From Escherichia coli (GTDB lineage Bacteria; Pseudomonadota; Gammaproteobacteria; Enterobacterales; Enterobacteriaceae), in the NCBI RefSeq assembly GCF_003018235.1, contig NZ_CP027437.1: DNA of 64,000 nucleotides; one strand, given 5' to 3'. The number at the start of each line of letters is the position of its first letter. Positions within the stretch are counted from its first letter, which is position 1. The notes below the pieces were generated by a model. The model saw only the letters and a program-made list of their open reading frames with translations, made no database searches and had not been told where the DNA came from. Of the stretch, positions 1-64,000 are shown piece after piece. Both the position numbers and the translations under genes were made by a program.

Positions 1-12887: not shown

Positions 12888-14262
12888 CAGCCACACTGTT
12901 GACGACGGACTTTATCTGTTCGTCGGTGCCTGCACGGTTTCAGCCCCCGGAAGGGCTGCGTTCGGGGCTTCACCCCGTTCCCCGGCCTCAGGGTCGCGAT
13001 GCGTTTTCTGCTGCATGACCGTTCAGAACCTCCGTTGATACTCGTCACTCATTACCGTTCGGGCCTTCGGGTGTCATGCCCTACTATGCCCTCTGCTGAC
13101 TCCTGTCCGCCGGTCAGCGCCCCTTACGGTACGCTCAGTTCTGGATACAGAACGACGGACAGGCCTCCCGGGGTAAGTTCAGCTGCCTTCACCACACACC
13201 TGTCCGATTTACCACCCCGGTTCTTGATGGTTATGGCCTTCGCAATTCTTTGCTTGCTCCGCCAACCGGGTAGGCCTCGTATCGGATTTCTGTTCGTCAG
13301 GTCATGGATTTGCTTCACGCTTCCTTCAGACCCCGCTTCACGACGACGCCCTTGCGCTTCGCTAGTCCTTCGCTACCATCAGGCTGGACAGGGGACTTTC
13401 ACCCCCGAGCTGCTGAACATGCCCGGCACACAAAGAAAGCCCCTCCGGAGAGGGGCTGGTATGCGCAATGTTCCATCATCTGCATGGTGCCGGGTGCCTC
13501 CCGGTGAGTCCGGCATCAGCATCCGAACCCGCAATATTGCCCAAATAAAGCTAAAGGATGATTGTGACCTGCTGATTTGCCCCTCCGCACAGGGGGATTC
13601 ACCATGCAGACATTTTCTTAGCAAAATCACTGCGTGCCAGGCAACTCCCAACTACATAAAATGTGGAGTTTGTGGCATTTATGCACATAACTCACAGGAA
13701 TTATCTTAAAAAAGCTGACAGGGCTTCCCCGGCAACGTAATACCATCATTCCCTGAAATGACATCCCCGTATTATCGACAGGCTCAAAAAGGAGCCAGTC
13801 ATCTGAGGATGACTGGAAAAAGGAAAGATAAAAAATTATTCATCATACAACCTTCGTTGCAAGGGAGAATCCTGCGGTGCAGCAACATACAAAAACATAA
13901 GCCAACTAACAATATGCAGGCATAGCATTTTCGGATTTTGTTATATGGCACGGCAACTGAATGCTCACCTGATATACAGTCCGGTATAAAATTGCAAAAA
14001 AAAACGCCAGTTAAGGCGGCATTTAAACAGATAACAGGATTTTTTCGTAATTTCAACAACGTCGGGGTGGCGCATCGTCAGTCCCTGTCAGGAAGTACCA
14101 GCACTCCCACCAACAATGCACCACCCCATTCAGCGTTGTAAAACACGGCACAGGAACTATCAATGTTTTCTGTTACAGTTCGGGAAAAACGATAAACACG
14201 CCACGGGCTCTTTTTGCTGTGAATTAAAAACGGTCCTGAAAGCCGGCTCATCATTTTTTACT

Positions 14263-14339
14263 GGACCGTCACCGGGGACTCGAACCCCGCACTCTCAACA
14301 TAAAAGGTTGATGCTCTTTCCTGATGAGCTAGTGACGGC
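14263..14339 (-). tRNA. phage-encoded tRNA, anticodon read as UUU (Lys-type loop CUUUUAU); identity uncertain
   Basis: 77-nt cloverleaf with 7-bp acceptor stem CCGTCAC/GTGACGG, T-arm CGGGG-TTCGAGT-CCCCG, CCA end. Confidence 0.55.
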
Positions 14340-14340
14340 A

Positions 14341-14416
14341 TGGTGGCCCTTGCTGGATTTGAACCAGCGACCTGGCGGTTATGAGCCGCTCGCTCTCACC
14401 ACTGAGCTAAAGGGCC
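14341..14416 (-). tRNA. phage-encoded tRNA with CAU anticodon, ileX/ileZ-like (tRNA-Ile2 or Met)
   Basis: 76 nt GGCCCTTTAGCTCAGTGG...CTCATAA...GGTTCAAATCC...CCACCA; close to E. coli ileX as I recall it. Confidence 0.8.
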
Positions 14417-14535
14417 GCGCGCAGAATAATAACGTTACGGAATTAATACTGCAATATCTTCAGAAGGCCTGATTAAATGCTGTTCTTCACTTGTCCACCA
14501 GTGTGTTTACTGTACTGCACCAAGTTTACAGGTAC

Positions 14536-14563
14536 AAAAAACCCGCTCAGCGGCGGGTTCTTA
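14536..14563 (-). terminator. intrinsic terminator downstream of Q (tR'-like)
   Basis: minus-strand hairpin AACCCGCCGCTGAGCGGGTT followed by TTTTTT. Confidence 0.5.
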
Positions 14564-14595
14564 AATCTTATCAACGGTAGACATACAAAGCCCAT

Positions 14596-14624
14596 CGTTG
14601 GGAAAATCTTATCCATATTTTTTG
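14596..14624 (-). promoter_or_regulatory. putative late promoter PR' (sigma70-like)
   Basis: minus-strand TTGCAT - 17 bp - TAAGAT between Q stop and the terminator. Confidence 0.35.
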
Positions 14625-14665
14625 AAAAATGCAAGCATAATGTCGTCATCTTCGGCGAAAACCAT

Positions 14666-15418
14666 TTATCTTGTCACCTTTCTCAATTGTATCTCTGCAT
14701 ATGCTTCTTCCTGCCAGCACTTTGTAACCAGTTTATCAATGACATCTGCATATCCTTTGTACCACTGATAATCCGTCAGGTCTGGTACCAGATTCTGGAC
14801 ATGATGCCGCGCCAGTGTGGTTGGTAAACGGCTAAACCGGTTTCCATTGCAACGCCCACAAATCTTATAAACCGGCGTGCCATGAAGCCGGGTTCTTTTT
14901 TCATCCAGGACAATACCTTTACCCTTACACCCTCTGCACGCTGTGCTGACTTCTCCCTTACCATGGCAATGCTGACATAGTTTCTTCACCCACTCTTCCT
15001 TGATAACAGATTCCCCGCTTCTGGAGTGTTTCACCACTTCGCGCAATACATTATGAAATCCAGTACCAGCACAATGCTCACAGCGAGCCTTACTTGCCGC
15101 AGACCTGGAATAATCAGCAAAGGCAAAATTCACAAGGTAAGGGATAATCTGTAACCGGGTTTCTTCACTCAATTTATTCAATGTCGGGTTATCCAGTGCC
15201 ATCGCGTAATTGAGCAGACCTTCAATCGCAAACTGAGGATCCTGAACGCCAACTTTTGCCAGGAATAAGGCAAAACCAAGCGGTGCTTTCGACTGCACCA
15301 TCCCCTGCGCAGCCATTACATCCGTAATTGTTAAACCACCAGAGCCTGTCGCCGGTGCGTCATCGCTCAATTTTGGAGATTTTGGGGAGTAATATTTCGG
15401 TAAGGCTTCAAGGTTCAT
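14666..15418 (-). CDS. antitermination protein Q (QuuQ-like, 250 aa)
   Basis: multiple C-x2-C zinc-binding pairs; size and position (after DUF968, before late promoter) as in Qin prophage. Confidence 0.75.
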   Translation of the reverse strand: MNLEALPKYYSPKSPKLSDDAPATGSGGLTITDVMAAQGMVQSKAPLGFALFLAKVGVQDPQFAIEGLLNYAMALDNPTLNKLSEETRLQIIPYLVNFAFADYSRSAASKARCEHCAGTGFHNVLREVVKHSRSGESVIKEEWVKKLCQHCHGKGEVSTACRGCKGKGIVLDEKRTRLHGTPVYKICGRCNGNRFSRLPTTLARHHVQNLVPDLTDYQWYKGYADVIDKLVTKCWQEEAYAEIQLRKVTR

Positions 15419-15431
15419 GCTCGTTCTCCAC

Positions 15432-16427
15432 TTACGCCAGTACGCCTATTGCCAGCGCACGATCGATAAAACGAAATATCAGCTCCAGCTGGGAGCCATA
15501 CTTCTCTTCAAATGCCACGGTATCCGCATGCAGCTCGTCGTGATGCTTTCTGCACAAAGGCAACACAAAGAGGTCATGCGCTTTTGTTCCCATTCCACCC
15601 TGACCGTGACCTATCAGGTGGTGGGGATCATCAGCAGGCTTTCCACAACATGCACACGGCTGTGTCTTAACCCAGCGCGTGTACTTTTCATTAACCCAGC
15701 GGCGACGTTTTGGGCGTAACATAAAAGACTCCGGCGACTCCGGATCCACTTTCAGCGCCAGCACCTTTTTCGCCTTATCCTGGATGATGCTGGTGGCAGG
15801 AACCGAAGGCACAAGGTCACTTTCCCGGGTGACAGACTGCACAACAGGCTTCGGTAATCTCAGTGCCTTACGGGCTGCACTTTCCGGTAAGGCATCCGCC
15901 AGGTCATTACGAATCAGCCACCAGCACAGTTCCGGCATTGTCACAACGTGACTGTCATCAAAACCGAGATCTCGACGCACAACAGACAACACCCAGCGGG
16001 CACAGTTATCCGTTGCCATTGATTCCAGCCGTTCCGTGAACTGATCGCGCAGCTGGTTATCGCAGTGCCAGCACAGACGGATTGCGCCCGGAGCGTGTCG
16101 CATTGTTATCATGTTTTCGCTGTGCCAGTCGGAATGAGACCACTGGCAGCCTTTTTCACGAAGTAACCAGCTTTCAAGACATTCCACGCCACCAGCACGA
16201 CGGATCACTGCCTCATTGCGGAACACGGCCCGAACGGCAGGATCATCCGCCAGCGGTTGTGATGCCGCCGGAACGGCACCACTGGCGAAAGATGAATAAC
16301 GTTCCGGCTCAGGCTCCAGCAGGACACGCCCCTGCATAAACAAGGGCATCAGCTCTGAACCTGGTCTGAACAATACGATCCCCATACGCGGGGCAATTTC
16401 AGGGGTCAGTAGTGCTCTCACGGTCAC
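15432..16427 (-). CDS. DUF968 family protein with C-terminal HNH-like motif (YdfU-like)
   Basis: CACCGK...HHLIGHGQGGMGTKAHDLFVLPLCRKHHDELH; adjacent to Q as in Qin; start may be ATG 16385. Confidence 0.65.
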   Translation of the reverse strand: MTVRALLTPEIAPRMGIVLFRPGSELMPLFMQGRVLLEPEPERYSSFASGAVPAASQPLADDPAVRAVFRNEAVIRRAGGVECLESWLLREKGCQWSHSDWHSENMITMRHAPGAIRLCWHCDNQLRDQFTERLESMATDNCARWVLSVVRRDLGFDDSHVVTMPELCWWLIRNDLADALPESAARKALRLPKPVVQSVTRESDLVPSVPATSIIQDKAKKVLALKVDPESPESFMLRPKRRRWVNEKYTRWVKTQPCACCGKPADDPHHLIGHGQGGMGTKAHDLFVLPLCRKHHDELHADTVAFEEKYGSQLELIFRFIDRALAIGVLA

Positions 16428-16428
16428 C

Positions 16429-17244
16429 TCAATGAACGGTATCGAGCAGCTTTAACAGCTCAGGGAATCGGGATTCGAAGAAATGCGGCTGCGTCTCGCG
16501 CGGATTTGCAGGACTGGTGATGTTCTTGCCGAACATGCAGCCTTTCGCCGTCAGCGACCAGAATTTTTTGATGTTGTTAATCGCGGTACGGCTGTATCGT
16601 TCGCGTTGTTCAACGATCCCCAGCTTCGCCATCTGGTGATATGCCTGATTAGCCGTCAGGCGGATACCATACTGCTTCAGCAGTGCACTCAGCGACAGCG
16701 TAGGGCGGCTTGAACCATCTGGCGCATCAGCAGGTGCATCAATGGCATAGATCGGCATAAGTTCAGGAAGACCAGCTACCTTTGATAATTTCTGGTATGC
16801 ACCAAGTTTCGAGGAGTTTGACAGATTTAGAGTCTTTGCTGCTGATTCAAGCAGAATGACCCCGGATTTAATTTTGTCGGATGTGGTTTCTTCTGGTGAT
16901 GAATTATGAAGCGCATCAAAAGTACGTATCACTTTTAAGCTGAATGCCGGGCTGATCCACATTGCATATGCATAGACCAGCTCTTTACAGACATACGTCC
17001 CACCATTGCGCCCCTGAATGGTGATGACAGGAATACTACGGGAATCTCCCGTAGTTTCTTCTTCCAGTAATTCCACAAGAGCCTTCGTTTCAGGACGACG
17101 CATAAACTCGTGAACTTCCAGCGAACGGGAGGAGCGATTCTCACCAGCGGCAAGAAGAGCAGCTTTCTGAAGGTCGTTAAGACAGTAGTTAGATTCGAAG
17201 TACTGGCGCACAGAAACGCCATCAATTACAAGCAACTGATTCAT
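16429..17244 (-). CDS. KilA-N domain protein
   Basis: N-terminal KilA-N signature (LLVIDGVSVRQYF...GTYVCKELVYAYAMWISPAF); GGAGAAA RBS. Confidence 0.7.
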   Translation of the reverse strand: MNQLLVIDGVSVRQYFESNYCLNDLQKAALLAAGENRSSRSLEVHEFMRRPETKALVELLEEETTGDSRSIPVITIQGRNGGTYVCKELVYAYAMWISPAFSLKVIRTFDALHNSSPEETTSDKIKSGVILLESAAKTLNLSNSSKLGAYQKLSKVAGLPELMPIYAIDAPADAPDGSSRPTLSLSALLKQYGIRLTANQAYHQMAKLGIVEQRERYSRTAINNIKKFWSLTAKGCMFGKNITSPANPRETQPHFFESRFPELLKLLDTVH

Positions 17245-17406
17245 TGGTTTCTCCACAAATTTTTATCCACGAGCGGGACTGCACTCCCTTTTCGTTGATG
17301 CAGGATGAACTTACTGCGATTTTTAATAGTTATCAAGGGTACACTGTTCATAAACACAGTATCTTTAACGAGGTAATACCCCAATTTAGGGTGTTGCTCA
17401 ATTCCG

Positions 17407-17802
17407 TTACCGAGTTGCTAATTTGCAACTCGCTTTTTCGTACTTACTGATAGTGATCTCGACCTTCCCTTCCGGGATAACCGGTCCCCACTCCACCAGC
17501 ATTCTTTTCACCTGACTGTCGTCTTCCCACACACCCGCGTGGGTCAGGGCGTCAAACAGCGCCTTGTTATAGTTGTCCAGATCGCGGATCCGGTTATCCG
17601 GAGGAAACAACACGATCTCTACTGAAGCAGGTGCCGACGTTGGTTTCGGAATACGACGTAACTGCTCAACTATTGCTGCGCACGCCGCGCTCTGGAATTT
17701 GCGCCCCGCCGCGCTTATCAGGCTTTTACCAGCAAACGCCCCTTTGTTAGGGTGTCGCCAGTACGTATTCACGCTGGGCGGGAAAGGCAAGATCAGCTTC
17801 AT
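17407..17802 (-). CDS. rusA: Holliday junction resolvase RusA
   Basis: LILPFPPSVNTYW...DLDNYNKALFDALTHAGVWEDD signature; ATGA overlap with upstream gene. Confidence 0.9.
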   Translation of the reverse strand: MKLILPFPPSVNTYWRHPNKGAFAGKSLISAAGRKFQSAACAAIVEQLRRIPKPTSAPASVEIVLFPPDNRIRDLDNYNKALFDALTHAGVWEDDSQVKRMLVEWGPVIPEGKVEITISKYEKASCKLATR

Positions 17803-18125
17803 ACTTTCAGGCCCCTCTCATGTAACCAGTGGGCTGCACGCAGCCTGGCGTTTTCCTCACCGGCAAGCAGTGAGCGGATAATCCCGACCGCCTCGCTGTC
17901 GTCGTCCTTCACCGCAGTATGAAGCGTGATACCCCGGGCCACGCCACGCTTTATCGTGATGACGCCTTTTTTCTCCAGCGCGCGAAGATGCTCCACCACT
18001 GCATTCACCGAACGGTATCCCAGCATGGTTGCCACCTCCTGATTGGTTGGCGGGAAGCCACGTTCTTTCTGATAAGAAATCAGCATATCCAGCACCTGCT
18101 GCTGGCATTGAGTTAACGTCGTCAT
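17799..18125 (-). CDS. LexA-type winged-helix DNA-binding protein (no peptidase domain)
   Basis: LTQCQQQVLDMLISYQKERGFPPTNQEVATMLGYRSVNAVVEHLRALEKKGVI resembles LexA N-domain. Confidence 0.55.
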   Translation of the reverse strand: MTTLTQCQQQVLDMLISYQKERGFPPTNQEVATMLGYRSVNAVVEHLRALEKKGVITIKRGVARGITLHTAVKDDDSEAVGIIRSLLAGEENARLRAAHWLHERGLKV

Positions 18126-18607
18126 TAAGCCCCCACGTAATTCCCTGACAGATACCACTCTTCACCCGATGCAGCGCTCTTACTGCTTTTCCGTAAGCAC
18201 CGCTCACGACGCGCCAGAAAATTGTTTCGTTCTGACTGGGAGTGGCTTTCACGGAATGCCGCCATCCACACGGTTGCAGCACGACGGTATAAGCCCCTCG
18301 ACTCCAGTTCTTCAGCCTGGCGGGTCAGGCACAAAATCACCCGGGGGTCGTTAGTGCCGACATAGCAATTACGCACAGGTCTGGTTTCACAAACTGGTTC
18401 CGGCTCCTGCGCTCTCTCAGTCAGGCGCGGGAAATGTCTGCGTGTATATCCTTCGCAACGGTGATCCACACGCCCACTCTGACGTAACTTGCTTGCTGAC
18501 TGCAGAACGCGCTGCCGTGAGTAACCTGCAAAAGCATCCGCAATGTCTCCGGAAGTACACCCCGGATGGGCTTCAATGAATTTCTGAACGTCATTTAACA
18601 GACTCAT
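18125..18607 (-). CDS. PerC-like transcriptional regulator with N-terminal extension
   Basis: LESRGLYRRAATVWMAAF resembles PerC family core motif; assignment from memory only. Confidence 0.4.
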   Translation of the reverse strand: MSLLNDVQKFIEAHPGCTSGDIADAFAGYSRQRVLQSASKLRQSGRVDHRCEGYTRRHFPRLTERAQEPEPVCETRPVRNCYVGTNDPRVILCLTRQAEELESRGLYRRAATVWMAAFRESHSQSERNNFLARRERCLRKSSKSAASGEEWYLSGNYVGA

Positions 18608-18609
18608 GA

Positions 18610-19428
18610 TCACCCCCTGAATCCTGCCGGGATCTGGCTGTAATCCACGTTGTCGTAACTGGATTTGAAGTACGGGTCCTCACGTCTGGCTGCAGATACC
18701 GCAGGAACTTCCCAGGATTCTTCGAAATGACGATCCGGACCAAAGAACGTGACAGCCTGTTTCACAAATTGTGTGCCGCTGTTACCCATCGCAGATACCC
18801 AGCCCGCATAGCGTTTCACACCTTCCAGCATGGTTTCGGGGTTTACCCCCTCATTCAAACGGGCTTTCCAGGCTTTGAAGGCTGCAGATTTTGAATTGCC
18901 ACCAGCACGTTTGGGATATGCCAGCCATGCCTGCTCAAACTCCGGAGAGTATTCCGGTCGGTTTGAACGAACTCGCACGGACTCATCAACTGATGCACCA
19001 ACAGCTATTGGTTCATTGACTGATTCTTTGACTGGTTCAAAAGAGTGACTGGTTCTGGGTGAATCTCCTGCACTACCCCCTGGTGCAACTCCTGCACTAC
19101 CTGGTGAATTTGCTGCACCAGATAATGAATTATTTGCACTACCCCCTAGTGAATCTCCTGCACCATCCAGATGAAGGAGATAGATATTACTTGAGTTACC
19201 TTTTTCACCTTTCCGGGTGACTTTTTTTACCAGCCCGGACTCACAAAGGGCCGCAATATGATTCATCACAGAACGTTTGCTAATCTCGCACTGGTCAGCA
19301 ATATGCTGGTAGCTGGGCCAGCACTCACCCTGATCGCTGGCATTATCAGCCAGCTTGATCAGAACCAGTTTTCGCAATGGATTACCCACTCGAATTTTCA
19401 TCGCTTTAACCATCAGCTCCATACTCAT
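18610..19428 (-). CDS. replication initiator (lambda O-like N-terminal HTH domain, DnaT-like C-terminal domain)
   Basis: N-terminal wHTH; G/S/A-rich linker encoded by DNA repeats; C-terminus ...DNVDYSQIPAGFRG parallels host DnaT ...[13 protein letters not shown]. Confidence 0.7.
   Translation of the reverse strand: MSMELMVKAMKIRVGNPLRKLVLIKLADNASDQGECWPSYQHIADQCEISKRSVMNHIAALCESGLVKKVTRKGEKGNSSNIYLLHLDGAGDSLGGSANNSLSGAANSPGSAGVAPGGSAGDSPRTSHSFEPVKESVNEPIAVGASVDESVRVRSNRPEYSPEFEQAWLAYPKRAGGNSKSAAFKAWKARLNEGVNPETMLEGVKRYAGWVSAMGNSGTQFVKQAVTFFGPDRHFEESWEVPAVSAARREDPYFKSSYDNVDYSQIPAGFRG
19060..19165. repeat. iteron-like direct repeats inside the initiator gene (putative origin)
   Basis: five copies of a (C/T)TGCAC core at about 19067, 19092, 19113, 19135, 19159, spacing 21-25 bp. 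Confidence 0.45.
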
Positions 19429-19661
19429 GCTGCACCTCCGAGATGCTTCATGTTTTTTCCGGAGCAAAAGGCTATAAGCGGCATACTGATGCGGTAATTA
19501 CGGCCCAGCGGTTCACAAATCACCTTCTGACATTCACGGTCAACCAGGCTAACACGTAGAACATGCCCTGCAGGCGTGGTGTACCACTGCCCAACTGTAG
19601 GAATTGATGTTTTTTTACGCTGAAGCAAACGGCAAATATTGAGGATCAACGGATTAAGCAT
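19425..19661 (-). CDS. hypothetical protein (78 aa)
   Basis: ORF between initiator and upstream gene; no recognisable motif. Confidence 0.35.
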   Translation of the reverse strand: MLNPLILNICRLLQRKKTSIPTVGQWYTTPAGHVLRVSLVDRECQKVICEPLGRNYRISMPLIAFCSGKNMKHLGGAA

Positions 19662-20490
19662 GACGATGCCCTCCGTTGATATTCAGGAGACGGTGAATAT
19701 GAAAATTAGCCTTATCCGCCAAACGAATACGTTCAGCCTGCAAGTTAAGAAGTGTTTCTACCAGAACCTGATGCGCCTGCGGATCCGAAAGAGTTACCTT
19801 GCGCAGAGCACGTAGTGCAGTTGTTACATAACTGAGTTTATGTAAGTCTTCATCATTCAGACGAGTGAGGGCTGGGACAGTAGCCATGATGGCAGCCTCC
19901 TTGATCGGTGAAATACTTCCACCACCGGAAACGCCAATTTCGCTGGTGGTGAACTGAACGGGGTTGGCGTAACCGGTGATCAAGGAAACCGGCGCATCTT
20001 TCGATGCCCCCGCCCAGCCCACCATAACTTTGATGTGAGCAAATGCGGACGATAAAAAAGACGCTGGCGCGTCATATATCGCCTTGATCAATTCCAGGAC
20101 GCCAATCCCGGCACCCGCTTTATAAGGTGCCTGAACAGTGTAACGTCCCGGAATGGCAGAATCAATGTGCTGGTGGTCCTTCACACTCAACAAAATCACG
20201 CCTGAATTTCCACAAAGGACTAAAGCACTCATGCGGGTAGTCTTTGCGAAGATAGATAACGCGCTGTGTTTCTGGCTCCCAACGAATAACATGGACATAA
20301 AGCCCTCTTCCGTCACGAAACCAGCGGTTAAGTTCCTGCACAACTCGCCCCCCACAGTCAGGTAAAGTTCTCTGTGGTTACTTACAGCCAGGTGATTTGG
20401 TAATCTGCATTCATGCCGTAACAACAGGTGTTCAGCGACGCTGACCACCAGCTGTTGCGACAAACGGTTATTTGCCGTTAAACTGTTCAT
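19654..20490 (-). CDS. hypothetical protein (278 aa)
   Basis: long coherent ORF in early-right operon; family not recognised. Confidence 0.5.
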   Translation of the reverse strand: MNSLTANNRLSQQLVVSVAEHLLLRHECRLPNHLAVSNHRELYLTVGGELCRNLTAGFVTEEGFMSMLFVGSQKHSALSIFAKTTRMSALVLCGNSGVILLSVKDHQHIDSAIPGRYTVQAPYKAGAGIGVLELIKAIYDAPASFLSSAFAHIKVMVGWAGASKDAPVSLITGYANPVQFTTSEIGVSGGGSISPIKEAAIMATVPALTRLNDEDLHKLSYVTTALRALRKVTLSDPQAHQVLVETLLNLQAERIRLADKANFHIHRLLNINGGHRHA

Positions 20491-21038
20491 GCGTTAGTTT
20501 CTCCACAGACACAAAACGCCACGACGCCCGGAGCTGCACACTCGCGGGCGTCACTACTTTCTGAAACGCAAAAGATTTTGTAGACCAGTGCTGCATGCTC
20601 CTGGAGCTTCGAAATTGACAGATACAACTCATCATTAATTGCTGTCTGCTCGTGTGGCTCCACTACCCCATCTTCGATTGCCGAACGAATCTGCTTTGAG
20701 TAACTCCCGATCTGTTCGATGACTTCCAGCAGGCGCTGGTTTATATCGGCGTTCTCTACTTCCTCAATTTCAGGAAGCGATACAAACACCCCACCTGCAG
20801 ACTGTGCGACAGCATCCGCAATGTAGTGAGTGCCAGCCGCGCGCTGTAAAATCATTGCCCATCCCAGCGGGAAAATCTGATCGCCATCTGCACGAAGGCG
20901 GTTGAATAAAGCGTTCTCTGTTACATCCAGCCACTCAGCAGCTTCAGCGTAACCCCCCGGCAACGCCGCGATAGTTTTTCTGACAGCTTTCACGTACCAC
21001 TCAGGCTGTTTTTCTACTTTCCAGTGATGCTTACCCAC
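20487..21038 (-). CDS. YdaT-like / CII-analogue protein (start uncertain; ORF extends to 21143)
   Basis: directly downstream of cro-like gene; AAGGAG RBS then GTG at 21038. Confidence 0.35.
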   Translation of the reverse strand: MGKHHWKVEKQPEWYVKAVRKTIAALPGGYAEAAEWLDVTENALFNRLRADGDQIFPLGWAMILQRAAGTHYIADAVAQSAGGVFVSLPEIEEVENADINQRLLEVIEQIGSYSKQIRSAIEDGVVEPHEQTAINDELYLSISKLQEHAALVYKIFCVSESSDARECAAPGVVAFCVCGETNA

Positions 21039-21060
21039 GGCTATCTCCTTAAAACTGTGG

Positions 21061-21309
21061 TTACTTTTCATCTGATGAGTCTTTAATCTTTTGAAAAATA
21101 TCTGGACGTAATTTTTCTTTTGATACGCCAGTGGTCTTTTCAATGAAAATCGAGAGCTTTGCAGGGGGACGCTTTTCTCTGTTCAACCAGTTCCAGACAT
21201 GTTGTTGCTTTACTAAATGACCGCTGCTGGCTGTGAGCTTCCGAGCCAATTCTGATTGACCACCAGCCAGAGCGATTGCCTCCGATAAGGCTAATTGCTC
21301 AGGTGTCAT
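21061..21309 (-). CDS. Cro-like HTH repressor (YdaS family)
   Basis: LAGGQSELARKL...VKQQHVWNW...EKTTGVSKEKLRPDIF; AGGAGA RBS; divergent from cI. Confidence 0.7.
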   Translation of the reverse strand: MTPEQLALSEAIALAGGQSELARKLTASSGHLVKQQHVWNWLNREKRPPAKLSIFIEKTTGVSKEKLRPDIFQKIKDSSDEK

Positions 21310-21324
21310 AGCTTTCTCCTTTTT

Positions 21325-21420
21325 CGGTAGTTAAGTTGTTACGAGATGCAAGAATACAACATTAACAACTTTTATCACAACTTTTAGGTGTTGGAAAGCT
21401 AAAACATAAAGTTGTAACCT
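21325..21420. promoter_or_regulatory. OR-like operator/promoter region between cro and cI
   Basis: repeated AAGTTGT / ACAACTT half-sites and ACAACTTTTAGGTGTTGG motif. Confidence 0.5.
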
Positions 21421-21444
21421 CATCAGAAAAGAGAGGGATATGTT

Positions 21445-22131
21445 GTGAAAACACTGGCAGAACGATTAAAGATAGGTAGAGAGAAAGCTGGCATGAGCCA
21501 AGCTCAACTAGCTGAAAAAATTGGACTTTCACAACAATCTGTAGCCAAAATAGAGAATGGAGAAACTCTACAACCGCGCAAAATTAAAGAAATTGCAAAA
21601 ATTTTAGGTGTATCACAAAAGTGGTTACAACTTGGTATTGAAGACAACGCATCCATACCTGATCTTGTTGTAAAAGAAGCAGAAAGCACCGCATTAGACC
21701 CCGATATTTTCGTAAACATTCCTGTTTTAGATGTCGAGTTATCGGCTGGTAACGGATGTCTGGCTGAAATAGTTGAATCAGCTATTGACTGGTTTCCGTT
21801 AAGAAGAGCAGATTTGAGAAAATCTGGCGTATGTGCATCTAATGCCAAGATCGTAAAAATCTGGGGGAACAGTTTATTACCGGTTCTCAATAATGGAGAT
21901 CTTGTTGCCGTTGATATTTCTCAAACCGTTCCTATTCGTGATGGCGATCTTTATGCCGTACGAGATGGTGTATTGCTAAGGGTTAAAATACTTATCAACT
22001 TACCTGACGGTGGCTTGATTCTTAGAAGCTTCAACAAAGATGAGTACCCAGATGAAATACTCACCTTTGAGGATAGACGAGCCAGAATTCATGTTATAGG
22101 TAGGGTATTCTGGTCATCGCGAACTTGGTAA
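21445..22131 (+). CDS. CI-type repressor (HTH_XRE plus S24 LexA-like peptidase domain)
   Basis: N-terminal HTH MSQAQLAEKIGLSQQSVAKIENGE; C-terminal GNSLLP ... RVK; GTG start after GAGAGGG RBS. Confidence 0.85.
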   Translation: MKTLAERLKIGREKAGMSQAQLAEKIGLSQQSVAKIENGETLQPRKIKEIAKILGVSQKWLQLGIEDNASIPDLVVKEAESTALDPDIFVNIPVLDVELSAGNGCLAEIVESAIDWFPLRRADLRKSGVCASNAKIVKIWGNSLLPVLNNGDLVAVDISQTVPIRDGDLYAVRDGVLLRVKILINLPDGGLILRSFNKDEYPDEILTFEDRRARIHVIGRVFWSSRTW

Positions 22132-22653
22132 TGCGTCGAAAAGCATTTCTTCAGAAATAATTTTAAGTTTTGCACCATTATCATCCCGATAAGATATAGC
22201 CTTTTCGATCTTCCTTCCGTGACTTGAGAATTTCCAATCACGGGAGGAAAGCGTCCCTATTACTAAAAAATCCAACTTTTGAGTAATTCCACTACTGATG
22301 TTCCCACCAGCATTTTTAATCAAATTTTCAACTACGGCTCTCTTTCCTGCAACAAAAGTGCCTGTAAGACAATAGGTTTTACCCTCTAACTCTATCGAAG
22401 CCCCTACATCAATAGGCAGCCTGGTCGCCAAACCATCCACCACCCCACTTTCCAAGTCACATCCAGTGAAGTCTACTAATGCCTTATGTAGAGTTAAACT
22501 CTCATCTTCAGTAATAACACCATCTTTAAGAATTTCCTTTACAAGTGCATAAAGGTTTTTTCCTGGGTAGTTGTTCCTCAAAGCTCCATTTTGCTCAAGC
22601 CACCAATTAAGATATCTTATTTCTTCTTGAGTTAAGTTTCGATCAGCAATTAA
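22114..22653 (-). CDS. in-frame continuation after TGA: two TerB-like motif copies plus C-terminal BRCT-like domain (no ATG; TTG at 22581)
   Basis: frame open from the TGA at 22654-22656 to 22114; LIADRNLTQEEIRYL and ILKDGVITEDESL motifs; BRCT-like GKTYCLTGTF...DFLVIG. Confidence 0.45.
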   Translation of the reverse strand, partial: LIADRNLTQEEIRYLNWWLEQNGALRNNYPGKNLYALVKEILKDGVITEDESLTLHKALVDFTGCDLESGVVDGLATRLPIDVGASIELEGKTYCLTGTFVAGKRAVVENLIKNAGGNISSGITQKLDFLVIGTLSSRDWKFSSHGRKIEKAISYRDDNGAKLKIISEEMLFDALPSSR

Positions 22654-23004
22654 TCATTTACATAGTCCATTAAGTAAATGGACATCTACATCTTTGGAGT
22701 AAAAATCAATTTCAGGGATATCAAGAATTTCTCTCTGTATTTGAAGAAGGCTATTTTTAAGGTCATCACGTTCTTCTGATGTGATTATTCCATCCGCAAG
22801 AATATCCGATACCCGTGCTGATAGACTTTTTATAACTCCATTATTGATAATCTGCTTTGCTTCAAGTAACCATGTATCTAAGTAAAGAACCTCCTCTTCA
22901 CGGACAACTCCATCTGCAATGATTCCATCAATGATGCTAATCAAGTTAGCAAATAACTTGTCCCGGTTCTGTGTGTAATTAAAAGCGTAAAGCGCGTCTT
23001 CCAT
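22654..23004 (-). CDS. TerB-like repeat protein (116 aa), ends at in-frame TGA
   Basis: ATG 23004 with AGGAGG RBS; two copies of I-[IL]-A-D-G-[VI]-x-x-E-E motif. Confidence 0.6.
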   Translation of the reverse strand: MEDALYAFNYTQNRDKLFANLISIIDGIIADGVVREEEVLYLDTWLLEAKQIINNGVIKSLSARVSDILADGIITSEERDDLKNSLLQIQREILDIPEIDFYSKDVDVHLLNGLCK

Positions 23005-23060
23005 ACAACCTCCTTTTTTTGATAATCCTTGCACTCCTTGACTACACGTTCAAACTACAT

Positions 23061-23115
23061 AAAGTTGTTGACAACATTCAAAACAACAACCAGATTACAA
23101 CTTAAAGGTGTTGAG
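23061..23115. promoter_or_regulatory. OL-like operator cluster
   Basis: AAAGTTGTTGACAACATTC palindrome-like site and ACAACTTAAAGGTGTTGAG, matching the OR motif. Confidence 0.45.
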
Positions 23116-23184
23116 ATGACGAACAGGCAGGACGCCCACGAAGTAGCCGTCTGGGGCATATGAAGTCCAGGATGATTCGTTAGC

Positions 23185-23215
23185 AACAAAAAAGCGCCCT
23201 ATAGGACGCTTCGCT
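23185..23215 (-). terminator. intrinsic terminator after periplasmic-protein gene
   Basis: minus-strand AGCGTCCTATAGGGCGCT followed by TTTTTT. Confidence 0.45.
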
Positions 23216-23237
23216 CTTTAACAATCTGGATGACTTA

Positions 23238-23750
23238 TTACTCAGATTTGAACTTTGGTTCTGGCAAAAGAGGAGGAGTTGAGTCCTCGAATCGTAGCCA
23301 GTGCTCCCAGATATCGTGGGATTGTAATTCCAGAAGACCAATTTGACGTGATGCAACTGCAGTGCCAGCTATAGTTCCTCCTGCATAATCAACCTGGACG
23401 GACTTTGACGCTTTCTCAATTAATTCTGTCCAAGCTTCACTTTCCGCGTTAAAAGAAGCAGTTAATTCCTGCAGACGCTGTGGATCATCCTTGTTGTCTT
23501 GTTTCAAACGATTCAGGGCGGCCACCGAATACTTATTCTTAACCCAGCTAACCTGAGCTAACTGAACTCTCTGACAAGCGTCCATATCAGTAGTTGTTTC
23601 CTGAGGCATATCAAAGCAGGAAATAAAAAAAGTCTCAACACCATCATTTAGACTACTGCTCGGCTGGTTCAAAGCATCAGAAGCATTGGATGCTATCGGT
23701 ATTATCAGTGCTACCGACAGAATCAAACGTTTAACATAAATCGCTCCCAT
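23238..23750 (-). CDS. secreted/periplasmic protein (signal peptide; possibly DUF1311/LprI-like)
   Basis: ATG 23750 with GAGGGG RBS; N-terminal signal peptide; two Cys. Confidence 0.5.
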   Translation of the reverse strand: MGAIYVKRLILSVALIIPIASNASDALNQPSSSLNDGVETFFISCFDMPQETTTDMDACQRVQLAQVSWVKNKYSVAALNRLKQDNKDDPQRLQELTASFNAESEAWTELIEKASKSVQVDYAGGTIAGTAVASRQIGLLELQSHDIWEHWLRFEDSTPPLLPEPKFKSE

Positions 23751-24218
23751 TTAATTATCCCCTCTAAGAACAGAGTCATCCAGATTATCTGAATCCTTGT
23801 TGTTGGGGAATAACCAGGCCCACCTCGCCTGATGTGGCTAAAAGCAGGCACATAACAGCTAAGTATTTTCAACCAGAGAGAATCCTTAGCGTTGTGGTGA
23901 ATGCGGCTCAGCGCACGCGGGCTAAGGTTGAGGCTGACAGTCGACCTTCTGTGGATACCCACCCGCCTGGTGTGCAACCTTCGCCAGGCACCGGGAGGCA
24001 CCCGGCACCACAACTTTATGCTGTGTATAGTCCTGGCGGTACCAGTTTGTACCCTTGCTTCCGGCTGGTACCGCTCTTTTTACAAAACAGAGAAGAGCAT
24101 CACCGGACGACGGGCTCATAACCCAATCCACCCGGGCGGCTGCCACCGCAGGTGTTCTTCTCTGTTTTGTGGAGAAACCAACCGACCTTGCAGGGTCGAT
24201 ATGATGAGGAGCAGCAAA

Positions 24219-24581
24219 ATGGCTAGCGAACGCAGTACCAACGTGCAGGAATTTATCGTAGAACTGGACGGCGGCGTATTTGAAACTAAACTCGGCGCAG
24301 TTCTCAGTGAAGTCGCTTCCGGTGTGATGAACACGAAAAACAAAGGTAAAGTCTCGGTCAATCTGGACATCGAACCGTTTGATGAGAACCGTGTAAAAAT
24401 CAAACACAAACTCTCATATGTTCGCCCGACTAACCGCGGGAAAATTTCTGAAGAAGACACCACCGAAACGCCGATGTATGTCAATCGCGGTGGTCGCCTG
24501 ACTATTCTGCAGGAAGACCAGGGACAGTTACTGACTCTTGCCGGTGAACCTGACGGAAAACTCCGTGCAGCAGGTCGTTAA
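24219..24581 (+). CDS. YfdP-like protein (120 aa)
   Basis: AGGAG RBS; first gene of a yfdPQRST-like block as in CPS-53. Confidence 0.55.
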   Translation: MASERSTNVQEFIVELDGGVFETKLGAVLSEVASGVMNTKNKGKVSVNLDIEPFDENRVKIKHKLSYVRPTNRGKISEEDTTETPMYVNRGGRLTILQEDQGQLLTLAGEPDGKLRAAGR

Positions 24582-24646
24582 TATCGTTTTTAATAAACTG
24601 ATTATTTATCTCATCACTGAATATCTTTATATAGTGAGGACTTATT

Positions 24647-25471
24647 ATGTCTCAGAACTTAGACGCAACCGCAATTAATCAAATCCATGCTCTTATTTCT
24701 GCTCAGGGTGTTAATGAAATTATCAGTAAGATTGGTGCCGATGCCGTGGCATTGCCTGAGAATTTCCGCATTCATGATCTGGAAAAATTTAATTTAAATC
24801 GCTTCCGTTTCCGTGGTGCGCTTTCCACTGCCAGCATTGATGATTTTACCCGTTATTCTAAAGATCTTGCAGATGAAGGCACCCGCTGCTTTATCGATGC
24901 CGATAATATGCGAGCCGTCAGTGTGCTTAACCTGGGTACTATTGATGAACCAGGTCACGCAGATAACACCGCCACTCTCAAACTGAAAAAGACAGCACCG
25001 TTCTCTGCCCTGTTGTCTGTTAACGGCGAGCGTAACTCCCAGAAGTCACTGGCAGAATGGATTGAAGACTGGGCCGACTACCTTGTGGGCTTTGATGCTA
25101 ATGGTGACGCCATTCAGGCAACAAAAGCGGCTGCGGCAGTCCGTAAAATAACGATTGAAGCAAACCAGACCGCTGATTTTGAAGATAATGACTTCAGCGG
25201 CAAACGCTCCCTGATGGAATCTGTCGAAGCGAAGACCAAAGACATTATGCCAGTGGCATTTGAATTTAAATGCGTTCCGTTTGAAGGCCTGAAAGAACGT
25301 CCGTTTAAATTACGCCTCAGCATTATCACTGGCGATCGTCCTGTACTGGTTCTGCGCATTATTCAGCTGGAAGCAGTGCAGGAAGAAATGGCTAACGAAT
25401 TTCGTGATCTGCTTGTTGAGAAATTCAAAGACAGCAAAGTAGAAACCTTTATTGGTACTTTTACCGCCTGA
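24647..25471 (+). CDS. YfdQ-like protein (DUF2303)
   Basis: 274 aa; order and size match yfdQ. Confidence 0.65.
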
Positions 25472-25598
25472 TTTCCTTACTGCAAATGCCCCTGCGGGGG
25501 CATTTATGGAAACATAATTGACTCAATAATCGCCTGATGGCGAGGGTTTTCTTTAACCAAAATTCTGCGCGGTGCAGCGCATATACGTGGAGAACAAA

Positions 25599-26135
25599 AT
25601 GTCATTTATTAAAACTTTTTCCGGGAAGCATTTTTATTATGACAAGATAAATAAAGACGACATCGTGATTAACGATATCGCGGTTTCCCTTTCAAATATC
25701 TGTCGCTTTGCAGGACATCTTTCACACTTCTACAGTGTCGCCCAGCATGCAGTGCTTTGCAGCCAACTGGTGCCGCAGGAATTTGCTTTTGAAGCGTTAA
25801 TGCATGATGCAACAGAAACGTATTGCCAGGACATCCCCGCACCACTGAAACGACTTCTTCCTGACTATAAACGGATGGAAGAAAAAATAGACGCCGTAAT
25901 CCGTGAGAAATACGGGTTACCTCCTGTTATGAGCACGCCAGTGAAATATGCCGATCTCATTATGCTGGCAACCGAACGCCGCGATCTCGGACTTGATGAT
26001 GGCTCTTTCTGGCCTGTATTGGAAGGTATCCCGGCAACAGAGATGTTCAAAGTTATTCCACTGTCGCCAGGTCATGCCTACGGGATGTTTATGGAACGTT
26101 TTAACGAGTTATCGGAGTTACGCAAATGCGCATGA
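25599..26135 (+). CDS. HD-domain 5'-deoxynucleotidase (YfdR-like)
   Basis: HD-domain residues (H...HD...D); 178 aa from ATG 25599. Confidence 0.7.
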   Translation: MSFIKTFSGKHFYYDKINKDDIVINDIAVSLSNICRFAGHLSHFYSVAQHAVLCSQLVPQEFAFEALMHDATETYCQDIPAPLKRLLPDYKRMEEKIDAVIREKYGLPPVMSTPVKYADLIMLATERRDLGLDDGSFWPVLEGIPATEMFKVIPLSPGHAYGMFMERFNELSELRKCA

Positions 26136-26488
26136 ATGTTTTCGAAATGGAAGGGTTTCTTCGCGGGAAATGTGTACCGCGAGATCTGAAAGTGAACGAA
26201 ACAAATGCTGAGTACCTAGTACGTAAATTCGACGCGCTTGAAGCTAAATGTGCGGCACTGGAAAACAAAATAATACCAGTGTCAGCTGAATTGCCACCTG
26301 CAAATGAAAGTGTTCTGTTATTTGATGCTAACGGAGAAGGCTGGCTGATTGGCTGGCGTTCTCTCTGGTACACCTGGGGACAAAAGGAAACCGGAGAATG
26401 GCAGTGGACATTTCAGGTCGGGGATCTTGAAAACGTCAATATCACTCACTGGGCAGTAATACCAAAGGCACCGGAGGCAGGGGCATAA
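26126..26488 (+). CDS. YfdS-like protein
   Basis: 120 aa; overlaps yfdR-like stop. Confidence 0.55.
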   Translation: MRMNVFEMEGFLRGKCVPRDLKVNETNAEYLVRKFDALEAKCAALENKIIPVSAELPPANESVLLFDANGEGWLIGWRSLWYTWGQKETGEWQWTFQVGDLENVNITHWAVIPKAPEAGA

Positions 26489-27108
26489 TGACCACATTTA
26501 CCGACAAAGAACTGATTAAAGAAATCAAAGAGCGCATAGGCAGTCTGGATGTGCGAGACAATATTGAGCGCCGTGCTTATGAAATTGCTTTGGTATCGCT
26601 GGAAGCAGAACCGGTGGCATGGCTGCATTCAGACAATGGCTTAGGTATTCCGGCAATAACACGGAGTAAAAACATTGCTGACAGTTGGTTATCAAAGGGC
26701 TGGTATGTTCAGCCGCTATATATAGCCAAGCCAGTGCCGATGGTGCCAGATGTTCGTCCGTCTTTAAATAATGGCATAGTCGGCTTTGATGAAGGCTGGA
26801 ACGCCTGCCGCGCCGCCATGCTTCATGGTGCCGAACCTGTAAGCCAGACTTACAAGTTGAACGAGCTGTCGGGCAACTCTCCGGTAACTCCGGATGGTTG
26901 GATAAGCTGTAGTGAGCGAATGCCGGACGATAAACAGTATGTTTGGTGTTGGGGTAAGTCTTACGGCTGGACTGAGTGCGATACCTTCGAAGGGTATTAC
27001 GATTGGTCGAGAAACAAATGGTGGGCAGTTACTGACGATGGGGAAGAACCGGCATCGAAAGTAACCCACTGGATGCCGCTACCGGAGCCACCGCAGGAGG
27101 TGAAGTAA
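26488..27108 (+). CDS. YfdT-like protein (Trp-rich C-terminal domain)
   Basis: 206 aa; ATGA-type coupling with neighbours. Confidence 0.5.
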   Translation: MTTFTDKELIKEIKERIGSLDVRDNIERRAYEIALVSLEAEPVAWLHSDNGLGIPAITRSKNIADSWLSKGWYVQPLYIAKPVPMVPDVRPSLNNGIVGFDEGWNACRAAMLHGAEPVSQTYKLNELSGNSPVTPDGWISCSERMPDDKQYVWCWGKSYGWTECDTFEGYYDWSRNKWWAVTDDGEEPASKVTHWMPLPEPPQEVK

Positions 27109-27302
27109 TGAACAACTTAATGACAACTAAACAAGTCGCCGACTTCTGTGGCGTTTCAGTATCGACCGTTCTTCGATGGAACAGCGTAAACAGGAGAACT
27201 GGCCAGAAATACAGGCCTGAGTTTCCAGATCCTGATATTAAATCCTGCCCAAATAAATGGGCATCACACAAGATTTACAGATTTGCGGGAGTGATTGATT
27301 AA
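27108..27302 (+). CDS. AlpA-family HTH regulator / excisionase
   Basis: 64 aa; TTKQVADFCGVSVSTVLRW HTH; next to integrase module. Confidence 0.7.
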   Translation: MNNLMTTKQVADFCGVSVSTVLRWNSVNRRTGQKYRPEFPDPDIKSCPNKWASHKIYRFAGVID

Positions 27303-27584
27303 TATGTATTAGCTTAGATGTGAGCTGACACATCTATGATTAGATGCCAAACCTAATCTGAGCGTCCACTCTTTACCAAGAGCGGACGTTACCAATGACC
27401 ATATGACATGAATCGATAAGATCAAAACATTATCGCCAAGAAATGTCATACCATTGATACAAATAAAATTGATTACCCCCTTACTCTTGTTGAAAAGTTA
27501 GTCGTAGAGTACCTATCGCAATGTAATCAGCTTTAATCATTTGAAAATTACTCCTTAAAAATTAGCTTTTATATACTGAACAAA

Positions 27585-28304
27585 TTAAATCTCTGTTTCT
27601 TTTCCTGTTCGGCTCAACCAATACTCCATTGTTTGAGTATGAATCTTTTCAGCGTATATTTTATCAATTAATTTATCTCGTTTTTCTTTAATGACTTTAC
27701 GCAGTGAATCATATAACATAAAAAAACGTTCATCGTCTTCCTCATTATTACCGTAATTTATTTGATTGAGTTCTGAAAAAATATGATAATACCTTTTTTT
27801 CTTGGTCCCCGGCAATATTAAAACCAAGCCACATTGATCATATTCGAATTCACCTTTATGGGCAGCAAAGTTATGTCTAACATTCATAATAGAATCATGT
27901 AAATCTCTGTATTTTTCTGGCACATGCTTTCTCTGCAATGTGAATCGACGCCCTTTCGCCTCTGTAAAACACTTACCGTAAGTAACAACTTTTGATATAA
28001 ATAAAGACTTTAATATTAGATTCTTTTCTAAATCAGGATAAATAAAGTGTTGTTCTCTATTAATGTTATTACAAATGTTTTTTATTATATTCTCCCAACC
28101 AATAACATTCCGAAGATCTTTATCCAGCAACTGTAAGGCCACATATTGTTCTACAAAGCGGCCTTTTAAAGGTATTCGTGGTAATATTACACCTTTCTGC
28201 TTATAAACTCTTTCTATCGTATTATCTGGATATTGGATCTTCCTTATTTCTATTCCGTCTTCTTCTGATACCCTTACTAATGGTTCATTTTTTAACTTTG
28301 ACAT
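27585..28304 (-). CDS. hypothetical protein, AT-rich moron between xis and int
   Basis: 239 aa, K/E/N-rich; AGAGGG RBS; sits in a low-GC island 27300-28590. Confidence 0.55.
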   Translation of the reverse strand: MSKLKNEPLVRVSEEDGIEIRKIQYPDNTIERVYKQKGVILPRIPLKGRFVEQYVALQLLDKDLRNVIGWENIIKNICNNINREQHFIYPDLEKNLILKSLFISKVVTYGKCFTEAKGRRFTLQRKHVPEKYRDLHDSIMNVRHNFAAHKGEFEYDQCGLVLILPGTKKKRYYHIFSELNQINYGNNEEDDERFFMLYDSLRKVIKEKRDKLIDKIYAEKIHTQTMEYWLSRTGKETEI

Positions 28305-28589
28305 GTTAACCCTCTTAAATAAAAAACTAACTTTATCCAGATAGTGTCCGTTAAGAAGTTTTCGTTACAACTAAGTTTCTAGGTAAATCATGAATCATCC
28401 TATAGTATCAAAAACATTTGGTGGTAAACATCTGCATTTATCAAATAGCAGGAGCGATTTAGGGGCATAGGGATAGTGATGATATCTATACCCGCCCCCT
28501 CTTATGTCAACACAATGGAGTAAACTTAACGCTCACATTTCGCTCAAAGTGTGCTAGGAGATTTGGTTATGTTCAGGTGATACAAACCG

Positions 28590-29813
28590 TCAGTTTGAAT
28601 CAGAGATAGTACAATTAACAATCGATTCAACCCTCTTCCACCATGCCAGGTAAGCTTTACGCTGTTCTTCTAGATAATCGCTCTTATCATAAACTTGCCA
28701 TACCCCTGGCAGCTTATGACCAAGCATAATTTCTGCGATATGAGGCGCAGTAAGATCAGAAAAATTTGTTCGTGCTGTCCGTCTCAAGTCATGAAGAGAC
28801 CAATGAGGGAATTGATATCCTAAACGCCGCCACGCGTACTGCATTAAATTGTAAGGCAGCGACTGTAATGATGTCCTACCGACGGGTTCCCTGCTTCCTT
28901 CCTTAGTAAAAAGCATATCGGAACCGTTGTTCATAGAGATAACGTATTTTATAAGCTCTTCAACCGGTTCAATAATGGGCCGCTTTAGCGGTTTGCCTGT
29001 TATGTCCCCTGTCTTATGTCGTTCAGGTGGTACAGTCCATACCTTATTTATGAAATCAAAATCACCCACCCTAGCAGTAATTAGCTCCGAACTACGGCAA
29101 CCAAAATGCAGTAATAGTTTAATGAAGGCCCGGTATTTGGGAACCATTCTAGAGCCATCGATCGCAGCATAAAGAATTTTAATTTCATCGTGTGTCAGAA
29201 ACCGTTTCTTCTGACCTTTACGGATATCCATATCTTTACCCGTGATATCCGACAGCGGGCGAGTTTCAATAAGCTTTCTCTTATACGCCCAGACATGGGC
29301 CTGCTTTGCGTTAATTAGCAATCGGTCTGCTATTGCTGGAGTCTTAGTGCTAAGAGGCTCCAAGACTTCTAACCAATCATGCAATGTAGCTGCATCGTGA
29401 GGGATATTCCCGATTTTAGAGAACAGGTGCAGCTCAAACGAGCGGAGTATCTGTTCAGAACCCTTTTTATTTTTTACACAATATGCTTCATACCAGGCAC
29501 GGATCACAGACTCTACCGTCATGGCTTCAGTAGCTTTTCGTTTTTCAGCCTGCTTGACCAATCGTGGATTACGGTTTGACTCGAGTTCACCACGGAGACG
29601 GATAACTTCTTCTCTGGCCTCTTTTAATCCAGTTGCCGGGTAAGTTCCGATATCAAGACGCTCACCTTTCCCTGCCCATTGATAACGATATTGGAACACT
29701 ACGCGACCTTTCGGTGATACTCTGACAGACAGACCATCACGATCGGATTTAACCAAAACCTTATCACGTTCCTTTCCAACGACTGAACGCAACCACGCAT
29801 CAGACAGCGCCAT
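28590..29813 (-). CDS. tyrosine-type phage integrase (P4-like, N-terminal arm-binding domain)
   Basis: 407 aa; C-terminal catalytic region with R...H-x-x-R...Y; prophage-chromosome junction nearby. Confidence 0.9.
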   Translation of the reverse strand: MALSDAWLRSVVGKERDKVLVKSDRDGLSVRVSPKGRVVFQYRYQWAGKGERLDIGTYPATGLKEAREEVIRLRGELESNRNPRLVKQAEKRKATEAMTVESVIRAWYEAYCVKNKKGSEQILRSFELHLFSKIGNIPHDAATLHDWLEVLEPLSTKTPAIADRLLINAKQAHVWAYKRKLIETRPLSDITGKDMDIRKGQKKRFLTHDEIKILYAAIDGSRMVPKYRAFIKLLLHFGCRSSELITARVGDFDFINKVWTVPPERHKTGDITGKPLKRPIIEPVEELIKYVISMNNGSDMLFTKEGSREPVGRTSLQSLPYNLMQYAWRRLGYQFPHWSLHDLRRTARTNFSDLTAPHIAEIMLGHKLPGVWQVYDKSDYLEEQRKAYLAWWKRVESIVNCTISDSN

Positions 29814-29823
29814 TACTCACCTT

Positions 29824-29879
29824 GTACAAATCGCAAAACACCTCTGCTGCTTTGTACATTATGTACAAGCACATGTACA
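29824..29879. repeat. four TGTACA repeats immediately upstream of int (putative arm/regulatory sites)
   Basis: TGTACA at 29824, 29854, 29862, 29874. Confidence 0.3.
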
Positions 29880-30198
29880 GATTTTTGATGAAAGCAACCT
29901 GATCGATTTAAAGTTACATGAAAGAATTTTCAATTAAAGAAGCCACATAACTATATGTATTTAAATGATTTATATAGCTAGACCTCAATTAACTGAAAGG
30001 ATTTTGAAAGAGTAAAAGAGCTTTAATTTGGGATTAATTATTGGGGTGAGAAATAATGGCAAAAGTGCGGCGCTTCGCCACCTCTTGCAAATAAGGAGAC
30101 AACGTCATAATTCTTTCTTCTTGAGTAAGCGGCATCGCGCCGCGCTTGTTGAAAACGAAAAATTGCGGCTATTTTACCCATCAACGGGGGGGAGGCAA

Positions 30199-30876
30199 TC
30201 AGTGTTTACACAGGAGCTGCTCCAGTTCGTGCAACGAAGAAACGGTCCAGGTGGGCGCGATGCCTTCTGGTTGCTCGCGATTGTGCGCATTCAGCCAGCA
30301 GGTCGCAAGCCCGGCGTTGATGCCACCGAGAATATCGGACTCGGCAGTGTCGCCAACCATCAGCACGCGTGAACGGTCAGGATTGCCCGCCTGTTCCAGC
30401 GCATAATCGAAAATTTTCTTATTCGGTTTGGCAACGCCAACTTCTTCGGAAATCACCAGCAAATCGAAATAATCACGCAGGCCCGTGCGTTCCAGACGCA
30501 CTTGCTGCAAGGCGCTAAAGCCGTTGGTGATGATGCCAATTTTAGCGTTGCCACGAATGGCGTTAAGCAGAGAAACCGCGCCCGGCAGCGGCGTACAGAT
30601 TTCCGCCATCGCATTAATAAAGGCTTCGTTGAGTTTACCCGGCTCGACGTTCAGCCGTTCGGCCCAGCTCTCAAACCGCCCGTGCTGAAGCTGTAATGAA
30701 GTGATCGCGCCGTTTTGATAATCCACCCACAGTGGCTTGTTAACGGCCTGATAGTCCTGAAAATCTTCAGCGGTAAAGGTGACGCTGTAATCAAGAAACA
30801 TCCGCTGCAGGCCGGTGAATGAGTCAAAGGTAAACAGCGTTTCATCGGCATCAAAGAAAATCCAGTCCCACTTCAT
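30199..30876 (-). CDS. yjjG: pyrimidine 5'-nucleotidase YjjG (HAD family)
   Basis: 225 aa; HAD motif FFDADETL. Confidence 0.9.
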
Positions 30877-30890
30877 TATTCCACCTTGTC

Positions 30891-31337
30891 TTACATACTG
30901 ATTGGCAACGCCATGATGATGGCGTCTTCGCGACCGTCCGTGGTGGGGTAGTAATTGCGGCGAATCGTCGCCTCGTTAAAGCCTAAACTTTCGTACAGTG
31001 CAATGGCGGCAGCGTTTGAGGCACGGACTTCCAGCCATAGCGTCGCCACGCCGCGTTTTTCCAGTTCGTCGATCAGATGTTCCAGCAGCGCCCTTCCCAA
31101 TCCCTGACGCTGATAGTCAGGATCGACCGCAATATTGAACAATGTAGCTTCATCCAGCACCACTTGCGTAATCGCAAACGCCGCCATTTTGCCGTTTTGC
31201 GTTAACTGAAAGTTGAGATAACGCTCGCCCTGGTTGCTGGCAAAGGTTTTTTCACTCCACGGAAAGGCGTGGGCGCGTTGTTCAATGTGGTAAGCCGCTG
31301 GTAAATCAGTCGTTTCGAGGGAAGAAATCGTGTTCAT
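30891..31337 (-). CDS. rimI: ribosomal-protein-S18 alanine N-acetyltransferase
   Basis: 148 aa GNAT; conserved context holD-rimI. Confidence 0.9.
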
Positions 31338-31719
31338 ATGTGCAAATTTGTTGCCATAACGCGGCGCGTGCCGTTGGGTTTGCCCGTAATTCGGTGAGCG
31401 CCGGTGATGCCACCTGAGCGCCTTCCAGTGATAGCGGTTCGTCAGTACCCAACCGCCAGCTGTTGCAGCGACTGCCTTGCGGCAGCATCGCGATTTTTTC
31501 TGGCGTCAGTTGCAGCACTTGATCGGGGCTGACGGTTAATGCGCGCAGAACATCGCTCACTAAAGGATCAGTCAGGGCGGGAAGATCGTTTGCCACCATC
31601 ACCAGACGGACGTGTGCCGGGATCGCAATGGCAATCTCCCCCTGCAACGCGCCAGGGCGACGCAGCGACCACTGGGTAATGCCCAGTTGCTGTAACTGCC
31701 AGTCTCGTCGGGATGTCAT
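31306..31719 (-). CDS. holD: DNA polymerase III psi subunit
   Basis: 137 aa; overlaps rimI start. Confidence 0.9.
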   Translation of the reverse strand: MTSRRDWQLQQLGITQWSLRRPGALQGEIAIAIPAHVRLVMVANDLPALTDPLVSDVLRALTVSPDQVLQLTPEKIAMLPQGSRCNSWRLGTDEPLSLEGAQVASPALTELRANPTARAALWQQICTYEHDFFPRND

Positions 31720-31821
31720 AGCGAATCGCTCCTGTTGTCAGGGGCGCAAATATAGCAAATTCGTCGATACCGCGCCAACATATGGCTATAATCGCCGCCA
31801 GTATCAATTGAGGAGCATTCC

Positions 31822-32853
31822 ATGTCTGCATTTACCCCGGCAAGTGAAGTCTTGCTGCGTCACAGTGATGATTTCGAACAAAGCCGTATTCTTTTTGCCG
31901 GAGACTTACAGGATGACCTGCCCGCGCGTTTAGATACCGCGGCCAGCCGTGCTCATACCCAGCAATTCCACCATTGGCAGGTGTTAAGCCGCCAGATGGG
32001 GGATAACGCCCGTTTTAGTCTGGTCGCCACGGCGAATGATGTCGCAGATTGCGATACGTTGATTTACTACTGGCCGAAGAACAAACCGGAAGCCCAGTTC
32101 CAGTTGATGAATTTACTTTCTCTGCTGCCGGTGGGCACGGATATTTTTGTCGTTGGCGAGAACCGCAGCGGCGTGCGCAGCGCCGAACAGATGCTGGCAG
32201 ATTATGCGCCGTTGAATAAAGTCGACAGCGCCCGTCGCTGTGGCCTCTATTTTGGTCGTCTGGAAAAACAGCCGGTGTTTGATGCCGATAAATTCTGGGG
32301 CGAATACAGCGTCGATGGCCTGACGGTCAAAACGCTGCCGGGCGTGTTTAGCCGCGACGGTCTGGATGTCGGTAGCCAGTTGCTGCTCTCGACGTTAACT
32401 CCGCACACGAAAGGTAAAGTGCTGGATGTCGGCTGCGGCGCGGGCGTGCTTTCGGTTGCCTTTGCGCGCCATTCACCGAAAATTCGTCTCACTCTGTGCG
32501 ATGTCTCTGCGCCAGCGGTAGAAGCCAGCCGCGCAACACTTGCGGCCAACGGTGTTGAAGGTGAAGTCTTTGCCAGTAACGTCTTTTCCGAGGTGAAAGG
32601 TCGTTTTGATATGATCATCTCCAACCCGCCGTTCCACGATGGGATGCAAACCAGCCTCGATGCGGCGCAAACGCTGATTCGCGGCGCGGTGCGTCATCTT
32701 AATAGCGGCGGCGAGCTGCGAATTGTAGCGAACGCCTTCCTGCCTTATCCGGACGTGCTGGATGAGACATTTGGCTTCCACGAAGTGATCGCGCAAACCG
32801 GGCGCTTCAAGGTGTATCGCGCCATTATGACCCGCCAGGCGAAGAAAGGTTAA
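31822..32853 (+). CDS. rsmC: 16S rRNA (guanine1207-N2)-methyltransferase
   Basis: 343 aa; SAM-binding motif DVGCGAG. Confidence 0.9.
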
Positions 32854-33052
32854 GTATCTGATATCTGTCGCCGCATACCGTGTCGGATGCGGCGTACACG
32901 CCTTCTCTGACCGACAAACGAATTATCCACAATCCGCTGATGGACATTTTTCCAGCAATTACACCTCCGGCGATAATTAACTATTGACGAAAAGCTGAAA
33001 ACCACTAGAATGCGCCTCCGTGGTAGCAATTCTTTTTAAGAATTGATGGTAT

Positions 33053-33139
33053 GCGAAGGTGGCGGAATTGGTAGACGCGCTAGCTTCAGGTGTTAGTGTC
33101 CTTACGGACGTGGGGGTTCAAGTCCCCCCCCTCGCACCA
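33053..33139 (+). tRNA. leuV: tRNA-Leu (CAG)
   Basis: 87-nt GCGAAGGTGGCGGAATTGGTAGACGCG...CTCGCACCA; first of three identical copies (copy naming tentative). Confidence 0.9.
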
Positions 33140-33167
33140 AAAACCACGTTGATATTGCTCGCACTGG

Positions 33168-33254
33168 GCGAAGGTGGCGGAATTGGTAGACGCGCTAGCT
33201 TCAGGTGTTAGTGTCCTTACGGACGTGGGGGTTCAAGTCCCCCCCCTCGCACCA
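33168..33254 (+). tRNA. leuP: tRNA-Leu (CAG)
   Basis: identical second copy. Confidence 0.9.
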
Positions 33255-33288
33255 AACGAGGCGATATCAAAAAAAGTAAGATGACTGT

Positions 33289-33375
33289 GCGAAGGTGGCG
33301 GAATTGGTAGACGCGCTAGCTTCAGGTGTTAGTGTCCTTACGGACGTGGGGGTTCAAGTCCCCCCCCTCGCACCA
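33289..33375 (+). tRNA. leuQ: tRNA-Leu (CAG)
   Basis: identical third copy. Confidence 0.9.
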
Positions 33376-33413
33376 ATTATCTTTACTTCCTTTCTTGTTT
33401 CTTCCCTGATTTT

Positions 33414-33650
33414 TCATCCCTGATTCAAATTCATTATCATCAGCATGATGCCAGCAATAAGCGCCAGGCACGATGGCAGCAAAACGTAATGCCGCAACTG
33501 TTTGTGATACAGCATCACCGGCGTCAATATTAATCCCATCAGAATGACAATCCGCCACTGATCCGGCGATAAATCCGCATACATCAGCCCTGCAATCAGC
33601 AATCCCGGCAGCAACACTCCCCAGCCACTGCCCAGCGTACGTTGCAACAT
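33414..33650 (-). CDS. yjjZ: small inner-membrane protein YjjZ (DUF1435)
   Basis: 78 aa from ATG 33650; hydrophobic. Confidence 0.55.
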   Translation of the reverse strand: MLQRTLGSGWGVLLPGLLIAGLMYADLSPDQWRIVILMGLILTPVMLYHKQLRHYVLLPSCLALIAGIMLMIMNLNQG

Positions 33651-33790
33651 GGTTTCATCTCTTTCATTGATAATGATAACTAATATCATATGATAATTTT
33701 TATCATTTGCAAGCCAGAGAAATCCCTTGCTATCGGGTAAACCTATCGCTAGGATTAGCAATCATTATCATTTAGATTACTATCCCGATT

Positions 33791-34579
33791 ATGGCCTATC
33801 GTTCCGCACCGCTCTATGAAGATGTTATCTGGCGAACGCATCTCCAGCCGCAGGATGCTGGGCTTGCACAAGCCATACGGGCGACGATCGCCGAACATCG
33901 TGAACATTTGCTCGAGTTTATCCGCCTGGATGAACCCGCTCCGCTTAACGCCATGACGCTGGCGCAATGGTCATCAACGAATGCGCTAAGTTCTCTACTG
34001 GCGGTCTATTCCGATCATATCTATCGCAACCAACCAACGATGATCCGCGAGAACAAACCGCTGATCTCACTATGGGCGCAATGGTATATCGGCCTGATGG
34101 TGCCACCATTAATGTTGGCGCTGCTGACGCAGGAAAAAGCATTAGATGTGTCGCCGGAACATTTCCACGTTGAGTTTCACGAAACCGGACGCGCCGCCTG
34201 TTTCTGGGTCGATGTGTGTGAAGATAAAAACGCAACACTACATTCGCCGCAGCAGCGAATGGAAACGTTAATCAGTCAGGCGCTGGTTCCGGTAGTGCAG
34301 GCATTAGAAGCAACGGGAGAGATCAACGGCAAACTTATCTGGAGCAATACCGGTTATTTGATCAACTGGTATCTGACTGAGATGAAACAGCTGCTTGGCG
34401 AGGCGACGGTTGAATCGCTGCGCCATGCCCTCTTTTTTGAGAAAATGCTCACGAACGGTGAAGATAATCCACTCTGGCGTACCGTGGTACTGCGCGACGG
34501 CCTGCTGGTGCGCCGCACTTGCTGCCAGCGTTATCGCTTACCGGATGTGCAGCAATGTGGCGATTGTACGCTGAAATGA
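33791..34579 (+). CDS. fhuF: ferric-siderophore reductase FhuF
   Basis: 262 aa; C-terminal C-C-x10-C-x2-C motif. Confidence 0.9.
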   Translation: MAYRSAPLYEDVIWRTHLQPQDAGLAQAIRATIAEHREHLLEFIRLDEPAPLNAMTLAQWSSTNALSSLLAVYSDHIYRNQPTMIRENKPLISLWAQWYIGLMVPPLMLALLTQEKALDVSPEHFHVEFHETGRAACFWVDVCEDKNATLHSPQQRMETLISQALVPVVQALEATGEINGKLIWSNTGYLINWYLTEMKQLLGEATVESLRHALFFEKMLTNGEDNPLWRTVVLRDGLLVRRTCCQRYRLPDVQQCGDCTLK

Positions 34580-34616
34580 AAGCACTGCCGGGGAAGTAAA
34601 CCCGGCATCATGCGGA

Positions 34617-35294
34617 TTAATAGGGATGCAACACATTACTTGCTTCGCAATGCCGCATACATAACAGAATATCTGCGGCCTCCAACAACCCTGCATCAGA
34701 ACTGACGCCCAGTTTCGACATCACATTAAATTTATGTGCACGGATCGTTTTGATATTGCGTTTAAGCTGCTCGGCAATTTGTGTCATTGAGTAGCCACGC
34801 GACATAAAGCGCAATATTTCTCTCTCCGTCGGGCTTAGCGTTCGGCTTTGATTAATGTACCACTGATTGTTCAGTCGGTCGGTCGCCTGACGTACACCAT
34901 TTAATGACAAAAAGAGTTCCTGATGAAAAATCTCCAGCGTTGACGCTTTACTTAATACACCGTCCAACGGTGATGGCGACAATGAACCAATCAGCCGAGC
35001 TTCAATATCATCATCCGCAATAACTAAACGCCGGGTACGCGGAAACTTAATCGCCAGTTCAGTCAGGCAAGATAATCCCTCTCTGCGCTCACTTCTCATG
35101 GCAGAAAAAGAAAAAATGACCGCCGCAAACGAGATCCGCGACATGGCATCCTGAAATGACTCCTGACTGGTATAGGTATGGAGCTTATAAGGGTTACCCG
35201 CAAACTTTCTGAATAAACTCTCAATACCGATACTACTCATGACGCATTTTTCTATGAGTGCGACATTTCTCTTCTTAATTCGGCTGTGTTCCAT
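34617..35294 (-). CDS. bglJ: LuxR-family transcriptional regulator BglJ
   Basis: 225 aa; C-terminal LuxR HTH; overlaps yjjQ. Confidence 0.85.
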
Positions 35295-35977
35295 TCTGCG
35301 GCATCTCCATAAACAGAAGGCAAGTTAAGTTCTCTTGCACCCTGCGCGCTATTTATCCATGCATACATTTCAGCGTTGCTGTGAATTGCCAGTCGACGCA
35401 TCGCACTGTTTTTTTGGGCGCTGATAGTTTTATTACTTTTCTTAAGCAATGAAGCTATCTGGTTGATGCCCCATCCTTTACCTAATAGCCGCAGTACCTT
35501 GCGCTCTGAAAGAGTGAGAATGACGGAGCGATAGCTAAAATCATGAGTTTCAGTCATTGCCGGAGAGGTCAGCATGGCGCTGATACGCTCTGCGTGCGTA
35601 TTGCCGGAACGTACGGTCTTGACCAGATTCTCAATGGGTTCAACATCAGACAATAACGTCGCCGTAGGGCACATAAGCAGTTCTACTGCCTGGGAATACC
35701 AGGAGCGTGACACCATGAAAACCCAGTGAATTTCCCGATATTGTGAGATTAAAGAATAATAATGTTCACAAACAGAACGTGGATCTTCACTTTCACCGGC
35801 TAAATCAGCAATGACTAATCCGGAACGACGTAATTGTAATAAGGTAAGGTCCTCCGCAGAGGCGCTGGATATTATTTCATATTCAGGGAAGTGAGTCCTC
35901 ATGACCTCTTTTAACCCTGCTTGCATAACAGGTATTTTACTGATAACAATTCCATTTTTGCAGCATCCTGGCAACAT
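35252..35977 (-). CDS. yjjQ: LuxR-family transcriptional regulator YjjQ
   Basis: 241 aa; C-terminal LuxR HTH. Confidence 0.85.
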
Positions 35978-36595
35978 ATTTCCTCCACATCCACTGTCTA
36001 AAAATTATGATGGTTTATTCAGGATATTCATTCCTTAAATGTTTCCAGCAAATTAATAGATTAAGCGAATAAATTATCCTTAGCATTCACTTTCATATCA
36101 GCATACTCCTGCTGCACAACAACTCCACTGCATGTGTCAGAAGGTTAGCATCAAATGATAACCTGGTGAAATAGCCTGGAGACATTTAAAATATCTACAT
36201 TAAGTTGTTAGAAATACTTAATGAAAAACAGAATTCTCATTCATTTAATTTATAATTAACTGATATCCCTTCCCGCAGAATGCAAAATCACACAATCAAT
36301 ATTTATTCAATAAAATCTGATAGTTTTAACTTGTAAAAATTAAAAAACGCGCCCAGTTATCTTTTATCCTGATTCGTAAAGGCTAAACAATAAATTCATT
36401 ATAGTGATAATATTCATGTGATAATTTGTTTGCGACGAGAGATAATTCGCTTTTTATCACCGAGCTTCTCCCGATAACCAGGATTAATCAGCGCAATTTT
36501 GATCTTAACCTACCGCAAAACAACCGTGCTTCATGATACAAATGGATTCTCATTATCTGAACAATACGCAGCACGTCTATGACAAAGGGCGAGTT

Positions 36596-37366
36596 ATGCA
36601 AACTGAGCAACAGCGAGCCGTAACACGGCTTTGTATCCAGTGTGGATTATTTCTTTTGCAACATGGTGCGGAAAGCGCGTTGGTTGATGAGCTTTCCTCA
36701 CGACTGGGTCGGGCGTTGGGAATGGACAGCGTCGAAAGTTCTATCTCTTCGAACGCCATAGTGCTGACAACCATTAAAGATGGGCAATGCCTGACATCGA
36801 CACGAAAAAATCACGATCGCGGCATTAATATGCATGTGGTGACTGAAGTCCAGCACATTGTGATTCTGGCGGAGCATCATCTGCTGGATTACAAAGGTGT
36901 AGAGAAACGATTTAGCCAAATTCAGCCATTACGTTACCCGAGATGGCTGGTAGCCTTAATGGTCGGCCTTTCTTGCGCCTGTTTCTGTAAACTCAATAAA
37001 GGTGGCTGGGATGGTGCCGTCATCACCTTCTTTGCCAGTACGGTCGCGATGTATATCCGCCAGCTGCTGGCACAACGTCATCTTCATCCACAGATCAACT
37101 TTTGCCTCACCGCTTTCGCCGCCACCACCATTTCCGGTTTGCTTTTGCAACTTCCCACTTTCAGCAATACACCCACTATCGCGATGGCCGCCAGCGTTCT
37201 GCTGCTGGTGCCGGGTTTTCCGTTGATTAATGCCGTCGCCGATATGTTTAAAGGCCACATCAATACCGGGCTGGCACGCTGGGCGATCGCCAGTCTGCTG
37301 ACACTGGCTACCTGCGTCGGCGTAGTAATGGCACTGACGATTTGGGGGCTACGCGGATGGGTGTGA
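36596..37366 (+). CDS. yjjP: inner-membrane protein YjjP (ThrE family)
   Basis: 256 aa from ATG 36596. Confidence 0.85.
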
Positions 37367-37830
37367 TCGAATTTCTGTTTGCATTGGCGCAGGATATGAT
37401 CCTCGCCGCCATTCCTGCGGTCGGCTTTGCGATGGTGTTCAACGTTCCCGTGCGGGCGTTACGCTGGTGTGCGCTGCTTGGCTCGATAGGTCATGGTTCC
37501 CGAATGATCTTAATGACCAGCGGGCTGAATATTGAGTGGTCAACTTTTATGGCTTCTATGCTGGTCGGCACCATTGGTATTCAATGGTCGCGCTGGTATC
37601 TGGCGCATCCGAAAGTGTTTACCGTGGCGGCTGTTATTCCTATGTTCCCTGGCATATCGGCTTATACCGCAATGATTTCGGCGGTAAAAATCAGCCAGCT
37701 AGGTTACAGCGAACCGTTGATGATTACCCTGTTAACCAACTTTCTTACAGCTTCATCAATTGTTGGTGCGTTATCCATCGGTCTTTCCATTCCTGGATTA
37801 TGGTTGTACCGCAAGCGCCCTCGCGTATAA
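37357..37830 (+). CDS. yjjB: inner-membrane protein YjjB
   Basis: 157 aa; overlaps yjjP end. Confidence 0.85.
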
Positions 37831-37936
37831 AATTGCCTCGCTTAAGCACACGGATGAGAGACAGCCTCCTCTCCTCCGTGTGTTACTATAAAAGTTATCT
37901 CCCTTCTCGTTCATCGTTCCATATTTGAGAAACAGT

Positions 37937-38476
37937 ATGTCTTCCAGAGTTTTGACCCCGGACGTCGTTGGTATTGACGCCCTGGTACACGATCACCAAA
38001 CCGTTCTGGCAAAAGCTGAAGGCGGTGTGGTTGCCGTATTTGCTAACAATGCCCCGGCGTTTTATGCCGTCACGCCTGCACGCCTGGCTGAACTGCTAGC
38101 GCTGGAAGAAAAGCTGGCGCGTCCGGGAAGCGATGTCGCTCTGGACGATCAACTCTATCAGGAACCGCAAGCTGCTCCCGTAGCTGTACCCATGGGGAAA
38201 TTCGCCATGTATCCGGACTGGCAACCCGATGCCGACTTTATCCGCCTGGCGGCGCTATGGGGCGTGGCACTAAGAGAGCCGGTGACCACCGAAGAACTGG
38301 CCTCATTCATTGCCTACTGGCAGGCGGAAGGTAAAGTCTTTCACCATGTGCAGTGGCAACAAAAACTGGCGCGCAGCCTGCAAATCGGTCGTGCCAGCAA
38401 CGGCGGACTGCCGAAACGAGATGTGAATACGGTCAGTGAACCTGACAGCCAAATTCCACCAGGATTCAGAGGGTAA
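37937..38476 (+). CDS. dnaT: primosomal protein DnaT
   Basis: 179 aa [21 protein letters not shown]...IPPGFRG. Confidence 0.95.
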
Positions 38477-38478
38477 CG

Positions 38479-39216
38479 ATGAAAAACGTTGGCGACCTGA
38501 TTCAACGCCTGCAAAAAATGATGCCTGCCCATATCAAACCTGCTTTCAAAACGGGTGAAGAACTACTGGCCTGGCAGAAAGAACAAGGGGCGATCCGCTC
38601 CGCCGCTCTCGAACGTGAAAATCGGGCGATGAAAATGCAGCGCACCTTTAACCGCTCCGGTATTCGTCCACTGCATCAGAACTGCTCCTTTGAGAACTAT
38701 CGCGTTGAGTGTGAAGGGCAGATGAATGCGTTAAGCAAAGCGCGCCAGTATGTCGAAGAGTTTGACGGCAACATCGCCAGCTTCATCTTTTCTGGTAAGC
38801 CAGGAACCGGCAAAAACCATCTGGCGGCGGCAATCTGCAACGAGCTGCTGCTACGCGGTAAATCCGTATTGATCATCACCGTGGCCGATATTATGTCGGC
38901 GATGAAAGATACCTTCAGGAATAGCGGTACCAGCGAAGAACAACTGCTTAACGATCTGAGCAACGTTGATCTGCTGGTGATCGATGAGATCGGCGTGCAG
39001 ACCGAATCGAAATACGAAAAAGTGATCATCAACCAGATCGTCGATCGCCGCTCTTCTTCCAAACGCCCAACCGGGATGCTGACCAACAGTAATATGGAAG
39101 AGATGACCAAGTTGCTGGGCGAACGCGTGATGGACCGTATGCGCCTGGGTAACAGTTTGTGGGTGATCTTCAACTGGGATAGCTACCGTAGCCGGGTAAC
39201 GGGTAAAGAGTATTAA
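38479..39216 (+). CDS. dnaC: helicase loader DnaC
   Basis: 245 aa; Walker A GKPGTGKNH, Walker B LLVIDE. Confidence 0.95.
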   Translation: MKNVGDLIQRLQKMMPAHIKPAFKTGEELLAWQKEQGAIRSAALERENRAMKMQRTFNRSGIRPLHQNCSFENYRVECEGQMNALSKARQYVEEFDGNIASFIFSGKPGTGKNHLAAAICNELLLRGKSVLIITVADIMSAMKDTFRNSGTSEEQLLNDLSNVDLLVIDEIGVQTESKYEKVIINQIVDRRSSSKRPTGMLTNSNMEEMTKLLGERVMDRMRLGNSLWVIFNWDSYRSRVTGKEY

Positions 39217-39261
39217 TCCCCGTTTCTGGCGGTATACTGCGACACAATTCCACCTTGAGTA

Positions 39262-39759
39262 ATGATGATGAAAACTGTTAAACATCTTCTGTGCTGTGCC
39301 ATTGCCGCCAGCGCATTAATTTCCACCGGGGTGCATGCTGCGTCCTGGAAAGATGCGCTCTCCAGCGCCGCCAGCGAACTTGGCAACCAAAACAGCACGA
39401 CACAGGAAGGCGGTTGGTCGCTCGCGTCATTAACTAACTTGCTTAGCAGCGGAAACCAGGCCTTAAGCGCAGATAACATGAACAATGCCGCAGGCATTCT
39501 GCAATACTGCGCGAAGCAAAAGCTGGCTTCGGTAACCGATGCCGAAAACATCAAGAATCAGGTACTGGAAAAACTGGGCCTGAACAGTGAAGAGCAAAAA
39601 GAAGACACCAATTATCTGGATGGCATTCAGGGTTTGCTGAAAACTAAAGATGGTCAGCAACTCAATCTGGATAATATCGGAACGACTCCGCTGGCAGAAA
39701 AGGTGAAAACCAAAGCCTGCGATCTGGTGTTAAAGCAGGGGCTGAACTTCATTTCCTGA
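39262..39759 (+). CDS. yjjA: periplasmic protein YjjA (DUF2501)
   Basis: signal peptide; about 164 aa. Confidence 0.8.
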   Translation: MMMKTVKHLLCCAIAASALISTGVHAASWKDALSSAASELGNQNSTTQEGGWSLASLTNLLSSGNQALSADNMNNAAGILQYCAKQKLASVTDAENIKNQVLEKLGLNSEEQKEDTNYLDGIQGLLKTKDGQQLNLDNIGTTPLAEKVKTKACDLVLKQGLNFIS

Positions 39760-40012
39760 ACCGCGAAACGCCGCGTTTTAGCTGTTACCCGGCTGACGCG
39801 GCTCTCTCCTGCCCTTTTCCCTGCTCCTGGACGGTTTTCCCCCTGTTACACGGGAAGCGACCGTAATCAAAAAAGTCTGTTTATAAACTAATTCCTAACA
39901 ACATCGCATTTTTTTGACACTAGAATTGCAGCAATATGGCGACGCCATTACATTGTGCTTCTCAAAAAGCTTAAACGTTGGCTAAACGGCCCGGTTTAGT
40001 GAGGATCGCCCG

Positions 40013-42304
40013 TTGTCAGAACTACTCTCTTTCGCCCTTTTTCTCGCCTCTGTGCTGATTTACGCATGGAAAGCGGGACGTAACACCTGGTGGTTTGCAG
40101 CCACATTAACGGTACTGGGGCTATTTGTCGTTTTAAATATCACCCTGTTTGCCAGCGACTATTTTACTGGCGATGGTATTAACGACGCGGTTCTCTATAC
40201 CTTAACCAACAGCCTGACCGGTGCTGGTGTCAGTAAATACATCCTGCCTGGTATCGGCATTGTGCTGGGGCTGACGGCGGTGTTCGGTGCGCTGGGCTGG
40301 ATCCTGCGCCGTCGTCGCCATCATCCGCACCATTTTGGTTACAGCCTGCTGGCACTCTTACTGGCGCTGGGTTCAGTGGATGCCAGCCCGGCATTTCGTC
40401 AGATAACGGAACTAGTGAAATCCCAGTCACGCGACGGCGACCCGGACTTTGCGGCTTATTATAAAGAGCCGTCGAAAACTATCCCTGACCCGAAACTCAA
40501 CCTGGTTTATATCTACGGCGAAAGTCTCGAGCGGACCTATTTTGATAACGAGGCTTTCCCGGATCTCACGCCTGAACTGGGCGCGTTGAAAAATGAAGGC
40601 CTGGATTTCAGCCACACGCAGCAGCTGCCAGGAACGGATTACACGATTGCGGGCATGGTGGCTTCTCAGTGCGGCATACCGCTGTTTGCCCCCTTTGAAG
40701 GCAACGCCTCCGCCTCTGTCTCCAGCTTCTTCCCGCAGAACATCTGTCTGGGAGATATCCTGAAAAACTCGGGTTATCAGAACTATTTCGTGCAGGGCGC
40801 AAATCTGCGTTTTGCAGGTAAAGATGTGTTCCTGAAATCGCACGGCTTCGATCACTTATACGGCTCAGAAGAGCTGAAAAGCGTGGTGGCCGACCCGCAC
40901 TATCGCAACGACTGGGGATTCTACGACGATACCGTTCTCGATGAAGCGTGGAAAAAGTTTGAAGAGCTTTCCCGTTCTGGTCAGCGATTCTCACTGTTTA
41001 CCCTGACGGTCGATACCCATCACCCGGATGGTTTTATCTCGCGCACCTGTAACCGCAAAAAATATGATTTTGACGGTAAGCCTAATCAGTCATTCAGCGC
41101 GGTAAGTTGCAGTCAGGAGAATATCGCGACGTTTATCAACAAAATCAAAGCGTCACCGTGGTTTAAAGATACCGTCATCGTCGTCTCTTCTGACCATTTA
41201 GCGATGAACAACACGGCGTGGAAATACCTTAATAAACAGGATCGCAATAACCTGTTTTTTGTCATCCGTGGCGACAAGCCGCAGCAAGAGACGCTGGCGG
41301 TGAAGCGTAACACGATGGATAACGGCGCGACGGTGCTGGACATTCTCGGTGGCGATAACTATCTCGGACTTGGTCGTAGCAGTTTATCCGGGCAGTCAAT
41401 GTCAGAAATCTTCCTCAATATCAAAGAGAAAACATTGGCGTGGAAGCCGGATATCATCCGCCTGTGGAAATTCCCTAAAGAGATGAAAGAGTTCACCATC
41501 GACCAGCAGAAAAACATGATTGCCTTCTCGGGTAGCCATTTCCGTTTGCCGCTGCTGTTGCGGGTTTCAGACAAACGCGTGGAACCGCTGCCGGAAAGCG
41601 AATACTCAGCACCGCTGCGTTTCCAGCTGGCCGATTTCGCTCCACGCGACAATTTCGTCTGGGTTGACCGTTGCTACAAGATGGCACAACTTTGGGCTCA
41701 GGAACTGGCACTCTCCACCGACTGGTGTGTCTCGCAAGGGCAGCTTGGCGGTCAGCAAATTGTCCAGCATGTTGATAAAACAATGTGGAAGGGCAAAACG
41801 GCATTTAAAGATACGGTCATCGACATGGCGCGTTACAAAGGCAATGTCGATACGCTGAAGATTGTTGATAACGATATTCGCTACAAAGCCGACAGTTTCA
41901 TCTTTAACGTCGCCGGTGCGCCAGAAGAGGTGAAACAGTTTAGCGGGATTTCCCGTCCGGAGTCGTGGGGCCGCTGGTCCAACGCGCAACTGGGCGACGA
42001 AGTAAAAATCGAGTACAAGCATCCGCTGCCGAAGAAATTTGACCTGGTGATTACCGCCAAAGCATACGGCAATAACGCCAGCCGTCCTATTCCGGTACGC
42101 GTAGGCAATGAAGAACAAACTCTTGTGCTGGGCAATGAAGTGACCACCACCACGCTGCATTTCGATAACCCAACCGATGCCGACACGCTGGTAATTGTGC
42201 CGCCGGAACCTGTCTCAACCAACGAAGGGAATATCCTCGGACACTCGCCGCGTAAGCTCGGGATCGGCATGGTAGAAATTAAAGTGGTAGAACGTGAAGG
42301 ATAA
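40013..42304 (+). CDS. opgB: phosphoglycerol transferase I (OPG biosynthesis)
   Basis: 763 aa; TTG start; N-terminal TM segments plus sulfatase-like domain. Confidence 0.9.
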
Positions 42305-42317
42305 TTCCTGACTGATG

Positions 42318-42344
42318 TGTAGGTCGCATAAGGTGCGACCTACA
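42318..42344. repeat. REP-like palindromic unit / terminator hairpin
   Basis: TGTAGGTCGCATAAGGTGCGACCTACA. Confidence 0.5.
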
Positions 42345-42441
42345 CGCCTTCTCCGGCTTACAACACACTATTAAGAAACAAAAAAAACAGCGCCCAACAC
42401 TTCCCCGGACGCTGCATGGCAACTTTAATAATCTCGCCTTA

Positions 42442-43464
42442 TCAGAAAGTAATTACACCCTTAATCAACTCACGATTGTTAATCACATCACGCTCGTAGG
42501 TTTCTGCCAGCGTGGCGAACGGGTAGCGATGGGTTAACATCATGTCGGCAGTGATTTTCCCTTCCGCCATCAGTCGACCGACTTTAGCGAAATCTTCCGG
42601 CGTGGCGTTGCGGCTACCCATCATCGTCGTTTCTTTTTTATGGAATTCTGGATCGGAGAACTGCAACTCACCTTTAAACAGACCGACAAATACCACCGTG
42701 CCGCCGTGACGAATCAGATTCACGGTGTTATTCATCGCATGTTGATTACCTGTCGCGTCGATCACTTTCTGCGCCAGAGAACCACCAAACTGCGCCCGCA
42801 GCTGCGCGTCAAAATCTTCGGCTGATGGGTCCAGCACGGGCAACTCCAGACGCGTTGCCACATGTTCACGGCGCGCCGGACTGGTATCCGCCACCACCAC
42901 CTGTGCGCCATCGGCTTTAGCGATTGCCGCCGCGCCCAGACCGATTGGCCCCGCCCCGACCACCAGCACCTGCTCGCCGGGAGCAATGGCTGCGCGACGT
43001 ACCGCATGAGCGCTAATAGCGAAAGGTTCAATCAATGCTGCCGCCTGCGGGTCAATACCATCTGCGGGCAAAATGTTCGCCACCGGCACGCTCAAATACT
43101 CACTAAAACCGCCATCCTGATGCACGCCAATGACTGAAATTTTTTCACAGCAATTGGTACGCCCGCTTTTACACGCCGGGCATTGCTGACAGGCAACATA
43201 AGGGATCACCGCTACTTGCTGTCCATTTTTAAGATTTGCAATATTTTTACCCAGCCCAACAATCTCCCCACATATTTCATGGCCTAAAACCCGTGGATAA
43301 CTAAAAAATGGTTGATTTCCACCCCAGGCATGAATATCGGTACCGCAAATCCCGACAGACTTAATTTTTATTAATGCTTCATTGTCACCCGGAATAGGTA
43401 TCTCGCGTTGTTTCCAGACTAATTCTTTCGGCTGCTGGCAAATTAAAACATTCATCGTAGACAT
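42442..43464 (-). CDS. lgoD: L-galactonate 5-dehydrogenase (Zn-dependent ADH family)
   Basis: 340 aa; GHE..G zinc-ADH motifs. Confidence 0.85.
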   Translation of the reverse strand: MSTMNVLICQQPKELVWKQREIPIPGDNEALIKIKSVGICGTDIHAWGGNQPFFSYPRVLGHEICGEIVGLGKNIANLKNGQQVAVIPYVACQQCPACKSGRTNCCEKISVIGVHQDGGFSEYLSVPVANILPADGIDPQAAALIEPFAISAHAVRRAAIAPGEQVLVVGAGPIGLGAAAIAKADGAQVVVADTSPARREHVATRLELPVLDPSAEDFDAQLRAQFGGSLAQKVIDATGNQHAMNNTVNLIRHGGTVVFVGLFKGELQFSDPEFHKKETTMMGSRNATPEDFAKVGRLMAEGKITADMMLTHRYPFATLAETYERDVINNRELIKGVITF

Positions 43465-43602
43465 GATTCGGCTCTCCATTTTTTGTTGCCTTAGATATCA
43501 ATGAAAATGAAAAATGGCAGCGGAACGGAAAATCTGTTTTGTGAAAACACACGCATAAAAATGTTTTAAATCGGGTTTTAATGGACTCACAAGGAGGAAA
43601 AT

Positions 43603-44517
43603 ATGAGTCGTTCACAAAATTTACGCCACAATGTGATTAACCAGGTCATTGATGATATGGCGCGGGGTCATATCCCTTCCCCACTTCCATCGCAAAGTGC
43701 GCTGGCGGAAATGTACAACATCAGCCGCACTACAGTGCGTCATATTCTCAGCCACTTACGCGAATGCGGCGTCTTAACGCAGGTTGGAAACGACTATGTG
43801 ATTGCGCGTAAACCTGACCATGATGACGGTTTCGCCTGTACTACCGCTTCAATGAGTGAACAAAACAAAGTGTTTGAGCAGGCTTTTTTCACGATGATAA
43901 ACCAGCGCCAGTTACGCCCTGGGGAAACTTTTTCTGAACTGCAACTGGCTCGGGCCGCGGGTGTCAGCCCGGTTGTAGTAAGAGAATATCTTTTAAAATT
44001 CGGCCGTTATAATCTTATTCAAAGCGAAAAGCGCGGCCAGTGGAGCATGAAGCAATTCGATCAATCCTACGCCGAGCAGCTGTTTGAACTACGCGAAATG
44101 CTCGAAACACATTCACTTCAGCACTTTCTCAACCTGCCTGATCATGATCCCCGCTGGCTGCAGGCGAAAACCATGCTCGAACGTCATCGGCTACTGCGTG
44201 ACAACATCGGCAATAGCTTTCGCATGTTCTCGCAACTTGACAGAGATTTTCACTCCTTACTGCTTTCAGCTGCCGACAATATCTTTTTTGATCAATCTCT
44301 TGAGATCATCTCAGTCATCTTTCATTTTCACTATCAATGGGACGAAAGCGATCTTAAACAGCGCAATATCATTACCGTCGATGAGCATATGACCATTCTC
44401 AGCGCTCTGATTTGCCGCAGTGACCTTGATGCCACCCTTGCGCTCCGTAACCATTTGAATTCAGCTAAACAATCAATGATTCGATCCATTAATGAGAACA
44501 CGCGTTATGCTCATTAA
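43603..44517 (+). CDS. lgoR: GntR-family regulator of L-galactonate operon
   Basis: 304 aa; N-terminal GntR HTH. Confidence 0.85.
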   Translation: MSRSQNLRHNVINQVIDDMARGHIPSPLPSQSALAEMYNISRTTVRHILSHLRECGVLTQVGNDYVIARKPDHDDGFACTTASMSEQNKVFEQAFFTMINQRQLRPGETFSELQLARAAGVSPVVVREYLLKFGRYNLIQSEKRGQWSMKQFDQSYAEQLFELREMLETHSLQHFLNLPDHDPRWLQAKTMLERHRLLRDNIGNSFRMFSQLDRDFHSLLLSAADNIFFDQSLEIISVIFHFHYQWDESDLKQRNIITVDEHMTILSALICRSDLDATLALRNHLNSAKQSMIRSINENTRYAH

Positions 44518-44731
44518 GTACGGATTAAAAACAGCAAACTATTAGCGGGGGCACGGTTTTATCAAAAGATAAATACCGGGAAATTCCCGCTTACCTATGC
44601 TCACAATCAGTCGACTAAAAATGTTTTTGTGAGCGGTAGTAAAGTCCTAAAACTTTAACCTGCCGTTAATGTCAACCTTGCGTAATGCACAATTACGTAA
44701 ACAATTAAAATTATAAATACAGGAGTCCGGC

Positions 44732-46093
44732 GTGGAAAAAGAAAATATCACCCTCGATCCGCGTTCTTCATTTACTCCATCTTCGTCGGCAGATATTCCC
44801 GTGCCACCAGATGGATTAGTTCAACGCAGTACCCGAATTAAACGCATTCAAACCACCGCCATGTTGTTATTATTTTTTGCGGCGGTAATCAATTATCTCG
44901 ACCGCAGTTCGCTGTCGGTAGCAAATTTAACGATTCGTGAAGAATTGGGATTAAGTGCCACCGAAATCGGCGCTTTGCTCTCCGTGTTTTCACTCGCTTA
45001 CGGGATTGCGCAACTTCCTTGCGGCCCACTATTGGATCGTAAAGGCCCACGCCTGATGCTGGGACTGGGGATGTTCTTCTGGTCACTGTTCCAGGCCATG
45101 TCTGGCATGGTGCACAGCTTTACGCAGTTCGTGTTGGTGCGTATCGGTATGGGGATTGGTGAAGCGCCGATGAACCCATGTGGCGTAAAAGTCATTAACG
45201 ACTGGTTCAACATCAAAGAGCGCGGACGCCCGATGGGCTTCTTCAACGCAGCTTCTACCATTGGCGTTGCCGTAAGCCCACCGATTCTGGCGGCGATGAT
45301 GCTGGTGATGGGCTGGCGTGGGATGTTTATTACCATTGGTGTGCTGGGGATTTTTCTCGCCATTGGCTGGTATATGCTCTATCGCAACCGCGAGCACGTA
45401 GAACTGACTGCCGTTGAACAAGCTTATCTCAATGCAGGTAGCGTCAATGCCCGCCGAGATCCGCTCAGTTTTGCCGAATGGCGCAGCCTGTTCCGTAACC
45501 GCACAATGTGGGGAATGATGCTCGGATTCAGTGGCATCAACTACACTGCGTGGCTGTATCTGGCCTGGCTTCCTGGTTACCTGCAAACAGCCTATAACCT
45601 GGATTTAAAAAGCACAGGGTTGATGGCGGCTATCCCTTTCCTGTTTGGGGCTGCCGGGATGCTGGTCAACGGTTACGTTACTGACTGGCTGGTCAAAGGG
45701 GGAATGGCTCCGATTAAAAGCCGTAAGATCTGCATTATTGCCGGGATGTTCTGTTCTGCCGCCTTTACGCTGGTCGTACCGCAAGCGACAACATCCATGA
45801 CGGCGGTTCTGCTGATTGGCATGGCACTGTTCTGTATTCACTTTGCCGGAACATCCTGCTGGGGCTTGATCCACGTCGCAGTTGCTTCTCGCATGACGGC
45901 GTCGGTGGGCAGTATCCAGAACTTTGCCAGCTTCATCTGCGCCTCTTTTGCGCCGATCATTACTGGTTTTATTGTTGATACCACCCACTCATTCCGTCTG
46001 GCACTAATCATCTGCGGTTGCGTCACCGCAGCGGGAGCACTGGCGTACATCTTCCTGGTTCGTCAGCCGATCAACGACCCGCGTAAAGATTAA
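44732..46093 (+). CDS. lgoT: L-galactonate:H+ symporter (MFS)
   Basis: 453 aa; 12-TM MFS. Confidence 0.85.
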   Translation: MEKENITLDPRSSFTPSSSADIPVPPDGLVQRSTRIKRIQTTAMLLLFFAAVINYLDRSSLSVANLTIREELGLSATEIGALLSVFSLAYGIAQLPCGPLLDRKGPRLMLGLGMFFWSLFQAMSGMVHSFTQFVLVRIGMGIGEAPMNPCGVKVINDWFNIKERGRPMGFFNAASTIGVAVSPPILAAMMLVMGWRGMFITIGVLGIFLAIGWYMLYRNREHVELTAVEQAYLNAGSVNARRDPLSFAEWRSLFRNRTMWGMMLGFSGINYTAWLYLAWLPGYLQTAYNLDLKSTGLMAAIPFLFGAAGMLVNGYVTDWLVKGGMAPIKSRKICIIAGMFCSAAFTLVVPQATTSMTAVLLIGMALFCIHFAGTSCWGLIHVAVASRMTASVGSIQNFASFICASFAPIITGFIVDTTHSFRLALIICGCVTAAGALAYIFLVRQPINDPRKD

Positions 46094-46141
46094 ACTCCCT
46101 ATGCCCGATAACATTTTGCTTATCGGGCATTTTTATGGCGA

Positions 46142-47806
46142 TTAAAACGTTTCCCAGTTCTCCCCGCTATCTGCCACTGCCATTTTACGCGGCGTAGCTG
46201 GCGTCACGTTTTTTACCACAGCCGATGTTTCACGCTGCTGTTGCTGCTGTTGCTGAATCCGGAACACTGCCACAGCTTCGGTCAGGCGACTGGCCTGCTC
46301 TTCCAGCGCGGCGGCGGCAGCGGCAGATTCTTCCACCAGCGCAGCGTTCTGTTGAGTTACCCGGTCCATCTCAGCAACCGCTAAGCCAACCTGATCGATA
46401 CCACGGCTCTGCTCATCAGAAGCAGAAGCAATTTCGCCCATAATGTCCGTCACGCGGGTCACAGCGCTGACAATCTCCGCCATTGTTTCCCCGGCGCTTT
46501 CGACCAGCGTAGAGCCAACATCCACTTTCCCCACCGAGTCTTCAATCAGGCTTTTAATTTCGCGAGCCGCCTGGGCGCTGCGCTGGGCCAGATTACGCAC
46601 TTCGCCCGCGACCACCGCAAAACCGCGCCCTTGCTCACCCGCACGCGCAGCCTCAACCGCCGCGTTCAAAGCCAGAATATTGGTCTGGAAGGCAATGCCG
46701 TCAATTACGCTGATAATATCGGCGATTTTCTGCGAACTGGTGGAGATATCGCGCATGGTCTGCACCACGTTATCCACCACTTTGCCGCCGCGTTGCGCCG
46801 TTTCGGAAGCACTTAACGCCAGGTGGCTGGCCTGACGCGCATTTTCGGCGTTCTGCTTCACCGTTGCGGTCAGTTGCTCCATGCTGGCTGCCGTCTCTTC
46901 CAGCGAAGCGGCCTGTTGCTCGGTGCGCGAAGAGAGATCGTTATTGCCGGTGGCGATTTCGCTGGCACCGCTATAGATGGCATTGGCCCCGTTGCGCACA
47001 TCACCGACGGTACGCATCAGCTCTCCCTGCATATGGCGCAAACTCTCTGCCAGTTGCCCCATCTCATTAGAGCCATCCACCTCAATCGGTTTCACCAGAT
47101 CGCCGCCTGCAATATGACGAATGCTGTCAATCAGGCGATTCATTGGCGCTACCAACGAGGCTTTAATACCGAACCAGACGGCGAAGATGACCGCCAGTAC
47201 GACGATCATCACGCCCACCAGGATCCACATCGCCTGGCTGTAGGAGGCATTATTATCGCTGACGGCGATATCATAGAGCCGATCGTTTTGCTCCATGTAA
47301 GCCACATACTGCTTCTCGAAACCGTCCTGATATCCCTGGGTCGGCTGATCAAAGAACTCGTTGATTTTGCCTGCACCTAACAGTTGGATCAGCTCCGCCA
47401 GCGCATTGTGATAAATATCGTAATTACGTTTGATCTCTGCCGCTGCGGCGGTGCTCTGACGCGGGTCACGCGGCAACGCTTCGTAATCCGCCCAGTTTTT
47501 TTCCGCCTGTTTCAGCGAAATACTGGCACTCTGCATCAGCTCAGCAACGGTTGAACCGCTACCAATATTATTCTGATCCATCATGTAGCGGATACCCGCG
47601 CGGTTGAGGGTGTTACGCGTCTGCAACAACGCGACCCAGCTGCCATTCAGCGTGGATTGCTGCTGGCGAATGGTTTGTAAAACAGTGAAATTTTCTTTGT
47701 CATTCTTTAAGGCATTAAAGAACAGACCGCCTGATGTCAGTTGTAAAAGGCCAAAAACGGCCAAAACCAGCAGTAAGCTGGTCACAATTTTGATACGTTT
47801 TAACAT
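46142..47806 (-). CDS. tsr: methyl-accepting chemotaxis protein I (serine sensor)
   Basis: 554 aa; HAMP, methylation helices, C-terminal NWETF pentapeptide. Confidence 0.95.
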
Positions 47807-47924
47807 GTTTTCTCTTTCCTGTGGACCGATGCAAGATTTTCGGCCTGGAAAGGAAAAACTTTATGAAAAGGTGTAACCCGCCATCCATGGAAAAACCAGG
47901 CGCTGGTTATCAGATATTAAAAAG

Positions 47925-48371
47925 TTATTCATTATCGCCCGGGATGTCTTCTTGTCGGGAATTACCCAGAGCAATAAATTCCTCTAACAGATGGGTTAAC
48001 TGTTGCATTTTCTCGGCAGTAAACTGAGCTTCAATCTGCCGATAGGCCTCTTCAATCTGTGTCTGAGCGCGGTTATACAGCGCCTGCCCCTCTTTGGTCA
48101 GCGAGATATAGAGCTTCCGCTGATCATTGATCGGCTTTAATCGCAACACTAAACCGTCGCGTTCCATCCGCGTAAGGATCCCGGTCAGGCTTGGGCGCAA
48201 AATGCAGGCGCGATACGCCAGATCGTGAAAATCCATTGATGGGCTTTCCGCCAGAATACGCACGATGCGCCACTGTTGCTCAGTCAAATTATGCCGTTTA
48301 ACGATTGGGCGAAAATAACTCATCGCCGCTTCTCGCGCCTGGAGCAACGCAATGGTTAGAGAGTCGTGCAT
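47925..48371 (-). CDS. hpaR: MarR-family repressor of hpa meta-cleavage operon
   Basis: 148 aa from ATG 48371; divergent from hpaG. Confidence 0.8.
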   Translation of the reverse strand: MHDSLTIALLQAREAAMSYFRPIVKRHNLTEQQWRIVRILAESPSMDFHDLAYRACILRPSLTGILTRMERDGLVLRLKPINDQRKLYISLTKEGQALYNRAQTQIEEAYRQIEAQFTAEKMQQLTHLLEEFIALGNSRQEDIPGDNE

Positions 48372-48642
48372 TATCTTTCCCCTGAAAAATTCAAAATCAT
48401 TAATATAGAAACAGTTAATCATCACGTTACCGGGACTGCGCTGCCCCTGCAATTCTTCATTTTATCAAAATTGAGCATGTTTTGTTAACTTGCTGATATT
48501 TAATATTTTATTATCTTTAAATGTAAATGGTTTGTTAATTAGATCACATTTACATCACTTACTTTTGCCAAACTACGCAATCGGGAATAAAAGTAATCAT
48601 TAACATATTAATGATTAAGATGATCGAATCCGAGGAGTGGTA

Positions 48643-49932
48643 ATGAAAGGCACTATCTTCGCCGTAGCGTTGAACCATCGCAGCCAGCTTGATGCATGGC
48701 AGGAAGCGTTCCAGCAATCCCCCTACAAAACCCCGCCTAAAACTGCGGTCTGGTTTATTAAACCACGCAATACGGTGATTGGTTGCGGTGAACGGATTCC
48801 CTTTCCACAGGGTGAAAAGGTACTGAGCGGTGCGACTGTTGCGTTGATGGTGGGGAAAACGGCGACGAAAGTACGTGAAGAAGATGCGGCAGAGTACATC
48901 GCCGGATATGCGCTGGCTAACGACGTCAGCCTGCCGGAAGAGAGCTTTTACCGCCCGGCAATCAAAGCAAAATGTCGTGATGGATTCTGCCCCATTGGCG
49001 AAACCGTGGCTCTCAGCAATGTCGATAATCTGACTATCTATACCGAGATCAACGGGCGTCCTGCCGATCACTGGAATACCGCCGATTTACAACGTAACGC
49101 CGCACAGTTGCTGAGCGCCCTGAGCGAATTTGCCACGCTGAATCCAGGCGATGCCATTCTGCTCGGCACGCCACAGGCGCGCGTGGAAATACAGCCAGGC
49201 GATCGCGTGCGTGTTCTCGCAGAAGGTTTCCCGCCACTGGAAAATCCGGTAGTGGACGAACGTGAAGTGACCACGCGCAAGAGCTTCCCAACGCAGCCAC
49301 ACCCGCACGGCACGCTGTTTGCCCTCGGCCTGAACTACGCCGACCACGCCAGCGAACTGGAATTTAAGCCACCGGAAGAACCGCTGGTGTTCCTGAAAGC
49401 GCCGAATACCCTCACTGGCGATAACCAGACCTCCGTGCGCCCGAACAATATTGAATACATGCACTACGAAGCGGAGCTGGTGGTAGTTATTGGCAAGCAG
49501 GCGCGTAACGTCAGCGAAGCCGATGCCATGGATTATGTCGCGGGCTACACCGTGTGTAACGACTACGCCATTCGCGACTATCTGGAAAACTACTACCGCC
49601 CTAACCTGCGGGTAAAAAGCCGCGACGGACTGACGCCGATGCTTTCAACCATCGTGCCGAAAGAGGCGATCCCGGACCCGCATAATCTGACCCTTCGCAC
49701 CTTCGTCAACGGCGAGTTACGCCAGCAAGGCACCACCGCCGATCTGATCTTCAGCGTGCCCTTCCTGATCGCCTACTTAAGCGAATTTATGACCCTGAAT
49801 CCGGGCGACATGATCGCCACCGGCACACCAAAAGGCTTATCTGACGTGGTGCCTGGCGATGAAGTAGTGGTGGAAGTAGAAGGCGTGGGCCGCCTGGTGA
49901 ACCGAATTGTGAGTGAGGAAACAGCGAAATGA
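48643..49932 (+). CDS. hpaG: bifunctional isomerase/decarboxylase of the 4-hydroxyphenylacetate pathway (FAH family)
   Basis: 429 aa, duplicated FAH domains. Confidence 0.85.
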   Translation: MKGTIFAVALNHRSQLDAWQEAFQQSPYKTPPKTAVWFIKPRNTVIGCGERIPFPQGEKVLSGATVALMVGKTATKVREEDAAEYIAGYALANDVSLPEESFYRPAIKAKCRDGFCPIGETVALSNVDNLTIYTEINGRPADHWNTADLQRNAAQLLSALSEFATLNPGDAILLGTPQARVEIQPGDRVRVLAEGFPPLENPVVDEREVTTRKSFPTQPHPHGTLFALGLNYADHASELEFKPPEEPLVFLKAPNTLTGDNQTSVRPNNIEYMHYEAELVVVIGKQARNVSEADAMDYVAGYTVCNDYAIRDYLENYYRPNLRVKSRDGLTPMLSTIVPKEAIPDPHNLTLRTFVNGELRQQGTTADLIFSVPFLIAYLSEFMTLNPGDMIATGTPKGLSDVVPGDEVVVEVEGVGRLVNRIVSEETAK

Positions 49933-51395
49933 AAAAAGTAAATCATTGGATCAACGGCAAAAATGTTGCAGGTAACGACTACTTCCAGACCACCAATCCG
50001 GCAACGGGTGAAGTGCTGGCAGATGTGGCCTCCGGCGGTGAAGCGGAGATCAATCAGGCGGTAGCGGCAGCGAAAGAGGCGTTCCCGAAATGGGCCAATC
50101 TGCCGATGAAAGAGCGTGCGCGCCTGATGCGCCGTCTGGGCGATCTGATCGACCAGAACGTGCCTGAGATCGCCGCGATGGAAACCGCGGACACGGGCCT
50201 GCCGATCCATCAGACCAAAAATGTATTGATCCCACGCGCTTCTCACAACTTTGAATTTTTCGCGGAAGTCTGCCAGCAGATGAACGGCAAGACCTATCCG
50301 GTTGACGACAAGATGCTCAACTACACGCTGGTGCAACCGGTAGGCGTTTGTGCGCTGGTATCGCCGTGGAACGTGCCGTTTATGACCGCCACATGGAAGG
50401 TCGCGCCGTGTCTGGCGCTGGGCAATACCGCGGTGTTGAAAATGTCGGAACTCTCCCCGCTGACCGCTGACCGCCTGGGTGAGCTGGCGCTGGAAGCCGG
50501 TATTCCGGCGGGCGTGCTGAACGTGGTACAGGGCTACGGCGCAACCGCAGGCGATGCGCTGGTTCGTCATCATGACGTACGTGCCGTGTCGTTCACCGGC
50601 GGTACGGCCACCGGGCGCAACATCATGAAAAACGCCGGGCTGAAAAAATACTCCATGGAACTGGGCGGTAAATCGCCGGTGCTGATTTTTGAAGATGCCG
50701 ATATTGAACGCGCGCTGGACGCTGCCCTGTTCACCATCTTCTCGATCAACGGCGAGCGCTGCACCGCCGGTTCGCGCATCTTTATTCAGCAAAGCATCTA
50801 CCCGGAATTCGTTAAACGCTTTGCCGAACGCGCCAACCGTCTGCGCGTGGGCGATCCGAACGATCCGAATACCCAGGTTGGGGCGCTTATCAGCCAGCAA
50901 CACTGGGAAAAAGTCTCCGGCTATATTCGTCTCGGCATTGAAGAAGGCGCAACCCTGCTGGCGGGCGGTCCGGATAAACCGTCCGACCTGCCTGCGCACC
51001 TGAAAGGCGGCAACTTCCTGCGCCCAACGGTGCTGGCTGACGTTGATAACCGTATGCGCGTCGCCCAGGAAGAGATTTTCGGGCCGGTCGCCTGTCTGCT
51101 GCCGTTTAAAGACGAAGCTGAAGGTCTGCGCCTGGCAAATGACGTGGAGTATGGCCTCGCGTCGTACATCTGGACGCAGGATGTCAGCAAAGTGTTACGC
51201 CTGGCGCGTGGCATTGAAGCAGGCATGGTGTTCGTCAACACCCAGAACGTGCGCGACCTGCGCCAGCCGTTTGGCGGCGTAAAAGCCTCCGGCACCGGGC
51301 GTGAAGGCGGTGAGTACAGCTTCGAAGTGTTCGCGGAAATGAAGAACGTCTGCATTTCCATGGGCGAGCATCCAATTCCGAAATGGGGAGTCTGA
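49929..51395 (+). CDS. hpaE: 5-carboxymethyl-2-hydroxymuconate semialdehyde dehydrogenase
   Basis: 488 aa aldehyde dehydrogenase. Confidence 0.85.
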   Translation: MKKVNHWINGKNVAGNDYFQTTNPATGEVLADVASGGEAEINQAVAAAKEAFPKWANLPMKERARLMRRLGDLIDQNVPEIAAMETADTGLPIHQTKNVLIPRASHNFEFFAEVCQQMNGKTYPVDDKMLNYTLVQPVGVCALVSPWNVPFMTATWKVAPCLALGNTAVLKMSELSPLTADRLGELALEAGIPAGVLNVVQGYGATAGDALVRHHDVRAVSFTGGTATGRNIMKNAGLKKYSMELGGKSPVLIFEDADIERALDAALFTIFSINGERCTAGSRIFIQQSIYPEFVKRFAERANRLRVGDPNDPNTQVGALISQQHWEKVSGYIRLGIEEGATLLAGGPDKPSDLPAHLKGGNFLRPTVLADVDNRMRVAQEEIFGPVACLLPFKDEAEGLRLANDVEYGLASYIWTQDVSKVLRLARGIEAGMVFVNTQNVRDLRQPFGGVKASGTGREGGEYSFEVFAEMKNVCISMGEHPIPKWGV

Positions 51396-51396
51396 T

Positions 51397-52248
51397 ATGG
51401 GTAAGTTAGCGTTAGCCGCCAAAATCACGCACGTACCGTCGATGTATCTCTCTGAACTGCCAGGGAAAAACCACGGTTGCCGCCAGGGTGCGATCGACGG
51501 GCATAAAGAGATCAGCAAGCGTTGCCGGGAAATGGGCGTCGATACCATTATCGTTTTCGATACTCACTGGCTGGTCAACAGTGCTTATCACATCAACTGT
51601 GCAGACCATTTTGAAGGCGTCTACACCAGTAACGAGCTGCCGCATTTTATTCGTGACATGACCTACAACTACGAGGGCAACCCGGAGTTGGGGCAGCTTA
51701 TTGCCGATGAAGCGTTAAAACTCGGCGTGCGGGCAAAAGCGCACAATATTCCCAGCCTGAAACTGGAATACGGCACGCTGGTGCCAATGCGCTACATGAA
51801 TGAAGACAAGCACTTCAAAGTGGTCTCCATTTCGGCTTTCTGCACGGTTCACGATTTTGCCGACAGCCGCAAGCTTGGCGAAGCGATTTTGAAAGCAATC
51901 GAACAGTACGACGGCACCGTGGCGGTCCTTGCCAGCGGTTCGTTATCGCACCGCTTTATTGACGATCAGCGTGCAGAAGAAGGGATGAACAGCTACACCC
52001 GCGAGTTCGACCGCCAGATGGACGAGCGCGTGGTGAAGCTGTGGCGCGAAGGCCAGTTCAAAGAGTTCTGCAATATGCTGCCGGAGTACGCCGACTACTG
52101 CTACGGCGAAGGCAATATGCACGACACGGTGATGCTGCTGGGGATGCTCGGCTGGGATAAATACGACGGCAAGGTGGAGTTTATTACCGAGCTGTTCCCA
52201 AGCTCTGGCACCGGTCAGGTTAACGCTGTTTTCCCGCTTCCCGCGTAA
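51397..52248 (+). CDS. hpaD: 3,4-dihydroxyphenylacetate 2,3-dioxygenase (extradiol, LigB type)
   Basis: 283 aa. Confidence 0.85.
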   Translation: MGKLALAAKITHVPSMYLSELPGKNHGCRQGAIDGHKEISKRCREMGVDTIIVFDTHWLVNSAYHINCADHFEGVYTSNELPHFIRDMTYNYEGNPELGQLIADEALKLGVRAKAHNIPSLKLEYGTLVPMRYMNEDKHFKVVSISAFCTVHDFADSRKLGEAILKAIEQYDGTVAVLASGSLSHRFIDDQRAEEGMNSYTREFDRQMDERVVKLWREGQFKEFCNMLPEYADYCYGEGNMHDTVMLLGMLGWDKYDGKVEFITELFPSSGTGQVNAVFPLPA

Positions 52249-52257
52249 GGAACCACC

Positions 52258-52638
52258 ATGCCGCACTTTATCGTGGAATGTACTGAAAATATTCGTCAAG
52301 AAGCCCGCTTACCTGAGCTGTTTGCCAGTGTTAACACCGCACTGGCGGCGACGGGGATTTTTCCGCTTGGGGGAATACGTAGCCGGGCGCACTGGATCGA
52401 TACCTGGCAAATGGCTGATGGCAAGCACGATTACGCCTTTGTGCATATGACGCTAAAAATCGGCAGCGGGCGCAGTCTGGAAAGCCGTCAGGAAGTGGGC
52501 GAAATGCTGTTTGATCTGATTAAAACGCACTTCGCCTCACTGATGGAGAGCCGTTACCTGGCGCTTTCATTTGAGATTGCAGAGCTGCACCCGACGTTGA
52601 ATTTCAAACAGAACAACGTACACGCGTTGTTTAAATAA
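52258..52638 (+). CDS. hpaF: 5-carboxymethyl-2-hydroxymuconate isomerase
   Basis: 126 aa. Confidence 0.85.
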
Positions 52639-52656
52639 ATTTGCACCAGCTTCCAG

Positions 52657-52686
52657 GCCGGATGATAAGGCGCAGCCGCATCCGGC
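52657..52686. repeat. REP element
   Basis: GCCGGATGATAAGGCGCAGCCGCATCCGGC. Confidence 0.6.
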
Positions 52687-52705
52687 AATGCCACAGGATA
52701 TCGCT

Positions 52706-53509
52706 ATGTTCGATAAACACACCCACACCCTGATCGCCCAGCGTCTGGATCAGGCAGAAAAACAGCGCGAACAGATCCGCGCGATCTCGCTGGATTACCC
52801 GGAGATCACCATCGAAGACGCTTACGCGGTACAGCGTGAATGGGTTCGACTGAAAATCGCCGAAGGTCGCACGCTGAAAGGCCACAAAATCGGCCTGACC
52901 TCGAAAGCGATGCAGGCCAGCTCACAAATCAGCGAGCCGGATTACGGTGCCCTGCTGGATGACATGTTCTTCCACGATGGCAGCGATATCCCGACTGATC
53001 GCTTTATCGTGCCGCGCATTGAAGTGGAGCTGGCTTTCGTGCTGGCAAAACCGCTGCGTGGGCCAAACTGCACGCTGTTCGACGTCTACAACGCCACGGA
53101 CTATGTGATCCCGGCGCTGGAGCTGATCGACGCTCGCTGCCACAACATCGATCCGGAAACCCAGCGCCCGCGTAAAGTGTTCGACACCATTTCTGATAAC
53201 GCCGCCAATGCCGGGGTGATCCTCGGTGGTCGTCCCATTAAGCCCGATGAGTTGGATCTGCGTTGGATCTCCGCCCTGATGTATCGCAATGGCGTGATTG
53301 AAGAAACTGGCGTCGCCGCTGGCGTGCTGAATCACCCGGCAAACGGCGTAGCCTGGCTGGCGAACAAACTCGCACCGTATGACGTACAACTGGAAGCCGG
53401 GCAAATCATTCTCGGCGGTTCGTTCACCCGCCCGGTTCCGGCGCGTAAGGGCGACACCTTCCACGTCGATTACGGCAACATGGGCTCCATTAGCTGCCGC
53501 TTTGTTTAA
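52706..53509 (+). CDS. hpaH: 2-oxo-hept-3-ene-1,7-dioate hydratase
   Basis: 267 aa. Confidence 0.85.
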
Positions 53510-53519
53510 GGAGAGAACG

Positions 53520-54323
53520 ATGGAAAACAGTTTTAAAGCGGCGCTGAAAGCAGGCCGCCCGCAGATCGGATTATGGCTGGGGCTAAGTAGCAGCTACAGC
53601 GCAGAGTTACTAGCCGGAGCAGGATTCGACTGGTTATTGATCGACGGTGAGCACGCGCCGAATAACGTGCAAACCGTGCTCACCCAACTACAGGCGATTG
53701 CGCCCTACCCCAGCCAGCCGGTAGTACGTCCGTCGTGGAACGATCCAGTGCAAATCAAACAACTGCTGGACGTCGGCACACAAACCTTACTGGTGCCGAT
53801 GGTACAAAACGCCGACGAAGCCCGTGAAGCGGTACGCGCCACCCGTTATCCCCCCGCCGGTATTCGCGGTGTGGGCAGTGCGCTGGCTCGCGCCTCGCGC
53901 TGGAATCGCATTCCTGATTACCTGCAAAAAGCCAACGATCAAATGTGCGTGCTGGTGCAGATCGAAACGCGTGAGGCAATGAAGAAATTACCGCAGATTC
54001 TGGACGTGGAAGGGGTCGACGGCGTGTTTATCGGCCCGGCGGATCTGAGCGCCGATATGGGTTATGCCGGTAATCCACAGCACCCGGAAGTACAGGTCGC
54101 CATTGAGCAGGCGATCGTGCAGATCCGCGAAGCGGGCAAAGCGCCGGGGATCCTGATCGCCAATGAGCAACTGGCAAAACGCTATCTGGAACTGGGCGCG
54201 CTGTTTGTCGCCGTCGGCGTTGACACCACCCTGCTCGCCCGCGCCGCCGAAGCGTTGGCAGCACGGTTTGGTAATAGTTCTTCTATTTCGATGGCGAAGC
54301 AAAACAACAACTCTGTCTACTAA
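53520..54323 (+). CDS. hpaI: 4-hydroxy-2-oxo-heptane-1,7-dioate aldolase (HpcH/HpaI family)
   Basis: 267 aa from ATG 53520. Confidence 0.85.
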
Positions 54324-54344
54324 ACGTACGATGTGGAGCGCATC

Positions 54345-55700
54345 ATGACGACCTCTACCCTGCAATATAAAGATAATAAAACTGTTGAAATTGAACATCG
54401 TGTCATTAATAAATTATTTCGTCGCCTAATCATTTTTCTTTTTATTCTGTTTGTTTTTTCGTTTCTTGATCGCATCAATATAGGATTTGCCGGACTGACA
54501 ATGGGCAAGGATCTTGGCCTGACGTCCACAATGTTTGGCCTCGCCGCGACACTCTTTTATGTCACGTACGTCATGTGCGGGATCCCCAGTAATATGATGT
54601 TAGCGAAAATTGGCGCTCGTCGATGGATCGCTGGGATCATGGTGGTCTGGGGAGTTGCTTCCACCTGCACAATGTTTGCAACAAGCCCCGAAACACTCTA
54701 TCTACTGCGTATGCTGGTTGGTATTGCTGAGGCGGGTTTTTTACCTGGTATTTTGGTTTATCTGACCTGGTGGTTCCCGGCATATCATCGGGCCAGAGCC
54801 AATGCCTTATTTATGATAGCGATGCCAGTCACTATGATGCTGGGATCGATCCTTTCAGGCTACATTCTGGCCTTGGATGGACTGTGGAATCTAAAAGGCT
54901 GGCAATGGCTCTTTTTGCTGGAAGGTCTGCCATCGGTCATTCTTGGTGTCGTCACCTGGTTTTATCTCAACGACACACCAGACCAGGCGACCTGGCTTGA
55001 TGAAAACGAAAAACAGGCTTTAAAAACGATGATTCTCCGTGAACAAGAGAGTGCATTTGCCCATGCATCTGTTCCACGCTCAACCTTACGTGAAGTCCTG
55101 ACCCCAGCCATCATGCTATATACACTTGCTTATTTTTGCCTGACCAATACTCTGAGTGCGATTAATATCTGGACGCCGCAAATCCTACAGAGTTTCAATA
55201 CTGGCAGTAGCAACATCATGATTGGTTTGCTGGCGGCCATCCCCCAATTCTGCACAATTTTTGGCATGATCTGGTGGAGTCGTCGTTCCGACCGTCTTAA
55301 AGAACGCAAAAAGCATACGATTCTTCCCTACCTGTTTGCCGCTGCCGGATGGTTACTCGCTTCTGCGACTGATCACAGCCTCATTCAACTGAGCGGCATC
55401 ATTATGGCCTCAATGGGATCATTTACCGCAATGGCTATCTTTTGGACGACACCGGATCAAGTAATAAGCTTGCAATCGCGTGCCGTTGCGATGGCTGTCA
55501 TCAATGCTGTCGGTAATGTAGGTTCAGCAGTCAGTCCATTACTTATCGGTATTTTGAAAGATGCAACCGGCAGTTTTAGCTCAGGTTTGTGGTTTGTAGC
55601 AGGATTACTGGTACTGGGCGCGTTAGTCATGACCCGAATTCCTATGGGGAGTCGGGAACACTCTCTTTCATCTGAACTTATCGCACCAAAACCGCAATAA
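54345..55700 (+). CDS. hpaX: 4-hydroxyphenylacetate permease (MFS)
   Basis: about 451 aa. Confidence 0.8.
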   Translation: MTTSTLQYKDNKTVEIEHRVINKLFRRLIIFLFILFVFSFLDRINIGFAGLTMGKDLGLTSTMFGLAATLFYVTYVMCGIPSNMMLAKIGARRWIAGIMVVWGVASTCTMFATSPETLYLLRMLVGIAEAGFLPGILVYLTWWFPAYHRARANALFMIAMPVTMMLGSILSGYILALDGLWNLKGWQWLFLLEGLPSVILGVVTWFYLNDTPDQATWLDENEKQALKTMILREQESAFAHASVPRSTLREVLTPAIMLYTLAYFCLTNTLSAINIWTPQILQSFNTGSSNIMIGLLAAIPQFCTIFGMIWWSRRSDRLKERKKHTILPYLFAAAGWLLASATDHSLIQLSGIIMASMGSFTAMAIFWTTPDQVISLQSRAVAMAVINAVGNVGSAVSPLLIGILKDATGSFSSGLWFVAGLLVLGALVMTRIPMGSREHSLSSELIAPKPQ

Positions 55701-55709
55701 GGAGTCATG

Positions 55710-56600
55710 ATGTCCAGTGAAGCTATCTTTGAACATGGTTATGAAAATATTGATTTGGTCCGGGAATATGATGCCCGCTACGCTGGTGAAGATGTGCATT
55801 ATGAAACATTTGCCAGGTTAGCGAATTTCTTTGGACGCGATATGCGCCCTCACTGGCACGATAGATATTTTCAACTCCATTATCTGGTCACTGGACGCAT
55901 TACTTTACAGCTGGATGAGCACTTCTATTCTGTGCGCGCACCGCTTTTTGTACTAACACCACCATCGGTGCCACATACTTTCTTTACTGAGCCTGATAGC
56001 GACGGGCATGTTCTGACCGTACGTCAGGAGTTAATTTGGCCCCTGGTAGAAAAGCTCTGGCCTGGTAGTGGAGATGCCGCAATGCTACAAGGTATCTGTC
56101 TATCGCTGGAGGGAATGGAACATACACTGGCGGCATTAAATCATTATTGGCCGATAATATCCCTGGAGTTTCAACAAAATAAGCCAGGACGGGAAATTCT
56201 ATTGCAATCACTGGCGCAAAGTATTTTTACAATCCTACTGCGTGAAGCACCACCAAATGATATTTCAACATGCAGCGTGCGCGGCGAGATGTGTTTATTC
56301 CAGAAGTTTAATCGGCTGATTGACGAAAATTATCGCCAACATTTAATGGTCCCTGAATATGCAGCAATGCTCGGTATGAGTGAATCACGGCTTACCGAGC
56401 TGTGCCGACGTTTTGCCAATCAATCGCCGAAGAGATTGATTTTCGAACGAGTGAGCCGGGAAGCCAGACGGCTTCTGCTCTATAGCGAGCAAAGCATCAA
56501 CCAGATTGCCCTTGATCTTGGCTACAAAGATCCCGCCTATTTCGCCCGTTTTTTCAACCGAATGATGGGTTGCTCACCAACACAATTCCGTGGTCGCTGA
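55710..56600 (+). CDS. hpaA: AraC-family activator of hpaBC
   Basis: C-terminal AraC HTH; start 55707 or 55710. Confidence 0.8.
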   Translation: MSSEAIFEHGYENIDLVREYDARYAGEDVHYETFARLANFFGRDMRPHWHDRYFQLHYLVTGRITLQLDEHFYSVRAPLFVLTPPSVPHTFFTEPDSDGHVLTVRQELIWPLVEKLWPGSGDAAMLQGICLSLEGMEHTLAALNHYWPIISLEFQQNKPGREILLQSLAQSIFTILLREAPPNDISTCSVRGEMCLFQKFNRLIDENYRQHLMVPEYAAMLGMSESRLTELCRRFANQSPKRLIFERVSREARRLLLYSEQSINQIALDLGYKDPAYFARFFNRMMGCSPTQFRGR

Positions 56601-56626
56601 CCATTTATCAACCTGAGAGACTCGAC

Positions 56627-57565
56627 ATGAAAATATCTTTACGCTCACTATTTGTGGCGTGCCTGATTGCGCCAGTGGCATTCACCTACGCCTCCGAACC
56701 GCAAGAAATGAAAATTGTACTACTTGGAACGAAAGGTGGCCCTTCTTTATTAAAAGCTGACCGTTTGCCGATGGCAACGGCACTTATTATTGGCAATAAA
56801 ACATGGTTAATTGATGCTGGTTACGGGGCCAGCTTACAACTGGTAAAAAATAATATTCCACTGCGCCAGATTGATAATATTTTACTCACCCATTTACACA
56901 GTGATCATATTCTGGACTATCCCTCAGTCTTAATGAATGCATGGGCTAGCGGTCTGCAGGACAAAACTATTCATGTGTTCGGTCCGCCAGGCACCCGAGC
57001 CATGACCGCTGCCAGTTGGCAGGTCTTCGATCGGGACATCACACTGCGTATGGAAGAAGAAGGAAAACCCGATCCTCGCAAGCTCGTTACAGCTCAAGAT
57101 GTTGGTGAAGGCGTAGTTTATAAAGATGATACCGTGACCGTGACTGCATTAAAGGTTCCTCATTCTCCTTTCCCTGACGGTGAGGCTTTTGCTTATCGCT
57201 TCGACACACAAGGCAAGCGAATTGTCTTCTCAGGAGATACCTCGTACTTTCCCCCACTGGCAACTTTCTCAGAAGGCGCTGATATACTTGTGCATGAGGC
57301 CGTACATGAGCCCTCCGTCGCTAAGCTGGCAGACAGTATTGGCAATGGTAAAACACTGGCAAAAGCCATTGCTTCTCACCATACGACTATTGAGGATGTA
57401 GGCAAAATTGCCAATGAAGCAAAAGTGAAAAAACTCATCCTTAGCCACCTGGTACCAATCACCGTTCCGGATGAAACATGGAAGCAAGAAGCACAGAAAA
57501 ACTATTCAGGCCCTATCGTCGTTGGTCATGAAAATATGACGATTACCATTCCATTCGCCCCATAA
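56627..57565 (+). CDS. secreted MBL-fold metallo-hydrolase (HxHxDH)
   Basis: signal peptide MKISLRSLFVACLIAPVAFTYA then LTHLHSDHILD motif; inserted between hpaA and hpaB. Confidence 0.7.
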   Translation: MKISLRSLFVACLIAPVAFTYASEPQEMKIVLLGTKGGPSLLKADRLPMATALIIGNKTWLIDAGYGASLQLVKNNIPLRQIDNILLTHLHSDHILDYPSVLMNAWASGLQDKTIHVFGPPGTRAMTAASWQVFDRDITLRMEEEGKPDPRKLVTAQDVGEGVVYKDDTVTVTALKVPHSPFPDGEAFAYRFDTQGKRIVFSGDTSYFPPLATFSEGADILVHEAVHEPSVAKLADSIGNGKTLAKAIASHHTTIEDVGKIANEAKVKKLILSHLVPITVPDETWKQEAQKNYSGPIVVGHENMTITIPFAP

Positions 57566-57791
57566 AAAATTCCGTCCCCGTTAGCCCTTGTTAGCGGGGA
57601 ATATTATGATTTGCCTTACTGCAAGTTGATCACGATCGCAGTTTACTATTTAACTCCACCTTGCTGGCGAAAAGTACCAACGTTCGCCTGAAACGTCTCT
57701 TCCCGACAACCGCGTTCAACGCTTCAATTAAATAACAAAAACAACACACAAAATTAACAATCGTATTCCGATTAATACTGTAGAGGTCGAC

Positions 57792-59354
57792 ATGAAACCA
57801 GAAGATTTCCGCGCCAGTACCCAACGTCCGTTCACCGGGGAAGAGTATCTGAAAAGCCTGCAGGATGGTCGCGAGATCTATATCTATGGCGAGCGAGTGA
57901 AAGACGTCACTACTCATCCGGCATTTCGTAATGCGGCAGCGTCTGTTGCCCAACTGTACGACGCGCTGCACAAACCGGAGATGCAGGACTCTCTGTGTTG
58001 GAACACCGACACCGGCAGCGGCGGCTATACCCATAAATTCTTCCGCGTGGCGAAAAGTGCCGACGACCTGCGCCAGCAACGCGACGCCATCGCTGAGTGG
58101 TCACGCCTGAGCTATGGCTGGATGGGCCGCACCCCAGACTACAAAGCCGCTTTCGGTTGCGCACTGGGCGCGAATCCGGGCTTTTACGGTCAGTTCGAGC
58201 AGAACGCCCGTAACTGGTACACCCGTATTCAGGAAACTGGCCTCTACTTTAACCACGCGATTGTTAACCCACCGATTGATCGTCATTTGCCGACCGATAA
58301 AGTGAAAGACGTTTACATCAAGCTGGAAAAAGAGACTGACGCCGGGATTATCGTCAGCGGTGCGAAAGTGGTTGCCACCAACTCGGCGCTGACTCACTAC
58401 AACATGATTGGCTTCGGCTCGGCACAAGTGATGGGCGAAAACCCGGACTTCGCACTGATGTTCGTTGCGCCAATGGATGCCGATGGCGTGAAATTAATCT
58501 CCCGCGCCTCTTATGAAATGGTGGCGGGTGCTACCGGCTCGCCGTACGACTACCCGCTCTCCAGCCGCTTTGATGAGAACGATGCGATTCTGGTGATGGA
58601 TAACGTGCTGATCCCATGGGAAAACGTACTGATCTACCGCGATTTCGATCGCTGCCGTCGCTGGACAATGGAAGGTGGTTTTGCCCGTATGTATCCGCTG
58701 CAAGCCTGTGTGCGCCTGGCAGTGAAATTAGACTTCATTACGGCACTGCTGAAAAAATCACTCGAATGTACCGGCACCCTGGAGTTCCGTGGTGTGCAGG
58801 CCGATCTCGGTGAAGTGGTGGCGTGGCGCAACACCTTCTGGGCATTGAGTGACTCGATGTGTTCAGAAGCGACGCCGTGGGTCAACGGGGCTTATTTACC
58901 GGATCATGCCGCACTGCAAACCTATCGCGTACTGGCACCAATGGCCTACGCGAAGATCAAAAACATTATCGAACGCAACGTTACCAGTGGCCTGATCTAT
59001 CTTCCTTCCAGTGCCCGTGACCTGAACAATCCGCAGATCGACCAGTATCTGGCGAAGTATGTGCGCGGTTCGAATGGTATGGATCACGTCCAGCGCATCA
59101 AGATCCTCAAACTGATGTGGGATGCTATTGGCAGCGAATTTGGTGGTCGTCACGAACTGTATGAAATCAACTACTCCGGTAGCCAGGATGAGATTCGCCT
59201 GCAGTGTCTGCGCCAGGCACAAAGCTCCGGCAATATGGACAAGATGATGGCGATGGTTGATCGCTGCCTGTCGGAATACGACCAGAACGGCTGGACTGTG
59301 CCGCACCTGCACAACAACGACGATATCAACATGCTGGATAAGCTGCTGAAATAA
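57792..59354 (+). CDS. hpaB: 4-hydroxyphenylacetate 3-monooxygenase, oxygenase component
   Basis: 520 aa. Confidence 0.9.
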   Translation: MKPEDFRASTQRPFTGEEYLKSLQDGREIYIYGERVKDVTTHPAFRNAAASVAQLYDALHKPEMQDSLCWNTDTGSGGYTHKFFRVAKSADDLRQQRDAIAEWSRLSYGWMGRTPDYKAAFGCALGANPGFYGQFEQNARNWYTRIQETGLYFNHAIVNPPIDRHLPTDKVKDVYIKLEKETDAGIIVSGAKVVATNSALTHYNMIGFGSAQVMGENPDFALMFVAPMDADGVKLISRASYEMVAGATGSPYDYPLSSRFDENDAILVMDNVLIPWENVLIYRDFDRCRRWTMEGGFARMYPLQACVRLAVKLDFITALLKKSLECTGTLEFRGVQADLGEVVAWRNTFWALSDSMCSEATPWVNGAYLPDHAALQTYRVLAPMAYAKIKNIIERNVTSGLIYLPSSARDLNNPQIDQYLAKYVRGSNGMDHVQRIKILKLMWDAIGSEFGGRHELYEINYSGSQDEIRLQCLRQAQSSGNMDKMMAMVDRCLSEYDQNGWTVPHLHNNDDINMLDKLLK

Positions 59355-59371
59355 CGCAGCAGGAGGTTAAG

Positions 59372-59884
59372 ATGCAATTAGATGAACAACGCCTGCGCTT
59401 TCGTGACGCAATGGCCAGCCTGTCGGCAGCGGTAAATATTATCACCACCGAGGGCAACGCCGGGCAATGCGGGATTACGGCAACGGCTGTCTGCTCGGTC
59501 ACGGATACACCACCGTCGCTGATGGTGTGCATTAACGCCAACAGTGCGATGAACCCGGTTTTTCAGGGCAACGGTAAGTTGTGCGTCAACGTCCTCAACC
59601 ATGAGCAGGAACTGATGGCACGCCACTTCGCGGGCATGACAGGCATGGCGATGGAAGAGCGTTTTAGCCTCTCATGCTGGCAAAAAGGTCCGCTGGCGCA
59701 GCCGGTGCTAAAAGGTTCGCTGGCCAGTCTTGAAGGTGAGATCCGCGATGTGCAGGCAATTGGCACACATCTGGTGTATCTGGTGGAGATTAAAAACATC
59801 ATCCTCAGTGCAGAAGGTCACGGACTTATCTACTTTAAACGCCGTTTCCATCCGGTGATGCTGGAAATGGAAGCTGCGATTTAA
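59372..59884 (+). CDS. hpaC: 4-hydroxyphenylacetate 3-monooxygenase, flavin reductase component
   Basis: 170 aa. Confidence 0.9.
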   Translation: MQLDEQRLRFRDAMASLSAAVNIITTEGNAGQCGITATAVCSVTDTPPSLMVCINANSAMNPVFQGNGKLCVNVLNHEQELMARHFAGMTGMAMEERFSLSCWQKGPLAQPVLKGSLASLEGEIRDVQAIGTHLVYLVEIKNIILSAEGHGLIYFKRRFHPVMLEMEAAI

Positions 59885-60273
59885 GCTCCAGACCCTTCAC
59901 GTATTCGTCGAAGGGGCATTTTTATTGTGATCTCAATCACATATCCACCCGATGAATAATTCTTGCCCAACCGCTCACCGCCATTCCTGACCGCTTACAT
60001 CCCTAAAATAACCACTCAGTTATTTACCTTACTTTACGCGCGCGTAACTCTGGCAACATCACTGCAGGATAGCGGTCAATTTACCTCCTCAAACGCAACG
60101 CAAACCTAGAACGGCTTCGGCCTATGATTAACAAATTACTCTATGGATTTTGGTTTGCAGGAAGGCAGCAAGTGAGTGAACCAGGAGCTTACAACAGTAA
60201 GTGACAGGGGTGAACGAACCCAGCTGCGGCACCTGTAAGCCAAAAGACGACGAGTAAAATGCCAGGTTTTACT

Positions 60274-62424
60274 ATGGATACGAAAAAACTATTCAAGCAC
60301 ATACCCTGGGTGATTCTCGGAATCATCGGTGCATTCTGCCTCGCGGTAGTTGCATTACGTCGGGGGGAGCACGTCAGCGCCCTGTGGATCGTGGTCGCCT
60401 CTGTGTCGGTGTATCTGGTGGCGTATCGCTACTACAGTCTGTACATCGCCCAGAAGGTGATGAAACTCGACCCCACGCGCGCGACGCCTGCGGTTATTAA
60501 CAACGACGGTCTGAACTACGTTCCGACCAACCGTTACGTGTTGTTTGGTCACCACTTCGCCGCTATCGCCGGTGCTGGTCCGCTGGTGGGTCCGGTTCTC
60601 GCCGCGCAGATGGGCTACCTGCCTGGCACGCTGTGGCTGCTGGCGGGGGTAGTGCTGGCCGGTGCGGTACAGGACTTTATGGTGCTGTTTATCTCCTCTC
60701 GCCGTAACGGCGCATCTCTCGGTGAGATGATCAAAGAAGAGATGGGACCAGTACCGGGGACTATCGCGCTGTTTGGCTGTTTCTTAATCATGATCATCAT
60801 CCTCGCCGTCCTGGCGCTGATTGTGGTTAAAGCCCTGGCCGAAAGTCCGTGGGGTGTCTTCACCGTTTGCTCAACCGTACCGATTGCGCTGTTTATGGGT
60901 ATCTACATGCGCTTTATCCGTCCGGGGCGTGTGGGTGAAGTCTCTGTCATTGGTATCGTGCTGCTGGTTGCCTCTATCTACTTCGGTGGCGTGATTGCTC
61001 ACGATCCGTACTGGGGTCCGGCACTGACCTTTAAAGACACCACCATTACCTTCGCGCTGATTGGCTATGCGTTTGTTTCCGCACTGCTGCCGGTGTGGCT
61101 GATCCTCGCACCGCGCGACTATCTGGCAACCTTCCTGAAAATCGGTGTTATCGTCGGCCTGGCACTGGGTATCGTGGTGTTGAACCCGGAACTGAAAATG
61201 CCTGCGATGACCCAGTACATTGACGGTACTGGCCCGCTGTGGAAAGGCGCTCTGTTCCCGTTCCTGTTCATCACCATCGCCTGTGGTGCGGTATCTGGCT
61301 TCCACGCGCTGATCTCTTCCGGTACGACGCCGAAACTGCTGGCTAACGAAACCGACGCGCGTTTCATTGGCTACGGCGCAATGCTGATGGAGTCCTTCGT
61401 GGCGATTATGGCGCTGGTTGCTGCGTCCATCATCGAACCGGGTCTTTACTTCGCGATGAACACCCCGCCTGCTGGCCTTGGCATCACCATGCCTAACCTG
61501 CATGAAATGGGTGGCGAGAACGCGCCGATCATCATGGCGCAGCTGAAAGACGTTACCGCACACGCGGCAGCGACCGTCAGCTCCTGGGGCTTCGTGATTT
61601 CGCCAGAGCAGATCCTGCAAACCGCGAAAGACATTGGTGAGCCTTCTGTCCTGAACCGTGCAGGTGGTGCGCCGACGCTGGCGGTAGGTATCGCTCACGT
61701 GTTCCACAAAGTGCTGCCGATGGCTGACATGGGCTTCTGGTATCACTTCGGTATTCTGTTCGAAGCCCTGTTCATCCTGACCGCGCTGGATGCGGGTACC
61801 CGTTCTGGCCGCTTTATGCTGCAAGATCTGCTGGGTAACTTCATCCCGTTCCTGAAAAAAACCGACTCCCTGGTTGCCGGTATCATCGGTACGGCGGGCT
61901 GTGTGGGTCTGTGGGGCTACCTGCTGTATCAGGGCGTGGTCGATCCGCTGGGCGGCGTTAAGAGCCTGTGGCCGCTGTTCGGTATCTCCAACCAGATGCT
62001 GGCAGCCGTGGCGCTGGTACTGGGTACCGTTGTGCTGATTAAGATGAAGCGCACCCAATACATCTGGGTAACTGTTGTTCCGGCTGTATGGTTGCTTATC
62101 TGCACCACCTGGGCGCTGGGCCTGAAACTGTTCAGCACCAACCCGCAGATGGAAGGCTTCTTCTACATGGCAAGCCAGTACAAAGAGAAGATTGCTAACG
62201 GTACTGACCTGACGGCGCAGCAGATTGCCAACATGAACCACATCGTTGTGAACAACTACACCAACGCAGGCCTGAGTATTCTGTTCCTGATTGTGGTGTA
62301 CAGCATCATCTTCTACGGTTTCAAAACCTGGCTTGCGGTGCGTAACAGCGACAAACGTACTGACAAAGAAACACCGTACGTTCCAATCCCGGAAGGCGGC
62401 GTGAAGATCTCTTCGCACCACTAA
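60274..62424 (+). CDS. btsT: pyruvate/H+ symporter BtsT (CstA family)
   Basis: 716 aa from ATG 60274. Confidence 0.9.
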   Translation: MDTKKLFKHIPWVILGIIGAFCLAVVALRRGEHVSALWIVVASVSVYLVAYRYYSLYIAQKVMKLDPTRATPAVINNDGLNYVPTNRYVLFGHHFAAIAGAGPLVGPVLAAQMGYLPGTLWLLAGVVLAGAVQDFMVLFISSRRNGASLGEMIKEEMGPVPGTIALFGCFLIMIIILAVLALIVVKALAESPWGVFTVCSTVPIALFMGIYMRFIRPGRVGEVSVIGIVLLVASIYFGGVIAHDPYWGPALTFKDTTITFALIGYAFVSALLPVWLILAPRDYLATFLKIGVIVGLALGIVVLNPELKMPAMTQYIDGTGPLWKGALFPFLFITIACGAVSGFHALISSGTTPKLLANETDARFIGYGAMLMESFVAIMALVAASIIEPGLYFAMNTPPAGLGITMPNLHEMGGENAPIIMAQLKDVTAHAAATVSSWGFVISPEQILQTAKDIGEPSVLNRAGGAPTLAVGIAHVFHKVLPMADMGFWYHFGILFEALFILTALDAGTRSGRFMLQDLLGNFIPFLKKTDSLVAGIIGTAGCVGLWGYLLYQGVVDPLGGVKSLWPLFGISNQMLAAVALVLGTVVLIKMKRTQYIWVTVVPAVWLLICTTWALGLKLFSTNPQMEGFFYMASQYKEKIANGTDLTAQQIANMNHIVVNNYTNAGLSILFLIVVYSIIFYGFKTWLAVRNSDKRTDKETPYVPIPEGGVKISSHH

Positions 62425-62473
62425 CCGTGTTTAGCCCCGCTTCGGCGGGGCTTTGTTCTTATCAGAGTGAACT

Positions 62474-62677
62474 ATGTTTGGTAACTTAGGACAGGCAAAA
62501 AAATATCTCGGCCAGGCGGCAAAGATGTTGATTGGCATTCCAGACTACGACAACTACGTCGAGCATATGAAGACCAACCATCCCGACAAGCCGTACATGA
62601 GCTATGAAGAATTCTTCCGCGAACGCCAGAACGCGCGCTACGGCGGCGATGGTAAAGGCGGTATGCGCTGTTGTTAA
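62474..62677 (+). CDS. yjiX: DUF466 small protein YjiX
   Basis: 67 aa, directly downstream of btsT. Confidence 0.8.
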
Positions 62678-62687
62678 TGGAGAGAGC

Positions 62688-63644
62688 ATGAACCCGATTG
62701 CAGTTACCCTACTCACCGGTTTTTTAGGCGCGGGCAAAACCACCCTGCTGCGCCATATTCTTAACGAACAACACGGCTACAAGATTGCCGTGATTGAAAA
62801 CGAATTCGGCGAAGTCTCCGTTGATGATCAATTGATTGGTGATCGCGCCAGGCAGATCAAAACGCTGACCAACGGCTGCATCTGCTGTTCGCGCTCCAAC
62901 GAGCTGGAAGACGCACTACTCGACCTGCTGGATAATCTCGACAAGGGCAATATTCAGTTCGATCGTCTGGTCATTGAATGCACCGGCATGGCCGATCCCG
63001 GCCCGATTATTCAGACCTTTTTCTCCCATGAGATTTTATGCCAGCGCTACCTGCTGGACGGCGTGATTGCGCTGGTGGATGCGGTACATGCCGATGAGCA
63101 GATGAACCAGTTCACCATCGCCCAGTCCCAGGTGGGCTACGCCGACCGTATTCTGCTGACTAAAACCGACGTCGCAGGTGAAGCAGAAAAACTGCGCGAA
63201 CGCCTGGCACGCATCAACGCCCGCGCACCGGTCTACACCGTCACCCACGGTGACATCGACCTGGGCCTGTTGTTCAACACCAACGGTTTTATGCTGGAAG
63301 AAAACGTCGTCAGCACCAAACCGCGTTTCCACTTTATCGCGGATAAACAAAACGATATTTCGTCGATTGTGGTGGAACTGGATTACCCGGTAGATATCAG
63401 CGAAGTTTCCCGCGTGATGGAAAACCTGCTGCTGGAATCGGCAGATAAACTGCTGCGTTACAAAGGGATGCTGTGGATTGACGGCGAACCTAACCGCCTG
63501 CTGTTCCAGGGCGTCCAGCGCCTCTACAGCGCCGACTGGGACAGGCCGTGGGGTGATGAAACACCGCATAGCACAATGGTGTTTATCGGGATTCAGCTGC
63601 CGGAGGATGAGATTCGGGCAGCGTTTGCGGGGTTGAGGAAGTAA
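62688..63644 (+). CDS. yjiA: P-loop GTPase YjiA (CobW/COG0523 family)
   Basis: 318 aa; GFLGAGKTT P-loop; CxCC motif. Confidence 0.9.
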   Translation: MNPIAVTLLTGFLGAGKTTLLRHILNEQHGYKIAVIENEFGEVSVDDQLIGDRARQIKTLTNGCICCSRSNELEDALLDLLDNLDKGNIQFDRLVIECTGMADPGPIIQTFFSHEILCQRYLLDGVIALVDAVHADEQMNQFTIAQSQVGYADRILLTKTDVAGEAEKLRERLARINARAPVYTVTHGDIDLGLLFNTNGFMLEENVVSTKPRFHFIADKQNDISSIVVELDYPVDISEVSRVMENLLLESADKLLRYKGMLWIDGEPNRLLFQGVQRLYSADWDRPWGDETPHSTMVFIGIQLPEDEIRAAFAGLRK

Positions 63645-63654
63645 GGGGTTATGG

Positions 63655-63680
63655 GCCGGATAAGGCGCAGCCGCATCCGG
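63655..63680. repeat. REP element
   Basis: GCCGGATAAGGCGCAGCCGCATCCGG. Confidence 0.6.
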
Positions 63681-63689
63681 TCTGATATT

Positions 63690-64000
63690 TCACTCAAAAT
63701 AGTCCATATCCAGTTTCGGCACCTTCAACAAACGTGAAGAAACCCCTACTTCGTTTTCGATCATTAAGTGCACCAGGCGTTCCCCATCAACCAGCACCAT
63801 ACCCTCGACGGATTGGGCAAAGTCACGCGCCTGAGAAGTAAATCCAGAAGTGGTAATAAACACCCCACGTTTCGCTTTTTGCCCAGCCAGTGCGCCGTAA
63901 AATGCCTGTAATTCTGGCCTGCCTACAGTATTCTGCCAACGTTTTGCCTGAACATAAACTTTCTCCAGGCCAAGTTTATCAAGCGATATCACACCATCGA
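63690..64000 (-). CDS. mrr: Mrr restriction endonuclease, C-terminal part (gene continues beyond window end)
   Basis: C-terminal catalytic domain; stop at 63690; N-terminus outside window. Confidence 0.8.
   Translation of the reverse strand, partial: DGVISLDKLGLEKVYVQAKRWQNTVGRPELQAFYGALAGQKAKRGVFITTSGFTSQARDFAQSVEGMVLVDGERLVHLMIENEVGVSSRLLKVPKLDMDYFE

What the first reader, a model, noticed from the sequence alone, without database searches (positions are those of the whole stretch)
22114..23115. TerB-like-repeat / BRCT reading frame split by one in-frame TGA, at the rex-equivalent slot of the immunity region
Between the 3' end of cI and a second operator cluster, on the opposite strand, a single 296-codon frame runs from ATG 23004 (AGGAGG RBS) to 22114 with exactly one stop, TGA at 22654-22656. 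Upstream of the TGA are two copies of an I-[IL]-A-D-G-[VI]-x-x-E-E motif (TerB / DjlA-N-like); downstream, with no ATG, are two further copies and a C-terminal BRCT-like domain (GKTYCLTGTF...DFLVIG). The motif continues across the stop (LIADRNLTQEEIRYL right after it), so this is either one gene with a recent nonsense mutation or a gene needing UGA readthrough. In lambda this slot carries the rexAB exclusion genes. I do not recognise this TerB-repeat plus BRCT architecture as a named defence system, so it is the best candidate here for an undescribed prophage exclusion module.
Basis: partly seen in the sequence, partly recalled or inferred. Interest (0 to 1): 0.75.

Follow-up and report, generated by a model that had tools for sequence, protein, structure and literature searches.

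The report
Broken prophage BRCT-domain gene beside cI
This is one prophage gene, normally a 296-residue protein of unknown function that sits next to the phage repressor in many temperate phages, and in this E. coli it has been knocked out by a single G-to-T change that turns an invariant glycine codon into a stop.

Summary
A minus-strand frame runs from ATG 23004 to the stop at 22114-22116, with one internal TGA at 22654-22656.

The TGA is an ordinary nonsense mutation, not readthrough. Intact E. coli homologues have GGA (Gly117) at that codon, and this glycine is invariant in 100 diverse relatives. The allele is real: identical DNA occurs in an independent assembly, and the two fragments occur on about 60 contigs.

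The intact gene belongs to a catalogued but uncharacterised family ("BRCT domain-containing protein", PHROG 3989, Vibrio phage K139 Orf2). A confident AlphaFold model shows two tandem four-helix units, each with two D-x6-E hairpins, followed by one RFC1/LigA-type BRCT domain with a conserved phosphate pocket. "TerB-like" is supported only at motif and fold level, not by Pfam.

The family is lysogeny-module cargo:
- In 78 of 80 viral contigs it is convergent with, and co-diverging with, the same cI.
- In K139, Pseudomonas phages and others it lies directly downstream of cI.

A conserved extended -10 promoter abuts an OL operator with lambda PRM-like geometry. This suggests expression in the lysogen, but that is inference.

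A defence or exclusion role is plausible and untested. The gene is not a member of PADLOC candidate PDC-S48, because it lacks the exonuclease. The copy in this window is inactive.

The parts
22114..23004 (-). Whole pseudogene: a 296-codon BRCT-domain protein gene plus its stop, interrupted at codon 117
   Evidence: Translation. It is 97.5-97.8% identical in DNA to intact annotated E. coli genes WP_152799383 and WP_000389078.
22654..22656 (-). In-frame TGA: a nonsense mutation of GGA (Gly117) by a single G-to-T change
   Evidence: DNA alignment A1, column 349. Gly117 is invariant in 29 close and 100 diverse homologues. The same allele occurs in L013 and on about 60 contigs.
22726..22977 (-). 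First four-helix unit (residues 10-93), with D-x6-E hairpins at D31/E38 and D71/E78
   Evidence: AlphaFold model, helices 10-28, 36-52, 56-69 and 76-93, pLDDT over 90.
22465..22695 (-). Second four-helix unit (residues 104-180), with hairpins D121/E128 and D161/E168. The stop codon falls in its first helix.
   Evidence: AlphaFold model, helices 104-118, 126-143, 148-158 and 166-180. D121, E128, D161 and E168 are invariant or nearly so.
22135..22389 (-). BRCT domain (residues 206-290), no longer translated in this allele
23009..23014 (-). Shine-Dalgarno sequence AGGAGG
   Evidence: Read directly from the sequence. Conserved across genera.
23025..23053 (-). Predicted promoter of the gene: -35 TTGAAC (23053-23048), a 17-nt spacer, TG (23033-23032), -10 AAGGAT (23030-23025)
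   Evidence: In 20+ loci from several genera the two hexamers and the TG are conserved and 17-18 nt apart, while the spacer between them varies. The simple consensus scan did not find it. No transcript data are available.
23057..23113 (.). OL-like operator cluster shared with OR: ACATAAAGTTGT(TGACA) at 23057-23073 and ATTACAACTTAAAGGTGTTG at 23094-23113
   Evidence: Repeat families D3, D11 and D12 link it to 21356-21415. Conserved in Citrobacter and Serratia loci.
23068..23096 (+). Predicted PL: -35 TTGACA (23068-23073), 17 nt, -10 CAGATT (23091-23096), pointing away from the BRCT gene. In relatives it reads TTGACA-17-TAAATT.
   Evidence: Reverse complement. This is a consensus reading, not shown experimentally.
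21445..22131 (+). cI repressor (HTH plus S24 peptidase, 228 aa), convergent with the BRCT gene; the 3' ends overlap by 18 nt
   Evidence: ORF list. PHROG 4 and CI-like repressor matches. Pfam HTH_3 plus Peptidase_S24 on the homologues. It co-diverges with the BRCT gene in 78 of 80 loci.
21330..21420 (.). OR operator region between cro (21061-21309, minus strand) and cI
   Evidence: Sequence and repeats. The equivalent region in L005 is shown.

Best explanation
Identity (shown). Positions 22114-23004 (minus strand) are a single prophage gene inactivated by one G-to-T substitution, GGA(Gly117) to TGA. The allele is a real, inherited pseudogene carried by a lineage of E. coli lysogens. It is not a sequencing error, not two genes, and not a recoding site.

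What is left. Only a 116-residue fragment can be made. It holds the first four-helix unit plus part of one helix. The second unit and the BRCT domain are lost.

The intact protein (shown). It has 296 residues: two tandem four-helix units, each with two D-x6-E hairpins (TerB-like at motif and fold level), packed against a single RFC1/LigA-class BRCT domain. The phosphate-pocket residues T214, G215, R222 and K265 are conserved.

Genomic setting (shown). It is cargo of the lysogeny or immunity module. In enterobacterial lambdoid prophages it lies between OL/PL and the 3' end of a co-diverging cI. In Vibrio K139, Pseudomonas phages and other elements it lies directly downstream of the repressor.

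Expression (inferred). It is expressed in the lysogen. In this clade that would be from a weak extended -10 promoter whose -35 abuts an OL operator in the way lambda PRM abuts OR2, so bound cI could shut PL and switch this gene on.

Mechanism (inferred, about 0.4). The BRCT pocket binds a phosphate-bearing ligand, most likely a 5'-phosphorylated DNA end or nick, as in RFC1 and LigA. The helical units act as a sensor or interaction module. There is no catalytic domain, so the protein would work by occupying or marking DNA ends or nicks of incoming or replicating foreign DNA, or by recruiting host factors. That would be a superinfection-exclusion or defence role that benefits the lysogen.
For: Nonsense mutation:
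- Alignment with intact E. coli genes shows GGA at that codon. The only other differences from L002 are 9 synonymous and 2 missense changes.
- Gly117 is invariant in 29 and in 100 homologues.
- All 120 best database relatives are single proteins of 279-304 aa.
- 76 of 79 evaluable IMG/VR copies are intact.

Real allele:
- The 116-aa and 155-aa fragments are found exactly on 60 and 57 contigs.
- L013, from an independent sequencing run, is identical over 2191 nt including the TGA.

Architecture:
- AlphaFold model with pLDDT 92.4 and pTM 0.90.
- N-terminal Foldseek hits to proteins named TerB family or DjlA-N.

Context:
- Searches show the gene convergent with cI in 78 of 80 loci. BRCT identity ranges 57-99% and cI identity 50-99.6%.
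- K139 has a lysogenic operon cI-orf2-glo-int.
- Phage Marin has cI followed by the BRCT gene.
- L014 has an HTH+S24 repressor followed by the BRCT gene.
- L095 has HTH, a membrane protein, the BRCT gene, then an integrase.
- The cI-BRCT cassette shares a low GC content of 34-41%.

Promoter and operators.

DNA-end theme: relatives are fused to DEDDh exonuclease or to the LigA HhH+BRCT region.
Against: No experiment or paper in the searchable library addresses the function of this family. The defence or exclusion role therefore rests on position and domain logic alone.

The protein has no recognisable effector domain. Pfam does not recognise TerB in any of 100 members.

The promoter and its PRM-like activation are read from conservation and spacing, not from transcripts. 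The same operator overlap could equally mean repression in the lysogen and expression only after induction or infection.

Convergent overlap with cI would cause transcriptional collision if both genes are on in the lysogen.

BRCT domains also bind phosphopeptides, so a protein ligand is not excluded.
Confidence: 0.8

Rival explanations
1. Programmed recoding: the UGA is read through or decoded as selenocysteine or tryptophan, so the full 296-residue protein is still made, perhaps as a regulated minor product.
For: The frame stays open and nearly unchanged after the stop, with only 2 missense changes relative to intact alleles. The allele persists on about 60 contigs.
Against: Every homologue examined encodes Gly at this codon (GGA; invariant in 100 sequences). 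The stop is therefore derived and lineage-specific, and any readthrough amino acid would replace an invariant glycine. The downstream sequence is the same in intact alleles, so no dedicated signal accompanies the stop. Rfam found no recoding or SECIS element in 20500-25000 at E<=1. From general knowledge, a U following UGA is a comparatively efficient termination context in E. coli. The near-intact downstream frame is what a recent mutation would leave.
Confidence: 0.03
2. Sequencing or assembly error: the strain really carries GGA.
For: It is a single-base difference.
Against: The same 116-aa and 155-aa products are recorded on 60 and 57 contigs from NCBI, ENA and Logan assemblies. An independently assembled run (L013, SRR7691681) is identical over 2191 nt including the TGA.
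Confidence: 0.02
3. The intact protein is not a defence or exclusion factor. Instead it is an accessory of the lysis-lysogeny switch. For example, it could be a DNA-damage (nick or end) sensor that tunes RecA-dependent cleavage of the adjacent S24 repressor, or its convergent transcription could damp cI expression after induction.
For: It is tightly linked to, and co-diverges with, one cI family in 78 of 80 loci, with overlapping 3' ends. In most lineages the neighbouring repressor is a LexA-like HTH+S24 protein. BRCT is a classic DNA-damage-response module. The gene's promoter shares the OL operators.
Against: The K139 repressor shows no detectable similarity to this cI, and L095 pairs the gene with a short HTH protein. 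The association is therefore with the lysogeny module in general rather than with one repressor type. SfIV and Kati phages share the flanking sequences but have a different, shorter cI and do without the gene. The TGA allele persists in many lysogens, so the gene is dispensable for stable lysogeny.
Confidence: 0.25
4. The intact protein is a lytic-phase DNA-metabolism helper, for example one that recruits or mimics host ligase or clamp at nicks or cos ends. On this view it is repressed by cI in the lysogen and made early after infection or induction.
For: The promoter overlaps an OL operator, which could mean repression. Relatives are fused to LigA C-terminal HhH+BRCT or to DnaQ-like exonuclease. 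The BRCT is closest to the RFC1, LigA and phage ligase-B class.
Against: In K139 the homologue lies in the annotated lysogenic operon. In three other lineages it directly follows the repressor on the same strand. It is absent from closely related phages, which is typical of accessory rather than core replication genes.
Confidence: 0.15

Closest known systems
Vibrio phage K139 / Kappa Orf2 (kp3) and PHROG 3989, annotated 'BRCT domain-containing protein' and often mis-annotated 'NAD-dependent DNA ligase'
   Same: Same family and architecture. The PHROG 3989 match is full length at E 3e-128. K139 Orf2 is 33% identical over 95% of the protein. Both are located beside the phage repressor in the lysogeny module.
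   Different: K139 orf2 is co-transcribed downstream of cI, in the order cI-orf2-glo-int. Here the gene is inverted, convergent with cI, and has its own operator-linked promoter. This copy carries a nonsense mutation. Neither gene has a known function.
PADLOC phage-defence candidate PDC-S48
   Same: Shares the C-terminal module of one four-helix unit plus BRCT. Residues 118-251 match profile positions 238-377 of 411, at E 1e-7.
   Different: PDC-S48 proteins start with a DEDDh 3'-5' exonuclease. P0204 matches profile positions 18-379, and P0191 and P0204 also hit the DEDDh model. The window protein has no nuclease and has an extra four-helix unit instead. PDC-S48 is itself only a candidate, and I found no paper on it.
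Lambda rexA-rexB (immunity-region exclusion genes)
   Same: Occupies the same interval, between the 3' end of cI and OL/PL. It is accessory, since it is absent from related phages. It is probably expressed in the lysogen, which is inference.
   Different: There is no sequence or architectural relationship. It is a single soluble protein rather than a sensor plus membrane channel. It lies on the opposite strand to cI.
TerB-domain proteins (TerB, DjlA N-terminal domain, Shango SngA)
   Same: Repeated hhADGxhxxxE hairpins in helical bundles. Foldseek matches AlphaFold-DB proteins named TerB family or DjlA-N at E 5e-7 to 2e-6, with target TM-score up to 0.86.
BRCT domains of RFC1 (p140), NAD-dependent ligase LigA, and PR1 phage ligase subunit B
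   Different: It is not attached to a ligase or clamp-loader catalytic core. DNA binding has not been tested.

Membership tests
PHROG 3989 / K139 Orf2 family (BRCT domain-containing prophage protein) | Full-length sequence match to the family profile | tested here: met
   phrog_3989 at E 3e-128, residues 2-295 against profile positions 2-295 of 296. 99% identical to the E. coli protein cluster P0001.
PHROG 3989 / K139 Orf2 family (BRCT domain-containing prophage protein) | Uninterrupted reading frame of about 290-300 codons | tested here: not met
   TGA at codon 117. The window copy is therefore a pseudogene member.
BRCT domain (Pfam PF00533), RFC1/LigA single-BRCT class | Profile match and BRCT fold | tested here: met
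BRCT domain (Pfam PF00533), RFC1/LigA single-BRCT class | Binding of a 5'-phosphorylated DNA end or phosphopeptide through the T/S-G...K/R pocket | not testable with these tools
   The pocket residues T214, G215, R222 and K265 are conserved and align with the RFC1 T-G...R residues. Binding itself needs biochemistry.
TerB superfamily (Pfam PF05099 and relatives) | Match to the TerB sequence profile | tested here: not met
   No TerB hit for the protein or for any of 100 aligned relatives. One relative hit DUF533 at E 0.03.
TerB superfamily (Pfam PF05099 and relatives) | TerB-like helical fold with paired D/E hairpins | tested here: inconclusive
PADLOC PDC-S48 (defence candidate) | N-terminal DEDDh exonuclease followed by the helical unit and BRCT (full-length profile match) | tested here: not met
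   Only profile positions 238-377 of 411 are matched. True members P0204 and P0191 match from position 1-18 onward and carry DEDDh.
Lambda Rex-type immunity-region exclusion module | Located between cI and OL/PL | tested here: met
   Operators and PL lie at 23057-23113, the gene at 22114-23004, and the cI end at 22131.
Lambda Rex-type immunity-region exclusion module | Co-transcribed with cI in the lysogen | tested here: not met
   The gene is on the opposite strand to cI. Distant homologues in K139, Marin and L014 do meet this feature.
Lambda Rex-type immunity-region exclusion module | Excludes superinfecting phages | not testable with these tools
   No phenotype data were found.
Programmed UGA recoding site | Stop codon conserved among homologues, with an associated recoding signal | tested here: not met
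   Homologues have GGA, and the glycine is invariant. No Rfam element was found.

The most novel reading that the evidence does not exclude
The intact family (two D-x6-E four-helix units plus a phosphate-binding BRCT, with no enzymatic domain) would be a previously unrecognised lysogen-expressed immunity factor, carried next to repressors of unrelated temperate phages (lambdoid, P2-like K139, Pseudomonas siphophages). It would recognise 5'-phosphorylated ends or nicks of incoming phage DNA and block their ligation or replication. In the enterobacterial clade it would be switched on by the prophage repressor itself, from a PRM-like promoter built into OL. The TGA allele in this window would then be a natural loss-of-function control.
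Probability: 0.3. Interest if true: 0.65.

Novelty: new member of a known kind. Interest (0 to 1): 0.33.

Why it matters
For this window the practical result is negative. The "split frame" is a pseudogene, so no recoding biology is involved and this lysogen has no working module.

The value lies in the family it points to. It is a widespread, strongly conserved protein: 57-99% identical across Enterobacterales, with recognisable relatives in Vibrio, Aeromonas and Pseudomonas phages. It reliably sits beside the repressor in lysogeny modules and has never been characterised.

It combines a DNA-end or phosphate-binding BRCT with a TerB-like helical sensor. Relatives are fused to exonucleases that a defence-prediction database already lists as candidates.

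If it proves to be an exclusion or defence factor, it would add a non-enzymatic, end-binding mechanism to prophage-encoded immunity. It would also be an example of a repressor-activated accessory promoter embedded in OL. The naturally occurring GGA and TGA alleles offer a ready-made isogenic comparison.

Tried and rejected
- Readthrough or selenocysteine: rejected. The codon is GGA in relatives, the glycine is invariant, and Rfam finds no element.
- Sequencing error: rejected by independent assemblies.
- Two separately initiated genes: rejected. There is no homologue with that organisation among 120 proteins and 80 loci. The only downstream start is a TTG at 22581, which would remove the first one and a half helices of the second unit.
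- Membership of PDC-S48: rejected, because the match is partial and there is no exonuclease.
- TerB by sequence: Pfam search on 100 members, a PDB profile search and hhalign all gave nothing convincing.
- The simple sigma-70 scan found no minus-strand promoter upstream of the gene. The promoter proposal comes only from cross-genus conservation.
- The weak profile hits to YmfL and CII-like regulators did not hold up in a direct comparison with the window's own CII-like protein.
- Literature searches for PDC-S48, BRCT plus prophage or defence, and K139 orf2 returned nothing on function.
- The first representatives-search job was lost and had to be rerun. The first related-loci run failed because alignment A3 was too diverse.
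Full report
**1.

Reading the minus strand from 23004 gives ATG, 116 sense codons, TGA at 22654-22656, 179 more sense codons, and a final TGA at 22114-22116. An AGGAGG lies five bases upstream of the ATG.

Four hhADGxhxxEE-type motifs occur at residues 28-38, 68-78, 118-128 and 158-168. They are exactly 40 residues apart, and the third begins immediately after the stop.

The 3' end overlaps that of a 228-residue cI (21445-22131, plus strand) by 18 nt. The host is E. coli: the chromosomal flank at 29900-33000 is 99.7% identical to E. coli chromosomes.

**2. The TGA is a plain nonsense mutation in one gene**

- Forty-six complete E. coli genomes carry at least 80% of the region, at about 97.5% identity. 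The 30 best listed annotate it as one 296-residue "BRCT domain-containing protein".
- Aligned codon by codon, the window differs from strain JCKP02 by 9 synonymous changes, 2 missense changes (K143R, K150N), and GGA to TGA at codon 117.
- Gly117 is invariant in 29 relatives of 67-99% identity. It is one of only four invariant positions among 100 relatives reaching down to about 26% identity.
- The best 120 database relatives are single proteins of 279-304 residues from Escherichia, Salmonella, Citrobacter, Klebsiella, Enterobacter, Serratia, Cronobacter, Plesiomonas and others.
- Among 80 IMG/VR loci, 76 of 79 evaluable copies are intact. Two other independent lesions exist: a stop after codon 241 in L040/L041 and a frameshift in L097.

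The allele is not an error. The exact 116-residue and 155-residue products are on record from 60 and 57 contigs. An independently assembled run (L013) is identical to the window over 2191 nt, including the TGA.

Readthrough or selenocysteine decoding is therefore not supported. The stop is derived, and it hits an invariant glycine. The sequence downstream of it is the same as in intact alleles, and no Rfam element is present.

No usable restart exists. The only downstream start is a TTG at 22581, which would begin inside the second helical unit.

**3. What the intact protein is**

*BRCT domain.* Pfam finds only a BRCT domain, at residues 206-290. NCBIfam hits are limited to the BRCT regions of LigA and an epsilon-like exonuclease. 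PHROGs gives a full-length match to phrog_3989, of unknown function.

*Overall fold.* An AlphaFold model built on a 100-sequence alignment is confident, with pLDDT 92.4 and pTM 0.90. It shows helices 10-28, 36-52, 56-69 and 76-93, then helices 104-118, 126-143, 148-158 and 166-180, then a BRCT fold. That is two tandem four-helix units plus one BRCT. The stop codon lies in the first helix of the second unit.

*"TerB-like" is only partly borne out.*
- No Pfam TerB hit in any of 100 members.
- No TerB in a PDB profile search.
- Foldseek against AFDB50 does retrieve proteins named "TerB family tellurite resistance protein" (E 5e-7; and E 2e-6 with target TM-score 0.86) and "DjlA N-terminal domain" (E 1.6e-6).

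The four D-x6-E pairs (D31/E38, D71/E78, D121/E128, D161/E168) are the conserved core.

*Family size and variants.* The family is large: 2857 cluster representatives at E<=1e-3 and 136 at E<=1e-30. It comes in a long form of about 295 residues and a short form of about 210 residues, the latter with one helical unit plus BRCT. Some relatives carry added domains: a DEDDh/RNase_T exonuclease, the HhH+BRCT end of LigA, or GYF_2.

*Relation to PDC-S48.* The PADLOC candidate PDC-S48 turns out to be the exonuclease-fused form. The window protein matches only its C-terminal third and is therefore not a member.

**4. Where it sits**

*The immunity region.* The region 23049-23113 repeats operator sequences of the cI-cro intergenic region. 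In the window, Citrobacter and Serratia, this stretch contains a good promoter on the strand opposite to the BRCT gene. It reads TTGACA-17-TAAATT in the relatives and CAGATT in the window. That promoter points toward the yfdP/Q/R/S/T-int genes, so it is PL.

*The leader.* A conserved leader of about 110 nt (23114-23229) follows PL. It is shared with SfIV, SfII, SfV, Kati and more distantly ST64B and Yersinia phages. In SfIV and Kati this leader lies within about 85 nt of the end of cI, and there is no BRCT gene.

*Conclusion on the slot.* The BRCT gene is accessory cargo inside the immunity region, between OL/PL and cI. This is the interval that holds rexAB in lambda, but here the gene is on the strand opposite to cI. 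The cI-BRCT cassette also shares a low GC content of 34-41%, against 46-52% in the flanks.

*Linkage with cI.* In 78 of 80 IMG/VR loci a homologue of this cI lies convergent to the gene, abutting or overlapping it (-11 to +1 nt) in 76. The two genes diverge together, with BRCT identity 57-99% and cI identity 50-99.6%.

*Distant relatives sit beside repressors too, but co-directionally.*
- K139: cI-orf2-glo-int in the annotated lysogenic operon.
- Pseudomonas phage Marin: cI followed by the BRCT gene.
- A metagenomic element: HTH+S24 repressor followed by the BRCT gene.
- L095: HTH, a membrane protein, the BRCT gene, then an integrase.

The repressors are not all related to each other. The common factor is the lysogeny module, not one repressor family.

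**5. Expression (inference)**

A basic consensus scan finds no minus-strand promoter upstream of the gene. Alignment of more than 20 upstream regions from several genera shows a different picture:
- a conserved TTGAtt,
- a 17-18 nt spacer of variable sequence ending in a conserved TG,
- a hexamer nA..AT (AAGGAT in the window),
- and an A-rich stretch with GGAGG.

This is the signature of an extended -10 promoter. In the window the -35 is at 23053-23048 and the -10 at 23030-23025, which predicts a start near 23018.

By analogy with the 20-nt OR site, the adjacent operator (about 23071-23052) would span roughly -53 to -34 relative to that start. That would overlap the -35 by two bases while covering the PL -35. 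This is the geometry of lambda OR2 relative to PRM and PR.

It suggests that bound repressor shuts PL and activates this gene, matching the co-transcription with cI seen in other lineages. Repression is the alternative reading. No transcript data were available.

**6. Mechanism**

*Shown.* The domain make-up, the conserved phosphate pocket, the absence of any catalytic domain, residence in the lysogeny module, dispensability, and fusion of the module to DNA-end enzymes in relatives.

*Inferred.* The protein binds a phosphate-bearing ligand, most likely a 5'-P DNA end or nick. It acts non-enzymatically, by occupying or marking such sites or by recruiting host factors, to the benefit of the lysogen through exclusion or defence.

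*Rivals.* It could be an accessory of the induction switch, or a lytic-phase DNA-metabolism helper.

*This window.* Whichever is right, the copy here can make only the first helical unit and lacks the BRCT domain, so it is almost certainly non-functional.

**7. Comparison and novelty**

The family is catalogued (PHROG 3989, NCBI "BRCT domain-containing protein", K139 Orf2) but uncharacterised. I found no paper on its function or on PDC-S48.

The window feature is a defective member of that family. It is not a recoding site and not a member of a named defence system. The family as a whole remains a reasonable, untested candidate for a new lysogen-expressed immunity factor.

**8. Verdict**

- Correct: nonsense mutation, BRCT domain, and the slot.
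- Wrong: readthrough.
- Weak: TerB.
- Untested: exclusion.

Interest is modest for this locus and moderate for the family.

Noticed in passing
window 23861-24083 (+): Near-threshold match to the Rfam sRNA family STnc100 (44.5 bits against a gathering score of 47, E 1.6e-7). It lies at the start of the early-left (PL) region, upstream of the yfdP-like ORF.
   Followed up: no
window 23114-23229: A non-coding stretch of about 110 nt immediately downstream of the predicted PL. It is 95-97% identical in phages Kati, SfIV, SfII and SfV, and 85-88% identical in ST64B, Yersinia YeP and Pantoea phages that have different immunity regions. It is probably a conserved PL leader (nut-like site or small RNA?). 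No function was assigned. Kati annotates a 33-aa CDS in it.
   Followed up: partly
window 23238-23750 (-), terminator 23191-23212: A 170-aa protein with an N-terminal signal-like sequence (phrog_7681, unknown function, no PADLOC hit) and its own intrinsic terminator. It is antisense to the PL transcript. The same slot holds a different gene (ECs1072 family) in strain JCKP02 and in SfIV, so this is a variable cargo site.
   Followed up: partly
L040 / L041 (IMG/VR) and L097: Independent disrupted alleles of the same gene elsewhere: an in-frame stop after codon 241 (L040/L041, 92% identity) and a frameshifted copy (L097, 99% identity). The gene is occasionally lost in lysogens.
   Followed up: partly
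L008 5348-5773 (-), Serratia prophage: A stand-alone 141-aa protein with two ADG...E hairpins and weak Pfam TerB hits (i-E 0.006 and 0.2). It sits in the cargo slot next to the BRCT gene's upstream region.
   Followed up: partly
P0161, P0202, P0191, P0204, P0168, P0244, P0156, P0225 (representative proteins): The helical-unit plus BRCT module occurs fused to several partners: the HhH+BRCT C-terminus of LigA without the adenylation domain, DEDDh exonuclease, and two unidentified domains of about 150 aa shared between pairs of proteins (P0168/P0244 and P0156/P0225).
   Followed up: partly
L095 2434-5400: A 60%-identical homologue in a different integrative element, arranged as a short HTH regulator, a 207-aa protein with a C-terminal membrane helix, the BRCT gene, then an integrase. 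The integrase appears split into two ORFs.
   Followed up: no
window 14262-14416 (-): Adjacent tRNA-Lys(ttt) and tRNA-Met(cat) genes, about 8 kb to the cro side of the immunity region, apparently inside the prophage.
   Followed up: no
window 21300-23100: The cI plus BRCT cassette is markedly AT-rich (GC 0.34-0.41) compared with neighbouring prophage DNA (0.46-0.52). This is consistent with the two genes moving together as one imported module.
   Followed up: partly

Follow-up and report, generated by a model that had tools for sequence, protein, structure and literature searches.

Introduction

The best described counterparts of the gene treated here are proteins with an LprI (DUF1311) domain that act outside the cytoplasm. 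Mycobacterium tuberculosis LprI (Rv1541c) is a lysozyme inhibitor according to the account of Sethi 2016 given in PMC7933661. This protein is lipid-anchored as a lipoprotein and carries an MliC domain besides (PMC7933661), and it may be this MliC domain, rather than the LprI domain, that inhibits lysozyme. In enterohemorrhagic Escherichia coli (EHEC), the DUF1311 protein Etsi4 neutralizes the periplasmic effector Etse4, rescuing the cells (PMC12981562), and signal-peptide-bearing LprI-domain proteins of Pantoea have been predicted to be orphan immunity proteins, with homologues that follow lysozyme-like type VI secretion system (T6SS) effectors (PMC9796082). The periplasmic ScwA of Salmonella, which has two disulfides, controls the levels of MltD, reportedly without effect on lysozyme resistance, and lysozyme inhibition is accordingly doubtful as a trait of the whole family (PMC7933661). 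The common thread of LprI, Etsi4, the Pantoea proteins, and ScwA is that of a partner of peptidoglycan hydrolases in the periplasm.

Phages provide a second frame of reference, in their morons and in genes for superinfection exclusion close to the immunity region, among them lambda rexAB, sieB, bor, and lom, and T4 Spackle. The last of these is a small periplasmic phage protein that blocks the tail lysozyme of an incoming phage.

Here we analyze a 170-codon gene in the early-control region of an E. coli prophage. Throughout, the window denotes the whole stretch of 64,000 nucleotides that was analyzed (NZ_CP027437.1 of GCF_003018235.1). The gene occupies an exchangeable cassette and is predicted to encode an exported, divergent protein of the DUF1311 fold. 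It has the family-naming domain in common with M. tuberculosis LprI, as well as an extracytoplasmic location, predicted in the case of the prophage protein; unlike LprI, it has neither an MliC domain nor a lipobox directly after the hydrophobic core. It differs from the T6SS immunity proteins (Etsi4, the Pantoea LprI-domain proteins, and TsiV3 of V. cholerae) in that no effector gene adjoins it. With ScwA it would share the character of a horizontally acquired, low-GC, disulfide-stabilized periplasmic LprI-domain protein of an enterobacterium (ScwA features from PMC7933661), whereas ScwA is encoded chromosomally between ybaP and copA, is 275 aa long with two disulfides, and regulates the level of MltD. 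Like these phage genes, the prophage gene is accessory, is dispensable to the phage, would be furnished with its own signals, is located beside the repressor and PL, and is expected to be expressed from the prophage; unlike sieB or rexAB, it lies antisense inside the PL leader. No relation in sequence or fold to rexAB, sieB, bor, lom, or Spackle was found.

Table 1. Features of the locus, numbered from the first letter of the window
Feature	Coordinates	Strand	Basis
cro	21309-21061	-	early-control region
cI	21445-22131	+	early-control region
BRCT-domain gene between cI and OL, pseudogene in the window (TGA codon 117, base 22656)	22114..23004	-	GGA to TGA
OL-like operators with PL (TTGACA at 23068, 17-nt spacer, CAGATT)	23049..23113	+	operator repeats, promoter scores
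Conserved 5′ PL leader: hairpin and boxA-consensus GCTCTTTAACAA (23213-23224)	23114..23229	+	conservation, promoter position
Intrinsic terminator for the transcript from the cassette, within the shared left flank	23181..23212	-	9-bp stem (5 G-C pairs), 4-nt loop, T-run
Left inverted-repeat arm AATCTGGATGACT; outer 7 bp AATCTGG common to all cassettes	23223..23235	.	repeat scan, alignments
Exchangeable cassette, 550 bp	23230..23779	.	homology to SfIV, strain 961, and strain 99E2750 ends at 23229, restarts at 23780
Gene for the DUF1311/LprI-like protein of 170 aa (coding sequence with stop codon)	23238..23750	-	ATG start; ORF list, phrog_7681, dN/dS, AlphaFold2
Predicted Sec signal peptide, codons 1-23 (K7, R8; LILSVALIIPIA; SNA/S)	23682..23750	-	hydropathy, -3/-1 rule
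Shine-Dalgarno GAGGGG, 8 nt 5′ of ATG	23759..23764	-	read from sequence
Right inverted-repeat arm AGTCATCCAGATT; outer 7 bp CCAGATT common to all cassettes	23774..23786	.	repeat scan, alignments
Best candidate promoter TTCCCC-17-TAATCT, in the flank common to all cassettes	23782..23810	-	weight-matrix scan, 7.9 bits
STnc100/PasD-like structured RNA element with hairpin and U-run end	23861..24083	+	match over the full length of the Rfam model RF02076; E 2e-8, 44.5 bits (gathering score 47)

An exchangeable cassette inside the PL leader

The locus lies in the early-control region of a lambdoid prophage of the SfV/SfIV/e14/CPS-53 type (Table 1), with a ymfL/cII-like gene on the minus strand alongside cro. 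Half-sites of the form ACAACTT/AAGTTGT occur in the operators between cI and cro and again at 23049-23113, where PL scores 11.7-12.4 bits in promoter scans. In five prophages, with three other immunity or repressor types, a promoter precedes the start of homology at 23114 by the same distance, and the block 23114-23229 can for this reason be read as the 5′ end of the PL transcript. This transcript runs rightwards through the cassette and on to yfdP, yfdQ, and yfdR, then xis and int. The boxA match in the leader, (C)GCTCTTTAACAA, is exact, occurs once in the window, and is kept in all related loci, including that of Klebsiella. On the PL strand, 23191-23224 comprises the hairpin of the cassette terminator followed directly by boxA, with the cassette border 7 nt further on; hairpin and boxA together look like an rrn-type nut-like site. 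On the early-right side, a search for a nutR counterpart to this boxA found none. The 170-aa gene lies within this leader in antisense, 7 nt past the boxA-consensus sequence; in kind, it is an ordinary cargo gene of a prophage.

Across a six-locus alignment, the left flanks are identical through ...CTCTTTAACAATCTGG and the right flanks from CCAGATTA... onward, and the inserts between them are unrelated: the DUF1311-like gene in the window and CFT073, a 144-aa gene of the ECs1072 family in SfIV and strain 961, and a 171-aa Zn-ribbon-like gene (CxxC...CxxC) in 99E2750 and 19AR0656. All three unrelated cassettes are on the minus strand and have the same flank terminator and the same upstream flank. 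The slot borders form a 7-bp inverted repeat, AATCTGG/CCAGATT, which extends to a perfect 13 bp in the cassette of the DUF1311-like gene; a 12-bp core of it, ATCTGGATGACT, is perfect in a Klebsiella variicola prophage also. Homology to SfV ends further out, at 23181, and restarts at 23820, and SfV carries a plus-strand gene, orf33, at the slot. In strain 755, where this prophage is integrated at the same chromosomal site, no gene is annotated between cI and yfdP; its PL leader is of different sequence as far as 24034, and an Rfam search of this alternative leader, tried as a possible STnc100 relative, returned no match. In the Klebsiella prophage, the slot between cI and yfdP is occupied by an orthologue of 71% identity. 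The gene occurs alongside at least two immunity modules, sometimes accompanied by the BRCT neighbor and sometimes not.

These alignments suggest that the slot is a hotspot of cargo exchange and that the gene is a prophage moron, replaced or missing in otherwise collinear prophages. The first-pass annotation had already likened the gene to a moron of the lysogenic-conversion type; the finding of a different gene, or none, at the same place in such prophages agrees with a moron, while lysogenic conversion is putative. The same annotation had put the gene just outside an OL-like cluster; that it adjoins the immunity region and its operators holds, and the position can now be refined to the inside of the PL leader, in antisense. 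The GC content of the gene (43-45%) is the same as that of its surroundings, and base composition is thus uninformative as a mark of a moron. Counted across different E. coli prophages, unrelated cargo genes at the slot number at least three.

Transcription signals

Since the gene is antisense to PL, PL cannot express it, and it needs a promoter on its own side. An automatic promoter scan found no minus-strand promoter for the gene, and no convincing sigma-70 promoter emerged. The best candidate from the weight-matrix scan (Table 1) scores 7.9 bits, about the local top 0.1%, as against 11.7-12.4 bits for PL; all of it falls within the shared right flank, and its RNA start would fall a few bases inside the cassette. 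Its TAATCT and some 70 nt upstream are nearly invariant between E. coli and Klebsiella, with a coding dS of about 1.6, and this conservation could equally fit service to the divergent STnc100-like element. In the same comparison, the noncoding flanks are better conserved than synonymous sites, and the ribosome-binding site and the flanking signals are conserved.

At the other end, the terminator scan delimits a hairpin at 23212..23191 on the minus strand, followed by the T-run TTTTTTGTTG. Folding gives −16 kcal/mol (z −2.2) on the gene strand, as against −8 kcal/mol (z +0.2) for its complement; the terminator is thus one-directional, and of moderate strength. It is common to the other cassettes and kept in Klebsiella. 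A strong terminator had been claimed for the gene: its canonical hairpin and T-run are there, the strength proves moderate, and the element, though it serves the gene as the terminator of its own that is expected of a moron, belongs to the shared flank of the slot.

A genuine gene with a predicted export signal

The 170-aa reading frame is a genuine gene, beyond chance: the protein matches phrog_7681 over 170/170 positions (E 1.2e-120). The dN/dS ratio is 0.106 against the Klebsiella orthologue and 0.108 against the Enterobacter orthologue, synonymous sites being saturated in both comparisons, and a value of about 0.11 points to purifying selection. Weak Rfam matches across the gene (a Phe leader and snoRNAs) were set aside as noise.

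The precursor begins MGAIYVKR-LILSVALIIPIA-SNA|SD, with two positive charges, a 12-residue hydrophobic core, LILSVALIIPIA, of Kyte-Doolittle hydropathy 2.7-2.9, and a small-x-small site. A heuristic of n-, h-, and c-regions (not SignalP) predicts that signal peptidase I would cut at A23|S24, a site of the textbook type. The S/A-x-A motif is retained in 13 orthologues despite differing hydrophobic cores, and a hydrophobic N-terminal segment is present in 69/81 aligned family members. In the AlphaFold2 model, pLDDT per block is 59-64 over residues 1-20 and 81 over residues 21-30. Taken together, the dN/dS ratio of 0.11 and the conserved cleavage site imply that selection acts on the protein.

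Given the predicted Sec signal and no lipobox right after the hydrophobic core, the product most likely ends up in the periplasm and not outside the cell. Lipidation was considered and rejected: F-I-S-C45 fits the lipobox regular expression but lies 22 residues past the hydrophobic core, and C45 is the near-invariant first Cys of the family, present in at least 90% of 81 relatives. The first-pass description of a 170-aa protein with a signal peptide is thus supported by the reading frame, its ribosome-binding site, the heuristic prediction, and the conserved S/A-x-A site; its word "secreted" is apt for the predicted export signal and less so for the destination, release from the cell being the less likely outcome. 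Its two Cys are exactly that, C45 and C59, and its suggestion of a DUF1311/LprI-like protein was right, the relationship being a remote one, as the next section details.

A divergent member of the DUF1311 fold

A Pfam scan of the protein by itself gave no family at E <= 0.001, PF07007 (LprI/DUF1311) scoring 17.3 bits (E 0.0062) and missing the gathering threshold of 22 bits; NCBIfam gave no match, nor did the PADLOC models at E <= 0.01. Its relatives are more readily placed. A phmmer search of 1.84 billion representative proteins returned 140 at E <= 1e-3, 17 of them at E <= 1e-10, and 75 of 81 aligned relatives are positive for PF07007 (best E 2.8e-19). The family profile, in turn, finds the DUF1311 crystal structure PDB 3gi7 (E 1.6e-5), and in this alignment each of the two Cys falls on a Cys.

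The AlphaFold2 model, built with the alignment of relatives as input, has a mean pLDDT of 91.8 and a pTM of 0.82. It contains three long helices (53-85, 90-121, and 128-152), the three-helix fold of the solved member 3gi7, together with a beta-hairpin at the N-terminus (31-43) and a strand at the C-terminus (164-169). Foldseek against the PDB places 3gi7 on top, with probability 1.00 and a target-normalized TM of 0.77-0.80, yet an E value of only 0.3; against the viral structure library BFVD it found nothing significant. The structure searches agree on the fold, from which we conclude that the protein is, as far as profile and model can tell, a divergent and remote member of the DUF1311 fold.

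Its departures from the family are specific. Compared with the PF07007 members 3gi7 (P. putida PP0307) and YecT, the prophage protein is sub-threshold, has lost the second Cys pair, and adds the N-terminal hairpin and the C-terminal strand, the latter with the subfamily motif DSTPPxLPEP. Four Cys occur in 53/81 relatives and two in 8/81, the latter including aligned enterobacterial and prophage relatives. To YecT it has no detectable pairwise or profile similarity; comparison with YecT and with Etsi4 by BLASTP and by hhalign showed none, and the protein is not orthologous to either.

A 42%-identical chromosomal relative in Rahnella woolbedingensis (L021, 7076-10159) lies between cutC and a cmoB-like gene, a position akin to the yecT region of E. 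coli (cutC-yecM-argS-yecT). Its placement hints that the phage gene may derive from a chromosomal family of the YecT region.

Distribution and genomic context

The gene is present in 145 of 5426 complete E. coli genomes, including UTI89 and CFT073. These copies are at least 99% identical in 144/145 cases and cover at least 80% of the gene in 143/145, and many of the carriers come from human (including extraintestinal) or poultry sources. APEC O1, S88, IHE3034, and NU14 are other strains carrying the region. The flanks are more widespread: at least 80% of the left flank, 23114-23229, is found in 1094/5426 genomes, and at least 80% of the right flank in 1813/5426. A tblastn search of 50,697 sequenced phage records found the gene in none. 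The identical protein occurs on at least 1000 public contigs, always under the name "hypothetical," and a literature text search for the protein accessions or the PHROG number returned no mention.

The surroundings of relatives were surveyed in an 80-locus neighborhood search that used the narrower alignment of relatives and whose positive control worked. Within 8 kb, neither T6SS core genes, Etse4, or Etsi4 (0/80 loci, in 80 species) nor SfV-type early genes (0/80) were found. Neighbors sampled included ABC transporters, an L,D-transpeptidase (in Pantoea), umuDC, and cutC with cmoB. Among distant relatives, one adjoins a repressor and a lysis-gene remnant, a second is on a contig that also bears a weak match to a Rep3-type replication protein, and a third adjoins a lipoprotein and an ABC-transporter operon. 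In the window itself, where a T6SS immunity gene would have a cognate effector or a T6SS island adjacent, the neighbors are a BRCT pseudogene and an RNA element.

Possible functions

Upgrading the annotation from hypothetical protein to exported DUF1311-like moron product is well supported, and is not a surprise. What such a product would do for the lysogen calls for a more cautious account. The slot is at the head of the PL operon, set between the PL leader, with its hairpin and boxA-like sequence, and the STnc100-like RNA element. The candidate promoter TTCCCC-17-TAATCT would drive the gene, and the shared terminator would end its transcript some 85 nt before the inferred start of PL. Because CI keeps PL silent, the geometry leads one to expect expression in the lysogen; after induction, head-on transcription from PL would presumably oppose the gene. 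The 170-aa precursor would be exported by Sec and cut after A23, leaving a soluble periplasmic protein of about 147 aa, predicted to combine a divergent DUF1311/LprI three-helix fold and one disulfide, C45-C59, with a small beta-sheet formed by the N- and C-terminal extensions. If the family is a guide, this protein would bind, and most likely block, a lysozyme-like peptidoglycan glycosidase, for which the candidates are the lysozyme in the tail of a superinfecting phage, a muramidase that a competitor uses as a type VI effector, and host lysozyme; blocking such a hydrolase would protect the cell wall of the lysogen.

Our confidence in this account varies with its parts. Taken whole—a moron cassette with an exported DUF1311-like product that is expressed in the lysogen and protects it by binding or inhibiting a hydrolase—we hold it tentatively, at somewhat less than an even chance. 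That the protein binds or inhibits a lysozyme-like enzyme stoichiometrically, protecting the lysogen, is an argument by analogy that we regard as possible but doubtful. A more pointed version, in which an "immunity" protein with the DUF1311 fold, periplasmic and stand-alone, on only in lysogeny and antisense to PL, would shield lysogens from a peptidoglycan-degrading weapon (T6SS muramidase, tail lysozyme, or host lysozyme) out of a plug-and-play slot with shared promoter, terminator, and borders, strikes us as rather unlikely. Counted against the explanation are the sub-threshold Pfam score, the absent second Cys pair, and the failure to find a strong promoter, and likewise the lack of a T6SS link, of similarity to Etsi4 or YecT, and of a PADLOC match.

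The protein might instead, in the manner of ScwA, modulate the peptidoglycan hydrolases of its own host, tuning the level or stability of enzymes such as MltD or Slt, and with them cell-wall homeostasis and the release of wall fragments, and not blocking a foreign enzyme. The analogy is drawn from a horizontally acquired, periplasmic, disulfide-stabilized LprI-domain protein of Salmonella that controls MltD levels and virulence (PMC7933661), and it accords with chromosomal relatives that sit among housekeeping genes, one of them by an L,D-transpeptidase gene in Pantoea. ScwA, however, is a protein of 275 aa with its domain at the C-terminus and two disulfides, and a role in cell-wall homeostasis would leave unexplained why the slot is shared with unrelated cytoplasmic cargo genes; we consider such a role unlikely. 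Binding of a hydrolase for the protection of the lysogen is the reading we prefer.

Two further possibilities would assign the protein little or no part, and both seem to us improbable. The slot might act mainly in cis, antisense transcription damping leaky early-left expression and stabilizing lysogeny, with the protein secondary. The gene and PL are indeed convergent, with an overlap of about 600 nt in the PL leader, the three unrelated cassettes have a common orientation, upstream flank, and terminator, and the noncoding flanks exceed synonymous sites in conservation between E. coli and Klebsiella. Yet a dN/dS ratio of 0.11 and a conserved cleavage site bespeak selection on the protein, and with the SfV cassette on the plus strand and strain 755 devoid of a gene between cI and yfdP, antisense transcription is evidently not obligatory. 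Alternatively, the gene might be silent cargo, an intact but unexpressed hitch-hiker without present function in a largely vertically inherited prophage. Such a state would suit the weak promoter candidate, a protein that every source names "hypothetical," the near-identity of the E. coli copies (144/145 at or above 99%), which fits recent clonal spread, and the neighboring BRCT gene, already a pseudogene in the window; it is at odds with purifying selection across genera, with the 143/145 copies that cover at least 80% of the gene, and with the conservation of ribosome-binding site, cleavage site, and flanking signals.

Should the preferred reading hold and a hydrolase be neutralized, a common prophage of UTI89- and CFT073-like strains would supply a ready-made shield against competitors, phages, or innate immunity, and the uncharacterized phrog_7681 would gain a function. 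The slot itself, whose leader, upstream flank, and terminator are conserved and occur in at least 1000 genomes of E. coli, takes interchangeable cargo at a 7-bp inverted repeat, which makes it a convenient place to seek new prophage genes of host benefit or defense.

Other elements in and around the window

The STnc100-like element is divergent from the gene, forms the right bound of the slot, and lies in the PL leader before yfdP. Its core, UGGUGAAU...CACCGGGAGGCACCCGGCACCA, is conserved, and in the absence of antitermination the element may end PL transcripts. The stretch is found in 1813 of 5426 E. coli genomes and has been annotated as a "frameshifted hypothetical protein" or, in strains 8FA and J53, as "ymfH." A 226-aa reading frame, 23901-24581 (plus strand), annotated as SfIV gp34, comprises yfdP (about 24219-24581) and an Arg/Cys/Pro-rich N-terminal extension across the RNA element; the extension is probably not translated. 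Within the element, the 11-mer ACAACTTTATG (24010-24020, plus strand) is the exact reverse complement of CATAAAGTTGT, which occurs in both operator regions (21405-21415 and 23058-23068), one copy about 30 nt before the cI start codon. The 11-mer may represent a distal operator or an sRNA seed directed at the cI leader, or the match may be due to chance.

The BRCT gene is intact in strain SCU-124, where it encodes 296 aa (phrog_3989) and gives a weak match to the PADLOC candidate PDC-S48 (E 3e-7). It is apparently divergent from PL, and promoter-like sites overlap the operators.

A strong STnc100 copy (134 bits) lies at 13426-13637 on the minus strand, beside pieces of a group II intron (Rfam, 13062-13347 and 9609-9681). 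This copy and the intron pieces are on the strand-downstream side of tRNA-Met and tRNA-Lys genes (14262-14416), the whole stretch spanning 9609-14416 on the minus strand, and by alignment with strain 755 it adjoins a prophage antitermination (Q-like) gene. On the early-right side, a C4 antisense RNA (82 bits) and isrK (64 bits) stand side by side at 19942-20130 (minus strand), 3′ of the ymfL/cII-like gene; the pair is an antisense immunity module of the P1/P7 type within a lambdoid early-right region. Three tandem tRNA-Leu(CAG) genes at 33053-33375 (plus strand) belong to the host chromosome past the integrase end, where alignment with strain 755 gives the order rsmC, three tRNA-Leu, yjjZ, and fhuF.

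Follow-up and report, generated by a model that had tools for sequence, protein, structure and literature searches.

Within the 64-kb stretch of Escherichia coli DNA analysed here (the window) there are five consecutive open reading frames on the + strand, and these fill positions 24219-27108 exactly, the limits given in the original prediction. The first is yfdP (24219-24581), encoding a protein of 120 amino acids with a precomputed match to Pfam PF27127, followed by yfdQ (24647-25471), encoding a DUF2303 protein of 274 amino acids. A spacer of 127 bp leads to yfdR (25599-26135), which encodes 178 amino acids from its ATG and is an HD-domain 5'-deoxynucleotidase, the K-12 counterpart of which binds DnaA. 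The open reading frame of yfdR as listed reaches upstream to a GTG at 25572. The product of yfdS (26126-26488; 120 amino acids) is weakly DUF551-like at its C-terminus, and the fifth gene (26488-27108; 206 amino acids) combines a YfdT-like N-terminus with a C-terminal DUF551 domain. Shine-Dalgarno sequences lie ahead of the genes of the block. The first 10 nt of yfdS lie within the end of yfdR, the start of the fifth gene overlaps the stop of yfdS as ATGA, and the stop of the fifth gene is overlapped in the same manner (ATGA) by the start of an excisionase gene, xis (27108-27302, + strand). Its 64-amino acid product matches phrog_1553 (2.3e-35) and has an HTH_17/MerR-type N-terminus; xis belongs to the same operon as the block, while lying beyond the limits of the block itself.

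The proteins were compared by BLASTP with those translated from K-12 NC_000913.3. YfdP is 92.5% identical to its CPS-53 counterpart over 120/120 amino acids, YfdQ 99.3% over 274/274, YfdR 97.8% over 178/178 and YfdS 99.2% over 120/120, all of equal length, so the low identity that would have spoken against the assignment was not found. The DNA is colinear with CPS-53 over window positions 24200-26612 at 95.7% identity. Codon differences from K-12 are mostly synonymous, with synonymous to non-synonymous ratios of 11:2 for yfdQ, 17:4 for yfdR and 9:1 for yfdS. A match of this extent to the CPS-53 genes (b2359-b2363, in the same order) goes far beyond chance, and RefSeq gives the genes of colinear E. 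coli prophages the same identities. The order and sizes had been said to match yfdPQRST as a whole. This holds for four of the five genes and fails for the last, whose product has 206 amino acids against the 101 of K-12 YfdT. The block is thus a real, correctly recognised and previously described yfdP-yfdQ-yfdR-yfdS cassette with a variant fifth gene.

The fifth protein aligns to K-12 YfdT over amino acids 1-42 only, with 88% identity. Its residues 137-203 match DUF551 (PF04448) with 65.3 bits against a cut-off of 22 (9e-18), and this domain is missing from K-12 YfdT; YfdS scores 20.7 bits, under the same cut-off. The gene corresponds to orf35 of phage cdtI. A search for related loci with the YfdQ alignment gave solely copies 99-100% identical to the YfdQ of the window. 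We mapped mosaic breakpoints in 80 related IMG/VR loci whose YfdQ is 100% identical, and found that they cluster at gene ends and at 26600-26610. The latter breakpoint is common to 36 of the 80 loci and to K-12. On these alignments the fifth gene is a recombination-shuffled DUF551 chimera and not a YfdT orthologue. The K-12 YfdT used in published experiments differs from the fifth protein of the window past residue 42.

The surrounding element is an E. coli lambdoid prophage of the ordinary cdtI/mEp460-like kind, lying beside yjjG. It contains a cI-like repressor gene (21445-22131, + strand; Pfam HTH_3 4e-15, Peptidase_S24 5.9e-15), and a tyrosine integrase gene of 407 codons (28590-29813, - strand; Pfam Phage_integrase, Arm-DNA-bind_3 and Phage_int_M) that adjoins yjjG. 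In colinear prophages of other E. coli, int is likewise followed by yjjG-rimI-holD. Replication, Q, lysis and terminase genes of the element extend to the left edge of the window, and the block has variable cargo to either side. Calling the locus CPS-53-like is apt for the block and not for the element around it. CPS-53 has the argW site, IntS and TorI; the integrase of the window is 22% identical to K-12 IntS, its excisionase gives no BLASTP match to TorI, and the element lies on the yjjG side. The block lies on the strand of cI, with the cI-like repressor on one side and xis/int on the other, and therefore in the position of an early-left operon. The order cI - yfdP through the DUF551 gene - xis - cargo - int is common to the viable phage cdtI, E. 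coli O103 and strain 755. No stx gene was found in the window by tblastn, and an assignment as an Stx phage was rejected. In a related O170:H18 prophage, stx2h occupies the corresponding place in the late region.

A candidate PL/OL region that would drive the block lies at 23038-23115 (+ strand), as judged from repeats and a promoter-like site. The latter, TTGACT-16-TAAAGT, occupies 23038-23065, and operator-like repeats (ACAAC-N7-GTTG, ACATAAAGTTGT and ACAACATTnAnAAC) are common to 23050-23113 and to the cro/cI intergenic region at 21356-21415. The layout is that of a lambdoid early-left region, with the interval from cI to xis/int, the cI strand and repeats matching the cro/cI region. These repeats and the position of the block point to expression from a PL-type promoter. 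No N/nut or put antitermination element was identified, and no N-like open reading frame was recognised. Between the candidate promoter and yfdR there are a - strand gene (23238-23750) and terminator-like hairpins, which count against the interpretation favoured below. Two of these hairpins (25483-25553, + strand) lie in the yfdQ-yfdR spacer. One, read from the sequence, has GCCCC-TGCG-GGGGC followed by ATTTAT, and the other, from a terminator scan, has TCGCC-TGAT-GGCGA followed by GGGTTTTCTT. They may possibly mark a sub-operon boundary; in K-12, yfdPQ is regarded as an operon (PMC9181523).

Upstream of yfdP, positions 23861-24083 (+ strand) resemble the STnc100 RNA over the full length of the model (Rfam RF02076), at 44.5 bits, below the gathering score of 47 (E 3.6e-7). 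A second, strong STnc100 copy is found at 13426-13637 on the - strand. The 5' leader of yfdP (24034-24200, + strand) is predicted from folding and conservation to be structured, with a 25-bp stem formed by the inverted repeat 24082-24106/24146-24170. The segment 24030-24225 folds with a minimum free energy of -83.8 kcal/mol (z -5.4), and none of 200 shuffled sequences was equally stable. The leader is 95-99% conserved across 49 sequence variants, with one-sided changes that preserve pairing; among 25 variants, which are highly similar, there were no pairs with compensatory covariation. It is not present in K-12, where homology begins at 24200, 19 nt before the yfdP ATG. In K-12 the stationary-phase regulator SrsR (YgfI) activates yfdPQ (PMC9181523). 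We rejected control of this type in the window because TCAGATTTTGC boxes are unenriched (29 in the whole window against 25.5 expected) and missing upstream of yfdP, and the yfdO/yfdP spacer of K-12 is not homologous.

YfdR retains the metal-ligand motif of the HD phosphohydrolase superfamily (H50, H69-D70 and D119), aligned with that of Atu1052 (PDB 2gz4), which it matches along its length with E 2e-13. It also matches PHROG 318/8467, named deoxyribonucleoside 5' monophosphate phosphatase, at 2.6e-109, and its orthologue bears the RefSeq name 5'-deoxynucleotidase. All of this bears out the HD-domain assignment made in the original prediction. The four substitutions relative to K-12 (A74T, N151K, A156S and D170E) are conservative or peripheral and spare H50, H69, D70 and D119. 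The protein scores below the YfbR cut-offs of both Pfam PF12917 (24.0 against 25.9 bits) and NCBIfam NF003009 (20.5 against 122), and on these scores is best classed as a distant relative and not a YfbR equivalog.

The remaining genes had been described as having no known function. Published data on YfdQ and YfdS do exist, and it is for the biochemistry of YfdP, YfdQ and the DUF551 proteins that the description stands (PMC12315714). The documented activities of the block are limited to YfdR, these being a weak 5'-deoxynucleotidase activity of the K-12 protein (Zimmerman et al. 2008, as cited in PMC4776307) and DnaA binding. Purified K-12 YfdR binds domain I of DnaA, with DnaA Phe46 important for the interaction, and moderately inhibits the binding of both DiaA and DnaB to DnaA (PMC4776307). 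The minimal set that suppresses hda-185 overinitiation on overexpression, with inhibition of initiation at oriC, is yfdQ and yfdR together with either yfdS or yfdT (PMC4776307), a result repeated in PMC12122000. No stable complex of YfdQ, YfdS or YfdT with YfdR or DnaA was seen (PMC4776307). All of the functional data were obtained by multicopy overexpression in K-12; deletion of yfdQRST left initiation and hydroxyurea resistance unchanged, and the authors allow for an artefact (PMC4776307). From its close similarity, the YfdR of the window would be expected to bind DnaA as the K-12 protein does.

YfdQ is a member of the DUF2303 family (Pfam PF10065, 2e-92; 309.7 bits against a cut-off of 26.6; amino acids 7-272). 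For one homologue the structure has been solved (PDB 9o7m, entitled YfdQ Protein and containing 36 chains; E 1.2e-44), and its sequence and that of a Xanthomonas phage MET23-P3 protein are 98.8% identical; our literature search found no publication behind this entry. An AF2 model of YfdQ (pLDDT 75) gave no significant fold match, and the PDB libraries searched, which run to April 2026 and do not contain 9o7m itself, offered no recognisable fold relative for either YfdP or YfdQ. Neither protein resembles the Rad52, Redβ, Erf, RecT, Sak4 or YqaJ families in sequence or fold.

YfdQ homologues with 26-59% identity are found across phages, temperate and other, of Enterobacteria, Vibrio, Thalassomonas, Halomonas, Xanthomonas and Acinetobacter. 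We examined nine phage loci, eight of them divergent and including Vibrio, Xanthomonas, Halomonas and Acinetobacter phages. In all nine a YfdP homologue lies directly upstream of YfdQ (hmmsearch E 1e-15 to 1e-57), and in the eight divergent loci no homologue of YfdR, YfdS or YfdT was found within ~4 kb of the pair. In three of the examined loci the pair is inside or beside a recombination module. The order in Vibrio phage 34E29.1 is Erf-like annealing protein, RecE/YqaJ-like exonuclease, DnaQ-like exonuclease, YfdP, YfdQ and SSB, with a matching Erf-RecE-YfdP-YfdQ order in Thalassomonas phage BA3, and in Stx phage ArgO145 it is Gam-RecT-Exo-SSB-YfdP-YfdQ. In Vibrio phage vB_VpP_1 the pair comes after an endonuclease and a Ref nuclease. 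Overproduction of YfdQ has been found to activate another prophage (bioRxiv 10.1101/413146). The five genes do not form a single machine, and in distant phages yfdP-yfdQ, an ancient and obligate pair, is found unaccompanied by yfdR, yfdS or yfdT.

On balance we favour, with moderate confidence, an interpretation that takes the block as early-left operon in a cdtI/mEp460-like prophage, acting against the initiation of host replication through YfdR and DnaA. In the lysogen, the cI-like repressor would hold the operon off by binding the operator repeats near 23050-23115. On induction, transcription would pass through the long structured leader into yfdPQ and then yfdR, yfdS, the DUF551 gene and xis, and the overlapping stop and start codons observed in the last four genes, yfdR to xis, suggest that their translation could be coupled. 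As published for K-12, YfdR would then bind domain I of DnaA in a Phe46-dependent manner, competing with DiaA and DnaB, and when overexpressed together with YfdQ and a partner of the YfdS or YfdT type would inhibit initiation at oriC. The likely benefit to the phage would be that host initiation is shut down during lytic growth, possibly freeing DnaB, by analogy with lambda P.

A part for YfdR in changing nucleotide pools is a possibility. As the main function of the block, with YfdR hydrolysing dNMPs like the T5 pre-early 5'-deoxyribonucleotidase and its neighbours as unrelated passengers, we judge it improbable. The intact HD motif, the PHROG match, the RefSeq name and the weak Pfam YfbR-like match are all as such an enzyme would have them. 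Yet YfdR falls under both YfbR model cut-offs, the destruction of dNMPs is of no obvious use to a temperate phage that spares host DNA, and suppression of hda-185 also requires YfdQ and YfdS or YfdT. The retention of yfdPQ without yfdR in distant phages means that an account based on DnaA cannot cover the most conserved part of the block. The yfdP-yfdQ core might assist phage recombination, replication or repair by acting on DNA or recombination proteins, with the effect of YfdR on DnaA a separate addition specific to enterobacterial phages. This is compatible with the early-left and DnaA interpretation, and we regard it as tentative. It would agree with the setting of the pair in or beside recombination modules in independent lineages (34E29.1, BA3, ArgO145 and vB_VpP_1), and with its occupation of the place of the Rec module in the window prophage, an interval without recognisable Rec genes. 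The MMS sensitivity of a yfdQ deletion, as reported in PMC4776307, and the large homo-oligomer suggested by the 36-chain structure of the YfdQ homologue would also fit. Equally tentatively, the pair could represent a new class of phage factor for DNA metabolism or host takeover, such as a large oligomeric scaffold that works on replication or recombination proteins; the effect of YfdR on DnaA in E. coli would then be one lineage-specific read-out of it.

The block might also be a lysogenic-conversion module benefiting the host, expressed at a low level from the prophage and raising tolerance of oxidative, acid or alkylation stress. Deletions of CPS-53, yfdQ or yfdS are reported to be more sensitive to H2O2, and that of yfdQ to MMS (Wang 2010 and Rooney 2009, as cited in PMC4776307 and PMC9181523). 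The activation of K-12 yfdPQ by SrsR points the same way, although the boxes concerned lie in the K-12-specific yfdO/yfdP spacer and no cluster of them is found upstream in the window. Of 5426 complete E. coli genomes, 4008 carry the block, a prevalence for which the abundance of lambdoid prophages accounts equally well. Its site downstream of repressor-type operators and the stop/start overlaps leading to xis favour expression in the lytic phase, and we think a host-benefit function unlikely. Lambdoid early-left operons often carry anti-defence or superinfection-exclusion genes, and the DUF551 gene is a hot spot for mosaicism, with variable cargo on both flanks of the block. Nevertheless, that the block should wholly or partly be such a cassette seems very unlikely. 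YfdP, YfdQ, YfdR and YfdS are highly conserved and not diversifying, and our literature search found no publication tying the five proteins to defence or counter-defence. With E up to 0.01, none of the five matched a family of PADLOC-DB v2, and membership of a defence system was rejected on this basis.

The yfdPQRST cassette was already known, being annotated in thousands of E. coli genomes and having a dedicated functional paper. We would relabel the present copy: it does not belong to CPS-53 but is the probable early-left operon in a lambdoid prophage of cdtI type, and its fifth gene is a DUF551 chimera. The block is 95-96% identical in phages 2H10, Ayreon, cdtI and SfIV and in Stx2c phages, and is functional in real phages. 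YfdR-DnaA is a candidate phage-encoded brake on the initiation of host replication, with cdtI, Ayreon and 2H10 as viable carriers. What is new in our analysis is the yfdP-yfdQ adjacency in all nine loci, the absence of yfdR, yfdS and yfdT from the eight divergent ones, the recombination-module setting in three and the lack of fold relatives. This broadly conserved, structurally unassigned pair of phage genes, with its link to recombination modules, would be a reasonable choice for functional study.

Compared with K-12 CPS-53 (KplE1), the gene order is the same and YfdP, YfdQ, YfdR and YfdS have the same lengths. CPS-53 is a 10-kb remnant, whereas the element in the window keeps its replication, Q, lysis and terminase genes. 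Upstream of yfdP, K-12 has the yfdO/yfdP spacer with SrsR boxes, in contrast to the structured leader behind an intact immunity region found here. Phage cdtI shares the integrase and is colinear over 24034-27360 at 94.7% identity, from the leader through yfdP, yfdQ, yfdR, yfdS and the 206-amino acid DUF551 gene to the excisionase, its early-left order being orf41 (cI), then orf39-orf34, orf33 and orf32 (int). The window differs from cdtI and from related E. coli prophages in its immunity cassette (21043-24034), and from cdtI in the cargo between xis and int, which is a 239-amino acid phrog_8440 protein in place of one of 710 amino acids. The cdtI-type cargo protein is annotated as CHAT-domain in the O103 prophage. 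The fifth gene resembles the Ea22 mosaics of the exo-xis region of lambda and Stx phages, which have a conserved N-terminus and swappable C-terminal domains including DUF551, and like them it lies in the early-left operon just before xis (PMC10834534). The resemblance is one of organisation only, with no similarity detected to the N-terminal or coiled-coil region of Ea22. YfdR shares the H...HD...D motif of the YfbR-type enzymes (E. coli YfbR and Atu1052) and has a weak Pfam YfbR-like match, but the reported substrate affinity of K-12 YfdR is much lower (Zimmerman et al. 2008, as cited in PMC4776307). In lowering initiation at oriC, K-12 YfdR is like other inhibitors that act on DnaA, namely lambda P, Bacillus subtilis SirA, Dps and competition by DiaA/HobA, and DnaA Phe46, which it targets, is the equivalent of the residue contacted by SirA (PMC4776307). 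Unlike lambda P, SirA, Dps and DiaA, it has an unrelated HD phosphohydrolase fold, and it requires YfdQ together with YfdS or YfdT to act in vivo (PMC4776307).

Five open reading frames of 120, 274, 178, 120 and 206 aa lie in a row on the + strand, and the coordinates of the original prediction, 24219-27108, are exact. Each gene is preceded by a Shine-Dalgarno sequence, and the length of yfdR is counted from the ATG at 25599. The proteins were compared by BLASTP with those of the K-12 prophage CPS-53, translated from NC_000913.3. YfdP, YfdQ, YfdR and YfdS align over their full length, with identities of 92.5, 99.3, 97.8 and 99.2%, respectively, and the DNA is colinear with K-12 over 24200-26612 at 95.7%. 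This colinearity breaks off within the fifth gene, whose product matches K-12 YfdT over residues 1-42 only (88%), has 206 aa compared with the 101 aa of YfdT, and carries a DUF551 domain at its end (Pfam, 9e-18). Assignment of the order and sizes to yfdPQRST thus holds for the first four genes and fails for the size of the last. Codon changes relative to K-12 are mostly synonymous (synonymous to non-synonymous 11:2 in yfdQ, 17:4 in yfdR, 9:1 in yfdS and 12:9 in yfdP). The identity of the block is nearly certain; it is real, was correctly recognised and is already known.

We have located the ends of colinearity with the window in 80 IMG/VR loci where YfdQ is 99-100% identical to ours. The left end falls at ~24030 in 40 loci and at 23770-23820 in 38. 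On the right, 36 loci diverge at 26600-26610, which is the K-12 breakpoint, with others ending at 26100-26130 at the end of yfdR (11 loci), at ~26470 at the end of yfdS (9), and at 26220-26290 inside yfdS (7). From the clustering at 26600-26610 we conclude that the fifth gene comprises a conserved 40-codon head with interchangeable tails. DUF551 is a portable domain, present also in an Ea22 variant (PMC10834534), and we found no functional study of it in the literature.

The genes are closely packed. There is a 10-nt overlap of yfdR with yfdS, and ATGA overlaps join yfdS to the fifth gene and the fifth gene to xis. The functional unit thus reaches 27302, past the right limit predicted for the block. 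The 127-bp spacer between yfdQ and yfdR contains two terminator-like hairpins (25483-25553). The 5' leader of yfdP (24034-24200, +) contains a 25-bp stem, and its fold is very stable (MFE -83.8 kcal/mol, z -5.4). The leader is present in phage cdtI and many E. coli prophages, and is lacking in K-12; it is 95-99% conserved across 49 variants. Since the variants compared show no compensatory changes, the fold is plausible without being proven; the leader might act as a site for RNase III or for attenuation. Just upstream of yfdP lies an STnc100-like element (23861-24083, +) scoring 44.5 bits, below the gathering score of 47. It is a sub-threshold paralogue of a strong copy in the late region (13426-13637, -; 134 bits), the two being prophage sRNA elements of the STnc100 family, related to PasD (family context in bioRxiv 10.64898/2026.05.13.724894). 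In K-12 the yfdO/yfdP spacer contains boxes through which SrsR activates yfdPQ (PMC9181523); this spacer is absent from the window.

Further upstream there is a promoter-like site, TTGACT-16-TAAAGT, at 23038-23065. Three operator-like motifs, such as ACAAC-N7-GTTG and related sequences, are common to the cro/cI spacer (21356-21415) and 23050-23113. One pair reads ATCACAACTTTTAGGTGTTG in the cro/cI spacer against ATTACAACTTAAAGGTGTTG at 23050-23113, and another motif, ACATAAAGTTGT, is identical in the two places. These shared repeats probably mark OR and OL of the immunity cassette, and 23038-23113 would be the equivalent of PL/OL. The cassette as a whole (21043-24034) is unlike that of cdtI or of the closest E. 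coli prophages. Between the candidate PL/OL and yfdP lies a gene on the - strand (23238-23750) that has a strong terminator to itself, at 23191-23212. The N-terminus of its 170-aa product looks like a signal peptide, and the protein weakly matches LprI, a lysozyme inhibitor (phrog_7681). Being antisense within the presumed early-left leader and separately terminated, the gene is probably a moron, an insert that is expressed independently. At 22114-23034 (-), two adjacent reading frames correspond to parts of the 296-aa phrog_3989, one of 155 aa to its C-terminal half and one of 126 aa to its N-terminal half. BRCT/ligase-like similarity and a weak PADLOC match to PDC-S48 are seen in the C-terminal half. 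The two frames are probably one gene that a frameshift or stop has broken and that has been inserted between the cI gene and the early-left operon.

The HD-domain assignment made for yfdR is borne out, with H50, H69-D70 and D119 intact. The four substitutions relative to K-12 all lie away from these residues. YfdR falls short of the curated cut-off in each of the two YfbR models, and is matched by PHROG 318 (phage dNMP-phosphatase) at 2.6e-109. One study describes YfdR as an HD-domain protein with an affinity as a 5'-dNMPase far lower than that of YfbR (PMC4776307). In the same work yfdQRST, in multicopy, suppressed hda-185 overinitiation, a result restated in PMC12122000, and extracts inhibited oriC replication in vitro. 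Deletion of yfdQRST gave no phenotype. The authors allowed for an overexpression artefact, and proposed a host-shutoff role like that of lambda P in the ancestral phage (PMC4776307). The most likely role of the block would be host takeover early in the lytic phase, centred on YfdR and DnaA, with the older yfdPQ pair and the mosaic DUF551 proteins accompanying that function. We place only moderate confidence in this mechanism because the functional data all come from overexpression in K-12.

Of the leads, only yfdP-yfdQ, a conserved fold-orphan pair, merits further work. Early-left operons (LLS, ST64B, phiNP and ArgO145) commonly carry yfdP, yfdQ and yfbR-like genes, and yfdP and yfdQ are without known function (PMC12315714). 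We compared nine phage loci: cdtI, ArgO145, Vibrio 34E29.1, vB_VpP_1 and 1F273_PE002, Thalassomonas BA3, Halomonas H4907, Xanthomonas Tabio and Acinetobacter Mystique. Every one of them encodes a YfdP homologue (hmmsearch E 1e-15 to 1e-57) immediately before YfdQ and in the same orientation, with one small reading frame intervening in Vibrio vB_VpP_1. Homologues of YfdR, YfdS or YfdT were not found within ~4 kb of the pair in the eight loci other than cdtI. Modules of the Erf/RecE/SSB or Gam/RecT/Exo/SSB type enclose the pair in three lineages. Vibrio 34E29.1 has genes for an Erf-like annealing protein, a RecE/YqaJ-like exonuclease and a DnaQ-like exonuclease, then YfdP-YfdQ and SSB; the pair likewise follows Erf-like and RecE/YqaJ-like genes in Thalassomonas BA3, and Gam-RecT-Exo-SSB in ArgO145. 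It therefore accompanies complete recombination modules and does not replace them.

A sequence search of the PDB with YfdQ gave a single entry, 9o7m ('YfdQ Protein', 36 chains; E 1.2e-44), which shares 98.8% sequence identity with a Xanthomonas phage MET23-P3 protein. We found no paper describing it in the literature. AF2 models were obtained for YfdQ (pLDDT 75) and for YfdP (pLDDT 85; two helices and a three-stranded sheet). Neither had a significant fold relative in the PDB libraries compared, which did not include 9o7m (best Foldseek E 0.047, for YfdQ).

The block is very common in E. coli. Some part of it is matched in 4008 of 5426 complete genomes, and 80% or more of it in 471. In the phage collection 442 records match, 32 over at least 80%, including 2H10, Ayreon, cdtI, SfIV and many Stx-converting phages. 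A group II intron RNA in the window (9609-13347, -; Rfam D1-D4 at 13062-13347, domain V/VI at 9609-9681) appears to be interrupted by a copy of IS100 (10115-12069, 99.2% match). The Q antiterminator and the phage genes for tRNA-Lys and tRNA-Met (14262-14416) are upstream of the intron. Its position is taken by stx2h in a related O170:H18 prophage; there is no stx in the window. In the early-right region a C4 antisense RNA (82 bits) lies beside the Hfq-binding sRNA isrK (64 bits) at 19942-20130 (-), and the two are likewise side by side in cdtI.

The likeness to CPS-53 does not extend to the element as a whole. The integrase (28590-29813, -) shares 22% identity with IntS, and no match to TorI was obtained for the 64-aa excisionase (27108-27302; phrog_1553, 2.3e-35). 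At 33053-33375 the window has the same three tRNA-Leu genes as lie beside colinear prophages of E. coli O103 ML775 and strain 755, which adjoin yjjG-rimI-holD-rsmC and the leu tRNAs. The slot between xis and int holds variable cargo and is possibly a defence hot spot; here (27585-28304, -) it encodes a 239-aa phrog_8440 protein, while in cdtI and the O103 prophage it encodes a 710-aa protein, annotated as CHAT-domain in O103. The order cI-like repressor (21445-22131), yfdP, yfdQ, yfdR, yfdS, DUF551 gene, xis, cargo gene and int is that of orf41 to orf32 in cdtI, a viable phage; window and phage are colinear over 24034-27360, at 94.7%. We conclude that the block is the early-left operon of a lambdoid prophage of the cdtI/mEp460 type.

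Follow-up and report, generated by a model that had tools for sequence, protein, structure and literature searches.

The window analyzed here is a 64 kb stretch of Escherichia coli DNA, and the interval of interest, positions 27303 to 28589, lies between the excisionase and integrase genes of a prophage. It holds a single long intact open reading frame (ORF), on the minus strand at 27585..28304, which starts with ATG and encodes 239 amino acids. This ORF corresponds to gp29 of Escherichia phage 2H10 (WP_000040219.1) and is very probably a stand-alone gene of the HEPN superfamily; we call it the HEPN gene in what follows. On one side, int (28590..29813, minus strand) encodes a P4-type tyrosine integrase of 407 aa and marks the prophage/host junction next to yjjG, with the host genes beyond it running yjjG, rimI, holD, and rsmC. 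On the other side, xis (27108..27302, plus strand) encodes an AlpA-type excisionase/regulator of 64 aa, annotated as “excisionase” (gp30) in 2H10, and is the last gene of the early-left operon. A preliminary description of this DNA had placed the ORF on the strand opposite to xis, which is correct and can be refined: it also shares its strand with int, which it directly follows, and it converges with xis.

The interval had been described as a low-GC island, and rightly so. Its GC content is 0.333, against 0.50 for the whole window and for host DNA. By part, the ORF stands at 0.314, the spacer upstream of it at 0.372, and the spacer downstream at 0.340, while int is at 0.445 and the prophage DNA to the left of the interval at 0.451. 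Among 1255 sliding windows of 1287 bp, the interval ranks in the lowest five for GC, and all 15 of the lowest-GC windows overlap it. In E. coli, a gene of 31% GC may be silenced by H-NS. The encoded protein is rich in lysine (10.9%), glutamate (9.2%), and asparagine (6.3%), as had been pointed out, and also in isoleucine (9.6%) and leucine (9.2%).

The good ribosome-binding site (RBS) attributed to the ORF can be read from the sequence as the Shine-Dalgarno motif AAGAGGG (28310..28316, minus strand), with 5-nt spacing to the ATG. The motif is part of an 18-nt stretch before the ORF that is also conserved in Cronobacter and Leclercia. Beyond those nucleotides, the AT-rich spacer of 285 bp from the int stop to the start of the HEPN gene (28305..28589, minus strand) is not conserved in other genera. 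The promoter of the gene is presumed to lie here, or else the gene is reached by read-through from int; on the minus strand of this spacer we found neither a sigma-70-like nor a terminator-like site. A second AT-rich spacer, of 282 bp (27303..27584), separates the convergent 3′ ends of xis on the plus strand and the HEPN gene on the minus strand, and no terminator-like site, tandem repeat, or Rfam RNA was found in it. It contains a small ORF (sORF) of 19 aa with an AAGGAG site (27539..27480, minus strand).

A real gene, mobile and phage-borne

Identical or near-identical copies of the HEPN gene occur in about 68–70 of 5426 complete E. coli genomes, always annotated as “hypothetical protein.” Over window positions 24034–30085, the temperate Escherichia phage 2H10 (NC_049950) is a 97% match, and it has the same gene order (int, gp29, excisionase); its gp29 shares 99.6% amino acid identity with the window protein. 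Orthologues from Cronobacter, Leclercia, and an IMG/VR contig are 85%, 83%, and 76% identical at the amino acid level, and the dN/dS of 0.06–0.11 against these three indicates strong purifying selection on the 239-aa gene. At the DNA level, similarity between the E. coli copy and those of Cronobacter and Leclercia extends from 18 nt before the ATG, RBS included, to 8 nt after the stop. Searching 1.84 billion cluster representatives with HMMER returned 496 related clusters at E ≤ 0.001 (a family of about 500 clusters, counted at 50% identity), nearly all of them single-domain proteins of about 225–260 aa, with a spread from Proteobacteria to Bacteroidota and mycobacteria. Given these clusters, the low dN/dS, and the confident fold model presented below, we rejected the possibility that the ORF is not a gene.

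About 30 loci carrying a family member were drawn from NCBI, Logan, ENA, IMG/VR, and GenBank phages; the IMG/VR scan used an alignment of 21 sequences, the 83-sequence alignment used elsewhere in this study being too divergent. No neighbor is common to these loci, which represent five contexts. The arrangement in which the gene follows int is that of lambdoid E. coli prophages resembling 2H10, with 14 IMG/VR loci, among them two decayed copies (L040 frameshifted, L041 truncated). In P2/186-like prophages of Enterobacter, Citrobacter, and Yersinia, the order is cI, int, and then the gene, at the extreme attL edge and at 38–41% identity. In the Yersinia locus (L018), a 17-nt overlap joins the int stop to the start of the gene, which implies co-transcription. 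The repressor and int of phages 186 and P2 are transcribed together in the lysogen, and given this cI-int transcript the copies in P2/186-like prophages are probably expressed in the lysogen as well.

A third arrangement is found at the tail-fibre end of lambdoid prophages, where the gene follows umuD-umuC at six loci (identities of 85, 76, 46, 45, and 31%) after gaps of 40 to 400 nt, the shortest belonging to locus L043. Placement behind umuDC could point to SOS-linked rather than lysogen expression. The L043 homologue is flanked by a TIR protein (PDC-S66/ThsB-like, 1.7e-25) and by a PDC-S42 candidate (1e-90), a small piece of guilt by association in favor of defence. Two contexts remain. In a lambdoid prophage of Citrobacter, a member with 23% identity is flanked by the lysis cassette on one side and the terminase genes on the other; in a filamentous Vibrio phage, an inovirus, a member with 28% identity follows gene I, which is zot-like.

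The slot at yjjG is not reserved for this gene. Between the same int and xis, sister prophages have other orphan genes, namely an ORF of 342 aa (L014) and one of 271 aa (L015), so the HEPN gene is dispensable. No annotation was obtained for these alternative cargo genes, and a “defence hotspot” is made neither more nor less plausible by them. In both sister prophages xis is kept, at 91–95% identity, whereas no other context of the HEPN family has it. The preliminary description had suggested an int-proximal prophage moron, and the comparison upholds this: the gene has a deviant composition, its conservation is limited to the ORF, other cargo can take its place, and its homologues sit at accessory sites of unrelated phages. 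Across the five phage contexts it is mobile, phage-borne, and always solo.

Predicted fold, motif, and family

Profile libraries agree with the earlier statement that no family could be assigned from the sequence. Pfam, NCBIfam, and PADLOC gave no significant family for the query or for the distant members scanned, and PHROGs places the query in phrog_8440, “unknown function.” In a scan of defence-system profiles of the kind suggested in the preliminary description (PADLOC 2.0, including the candidate “PDC” models), the query matched 0 families at E ≤ 10, and ten distant members gave matches no better than chance level, led by LmuA at E = 0.0017. In Pfam, no HEPN family matches the query. Over 134 members, HEPN_AbiU2 is the only Pfam family to recur, in four of them at E values of 0.0056–0.1 and in none at ≤0.001, while HEPN_Cthe2314 (PF18730) and HEPN_Apea (PF18739) match none of the 134. 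Searching the PDB by sequence returned nothing meaningful with either the single sequence or the 83-sequence profile, a word-indexed search for homologues, run with the alignment, contributed next to nothing new and no Pfam labels, and WP_000040219.1 was not found in the literature searched. No clear homology to a housekeeping phage function emerged, in keeping with the preliminary description.

Residue conservation was followed in an alignment of 83 diverse members, 20–57% identical to the query, and, as a second set, in 52 members that are more distant. R143 is present in all 83 sequences and is followed in all 83 by H or N at position 144; H149 is present in 82, and A148 and G151 in 80 each. 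D63, Y109, R119, and H136 are likewise invariant, and K111, F113, and W70 join H149, A148, and G151 as nearly invariant positions. In the second set, Y109, H136, R143, and H149 do not vary. Across 134 diverse members, then, the motif R143-[H/N]-N-x-A-A-H149 is invariant or nearly so. It is a form of the HEPN signature Rx4-6H in which the spacing is Rx5H and the arginine precedes a polar residue; in the window it reads R143-H-N-F-A-A-H149 (codons at 27858..27878, minus strand) and is predicted to be catalytic.

Structure prediction, which the preliminary description had recommended, gave a confident model. Built with AlphaFold2 on the 83-sequence alignment (mean pLDDT 93, pTM 0.85), it comprises three N-terminal strands (residues 9–36), helix 1 (49–79), helix 2 (92–111), a conserved loop (112–129), helix 3 (130–147), a beta-hairpin (156–181), and a long helix 4 (188–221). 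The HEPN four-helix core is present, with an insert between helices 2 and 3, and inserts at this point are typical of HEPN (Anantharaman et al. 2013, PMC3710099). The third core helix finishes at residue 147, so that the R143–H149 motif occupies its last residues and continues into the next loop. Since HEPN domains carry Rx4-6H at the end of helix 3 or the start of the loop to helix 4 (PMC3710099), the position of the motif supports placing the model among them.

Foldseek searches of AFDB50 returned near full-length matches (TM 0.6–0.9) to uncharacterized family members and to proteins named as HEPN in UniProt: Cthe-2314-like HEPN (2e-18), ApeA-like HEPN (8e-12), AbiU2-like HEPN (7e-9 to 4e-7), and RiboL-PSP-HEPN (3e-7). 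Against the PDB, no match reached E ≤ 0.001, and the top structural matches were the HEPN toxins 7ae2 and 5yep. The AFDB50 search was the more discriminating of the two. We are highly confident that this is a HEPN-superfamily protein with the catalytic motif retained, and the family to which it belongs is a HEPN family covered by none of the profile libraries searched (Pfam, NCBIfam, PADLOC). The conserved residues D63, Y109, K111, R119, and H136 are consistent with an active site.

Candidate functions

[quoted passage not shown] The 239-aa protein is most likely a metal-independent endoribonuclease. An abortive-infection role had been raised in the preliminary description, and because the protein is a HEPN member with an Rx5H motif intact throughout its family, that idea now has a structural and mechanistic basis. 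On balance we lean toward a stand-alone HEPN protein that would act in abortive infection as a single-protein RNase and travel as phage cargo. The fold is well supported; the defence role is one that we infer, together with the RNase activity, dimerization, expression in the lysogen, trigger, and defence phenotype that it entails. Several points weigh against this reading: neither PADLOC 2.0 nor any HEPN Pfam model gave a significant match, the promoter search found none, H-NS may silence so AT-rich a gene, placement behind umuDC may signal SOS-linked expression, and decayed copies occur.

Such a protein would be made by the lysogen in an inactive resting state and activated by a product or a consequence of infection by another phage. 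The candidate sensor is the added beta-sheet, that is, the N-terminal strands together with the hairpin between helices 3 and 4. Two subunits would join their R143/H149 motifs in a composite site, aided by D63, Y109, K111, R119, and H136, and the activated enzyme might then cut cellular RNA (tRNA, rRNA, or mRNA), so that translation would stop and the infection be aborted. Self-activation could be avoided if the resident phage lacks the trigger, as with HepS, or if the gene is silenced on induction. As to silencing, the early-left operon, whose last gene is xis, points straight at the 3′ end of the HEPN gene, and no terminator-like site was found between the two; one may speculate that this allows antisense interference.

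It is important to weigh this reading against others. Gifsy-1 has a stress-activated anticodon nuclease besides its defence nucleases (HepS paper, PMC13043305), and the present protein could similarly be an RNase for the phage's own cycle or for competition at induction, through SOS-linked host shut-off, tRNA/mRNA remodelling, counter-defence, or the killing of co-resident prophages. The six loci at which members 31–85% identical lie directly downstream of prophage umuD-umuC, classically LexA-controlled, would fit such a role, above all L043 with its 40-nt gap; so would the convergent arrangement with the early-left operon, since induction should alter expression of the HEPN gene where no terminator-like site intervenes. 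However, the gaps to umuC vary tenfold and the flanks are not conserved, no LexA box was found upstream of the window copy, and sister prophages with the same int and xis do without the gene. In P2/186-like prophages, moreover, it follows cI-int, a lysogenic transcript in 186 and P2, and we consider an own-cycle role unlikely. An addiction module that stabilizes the prophage, with this protein as the toxin and a small ORF, an antisense RNA, or the xis-like gene as the antitoxin, seems to us less likely again. Many HEPN proteins are indeed toxins that have MNT or another antitoxin as a partner, the best structural matches in the PDB are the toxins 7ae2 and 5yep, the 19-aa sORF with its strong AAGGAG lies just downstream of the HEPN gene, and in the Tha system the “xis” beside int is really the inhibitor (PMC11087260). 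Yet conservation between genera is confined to the ORF and its RBS, and neither MNT nor any other common neighbor appears in the approximately 30 loci.

The 19-aa sORF was rejected as a partner because its flank is not conserved, and a ToxIN-like RNA antitoxin because no tandem repeats, notable inverted repeats, or Rfam RNA were found around the window gene. As a dedicated inhibitor in the manner of Tha/Ith, xis was rejected because it is kept, at the identities given above, in the L014 and L015 prophages that lack the gene and is missing from the family's other contexts. Very unlikely, finally, is a non-catalytic helical bundle, for example a regulator or a binding protein, whose likeness to HEPN would be that of any generic four-helix bundle. 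Against it, R143, H149, and a polar residue at 144 are kept at the HEPN motif position in 134 members that are about 20–30% identical, AFDB matches to four differently named HEPN families are near full-length with E values down to 2e-18, and the invariant residues listed above would suit an active site.

Returning to the single-protein Abi nuclease, a broader proposal can be framed, which we regard as possible and rather doubtful. The 239-aa protein may represent a new and widespread family of single-protein HEPN Abi nucleases with a beta-sheet sensor of their own, wired by phages into state-dependent transcripts (cI-int, umuDC/SOS, or convergent with early-left), and thereby on in the lysogen and silenced or re-purposed at the phage's own induction. 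A HEPN Abi protein in a prophage moron slot would not surprise specialists; the cI-int and umuDC wiring is its least expected aspect, and placement behind these genes offers a handle on how prophages spare their own induction from self-endangering nucleases. If confirmed, the protein would extend the short list of prophage single-protein HEPN immune nucleases (HepS, Tha) by a new family, provide a compact nuclease of 239 aa with its own trigger and RNA target to discover, and give a function to a “hypothetical” gene in dozens of complete E. coli genomes and to its relatives across many phyla. As a sequenced genome record of 2H10 exists, a 2H10 lysogen could probably be built.

Comparison with known HEPN systems

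Within the superfamily, the query family is nearest to the AbiU2, Cthe_2314, and ApeA branches (PF18734, PF18730, and PF18739; Anantharaman et al. 2013), of which AbiU2 comes from a lactococcal abortive-infection system (PMC3710099). These families share with it the four-helix core, the insert between helices 2 and 3, and, where helix 3 ends, the motif R-[N/H]-x3-A-H, and predicted structures bearing their names are its best annotated AFDB matches. Nevertheless, the query family fails all three HMMs, with no significant score in any member scanned, and has features of its own: KDLRN in helix 1, a Y-G-K-C-F-T...G-R loop, H136, an N-terminal three-stranded sheet, and the beta-hairpin between helices 3 and 4. 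The HEPN-MNT toxins (7ae2, 5yep) differ more plainly, being about 130–145 aa long, without beta elements, and always paired with an MNT antitoxin gene. Membership of that group was rejected, as the window neighbors are int and xis and no MNT occurs among the approximately 30 loci.

Overall, the query family is probably a new HEPN family of a known type, that of prophage-borne single-protein HEPN nucleases, in which one prophage protein, as in HepS and Tha, both senses infection and carries out Abi (PMC13043305, PMC11087260). Tha, a non-specific HEPN RNase of the Staphylococcus aureus phages 80alpha and phi11, has its gene next to int in the lysogeny module; tail proteins of incoming phages activate it, and during induction it is restrained by ith, an antisense “xis”-like gene (PMC11087260). 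The convergent layout of xis and the HEPN gene in the window recalls this small “xis”-annotated antisense neighbor of Tha. However, the window xis is AlpA-type, does not overlap the HEPN gene, and persists where that gene is missing, and is thus not a dedicated partner. Tha itself has 301 aa, with a HEPN domain confined to the C-terminus, the spacing Rx4H (RNSIMH), and a need for its dedicated inhibitor Ith, whereas the query has 239 aa and Rx5H.

HepS, from the Salmonella prophage Gifsy-1, rests as an inactive tetramer; once a tail-tip protein binds, the tetramer opens and HepS cleaves the anticodon loops of tRNAs (PMC13043305). Like the query, it is a single HEPN protein of <250 aa, has no partner gene, and is encoded at an accessory position in a lambdoid prophage; its motif (PDB 9OIJ/9OIK), R100-x4-H105, is Rx4H rather than Rx5H. 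Membership of either the HepS or the Tha family is not supported, given the motif spacing, the lack of a sequence match in the PDB, the lack of a dedicated inhibitor, and the different architecture of Tha. We nonetheless infer that the 239-aa protein works like HepS and Tha, and HepS appears to offer the best functional model for it.

Variable cargo between xis and int

Alignment of the window's prophage with a 12.7-kb stretch of Escherichia phage 2H10 gave 97% matches only at window positions 20089-21040 and 24034-30085. The intervening 21041-24033, which includes the immunity region, differs from 2H10, and two matching blocks with a divergent stretch between them mark the prophage as a mosaic relative of this phage and not the same phage.

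The interval between xis and int (27303-28589) behaves as a variable cargo hotspot. Two sister E. coli prophages, also at the yjjG site and with int and xis as in the window, carry different orphan genes in the equivalent slot, of 342 aa (L014 2113-3141, minus strand) and 271 aa (L015 1847-2662, minus strand); neither had a significant match in Pfam, NCBIfam, or PADLOC. In two IMG/VR sequences the int-adjacent slot holds decayed copies of the HEPN gene (L040 1510-2227 and L041 1510-2226), one frameshifted and the other a 91-aa stub, and the gene is therefore evidently dispensable and at times lost.

Genomic company of the HEPN family

Elsewhere, in lambdoid prophages, a recurrent arrangement is found at the tail-fibre end: prophage-borne umuD-umuC, or umuC remnants, followed just downstream by a family member with 31-85% identity to the query (L008 4021-6720, L039 2905-5720, L042 3530-5717, L043 3672-5705, and L020 6409-7747). 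In Cronobacter, a short DUF4113 fragment, the umuC C-terminus, also lies 3' of the family gene. This linkage may reflect SOS co-regulation, or it may simply mark a common insertion hotspot.

On either side of the L043 homologue (45% identity), within ~2 kb, are a PDC-S42 defence-candidate protein (2035-2958, E 1e-90) and a PDC-S66/ThsB-like TIR-domain protein (7223-7999, E 1.7e-25), each encoded on the minus strand; together the three form a small defence-like cluster at the prophage end. A member with 28% identity (L024 7482-8219, plus strand) sits after the zot-like gene I of the filamentous Vibrio phage 10N.286.54.E4_PE002 (Tubulavirales; PQ189351), where the depositor's note labels it "endonuclease."

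Flank of the HEPN gene and its convergence with xis

Some 45 nt beyond the HEPN gene stop codon lies a 19-aa small ORF, MIKADYIAIGTLRLTFQQE (window 27480-27539, minus strand), with a strong AAGGAG ribosome-binding site. It is probably a chance occurrence, because neither the Cronobacter nor the Leclercia loci contain an equivalent of this flank.

Further along, the AlpA-type xis (27108-27302, plus strand) ends the early-left operon and is convergent with the HEPN gene (27585-28304, minus strand), with no terminator-like site between the two. This layout suggests that the HEPN gene may be silenced by antisense transcription upon induction, and is reminiscent of the S. aureus phage unit in which ith, annotated as "xis," is the antisense inhibitor gene of the HEPN RNase Tha. 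The window's xis, however, is not tied to this particular cargo gene.

Follow-up and report, generated by a model that had tools for sequence, protein, structure and literature searches.

Several prophages of Escherichia coli are known to reside in prfC, the gene for RF3, among them cdt-I (AB285204; Asakura 2007), 2H10 (NC_049950) and the Stx1a and Stx2c prophages of O165:H25 and O103 strains (LC727876; PMC10132054; PMC2323221). The prophage described here, which occupies part of a 64-kb stretch of E. coli DNA (the window), carries the same integrase-att module as these elements, with 94.9-99.3% nucleotide identity over int, the P′ arm and the core, and it shares with them the same 14-bp core. 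In these relatives the short N-terminus of RF3 is replaced by phage sequence, a replacement described for an Stx1 phage by Ogura (2007), where the transcription and translation of the chimeric prfC were called untested (PMC2323221). Smyshlyaev et al. assigned the integrase of the cdt-I phage and IntSXT to a single cluster, the members of which all insert next to prfC (PMC8138268). The integration site in prfC is, in short, already known, and the locus analyzed here is an ordinary prophage attachment site.

The same target, the 5′ end of prfC, is used by the SXT/R391 elements (IntSXT; Hochhut & Waldor 1999), whose 17-bp core consensus, ATcATcTCtCACCCtGA, covers the same prfC positions and overlaps the same codons (PMC9058013). 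SXT/R391 elements supply a substitute prfC 5′ end, their xis and int genes are convergent as in the window, and their Int is homologous to that of the window prophage, with an arm-binding domain of the DUF4102 type. TGTACA-type tandems are present on both attP arms of the SXT/R391 element R997, with the repeat unit TGTACAAA in place of the TGTACATAA of the window prophage. The two systems differ in that SXT/R391 is a conjugative element and not a phage, in which transcription of int starts at the SetCD-dependent promoter Ps003 and proceeds towards att, and in which xis is the att-proximal gene. [quoted passage not shown]

Lambda Int and P4 Int are, like the window Int, tyrosine integrases with a separate N-terminal arm-binding domain, and in both systems, as in the phage family considered here, repeated sites are present on the two arms to either side of a short core. 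The arm sites of lambda and P4 differ in sequence from TGTACA, the binding of which by the window Int is putative, and the gene arrangement differs as well: in lambda, int and xis share a transcript that heads for att, whereas in the window int is oriented away from att and is convergent with xis. Reconstitution of the invaded gene is also known from other targets, as with phage 21 and e14 in the 3′ end of icd and with the dusA-specific integrases at the 5′ end of their target. These likewise carry a diverged copy of the displaced gene end, and the host gene stays open; with phage 21 and e14 it is the 3′ end of icd that is replaced, whereas here it is the 5′ end of prfC together with its ribosome-binding site and promoter.

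Our overall reading of the locus, to which we assign a probability of about 0.7, is that the interval between int and yjjG is the attL of a prophage inserted into prfC through a 14-bp core, and that the TGTACA copies within it are arm-type Int sites.

Position of the prophage junction within prfC

The first-pass annotation of this DNA had placed the junction between prophage and chromosome in the interval 29814-30198, flanked by int (28590-29813) and yjjG (30199-30876), and had stated that yjjG is followed by prfC in K-12. The open-reading-frame list agrees with the flanking genes, and the K-12 gene order (holD, rimI, yjjG, prfC) with that statement. When the window is aligned to K-12, homology runs continuously from rsmC to yjjG and breaks off at window position 30044, inside that interval, which corresponds to nucleotide 65 of prfC. 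The features at the chromosomal side of the junction are as follows:

30199-30876, minus strand: yjjG, the chromosomal gene nearest the junction that is still intact (open-reading-frame list and annotation of matching genomes)
30171-30198, minus strand: native prfC promoter-like site, TTGCCT-16-TAAAAT, from a consensus scan; it is now directed across attL at int
30034-30108, minus strand: orphaned prfC 5′ remnant open reading frame of 24 codons, made up of 65 nt of host prfC, phage-derived Asn-Asn and a stop
30044-30057, minus strand: recombination core ATTATTTCTCACCC, 14 bp, from the attL/attB/attP comparison; prfC codons Ile18 to Pro22

The start codon of prfC and the first 65 nt of the gene (21.7 codons) are present on the minus strand at 30044-30108, and the prophage is therefore inserted within the prfC coding sequence, at codon 22, and not in the spacer between yjjG and prfC. 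Translation of 30034-30108 yields 22 residues of the RF3 N-terminus followed by Asn-Asn and a stop codon, and the equivalent reading frame in the near-identical strain 18KM2445 is annotated in RefSeq as an incomplete pseudogene. Both the native promoter-like site of prfC and its ribosome-binding site have been left in the window beside yjjG.

An insertion between yjjG and an intact prfC, with a window free of any prfC sequence, was the arrangement originally proposed. It would suit the bare gene order, in which yjjG is followed by int in the window and by prfC in K-12, but it does not accommodate the prfC segment with its start codon, the breakpoint at codon 22 or the same intragenic insertion in the literature (PMC2323221), and we consider its probability to be close to nil; intergenic insertion beside an intact prfC was already ruled out by the K-12 alignment. 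The reference alignment that the first-pass annotation had suggested as a check thus moves the junction 90 bp farther from yjjG than an intergenic site, while keeping it within 29814-30198. The accompanying claim that prfC is missing from the window holds for the bulk of the gene, since alignment to K-12 located nothing of prfC beyond nucleotide 65 anywhere in the 64 kb, and fails for its start codon and 5′ end. Two further expectations were borne out. The rest of prfC was predicted to lie beyond the far prophage end, and genomes with the same module show attR and a prfC annotated as intact some 45.6 kb away. Only one att site was predicted in the window, which follows from the 14-bp core being found once and the remainder of prfC being absent.

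By sequence comparison, the interval 29814-30198 is attL (B-O-P′), the integrase-side end of a lambdoid prophage. It combines three attributes of the lambda-type attL of a heterobivalent integrase, namely an adjacent tyrosine recombinase, an N-terminal arm-binding domain in that recombinase and a short core, common to attP and attB, at the breakpoint.

Prophage, integrase and the rebuilt prfC

On the other side of the junction, the window contains the following elements:

1-30043, no strand assigned: lambdoid prophage DNA, running off the left window edge; no K-12 homology left of 30044
28590-29813, minus strand: int, tyrosine integrase of 407 aa, belonging to the prfC-targeting 'SXT cluster' (Pfam and homology)
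27108-27302, plus strand: probable excisionase gene xis, convergent with int (weak HTH_17 and excisionase matches)

The integrase gene is full length and its product contains the Pfam domains Arm-DNA-bind_3 (PF13356, residues 3-90, E = 1.9e-16), Phage_int_M and Phage_integrase (the catalytic domain PF00589, E = 2.4e-17). At the nucleotide level the int-att module matches that of the isolated phage 2H10 with 99.2-99.3% identity (99.2% over a 1561-bp query), that of phage cdt-I with 94.9% and those of the Stx1a and Stx2c phages of O165:H25 with about 95%. Comparison with the Int of R997 gives 39% amino-acid identity overall (E = 9e-89), made up of 57% for the arm-binding domain, 23% for the middle part and 39% for the catalytic part, so that the arm-binding domain is the best-conserved part of the two proteins. 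Insertion at the Ile-Ile-Ser-His-Pro codons of prfC, together with homology to cdt-I Int and IntSXT and the presence of a DUF4102 domain, places the enzyme in the prfC-targeting SXT cluster, which belongs to the IntSXT subgroup.

The recombination core was delimited by comparing the window attL with the attB of K-12, the attP of phage 2H10 and both attL and attR of the Stx2c prophage LC727876. At the host/phage breakpoint, exact identity between attP and attB extends over the 14 bp of ATTATTTCTCACCC, which encode Ile-Ile-Ser-His-Pro and coincide with a feature of LC727876 that is annotated as a 14-bp 'duplication due to insertion'. On its far arm, the 2H10 attP carries a ribosome-binding site and the start of an open reading frame (ATG ACA AGC CTT TTG GCC GCA GAG GTA GCG AAA AGA AGA ACC TTT GCA) that runs into the core. 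In the attR of LC727876, a phage-borne mimic of the prfC 5′ end, 21 residues in length, is joined in frame to codon 22, and the lysogen consequently retains a full-length prfC reading frame. Judging from these related attP and attR sites, the phage substitutes its own sequence for the prfC promoter, ribosome-binding site and opening 21-22 codons. The replacement 5′ end was seen in the 2H10 attP, in the LC727876 attR and in 27 of 29 species matches (see below), the corresponding arm of the window prophage lying outside the window. Its attR lies outside as well, and an attR with the same core is known from relatives, that is, from LC727876 and from 698 E. coli genomes.

Of the complete E. coli genomes examined, 5426 in number, 4717 retain an attB without interruption and 699 (~13%, about one in eight) have an attL in which int is next to yjjG. 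A matching attR, accompanied by a prfC that RefSeq annotates as intact and by a dinI-like gene, was found in 698 E. coli genomes. For annotation purposes, the position of prophages with this integrase is best given as codon 22 of prfC, attL retaining an orphan of 65 nt and attR having a prfC that is chimeric but open, and neither 'intergenic' nor 'disrupting a gene' is an apt label; one survey counts prfC among disrupted genes (PMC3603311). Strains with this arrangement would make RF3 from a promoter, a ribosome-binding site and an N-terminus supplied by the phage.

The prophage genes in the window include those for a terminase, lysis proteins, a Q antiterminator and a CI-like repressor, in addition to xis, the homologue of which in phage 2H10 is annotated as excisionase, and int. 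A 239-aa open reading frame between int and xis (27585-28304, minus strand), which has a counterpart at the same place in 2H10 (gp29) and in 18KM2445, gave no match in Pfam, NCBIfam or PADLOC. The core-to-core distance is ~45.6 kb in NZ_CP126600.1 and NZ_AP045171.1, for both of which attL and attR are listed, and this length agrees with the 46.3-kb genome of phage 2H10. With ~30 kb of prophage inside the window, the attR of the window prophage should be located some 15-25 kb past the left edge. Strain 18KM2445, which provides the best attL match, was rejected as a source of attR, its prophage having a P2-like phage nested within it.

The window prophage differs from its stx- and cdt-bearing relatives in having neither stx nor cdt. 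No toxin domain was detected in the Q/tRNA-lysis slot (about 9.0-14.2 kb), which is occupied by genes of the IS21 family, the reverse transcriptase of a group II intron and intron RNA domains; in other respects the prophage is a further lambdoid mosaic that uses this integration module. The group II intron remnants span 9600-13650 on the minus strand, with Rfam matches to D5-D6 at 9609-9681 and to D1-D4 at 13062-13347 and a reverse-transcriptase open reading frame at 12012-12896. The intron is apparently split by an IS21-family element on the plus strand (10201-12002), comprising an istA-like gene (10201-11013) and istB (11220-12002). These remnants are situated between Q/tRNA-Lys/tRNA-Met and a SASA/DUF6645 esterase gene, which is the stx slot of related phages. 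Three Rfam small RNAs, STnc100, C4 antisense RNA and isrK, score above the gathering score in the window, at 13426-13637, 19942-20029 and 20054-20130, all on the minus strand.

TGTACA repeats on the attachment-site arms

The first-pass annotation had drawn attention to four TGTACA copies just upstream of int as possible arm-type or regulatory sites. All four were found, at 29823, 29853, 29862 and 29874, within the following set of features:

29814-30043, minus strand: P′ arm of attL, the phage DNA between the core and int, colinear with the 2H10 attP
29874-29879, minus strand: site A, TGTACA, first tandem unit, 6 nt ahead of site B and unchanged in 7 of 7 genera
29859-29867, minus strand: site B, TGTACATAA, second tandem unit; GTACATAA invariant in 7 of 7 genera
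29853-29858, minus strand: site C, TGTACA(AAG), lineage-specific copy, in E. coli, Salmonella and Pantoea only
29823-29831, plus strand: site D, TGTACAAAT, inverted copy; GTAC core in 7 of 7 genera, full TGTAC in 6 of 7
29889-29894, 29919-29924, 29994-29999 and 30005-30010, minus strand: four CTTTCA repeats in the same orientation, in the P′ arm spacer

The hexamer occurs 11 times in the 64-kb window, against 12 occurrences expected, and given this ordinary total it is only the clustering that is unusual: four copies fall within 57 bp (Poisson estimate, about 4e-7), in the sole place in the window where two copies are less than 40 bp apart. Sites A and B, 12 bp apart, constitute a tandem, TGTACA-N6-TGTACATAA, and site D abuts the Shine-Dalgarno sequence of int, AAGGTGAG (29816-29823). 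In the attP of phage 2H10, four further TGTACA copies are found on the other arm, including a TGTACA-N6-TGTACATAA tandem in the same orientation.

The int-side arm, from the core to the int ATG, was aligned for loci from E. coli, Salmonella, Pantoea, Xenorhabdus, Serratia, Vibrio and Pseudomonas. The Int homologues of the six genera other than E. coli are 52-84% identical to the window Int, and all loci are at the same prfC codons. Four blocks are invariant over the seven genera: the core, site A, site B (as GTACATAA) and the int ATG. The P′ arm spacer, of roughly 180 nt, is by contrast with the repeats poorly conserved between genera. On the opposite strand, site D reads TGTACAAAT or TGTACATAT in the majority of genera examined and CGTACATAA in Pseudomonas, and in two further genera it is one flanking base away from TGTACAWAW; this reading makes site D an inverted copy of an asymmetric unit, TGTACAWAW.

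A scan of metagenomes contributed 41 unique P′ arms. In the 36 of these for which the core was found upstream, site A starts 146-151 or 176-178 bp from the start of the core. Site D is placed 37-40 bp from site B in 38 of the 41 arms, and is separated from the int ATG by a variable 3-26 nt. The same set of arms bears on the proposal that the palindromic copies pair with one another, as an int-leader RNA hairpin or a DNA cruciform, and so mask the int ribosome-binding site. Sites B and C are each complementary to site D over 8-10 nt, and Pseudomonas shows a matched change of site B (CGTACA) and site D (TGTACG); among the 41 unique arms, however, eight of nine T-to-C changes at site B have no counterpart at site D, the tandem on the P arm has no inverted partner, and the interval matches no Rfam family. 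Pairing of this kind is very unlikely, and it was dropped as an explanation on the grounds of the uncompensated changes and the absent Rfam match.

For the far arm, one genome per species (100,044 species) was scanned for a pattern consisting of the tandem, 45-75 nt and the core. Matches were obtained in 29 species of Gamma- and Betaproteobacteria, scattered within genera, where we estimate a chance expectation of ~0.02. In each of these 29 species the distance from the start of the tandem to the core is 85-88 bp; the tandem is followed by an ATG that opens a full prfC in 27 of them, and in 26 there are 16-17 codons before the core. This regular spacing on the P arm could partly reflect a constraint on the length of the RF3 N-terminus. 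In R997, the TGTACAAA tandems occur on both arms, ~20 nt before the element's own prfC-mimic ATG and at ~140 nt and ~380 nt past the core, and int is not downstream of them. The TGTACA tandem is kept from E. coli to Pseudomonas, Vibrio and Moraxella, and, as the variant TGTACAAA, in an SXT/R391 element.

Of the two roles originally envisaged for the repeats, the comparative evidence favours the first. A spacing that is fixed with respect to the core, occurrence on the two arms alike, a layout that does not depend on where int lies, and conservation in step with the arm-binding domain all argue that the TGTACA copies are probably arm-type integrase sites, with a consensus of about TGTACAWAW. 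TGTACA is itself a palindrome, which is unusual for an arm-type site, and the asymmetry of the unit rests on 2-3 flanking bases.

Some of the same observations could be accounted for if the repeats were promoter or operator elements only, serving int and the phage-supplied prfC and playing no part in a recombination complex. The tandem stands shortly upstream of a start codon on both arms (that of int on one, that of the prfC mimic on the other), TGTACATAAT includes a -10-like CATAAT, and site D adjoins the int Shine-Dalgarno sequence. A purely transcriptional role is nonetheless unlikely, as promoter scans returned no sigma-70 match at the repeats of either arm, and the unit reads CATAAA in Vibrio and Pseudomonas, without the key final T; on these two counts TGTACATAAT was discarded as a -10 box. 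Moreover, the R997 tandems flank the core with no int downstream, the spacing of site D is fixed with respect to site B and variable with respect to the int ATG, and a -10-like TGnTAnAAT is common ~60 nt upstream of the P-arm tandem, which puts the tandem within the transcript.

The CTTTCA repeats of the P′ arm are relevant to a different question, that of whether TGTACA is bound by an accessory protein, either an excisionase (directionality factor) or a host nucleoid protein, instead of Int. Four CTTTCA copies are present in the spacer against 0.09 expected, none of 2000 shuffles reached four, and the repeat is partly conserved in Salmonella, Pantoea and Xenorhabdus; it was not seen in the P-arm sequence of 2H10. 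These copies may represent accessory-factor sites (for Xis or IHF), and their confinement to the P′ arm makes them better candidates for such a role than the TGTACA copies, which occur on both arms, a distribution unusual for directionality-factor sites. Palindromic hexamers would fit dimeric helix-turn-helix proteins, and the phage does carry a Xis of the helix-turn-helix type, but the TGTACA sites are common to elements with different accessory genes (a lambdoid phage and SXT/R391, with its SetCD-controlled xis) and they co-conserve with the arm-binding domain of Int. Recognition of TGTACA by an accessory protein therefore strikes us as quite improbable, and arm-type Int sites remain the preferred reading.

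A scan of IMG/VR with the integrase alignment yielded nothing but near-identical pieces of E. coli prophages, most of them cut off at int, and so provided no new attP diversity. A few attP-like or tandem-array junctions were noted in genomes (L114, L117) and metagenomes (L174, L204), showing either a P-arm tandem and a core without prfC behind it or a single core with a tandem to each side; in L114, what follows the core corresponds to the P′ arm of R997. In Pantoea agglomerans, a gene for an Int with 57% identity is preceded by TGTACATACTGGTGTACATAA and has no recognisable prfC fragment upstream, and this locus may be a secondary or different attachment site.

Proposed recombination complex and possible effects on int and prfC

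The att-site comparison shows that integration took place by exchange within the 14-bp core inside prfC. We propose that the N-terminal arm-binding domain of Int would bind TGTACAWAW units, which on the P′ arm would be the A/B tandem, the inverted site D and the lineage-specific site C, and on the P arm the tandem. By analogy with lambda Int, protein bound at the arm sites and at the core would bridge the two and build the recombination complex.

Binding at these sites might also affect transcription. P4 Int reportedly represses int by acting near its own promoter, and this serves as our model for autoregulation. Any promoter farther upstream is separated from the ribosome-binding site of int by sites A-D, and occupancy of these sites by Int might, speculatively, damp int expression; Int on the other arm might in the same speculative manner limit transcription of the phage-supplied or chimeric prfC. 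A consensus scan detected no terminator-like site between the orphaned prfC promoter-like site and int, and in attP the phage's own prfC-mimic leader takes the position of that promoter-like site, from which it would follow that int is always subject to upstream transcription across sites A-D. With the P-arm sites in the leader of the element-supplied prfC 5′ end, Int occupancy could tie RF3 expression to the state of the mobile element.

An arm code common to phages and SXT/R391 elements, based on conserved TGTACA repeats, would be a by-product of modest interest. That TGTACA(W)A tandems are the shared arm-site code of the entire prfC-targeting integrase cluster, spanning phages, islands and SXT/R391 elements in Gamma- and Betaproteobacteria, is a generalization we put forward only tentatively, as somewhat less probable than its converse. 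Searches of the searchable literature (TGTACA/attP/integrase; SXT arm-type sites) did not find this repeat code, which Hochhut & Waldor 1999, Burrus & Waldor 2003 or Asakura 2007 may contain. If the TGTACA tandems are arm sites, they offer a simple signature for both ends of prfC-targeting elements, including the SXT/R391 resistance ICEs, and a handle with which to engineer or block the integration of such elements.

A separate observation concerns the dinI-like gene that accompanies attR. In phage 2H10 (positions 4770-4815 of L004, outside the window), two LexA-box-like sites of the form CTGT-N8-ACAG are located past the P arm and before the divergent dinI-like gene, an arrangement that would set an SOS-controlled gene next to the chimeric prfC in lysogens.

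Follow-up and report, generated by a model that had tools for sequence, protein, structure and literature searches.

The stretch of Escherichia coli DNA analysed here (the window, 64,000 nucleotides) carries an hpa cluster at positions 47925 to 59884, with tsr and btsT on either side. The gene on the left, tsr (46142..47806, minus strand), encodes the serine chemoreceptor with the Pfam domains TarH, HAMP and MCPsignal, and is annotated as tsr in ST2747 and BL21. On the right, btsT (yjiY; 60274..62424, plus strand) encodes a pyruvate/H+ symporter according to Pfam CstA and its annotation. There is hardly any room for doubt that 47925 to 59884 is the chromosomal cluster for 3-/4-hydroxyphenylacetate catabolism via meta-cleavage of homoprotocatechuate, located at its usual E. 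coli site. Overall, this is a rare and hitherto undescribed form of a known system.

Gene content and chromosomal site

All 11 canonical genes (hpaR, G, E, D, F, H, I, X, A, B and C) are intact, of full length and free of internal stops, as judged by tblastn. HpaR, G, E, D, F, H, I, X and A were identified by NCBIfam equivalog models above the curated cut-offs, and HpaB and HpaC by Pfam domains. The MarR-type repressor of the meta operon, HpaR, is encoded on the minus strand (47925..48371; TIGR02337, 200 bits, cut-off 121) and is 100% identical to the BL21 protein. The remaining genes lie on the plus strand. The meta-cleavage enzymes are encoded by hpaG, a bifunctional isomerase/decarboxylase (48643..49932; NF011750, 973 bits, cut-off 811), hpaE, the CHMS dehydrogenase (49929..51395; TIGR02299, 739 bits, cut-off 638), hpaD, the homoprotocatechuate 2,3-dioxygenase (51397..52248; TIGR02298, 550 bits, cut-off 316), hpaF, the CHM isomerase (52258..52638; NF011605, 264 bits, cut-off 215), hpaH, the hydratase (52706..53509; TIGR02312, 465 bits, cut-off 352), and hpaI, the aldolase (53520..54323; TIGR02311, 429 bits, cut-off 369). 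The distal genes are hpaB for the oxygenase component of the 4-HPA 3-monooxygenase (57792..59354; Pfam HpaB_N and HpaB; 99.6% identical to BL21) and hpaC for its flavin reductase component (59372..59884; Pfam Flavin_Reduct; 99.4% identical to BL21). The proteins of nine genes (hpaR, G, E, D, F, H, I, B and C) are 97–100% identical to those of BL21 or ST2747.

In K-12 MG1655, hpa is absent and btsT adjoins tsr with a spacer of only 377 bp. The DNA that is extra relative to K-12 spans 47868 to 59970, and every ORF in it is an hpa gene or mbl. The preliminary description had reported a complete, intact hpa cluster between tsr and btsT in a non-K-12 background. The equivalog and Pfam matches, the lack of internal stops and the flanks bear this out, and with 11 intact genes here and nothing but the spacer in K-12, its core observation holds. 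Its gene list is correct for the 11 named genes but not complete, as it missed mbl at 56627 to 57565, and hpaX and hpaA are non-canonical alleles. The word "island" is loose, as neither an integrase or IS element nor a tRNA or flanking repeat was found at the cluster. Furthermore, the region from 46000 to 62500 contains no Rfam or tRNA match.

REP elements had also been said to flank several genes. This is largely wrong, as the cluster contains a single REP-type palindrome, GCCGGATG-N14-CATCCGGC, in the hpaF–hpaH spacer (52657..52686; 0.03 chance matches expected). In addition, one 124-bp ERIC/IRU-like intergenic repeat lies upstream of btsT (60135..60258), which is present in BL21 and absent from K-12, ST2747 and 19KM1831.

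The hpa cluster of E. coli W, B and C was reportedly described by Prieto, Diaz and Garcia in 1996 and by Diaz et al. in 2001. It shares the tsr–btsT site, gene order and orientation (hpaR / hpaGEDFHI-hpaXA-hpaBC) with the window. In the literature it is referred to as an "eleven-gene hpa cluster" (PMC3032704). The window differs from it in having xenologous hpaX and hpaA genes, an extra mbl gene between hpaA and hpaB, and a donor-type sequence in the distal part of the hpaBC promoter region.

A divergent segment around hpaX and hpaA

A segment of 3.45 kb (54272..~57725, plus strand), delimited by blastn against BL21, reaches from hpaI codon ~251 to ~65 bp upstream of hpaB. It comprises the hpaI tail (the last ~16 codons), hpaX, hpaA, mbl, a likely terminator and the distal part of the hpaBC promoter region with a putative HpaA operator. 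Its nucleotide identity to BL21 is 67–69%, in contrast to 98% in the flanks (up to 54271 and again from ~57726). This is not the B-type allele found in BL21. The GC content is 46.4% versus 54–57% in the flanks; the drop from 0.567 to 0.464 spans exactly the segment and is uniform over hpaX, hpaA and mbl.

Of 5426 complete E. coli genomes, 2073 carry hpa and 48 (0.9%) contain this segment, with every copy being at least 99.2% identical. In a comparison of nine variant alleles, the segment shows a pairwise diversity of 0.5%, whereas the left and right flanks reach 2.1% and 1.2%, respectively. The label "B/C/W-like" is misleading for this allele: BL21 has the 11-gene form, while the window has the 3.45-kb replacement and the extra gene, and none of the 48 carriers is named B, C or W.

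HpaX, a divergent 4-HPA permease allele (54345..55700, plus strand; TIGR02332, 862 bits, cut-off 615), and HpaA, a divergent AraC-type activator allele (55710..56600, plus strand; TIGR02297, 491 bits, cut-off 275), both score above the curated equivalog cut-offs. The amino-acid identity of HpaX is 71% to BL21, 71% to Salmonella, 84% to Pluralibacter and 88% to the metagenome contig L011; for HpaA, the respective values are 59%, 59%, 80% and 84%. Pluralibacter is the closest named relative of both proteins, with L011 being nearer. The canonical HpaX and HpaA of BL21 and Salmonella are 87–88% identical to each other, which places the proteins of the window as an outgroup to both.

The hpaI–hpaX spacer is 21 bp long and lacks a REP, in contrast to 123 bp with a double REP in BL21. 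With the canonical spacer replaced in this way, the own promoter region of hpaX was probably lost. A hairpin 3' of mbl (57575..57600, plus strand; -20.3 kcal/mol, z-score -3.5) is likely to end the hpaX-hpaA-mbl transcript. The direct repeats GAAAAGTACC and GAAACGTCTC (57669..57699, plus strand), spaced by 21 bp, may serve HpaA as an operator at the hpaBC promoter. These repeats are conserved in BL21 and in the contigs L012 and L027, and the sequence in the window is donor-type. The polymorphic codons of hpaA comprise 8 synonymous and 7 nonsynonymous ones, and in one genome the gene is a pseudogene. Strong constraint on the imported regulator may be absent.

Judging by sequence, the transporter and regulator genes of the cluster are swapped for foreign versions, and a twelfth gene was brought along. 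A rare mosaic allele with a xenologous replacement segment is very probable. A single homologous-recombination event would have brought in the lower-GC module from an Enterobacterales donor. The donor itself was not found, the nearest sources of similar HpaX and HpaA being Pluralibacter and L011. The segment has no PLSDB plasmid match above 42% amino-acid identity.

The twelfth gene mbl and its product

The gene mbl (56627..57565, plus strand; Pfam Lactamase_B_2) is intact, lies between hpaA and hpaB and starts 26 bp after hpaA. It encodes a predicted exported binuclear-metal hydrolase of 312 aa with an MBL fold. The N-terminus resembles a signal peptide (MKISLRSLFVACLIAPVAFTYA|SE), and this segment is conserved across the Mbl family, so Mbl is predicted to be exported. 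The protein contains the metal-binding motif HLHSDH (HxHxDH). H89, H91, H94, H179, D204, H252 and H274 are invariant in the family, and D93 is nearly invariant. An AlphaFold2 model (pLDDT 89.5) matches the alpha-beta/beta-alpha MBL fold by Foldseek. Motif, predicted ligands and modelled fold are those of a catalytically competent member of the MBL superfamily. Compared with Salmonella and L027, dN is 0.10–0.15 and dS is saturated; within E. coli, mbl has 7 synonymous and 2 nonsynonymous polymorphic codons.

The best PDB match is 8gyg, an MBL-fold arylsulfatase, with a TM-score of 0.83–0.85 (Foldseek). The family profile likewise ranks 8gyg (E=7e-54, 186 bits) ahead of RNase Z (5.5e-29, 104 bits), with an identity to 8gyg of only ~24–30%. 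The fold also matches PNGM-1, RNase Z and YhfI strongly. NCBIfam and Pfam assign Mbl only to the general MBL/RNase Z superfamily, and each specific model scores below its cut-off. An identity as RNase Z/RNase BN (ElaC) was rejected, as the best RNase Z model reaches 127 bits where the cut-off demands 252, and the N-terminus resembles a signal peptide.

The S4 family of SulfAtlas includes AtsA of Pseudoalteromonas carrageenovora and 8gyg of P. atlantica. These enzymes share with Mbl the ElaC/RNase Z-related MBL fold, the HxHxDH motif and a length of ~300 aa. At only about 24–30% identity, the likeness reflects best-match rank and does not imply clade membership. S4 enzymes have been assayed on artificial substrates only, and a link to hpa clusters is not described. 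In the literature, the family is characterised by its MBL fold, and its natural substrate is not established (PMC5066984). An arylsulfatase activity of Mbl in particular is thus a candidate assignment that we consider doubtful.

In Salmonella enterica, the cluster is arranged as hpaCB-hpaR / hpaGEDFHIXA-mbl. The mbl orthologue, 77% identical to that of the window at the amino-acid level, is the gene immediately downstream of hpaA in the same orientation, at a distance of 13 bp. Unlike those of the window, HpaX and HpaA of Salmonella belong to the canonical Escherichia-like lineage, hpaBC is on the opposite side of hpaR, and the chromosomal locus differs from that of E. coli. In Pseudomonas putida and Alcanivorax, too, hpa operons end with a gene for an Mbl relative. 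The gene is thus same-strand, tightly spaced and terminal in hpa operons of four genera from two orders (Escherichia, Salmonella, Pseudomonas and Alcanivorax). L027 shows the same hpaA-mbl-hairpin-operator layout, with an Mbl that is 85% identical.

Other homologues have more varied neighbourhoods. In Acinetobacter, the context is a copper amine oxidase cluster, and in Achromobacter a cluster with an FGly-sulfatase and an HPPD-like gene. The Leisingera homologue adjoins a SulP transporter. All three contexts point in the same direction as the hpa operons. Two of the eight sampled contexts lack a clear aromatic-catabolism link: that of Castellaniella has none, and that of Photobacterium is ambiguous, with only PLP-dependent decarboxylases as neighbours. 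Furthermore, mbl is absent beside the close hpaXA relatives in the contigs L011, L012 and L014 and in Pluralibacter, and is therefore dispensable for the hpa pathway. Overall, a functional tie between mbl and hpa catabolism is considered somewhat more likely than not.

Alternative readings and biological meaning

The view of the preliminary description, a plain canonical 11-gene cluster of the W/B/C type and nothing more, agrees with the order, the site, the presence of all 11 genes and the near-identity of nine of them to BL21. It was rejected and retains next to no probability, as hpaA and hpaB are separated by an intact twelfth gene, the segment diverges from BL21 with HpaX and HpaA at the identities given above, and this form is confined to 48 of the 2073 genomes with hpa. 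The polarity could also be reversed, with hpaX-hpaA-mbl being ancestral in Escherichia and the 11-gene form resulting from a later replacement with loss of mbl. Since the Salmonella mbl likewise lies directly 3' of hpaA, the hpaA–mbl linkage could predate the Escherichia/Salmonella split. However, the identity of canonical E. coli HpaX and HpaA to those of Salmonella is a normal orthologue distance and the proteins of the window are the outgroup. The GC content of 46% is atypical of the cluster, diversity in the segment is 2–4 times below that of its flanks, and few genomes carry it. We consider this reversal improbable.

The role of mbl is a separate matter. It may be a passenger unrelated to hydroxyphenylacetate catabolism, for example an RNase Z/ElaC-type phosphodiesterase or nuclease in the periplasm, a PNGM-1-like enzyme with weak beta-lactamase activity, or a lactonase. 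This would fit the assignment to no more than the general superfamily, the strong fold matches to PNGM-1, RNase Z and YhfI, the two non-aromatic contexts, one of them ambiguous, and the variant-hpaXA relatives without mbl. It is at odds with the recurrence of mbl as a tightly spaced terminal gene of hpa operons. Predicted export also speaks against tRNA processing, RNase Z models reach at most 127 bits against cut-offs of at least 252, and the family profile favours the 8gyg arylsulfatase by ~80 bits over RNase Z and PNGM-1. A passenger has a real but minor share of the probability.

Taken as a whole, a mosaic hpa cluster with an imported hpaX-hpaA-mbl module and Mbl as a periplasmic scavenger is considered the best explanation, and a likely one. 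With gaps of 21 bp between hpaI and hpaX and of 26 bp between hpaA and mbl, hpaX, hpaA and mbl would be read through from the HpaR-controlled promoter of the meta operon. The imported HpaA would activate hpaBC via the imported direct repeats. In the periplasm, Mbl would act on conjugates and liberate hydroxyphenylacetate or homoprotocatechuate, most likely from aryl sulfate esters, by analogy to the closest solved relative, or alternatively from carboxyl esters. HpaX would then import the free acid, and HpaBC together with HpaDEFGHI would turn it into pyruvate and succinic semialdehyde.

A comparable logic is known from pac (penicillin G acylase) of E. coli W, a periplasmic hydrolase encoded near hpa that would release an aromatic acid for catabolism. 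Prieto et al. in 1996 and Diaz et al. in 2001 are said to have regarded it as a scavenger of phenylacetyl and 4-hydroxyphenylacetyl conjugates. It differs from Mbl in being an Ntn hydrolase instead of an MBL-fold enzyme, in cleaving an amide, and in lying outside the hpa operons; in E. coli W it adjoins the hpa chromosomal region (PMC3032704).

The hpa cluster itself is textbook knowledge; the cassette exchange, the recurrent mbl and the divergent HpaA are new. The transport and regulation part, including the distal part of the hpaBC promoter region with its putative HpaA operator, appears to be exchangeable as a cassette between distant Enterobacterales and, once acquired, to spread by recombination within E. 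coli. In strains with the variant allele, HpaA is only 59% identical to the HpaA used in 4-HPA biosensors and expression systems.

An uncharacterised, predicted exported metallo-hydrolase thus recurs at hpa operon ends in all four genera named above, which suggests a missing first pathway step acting on conjugated substrates. More specifically, mbl may be an unrecognised accessory function of hpa clusters, namely an exported S4-like arylsulfatase or esterase that deconjugates sulfated or esterified hydroxyphenylacetates in the periplasm and makes the freed acids available to HpaX and the Hpa pathway, although this is a tentative and rather unlikely proposal. Conceivable substrates include host-sulfated 4-HPA or DOPAC in the gut and sulfated phenolic acids in soil and sea. 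If true, the S4 sulfatases would for the first time have a physiological substrate and context. Gut bacteria encounter phenolic acids largely as host conjugates, and a dedicated deconjugase would therefore bear on the enteric use of tyrosine- and dopamine-derived metabolites.

The hpa cluster and its mosaic allele

The 4-hydroxyphenylacetate (4-HPA) catabolic genes at 47925–59884 are flanked by tsr (46142–47806, minus strand) and btsT (60274–62424, plus strand). Window ORFs exceed the cut-offs of the NCBIfam equivalog models for HpaR, HpaG, HpaE, HpaD, HpaF, HpaH, HpaI, HpaX, and HpaA, while HpaB and HpaC contain the diagnostic Pfam domains. Every hpa gene is full length with one terminal stop, start codons being taken from the RefSeq annotation of the best-matching genome. 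These matches, the intact ORFs, and the flanking genes confirm the core claim of the preliminary description, a complete cluster between tsr and btsT. Its gene list holds for the eleven named genes, all of which are intact, but overlooks a twelfth, located between hpaA and hpaB. The stated absence of the cluster from K-12 is likewise borne out. In MG1655, btsT and tsr are adjacent and separated by 377 bp, window DNA 47868–59970 being extra, and a published genome comparison describes K-12 as lacking the eleven-gene cluster (PMC3032704). The term "island" is loose, as mobility genes, a tRNA, and flanking repeats are all absent from the region. An Rfam scan of 46000–62500 found no RNA element.

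The hpa cluster itself is already known, and megablast with the whole region as query detected it in 2073 of 5426 complete E. coli genomes. Query coverage reaches at least 80% in only 48 of them and is about 72% in the remaining matches. The best match, strain ST2747, carries a gene annotated as "MBL fold metallo-hydrolase" between hpaA and hpaB, where BL21 has no such gene. In direct comparison with BL21, which carries the canonical eleven-gene form, identity is 98% as far as 54271 and then breaks sharply within hpaI, at about codon 251. Nucleotide identity of hpaX and hpaA is 67–69%, and the BL21 counterpart of 56603–57622 is missing. Identity returns at about 57721–57731, which is 62–71 bp upstream of the hpaB start codon. 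GC content is 0.567 from hpaG to hpaI, 0.464 in the segment, and 0.535 in hpaBC, the drop coinciding exactly with the segment; the canonical BL21 segment has 0.533. As the low value is uniform across hpaX (0.466), hpaA (0.466), and the twelfth gene, mbl (0.462), the three genes arrived together.

This 3.4-kb segment is present in 48 of the 5426 genomes, each time complete, chromosomal, and with at least 99.2% identity. Listed carriers come from humans, dog, cow, baboon, chickens, ducks, wild birds, milk, vegetables, and wastewater. Of the backgrounds previously proposed, "B/C/W-like" does not fit the allele: the canonical form is found in BL21, and the names of the 48 variant carriers include no B, C, or W strain. 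The mosaic allele and mbl already carry automatic RefSeq annotation, and a literature search found no paper describing either.

REP elements had been said to flank several genes, yet the cluster holds a single REP-type palindrome (52657–52686, between hpaF and hpaH). It was seen only with a relaxed palindrome pattern, the REP consensus giving no match with up to three mismatches. Just upstream of btsT lies a 124-bp ERIC/IRU-like repeat (60135–60258) that matches the ERIC2 core with three mismatches, where none would be expected by chance. It is present in BL21 and absent from K-12, ST2747, and strain 19KM1831, and is therefore an insertion polymorphism.

Elsewhere in the window, prophage or integrative-element DNA (~5100–30043) adjoins prfC at ~30044. 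It contains a tyrosine integrase, a Rha regulator, an IS21/IS100-like element, and terminase, portal, and capsid genes. In complete E. coli genomes its coverage stays below 80%, with a maximum of 71% at 94% identity, and colinearity with 19KM1831 begins only at 30044. Three tandem tRNA-Leu genes (33052–33376), located between yjjZ and rsmC, show up as internal repeats when the window is compared with itself; the annotation of 19KM1831 includes them. The end of the window (63645–64000) falls within mrr, the gene also present here in BL21 and K-12. In other genomes with the variant cluster, the immigration control region has different contents at this point, e.g., BrnA, Fic, and GmrSD genes or a DUF262 gene.

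The mbl gene and its homologues

The gene mbl (56627–57565) starts 26 bp past the hpaA stop codon and encodes 312 aa. A basic N-region, a hydrophobic core, and a cleavage-type T-x-A motif can be recognised at the N-terminus of the product, MKISLRSLFVACLIAPVAFTYA/SEPQ. The AlphaFold2 model gives low confidence to residues 1–26 and places the start of the first strand at residue 27. Of 41 homologues in the alignment, nearly all have a hydrophobic N-terminal leader. The binuclear metal site appears complete, as neither the HxHxDH motif nor the distal His and Asp ligands vary among them.

Mbl is assigned to the Pfam family Lactamase_B_2 and scores far below every cut-off of the specific NCBIfam models (RNase Z, GntH, PhnP, and others). 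On these scores, together with the predicted signal peptide, an identity as RNase Z was rejected. The Mbl family profile matches the arylsulfatase 8gyg of Pseudoalteromonas atlantica over its full length (E=7e-54, 186 bits), compared with 104.5 bits for RNase Z and 104.1 bits for PNGM-1, and structural superposition of the Mbl model (pLDDT 89.5) on 8gyg yields a TM score of 0.83–0.85. SulfAtlas family S4, built around AtsA of P. carrageenovora, comprises ElaC-related MBL-fold arylsulfatases whose natural substrate is unknown (PMC5066984). Judged from its sequence, mbl is under purifying selection. Its dN is 0.10–0.15 against Salmonella and contig L027; synonymous sites are saturated, so that dN is given without a dN/dS ratio.

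The gene neighbourhood of mbl homologues varies. In Salmonella enterica (77% identical to window Mbl) the gene lies 13 bp past hpaA and ends hpaGEDFHIXA. In Pseudomonas putida (53%) and Alcanivorax xiamenensis (57%) it is located directly 3' of hpaI and ends the meta-cleavage operon. The Acinetobacter homologue (47%) is clustered with genes for a GMC oxidoreductase, an aldehyde dehydrogenase, and a copper amine oxidase, plausibly a route from tyramine or tyrosol to 4-HPA. The Achromobacter gene (40%) lies between an HPPD-like dioxygenase and a group made up of an FGly sulfatase, an FMN-dependent dehydrogenase, and TctC, and the Leisingera gene (38%) adjoins a SulP anion transporter. In Photobacterium (49%) there are no hpa or other aromatic-catabolism genes, and the PLP-dependent decarboxylases nearby are ambiguous; Castellaniella (50%) likewise provides no aromatic context. 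The link to hydroxyphenyl-compound catabolism is thus recurrent, not universal.

The gene hpaY of P. putida U is a second hpaR and no counterpart of mbl, and the fusion of mbl to an aldehyde dehydrogenase domain (P0004) is a Salmonella deletion artefact rather than a domain architecture. In Salmonella contigs L028 and L029 (9001–10260), deletion of hpaD through hpaA created an in-frame hpaE'-mbl fusion. In another Salmonella contig (L004, 1–7700), a Mu-like prophage is inserted directly upstream of mbl.

Origin and spread of the segment

The window's HpaX shows 71% identity, and its HpaA 59%, to the BL21 proteins and equally to those of Salmonella, whereas the BL21 and Salmonella proteins are 87–88% identical to each other. 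The window alleles therefore represent an outgroup lineage and not diverged orthologues. The divergence of HpaA is spread evenly over the ligand-binding and HTH domains. The closest proteins found are those of Pluralibacter gergoviae (HpaX 84%, HpaA 80%; order hpaI-hpaX-hpaA, without mbl) and of the metagenome (Logan) contigs L011–L014 (88% and 84%; order hpaI-hpaX-hpaA-hpaB, without mbl). Relative to the latter, window 56603–57622 is a clean 1020-bp insertion. Contig L027 contains the end of a variant-type hpaA, mbl (85% aa identity), a hairpin, and the same motifs upstream of hpaB, exactly the window's layout at 73% nucleotide identity. Hence, the order hpaA-mbl-hpaB already existed in the donor lineage. 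An Mbl scan of genome contigs returned only Salmonella matches (arizonae and diarizonae, both 77%) and no donor, and a tblastn search of PLSDB plasmids gave nothing above 42% and thus no close copy. In the P. gergoviae contig (L009, 4450–5523), a 357-aa glyoxalase-fold (vicinal oxygen chelate) dioxygenase replaces the LigB-type HpaD.

Nine variant alleles share their breakpoints, and their pairwise diversity, 0.5% within the segment, is higher on both sides of it (left flank 2.1%, right flank 1.2%). One import, which would have been followed by spread or flank erosion through homologous recombination, fits these sequence data. The polymorphic codons of the nine alleles are 8 synonymous and 7 nonsynonymous in hpaA, compared with 7 and 2 in mbl; the imported regulator may be under relaxed constraint. 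Some genomes with the variant cluster have an internal stop in hpaA or a frameshift in hpaI (L021, GDSC2227PM, 9439–10329; L022, A30, 7247–8052).

Proposed transcription, regulation and role of Mbl

The gap between hpaI and hpaX is 21 bp in the window and 123 bp, with two REPs, in BL21, and mbl is followed by a hairpin of high stability (-20.3 kcal/mol, z-score -3.5). In the simplest reading, hpaX-hpaA-mbl would be transcribed by read-through from the HpaR-controlled meta-operon promoter. Promoter and terminator scans gave output at chance level. Upstream of hpaB, the direct repeats GAAAAGTACC (57669–57678) and GAAACGTCTC (57690–57699) are 21 bp apart, a spacing typical of AraC-family half-sites, and form a putative HpaA operator. 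They are kept in BL21, L012, and L027, the window version being donor-like. The cassette may have brought, along with the regulator, the distal portion of the hpaBC promoter region on which it would act, including the putative operator.

Mbl is proposed to cleave conjugated hydroxyphenylacetates in the periplasm, and the acid freed would pass to HpaX. Sulfate esters are the favoured candidate substrates because of the closest solved relative, with carboxyl esters as the alternative. We consider it somewhat more likely than not that Mbl is functionally tied to hpa catabolism; that it is specifically an arylsulfatase is a tentative and rather doubtful assignment. The periplasmic penicillin G acylase of E. 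coli W has reportedly long been proposed to act as a scavenger, a logic that would be analogous to the role suggested here. The acylase gene, pac, adjoins the hpa region in that strain (PMC3032704). The finding would become more notable should the exported hydrolase turn out to feed the pathway as a deconjugase.
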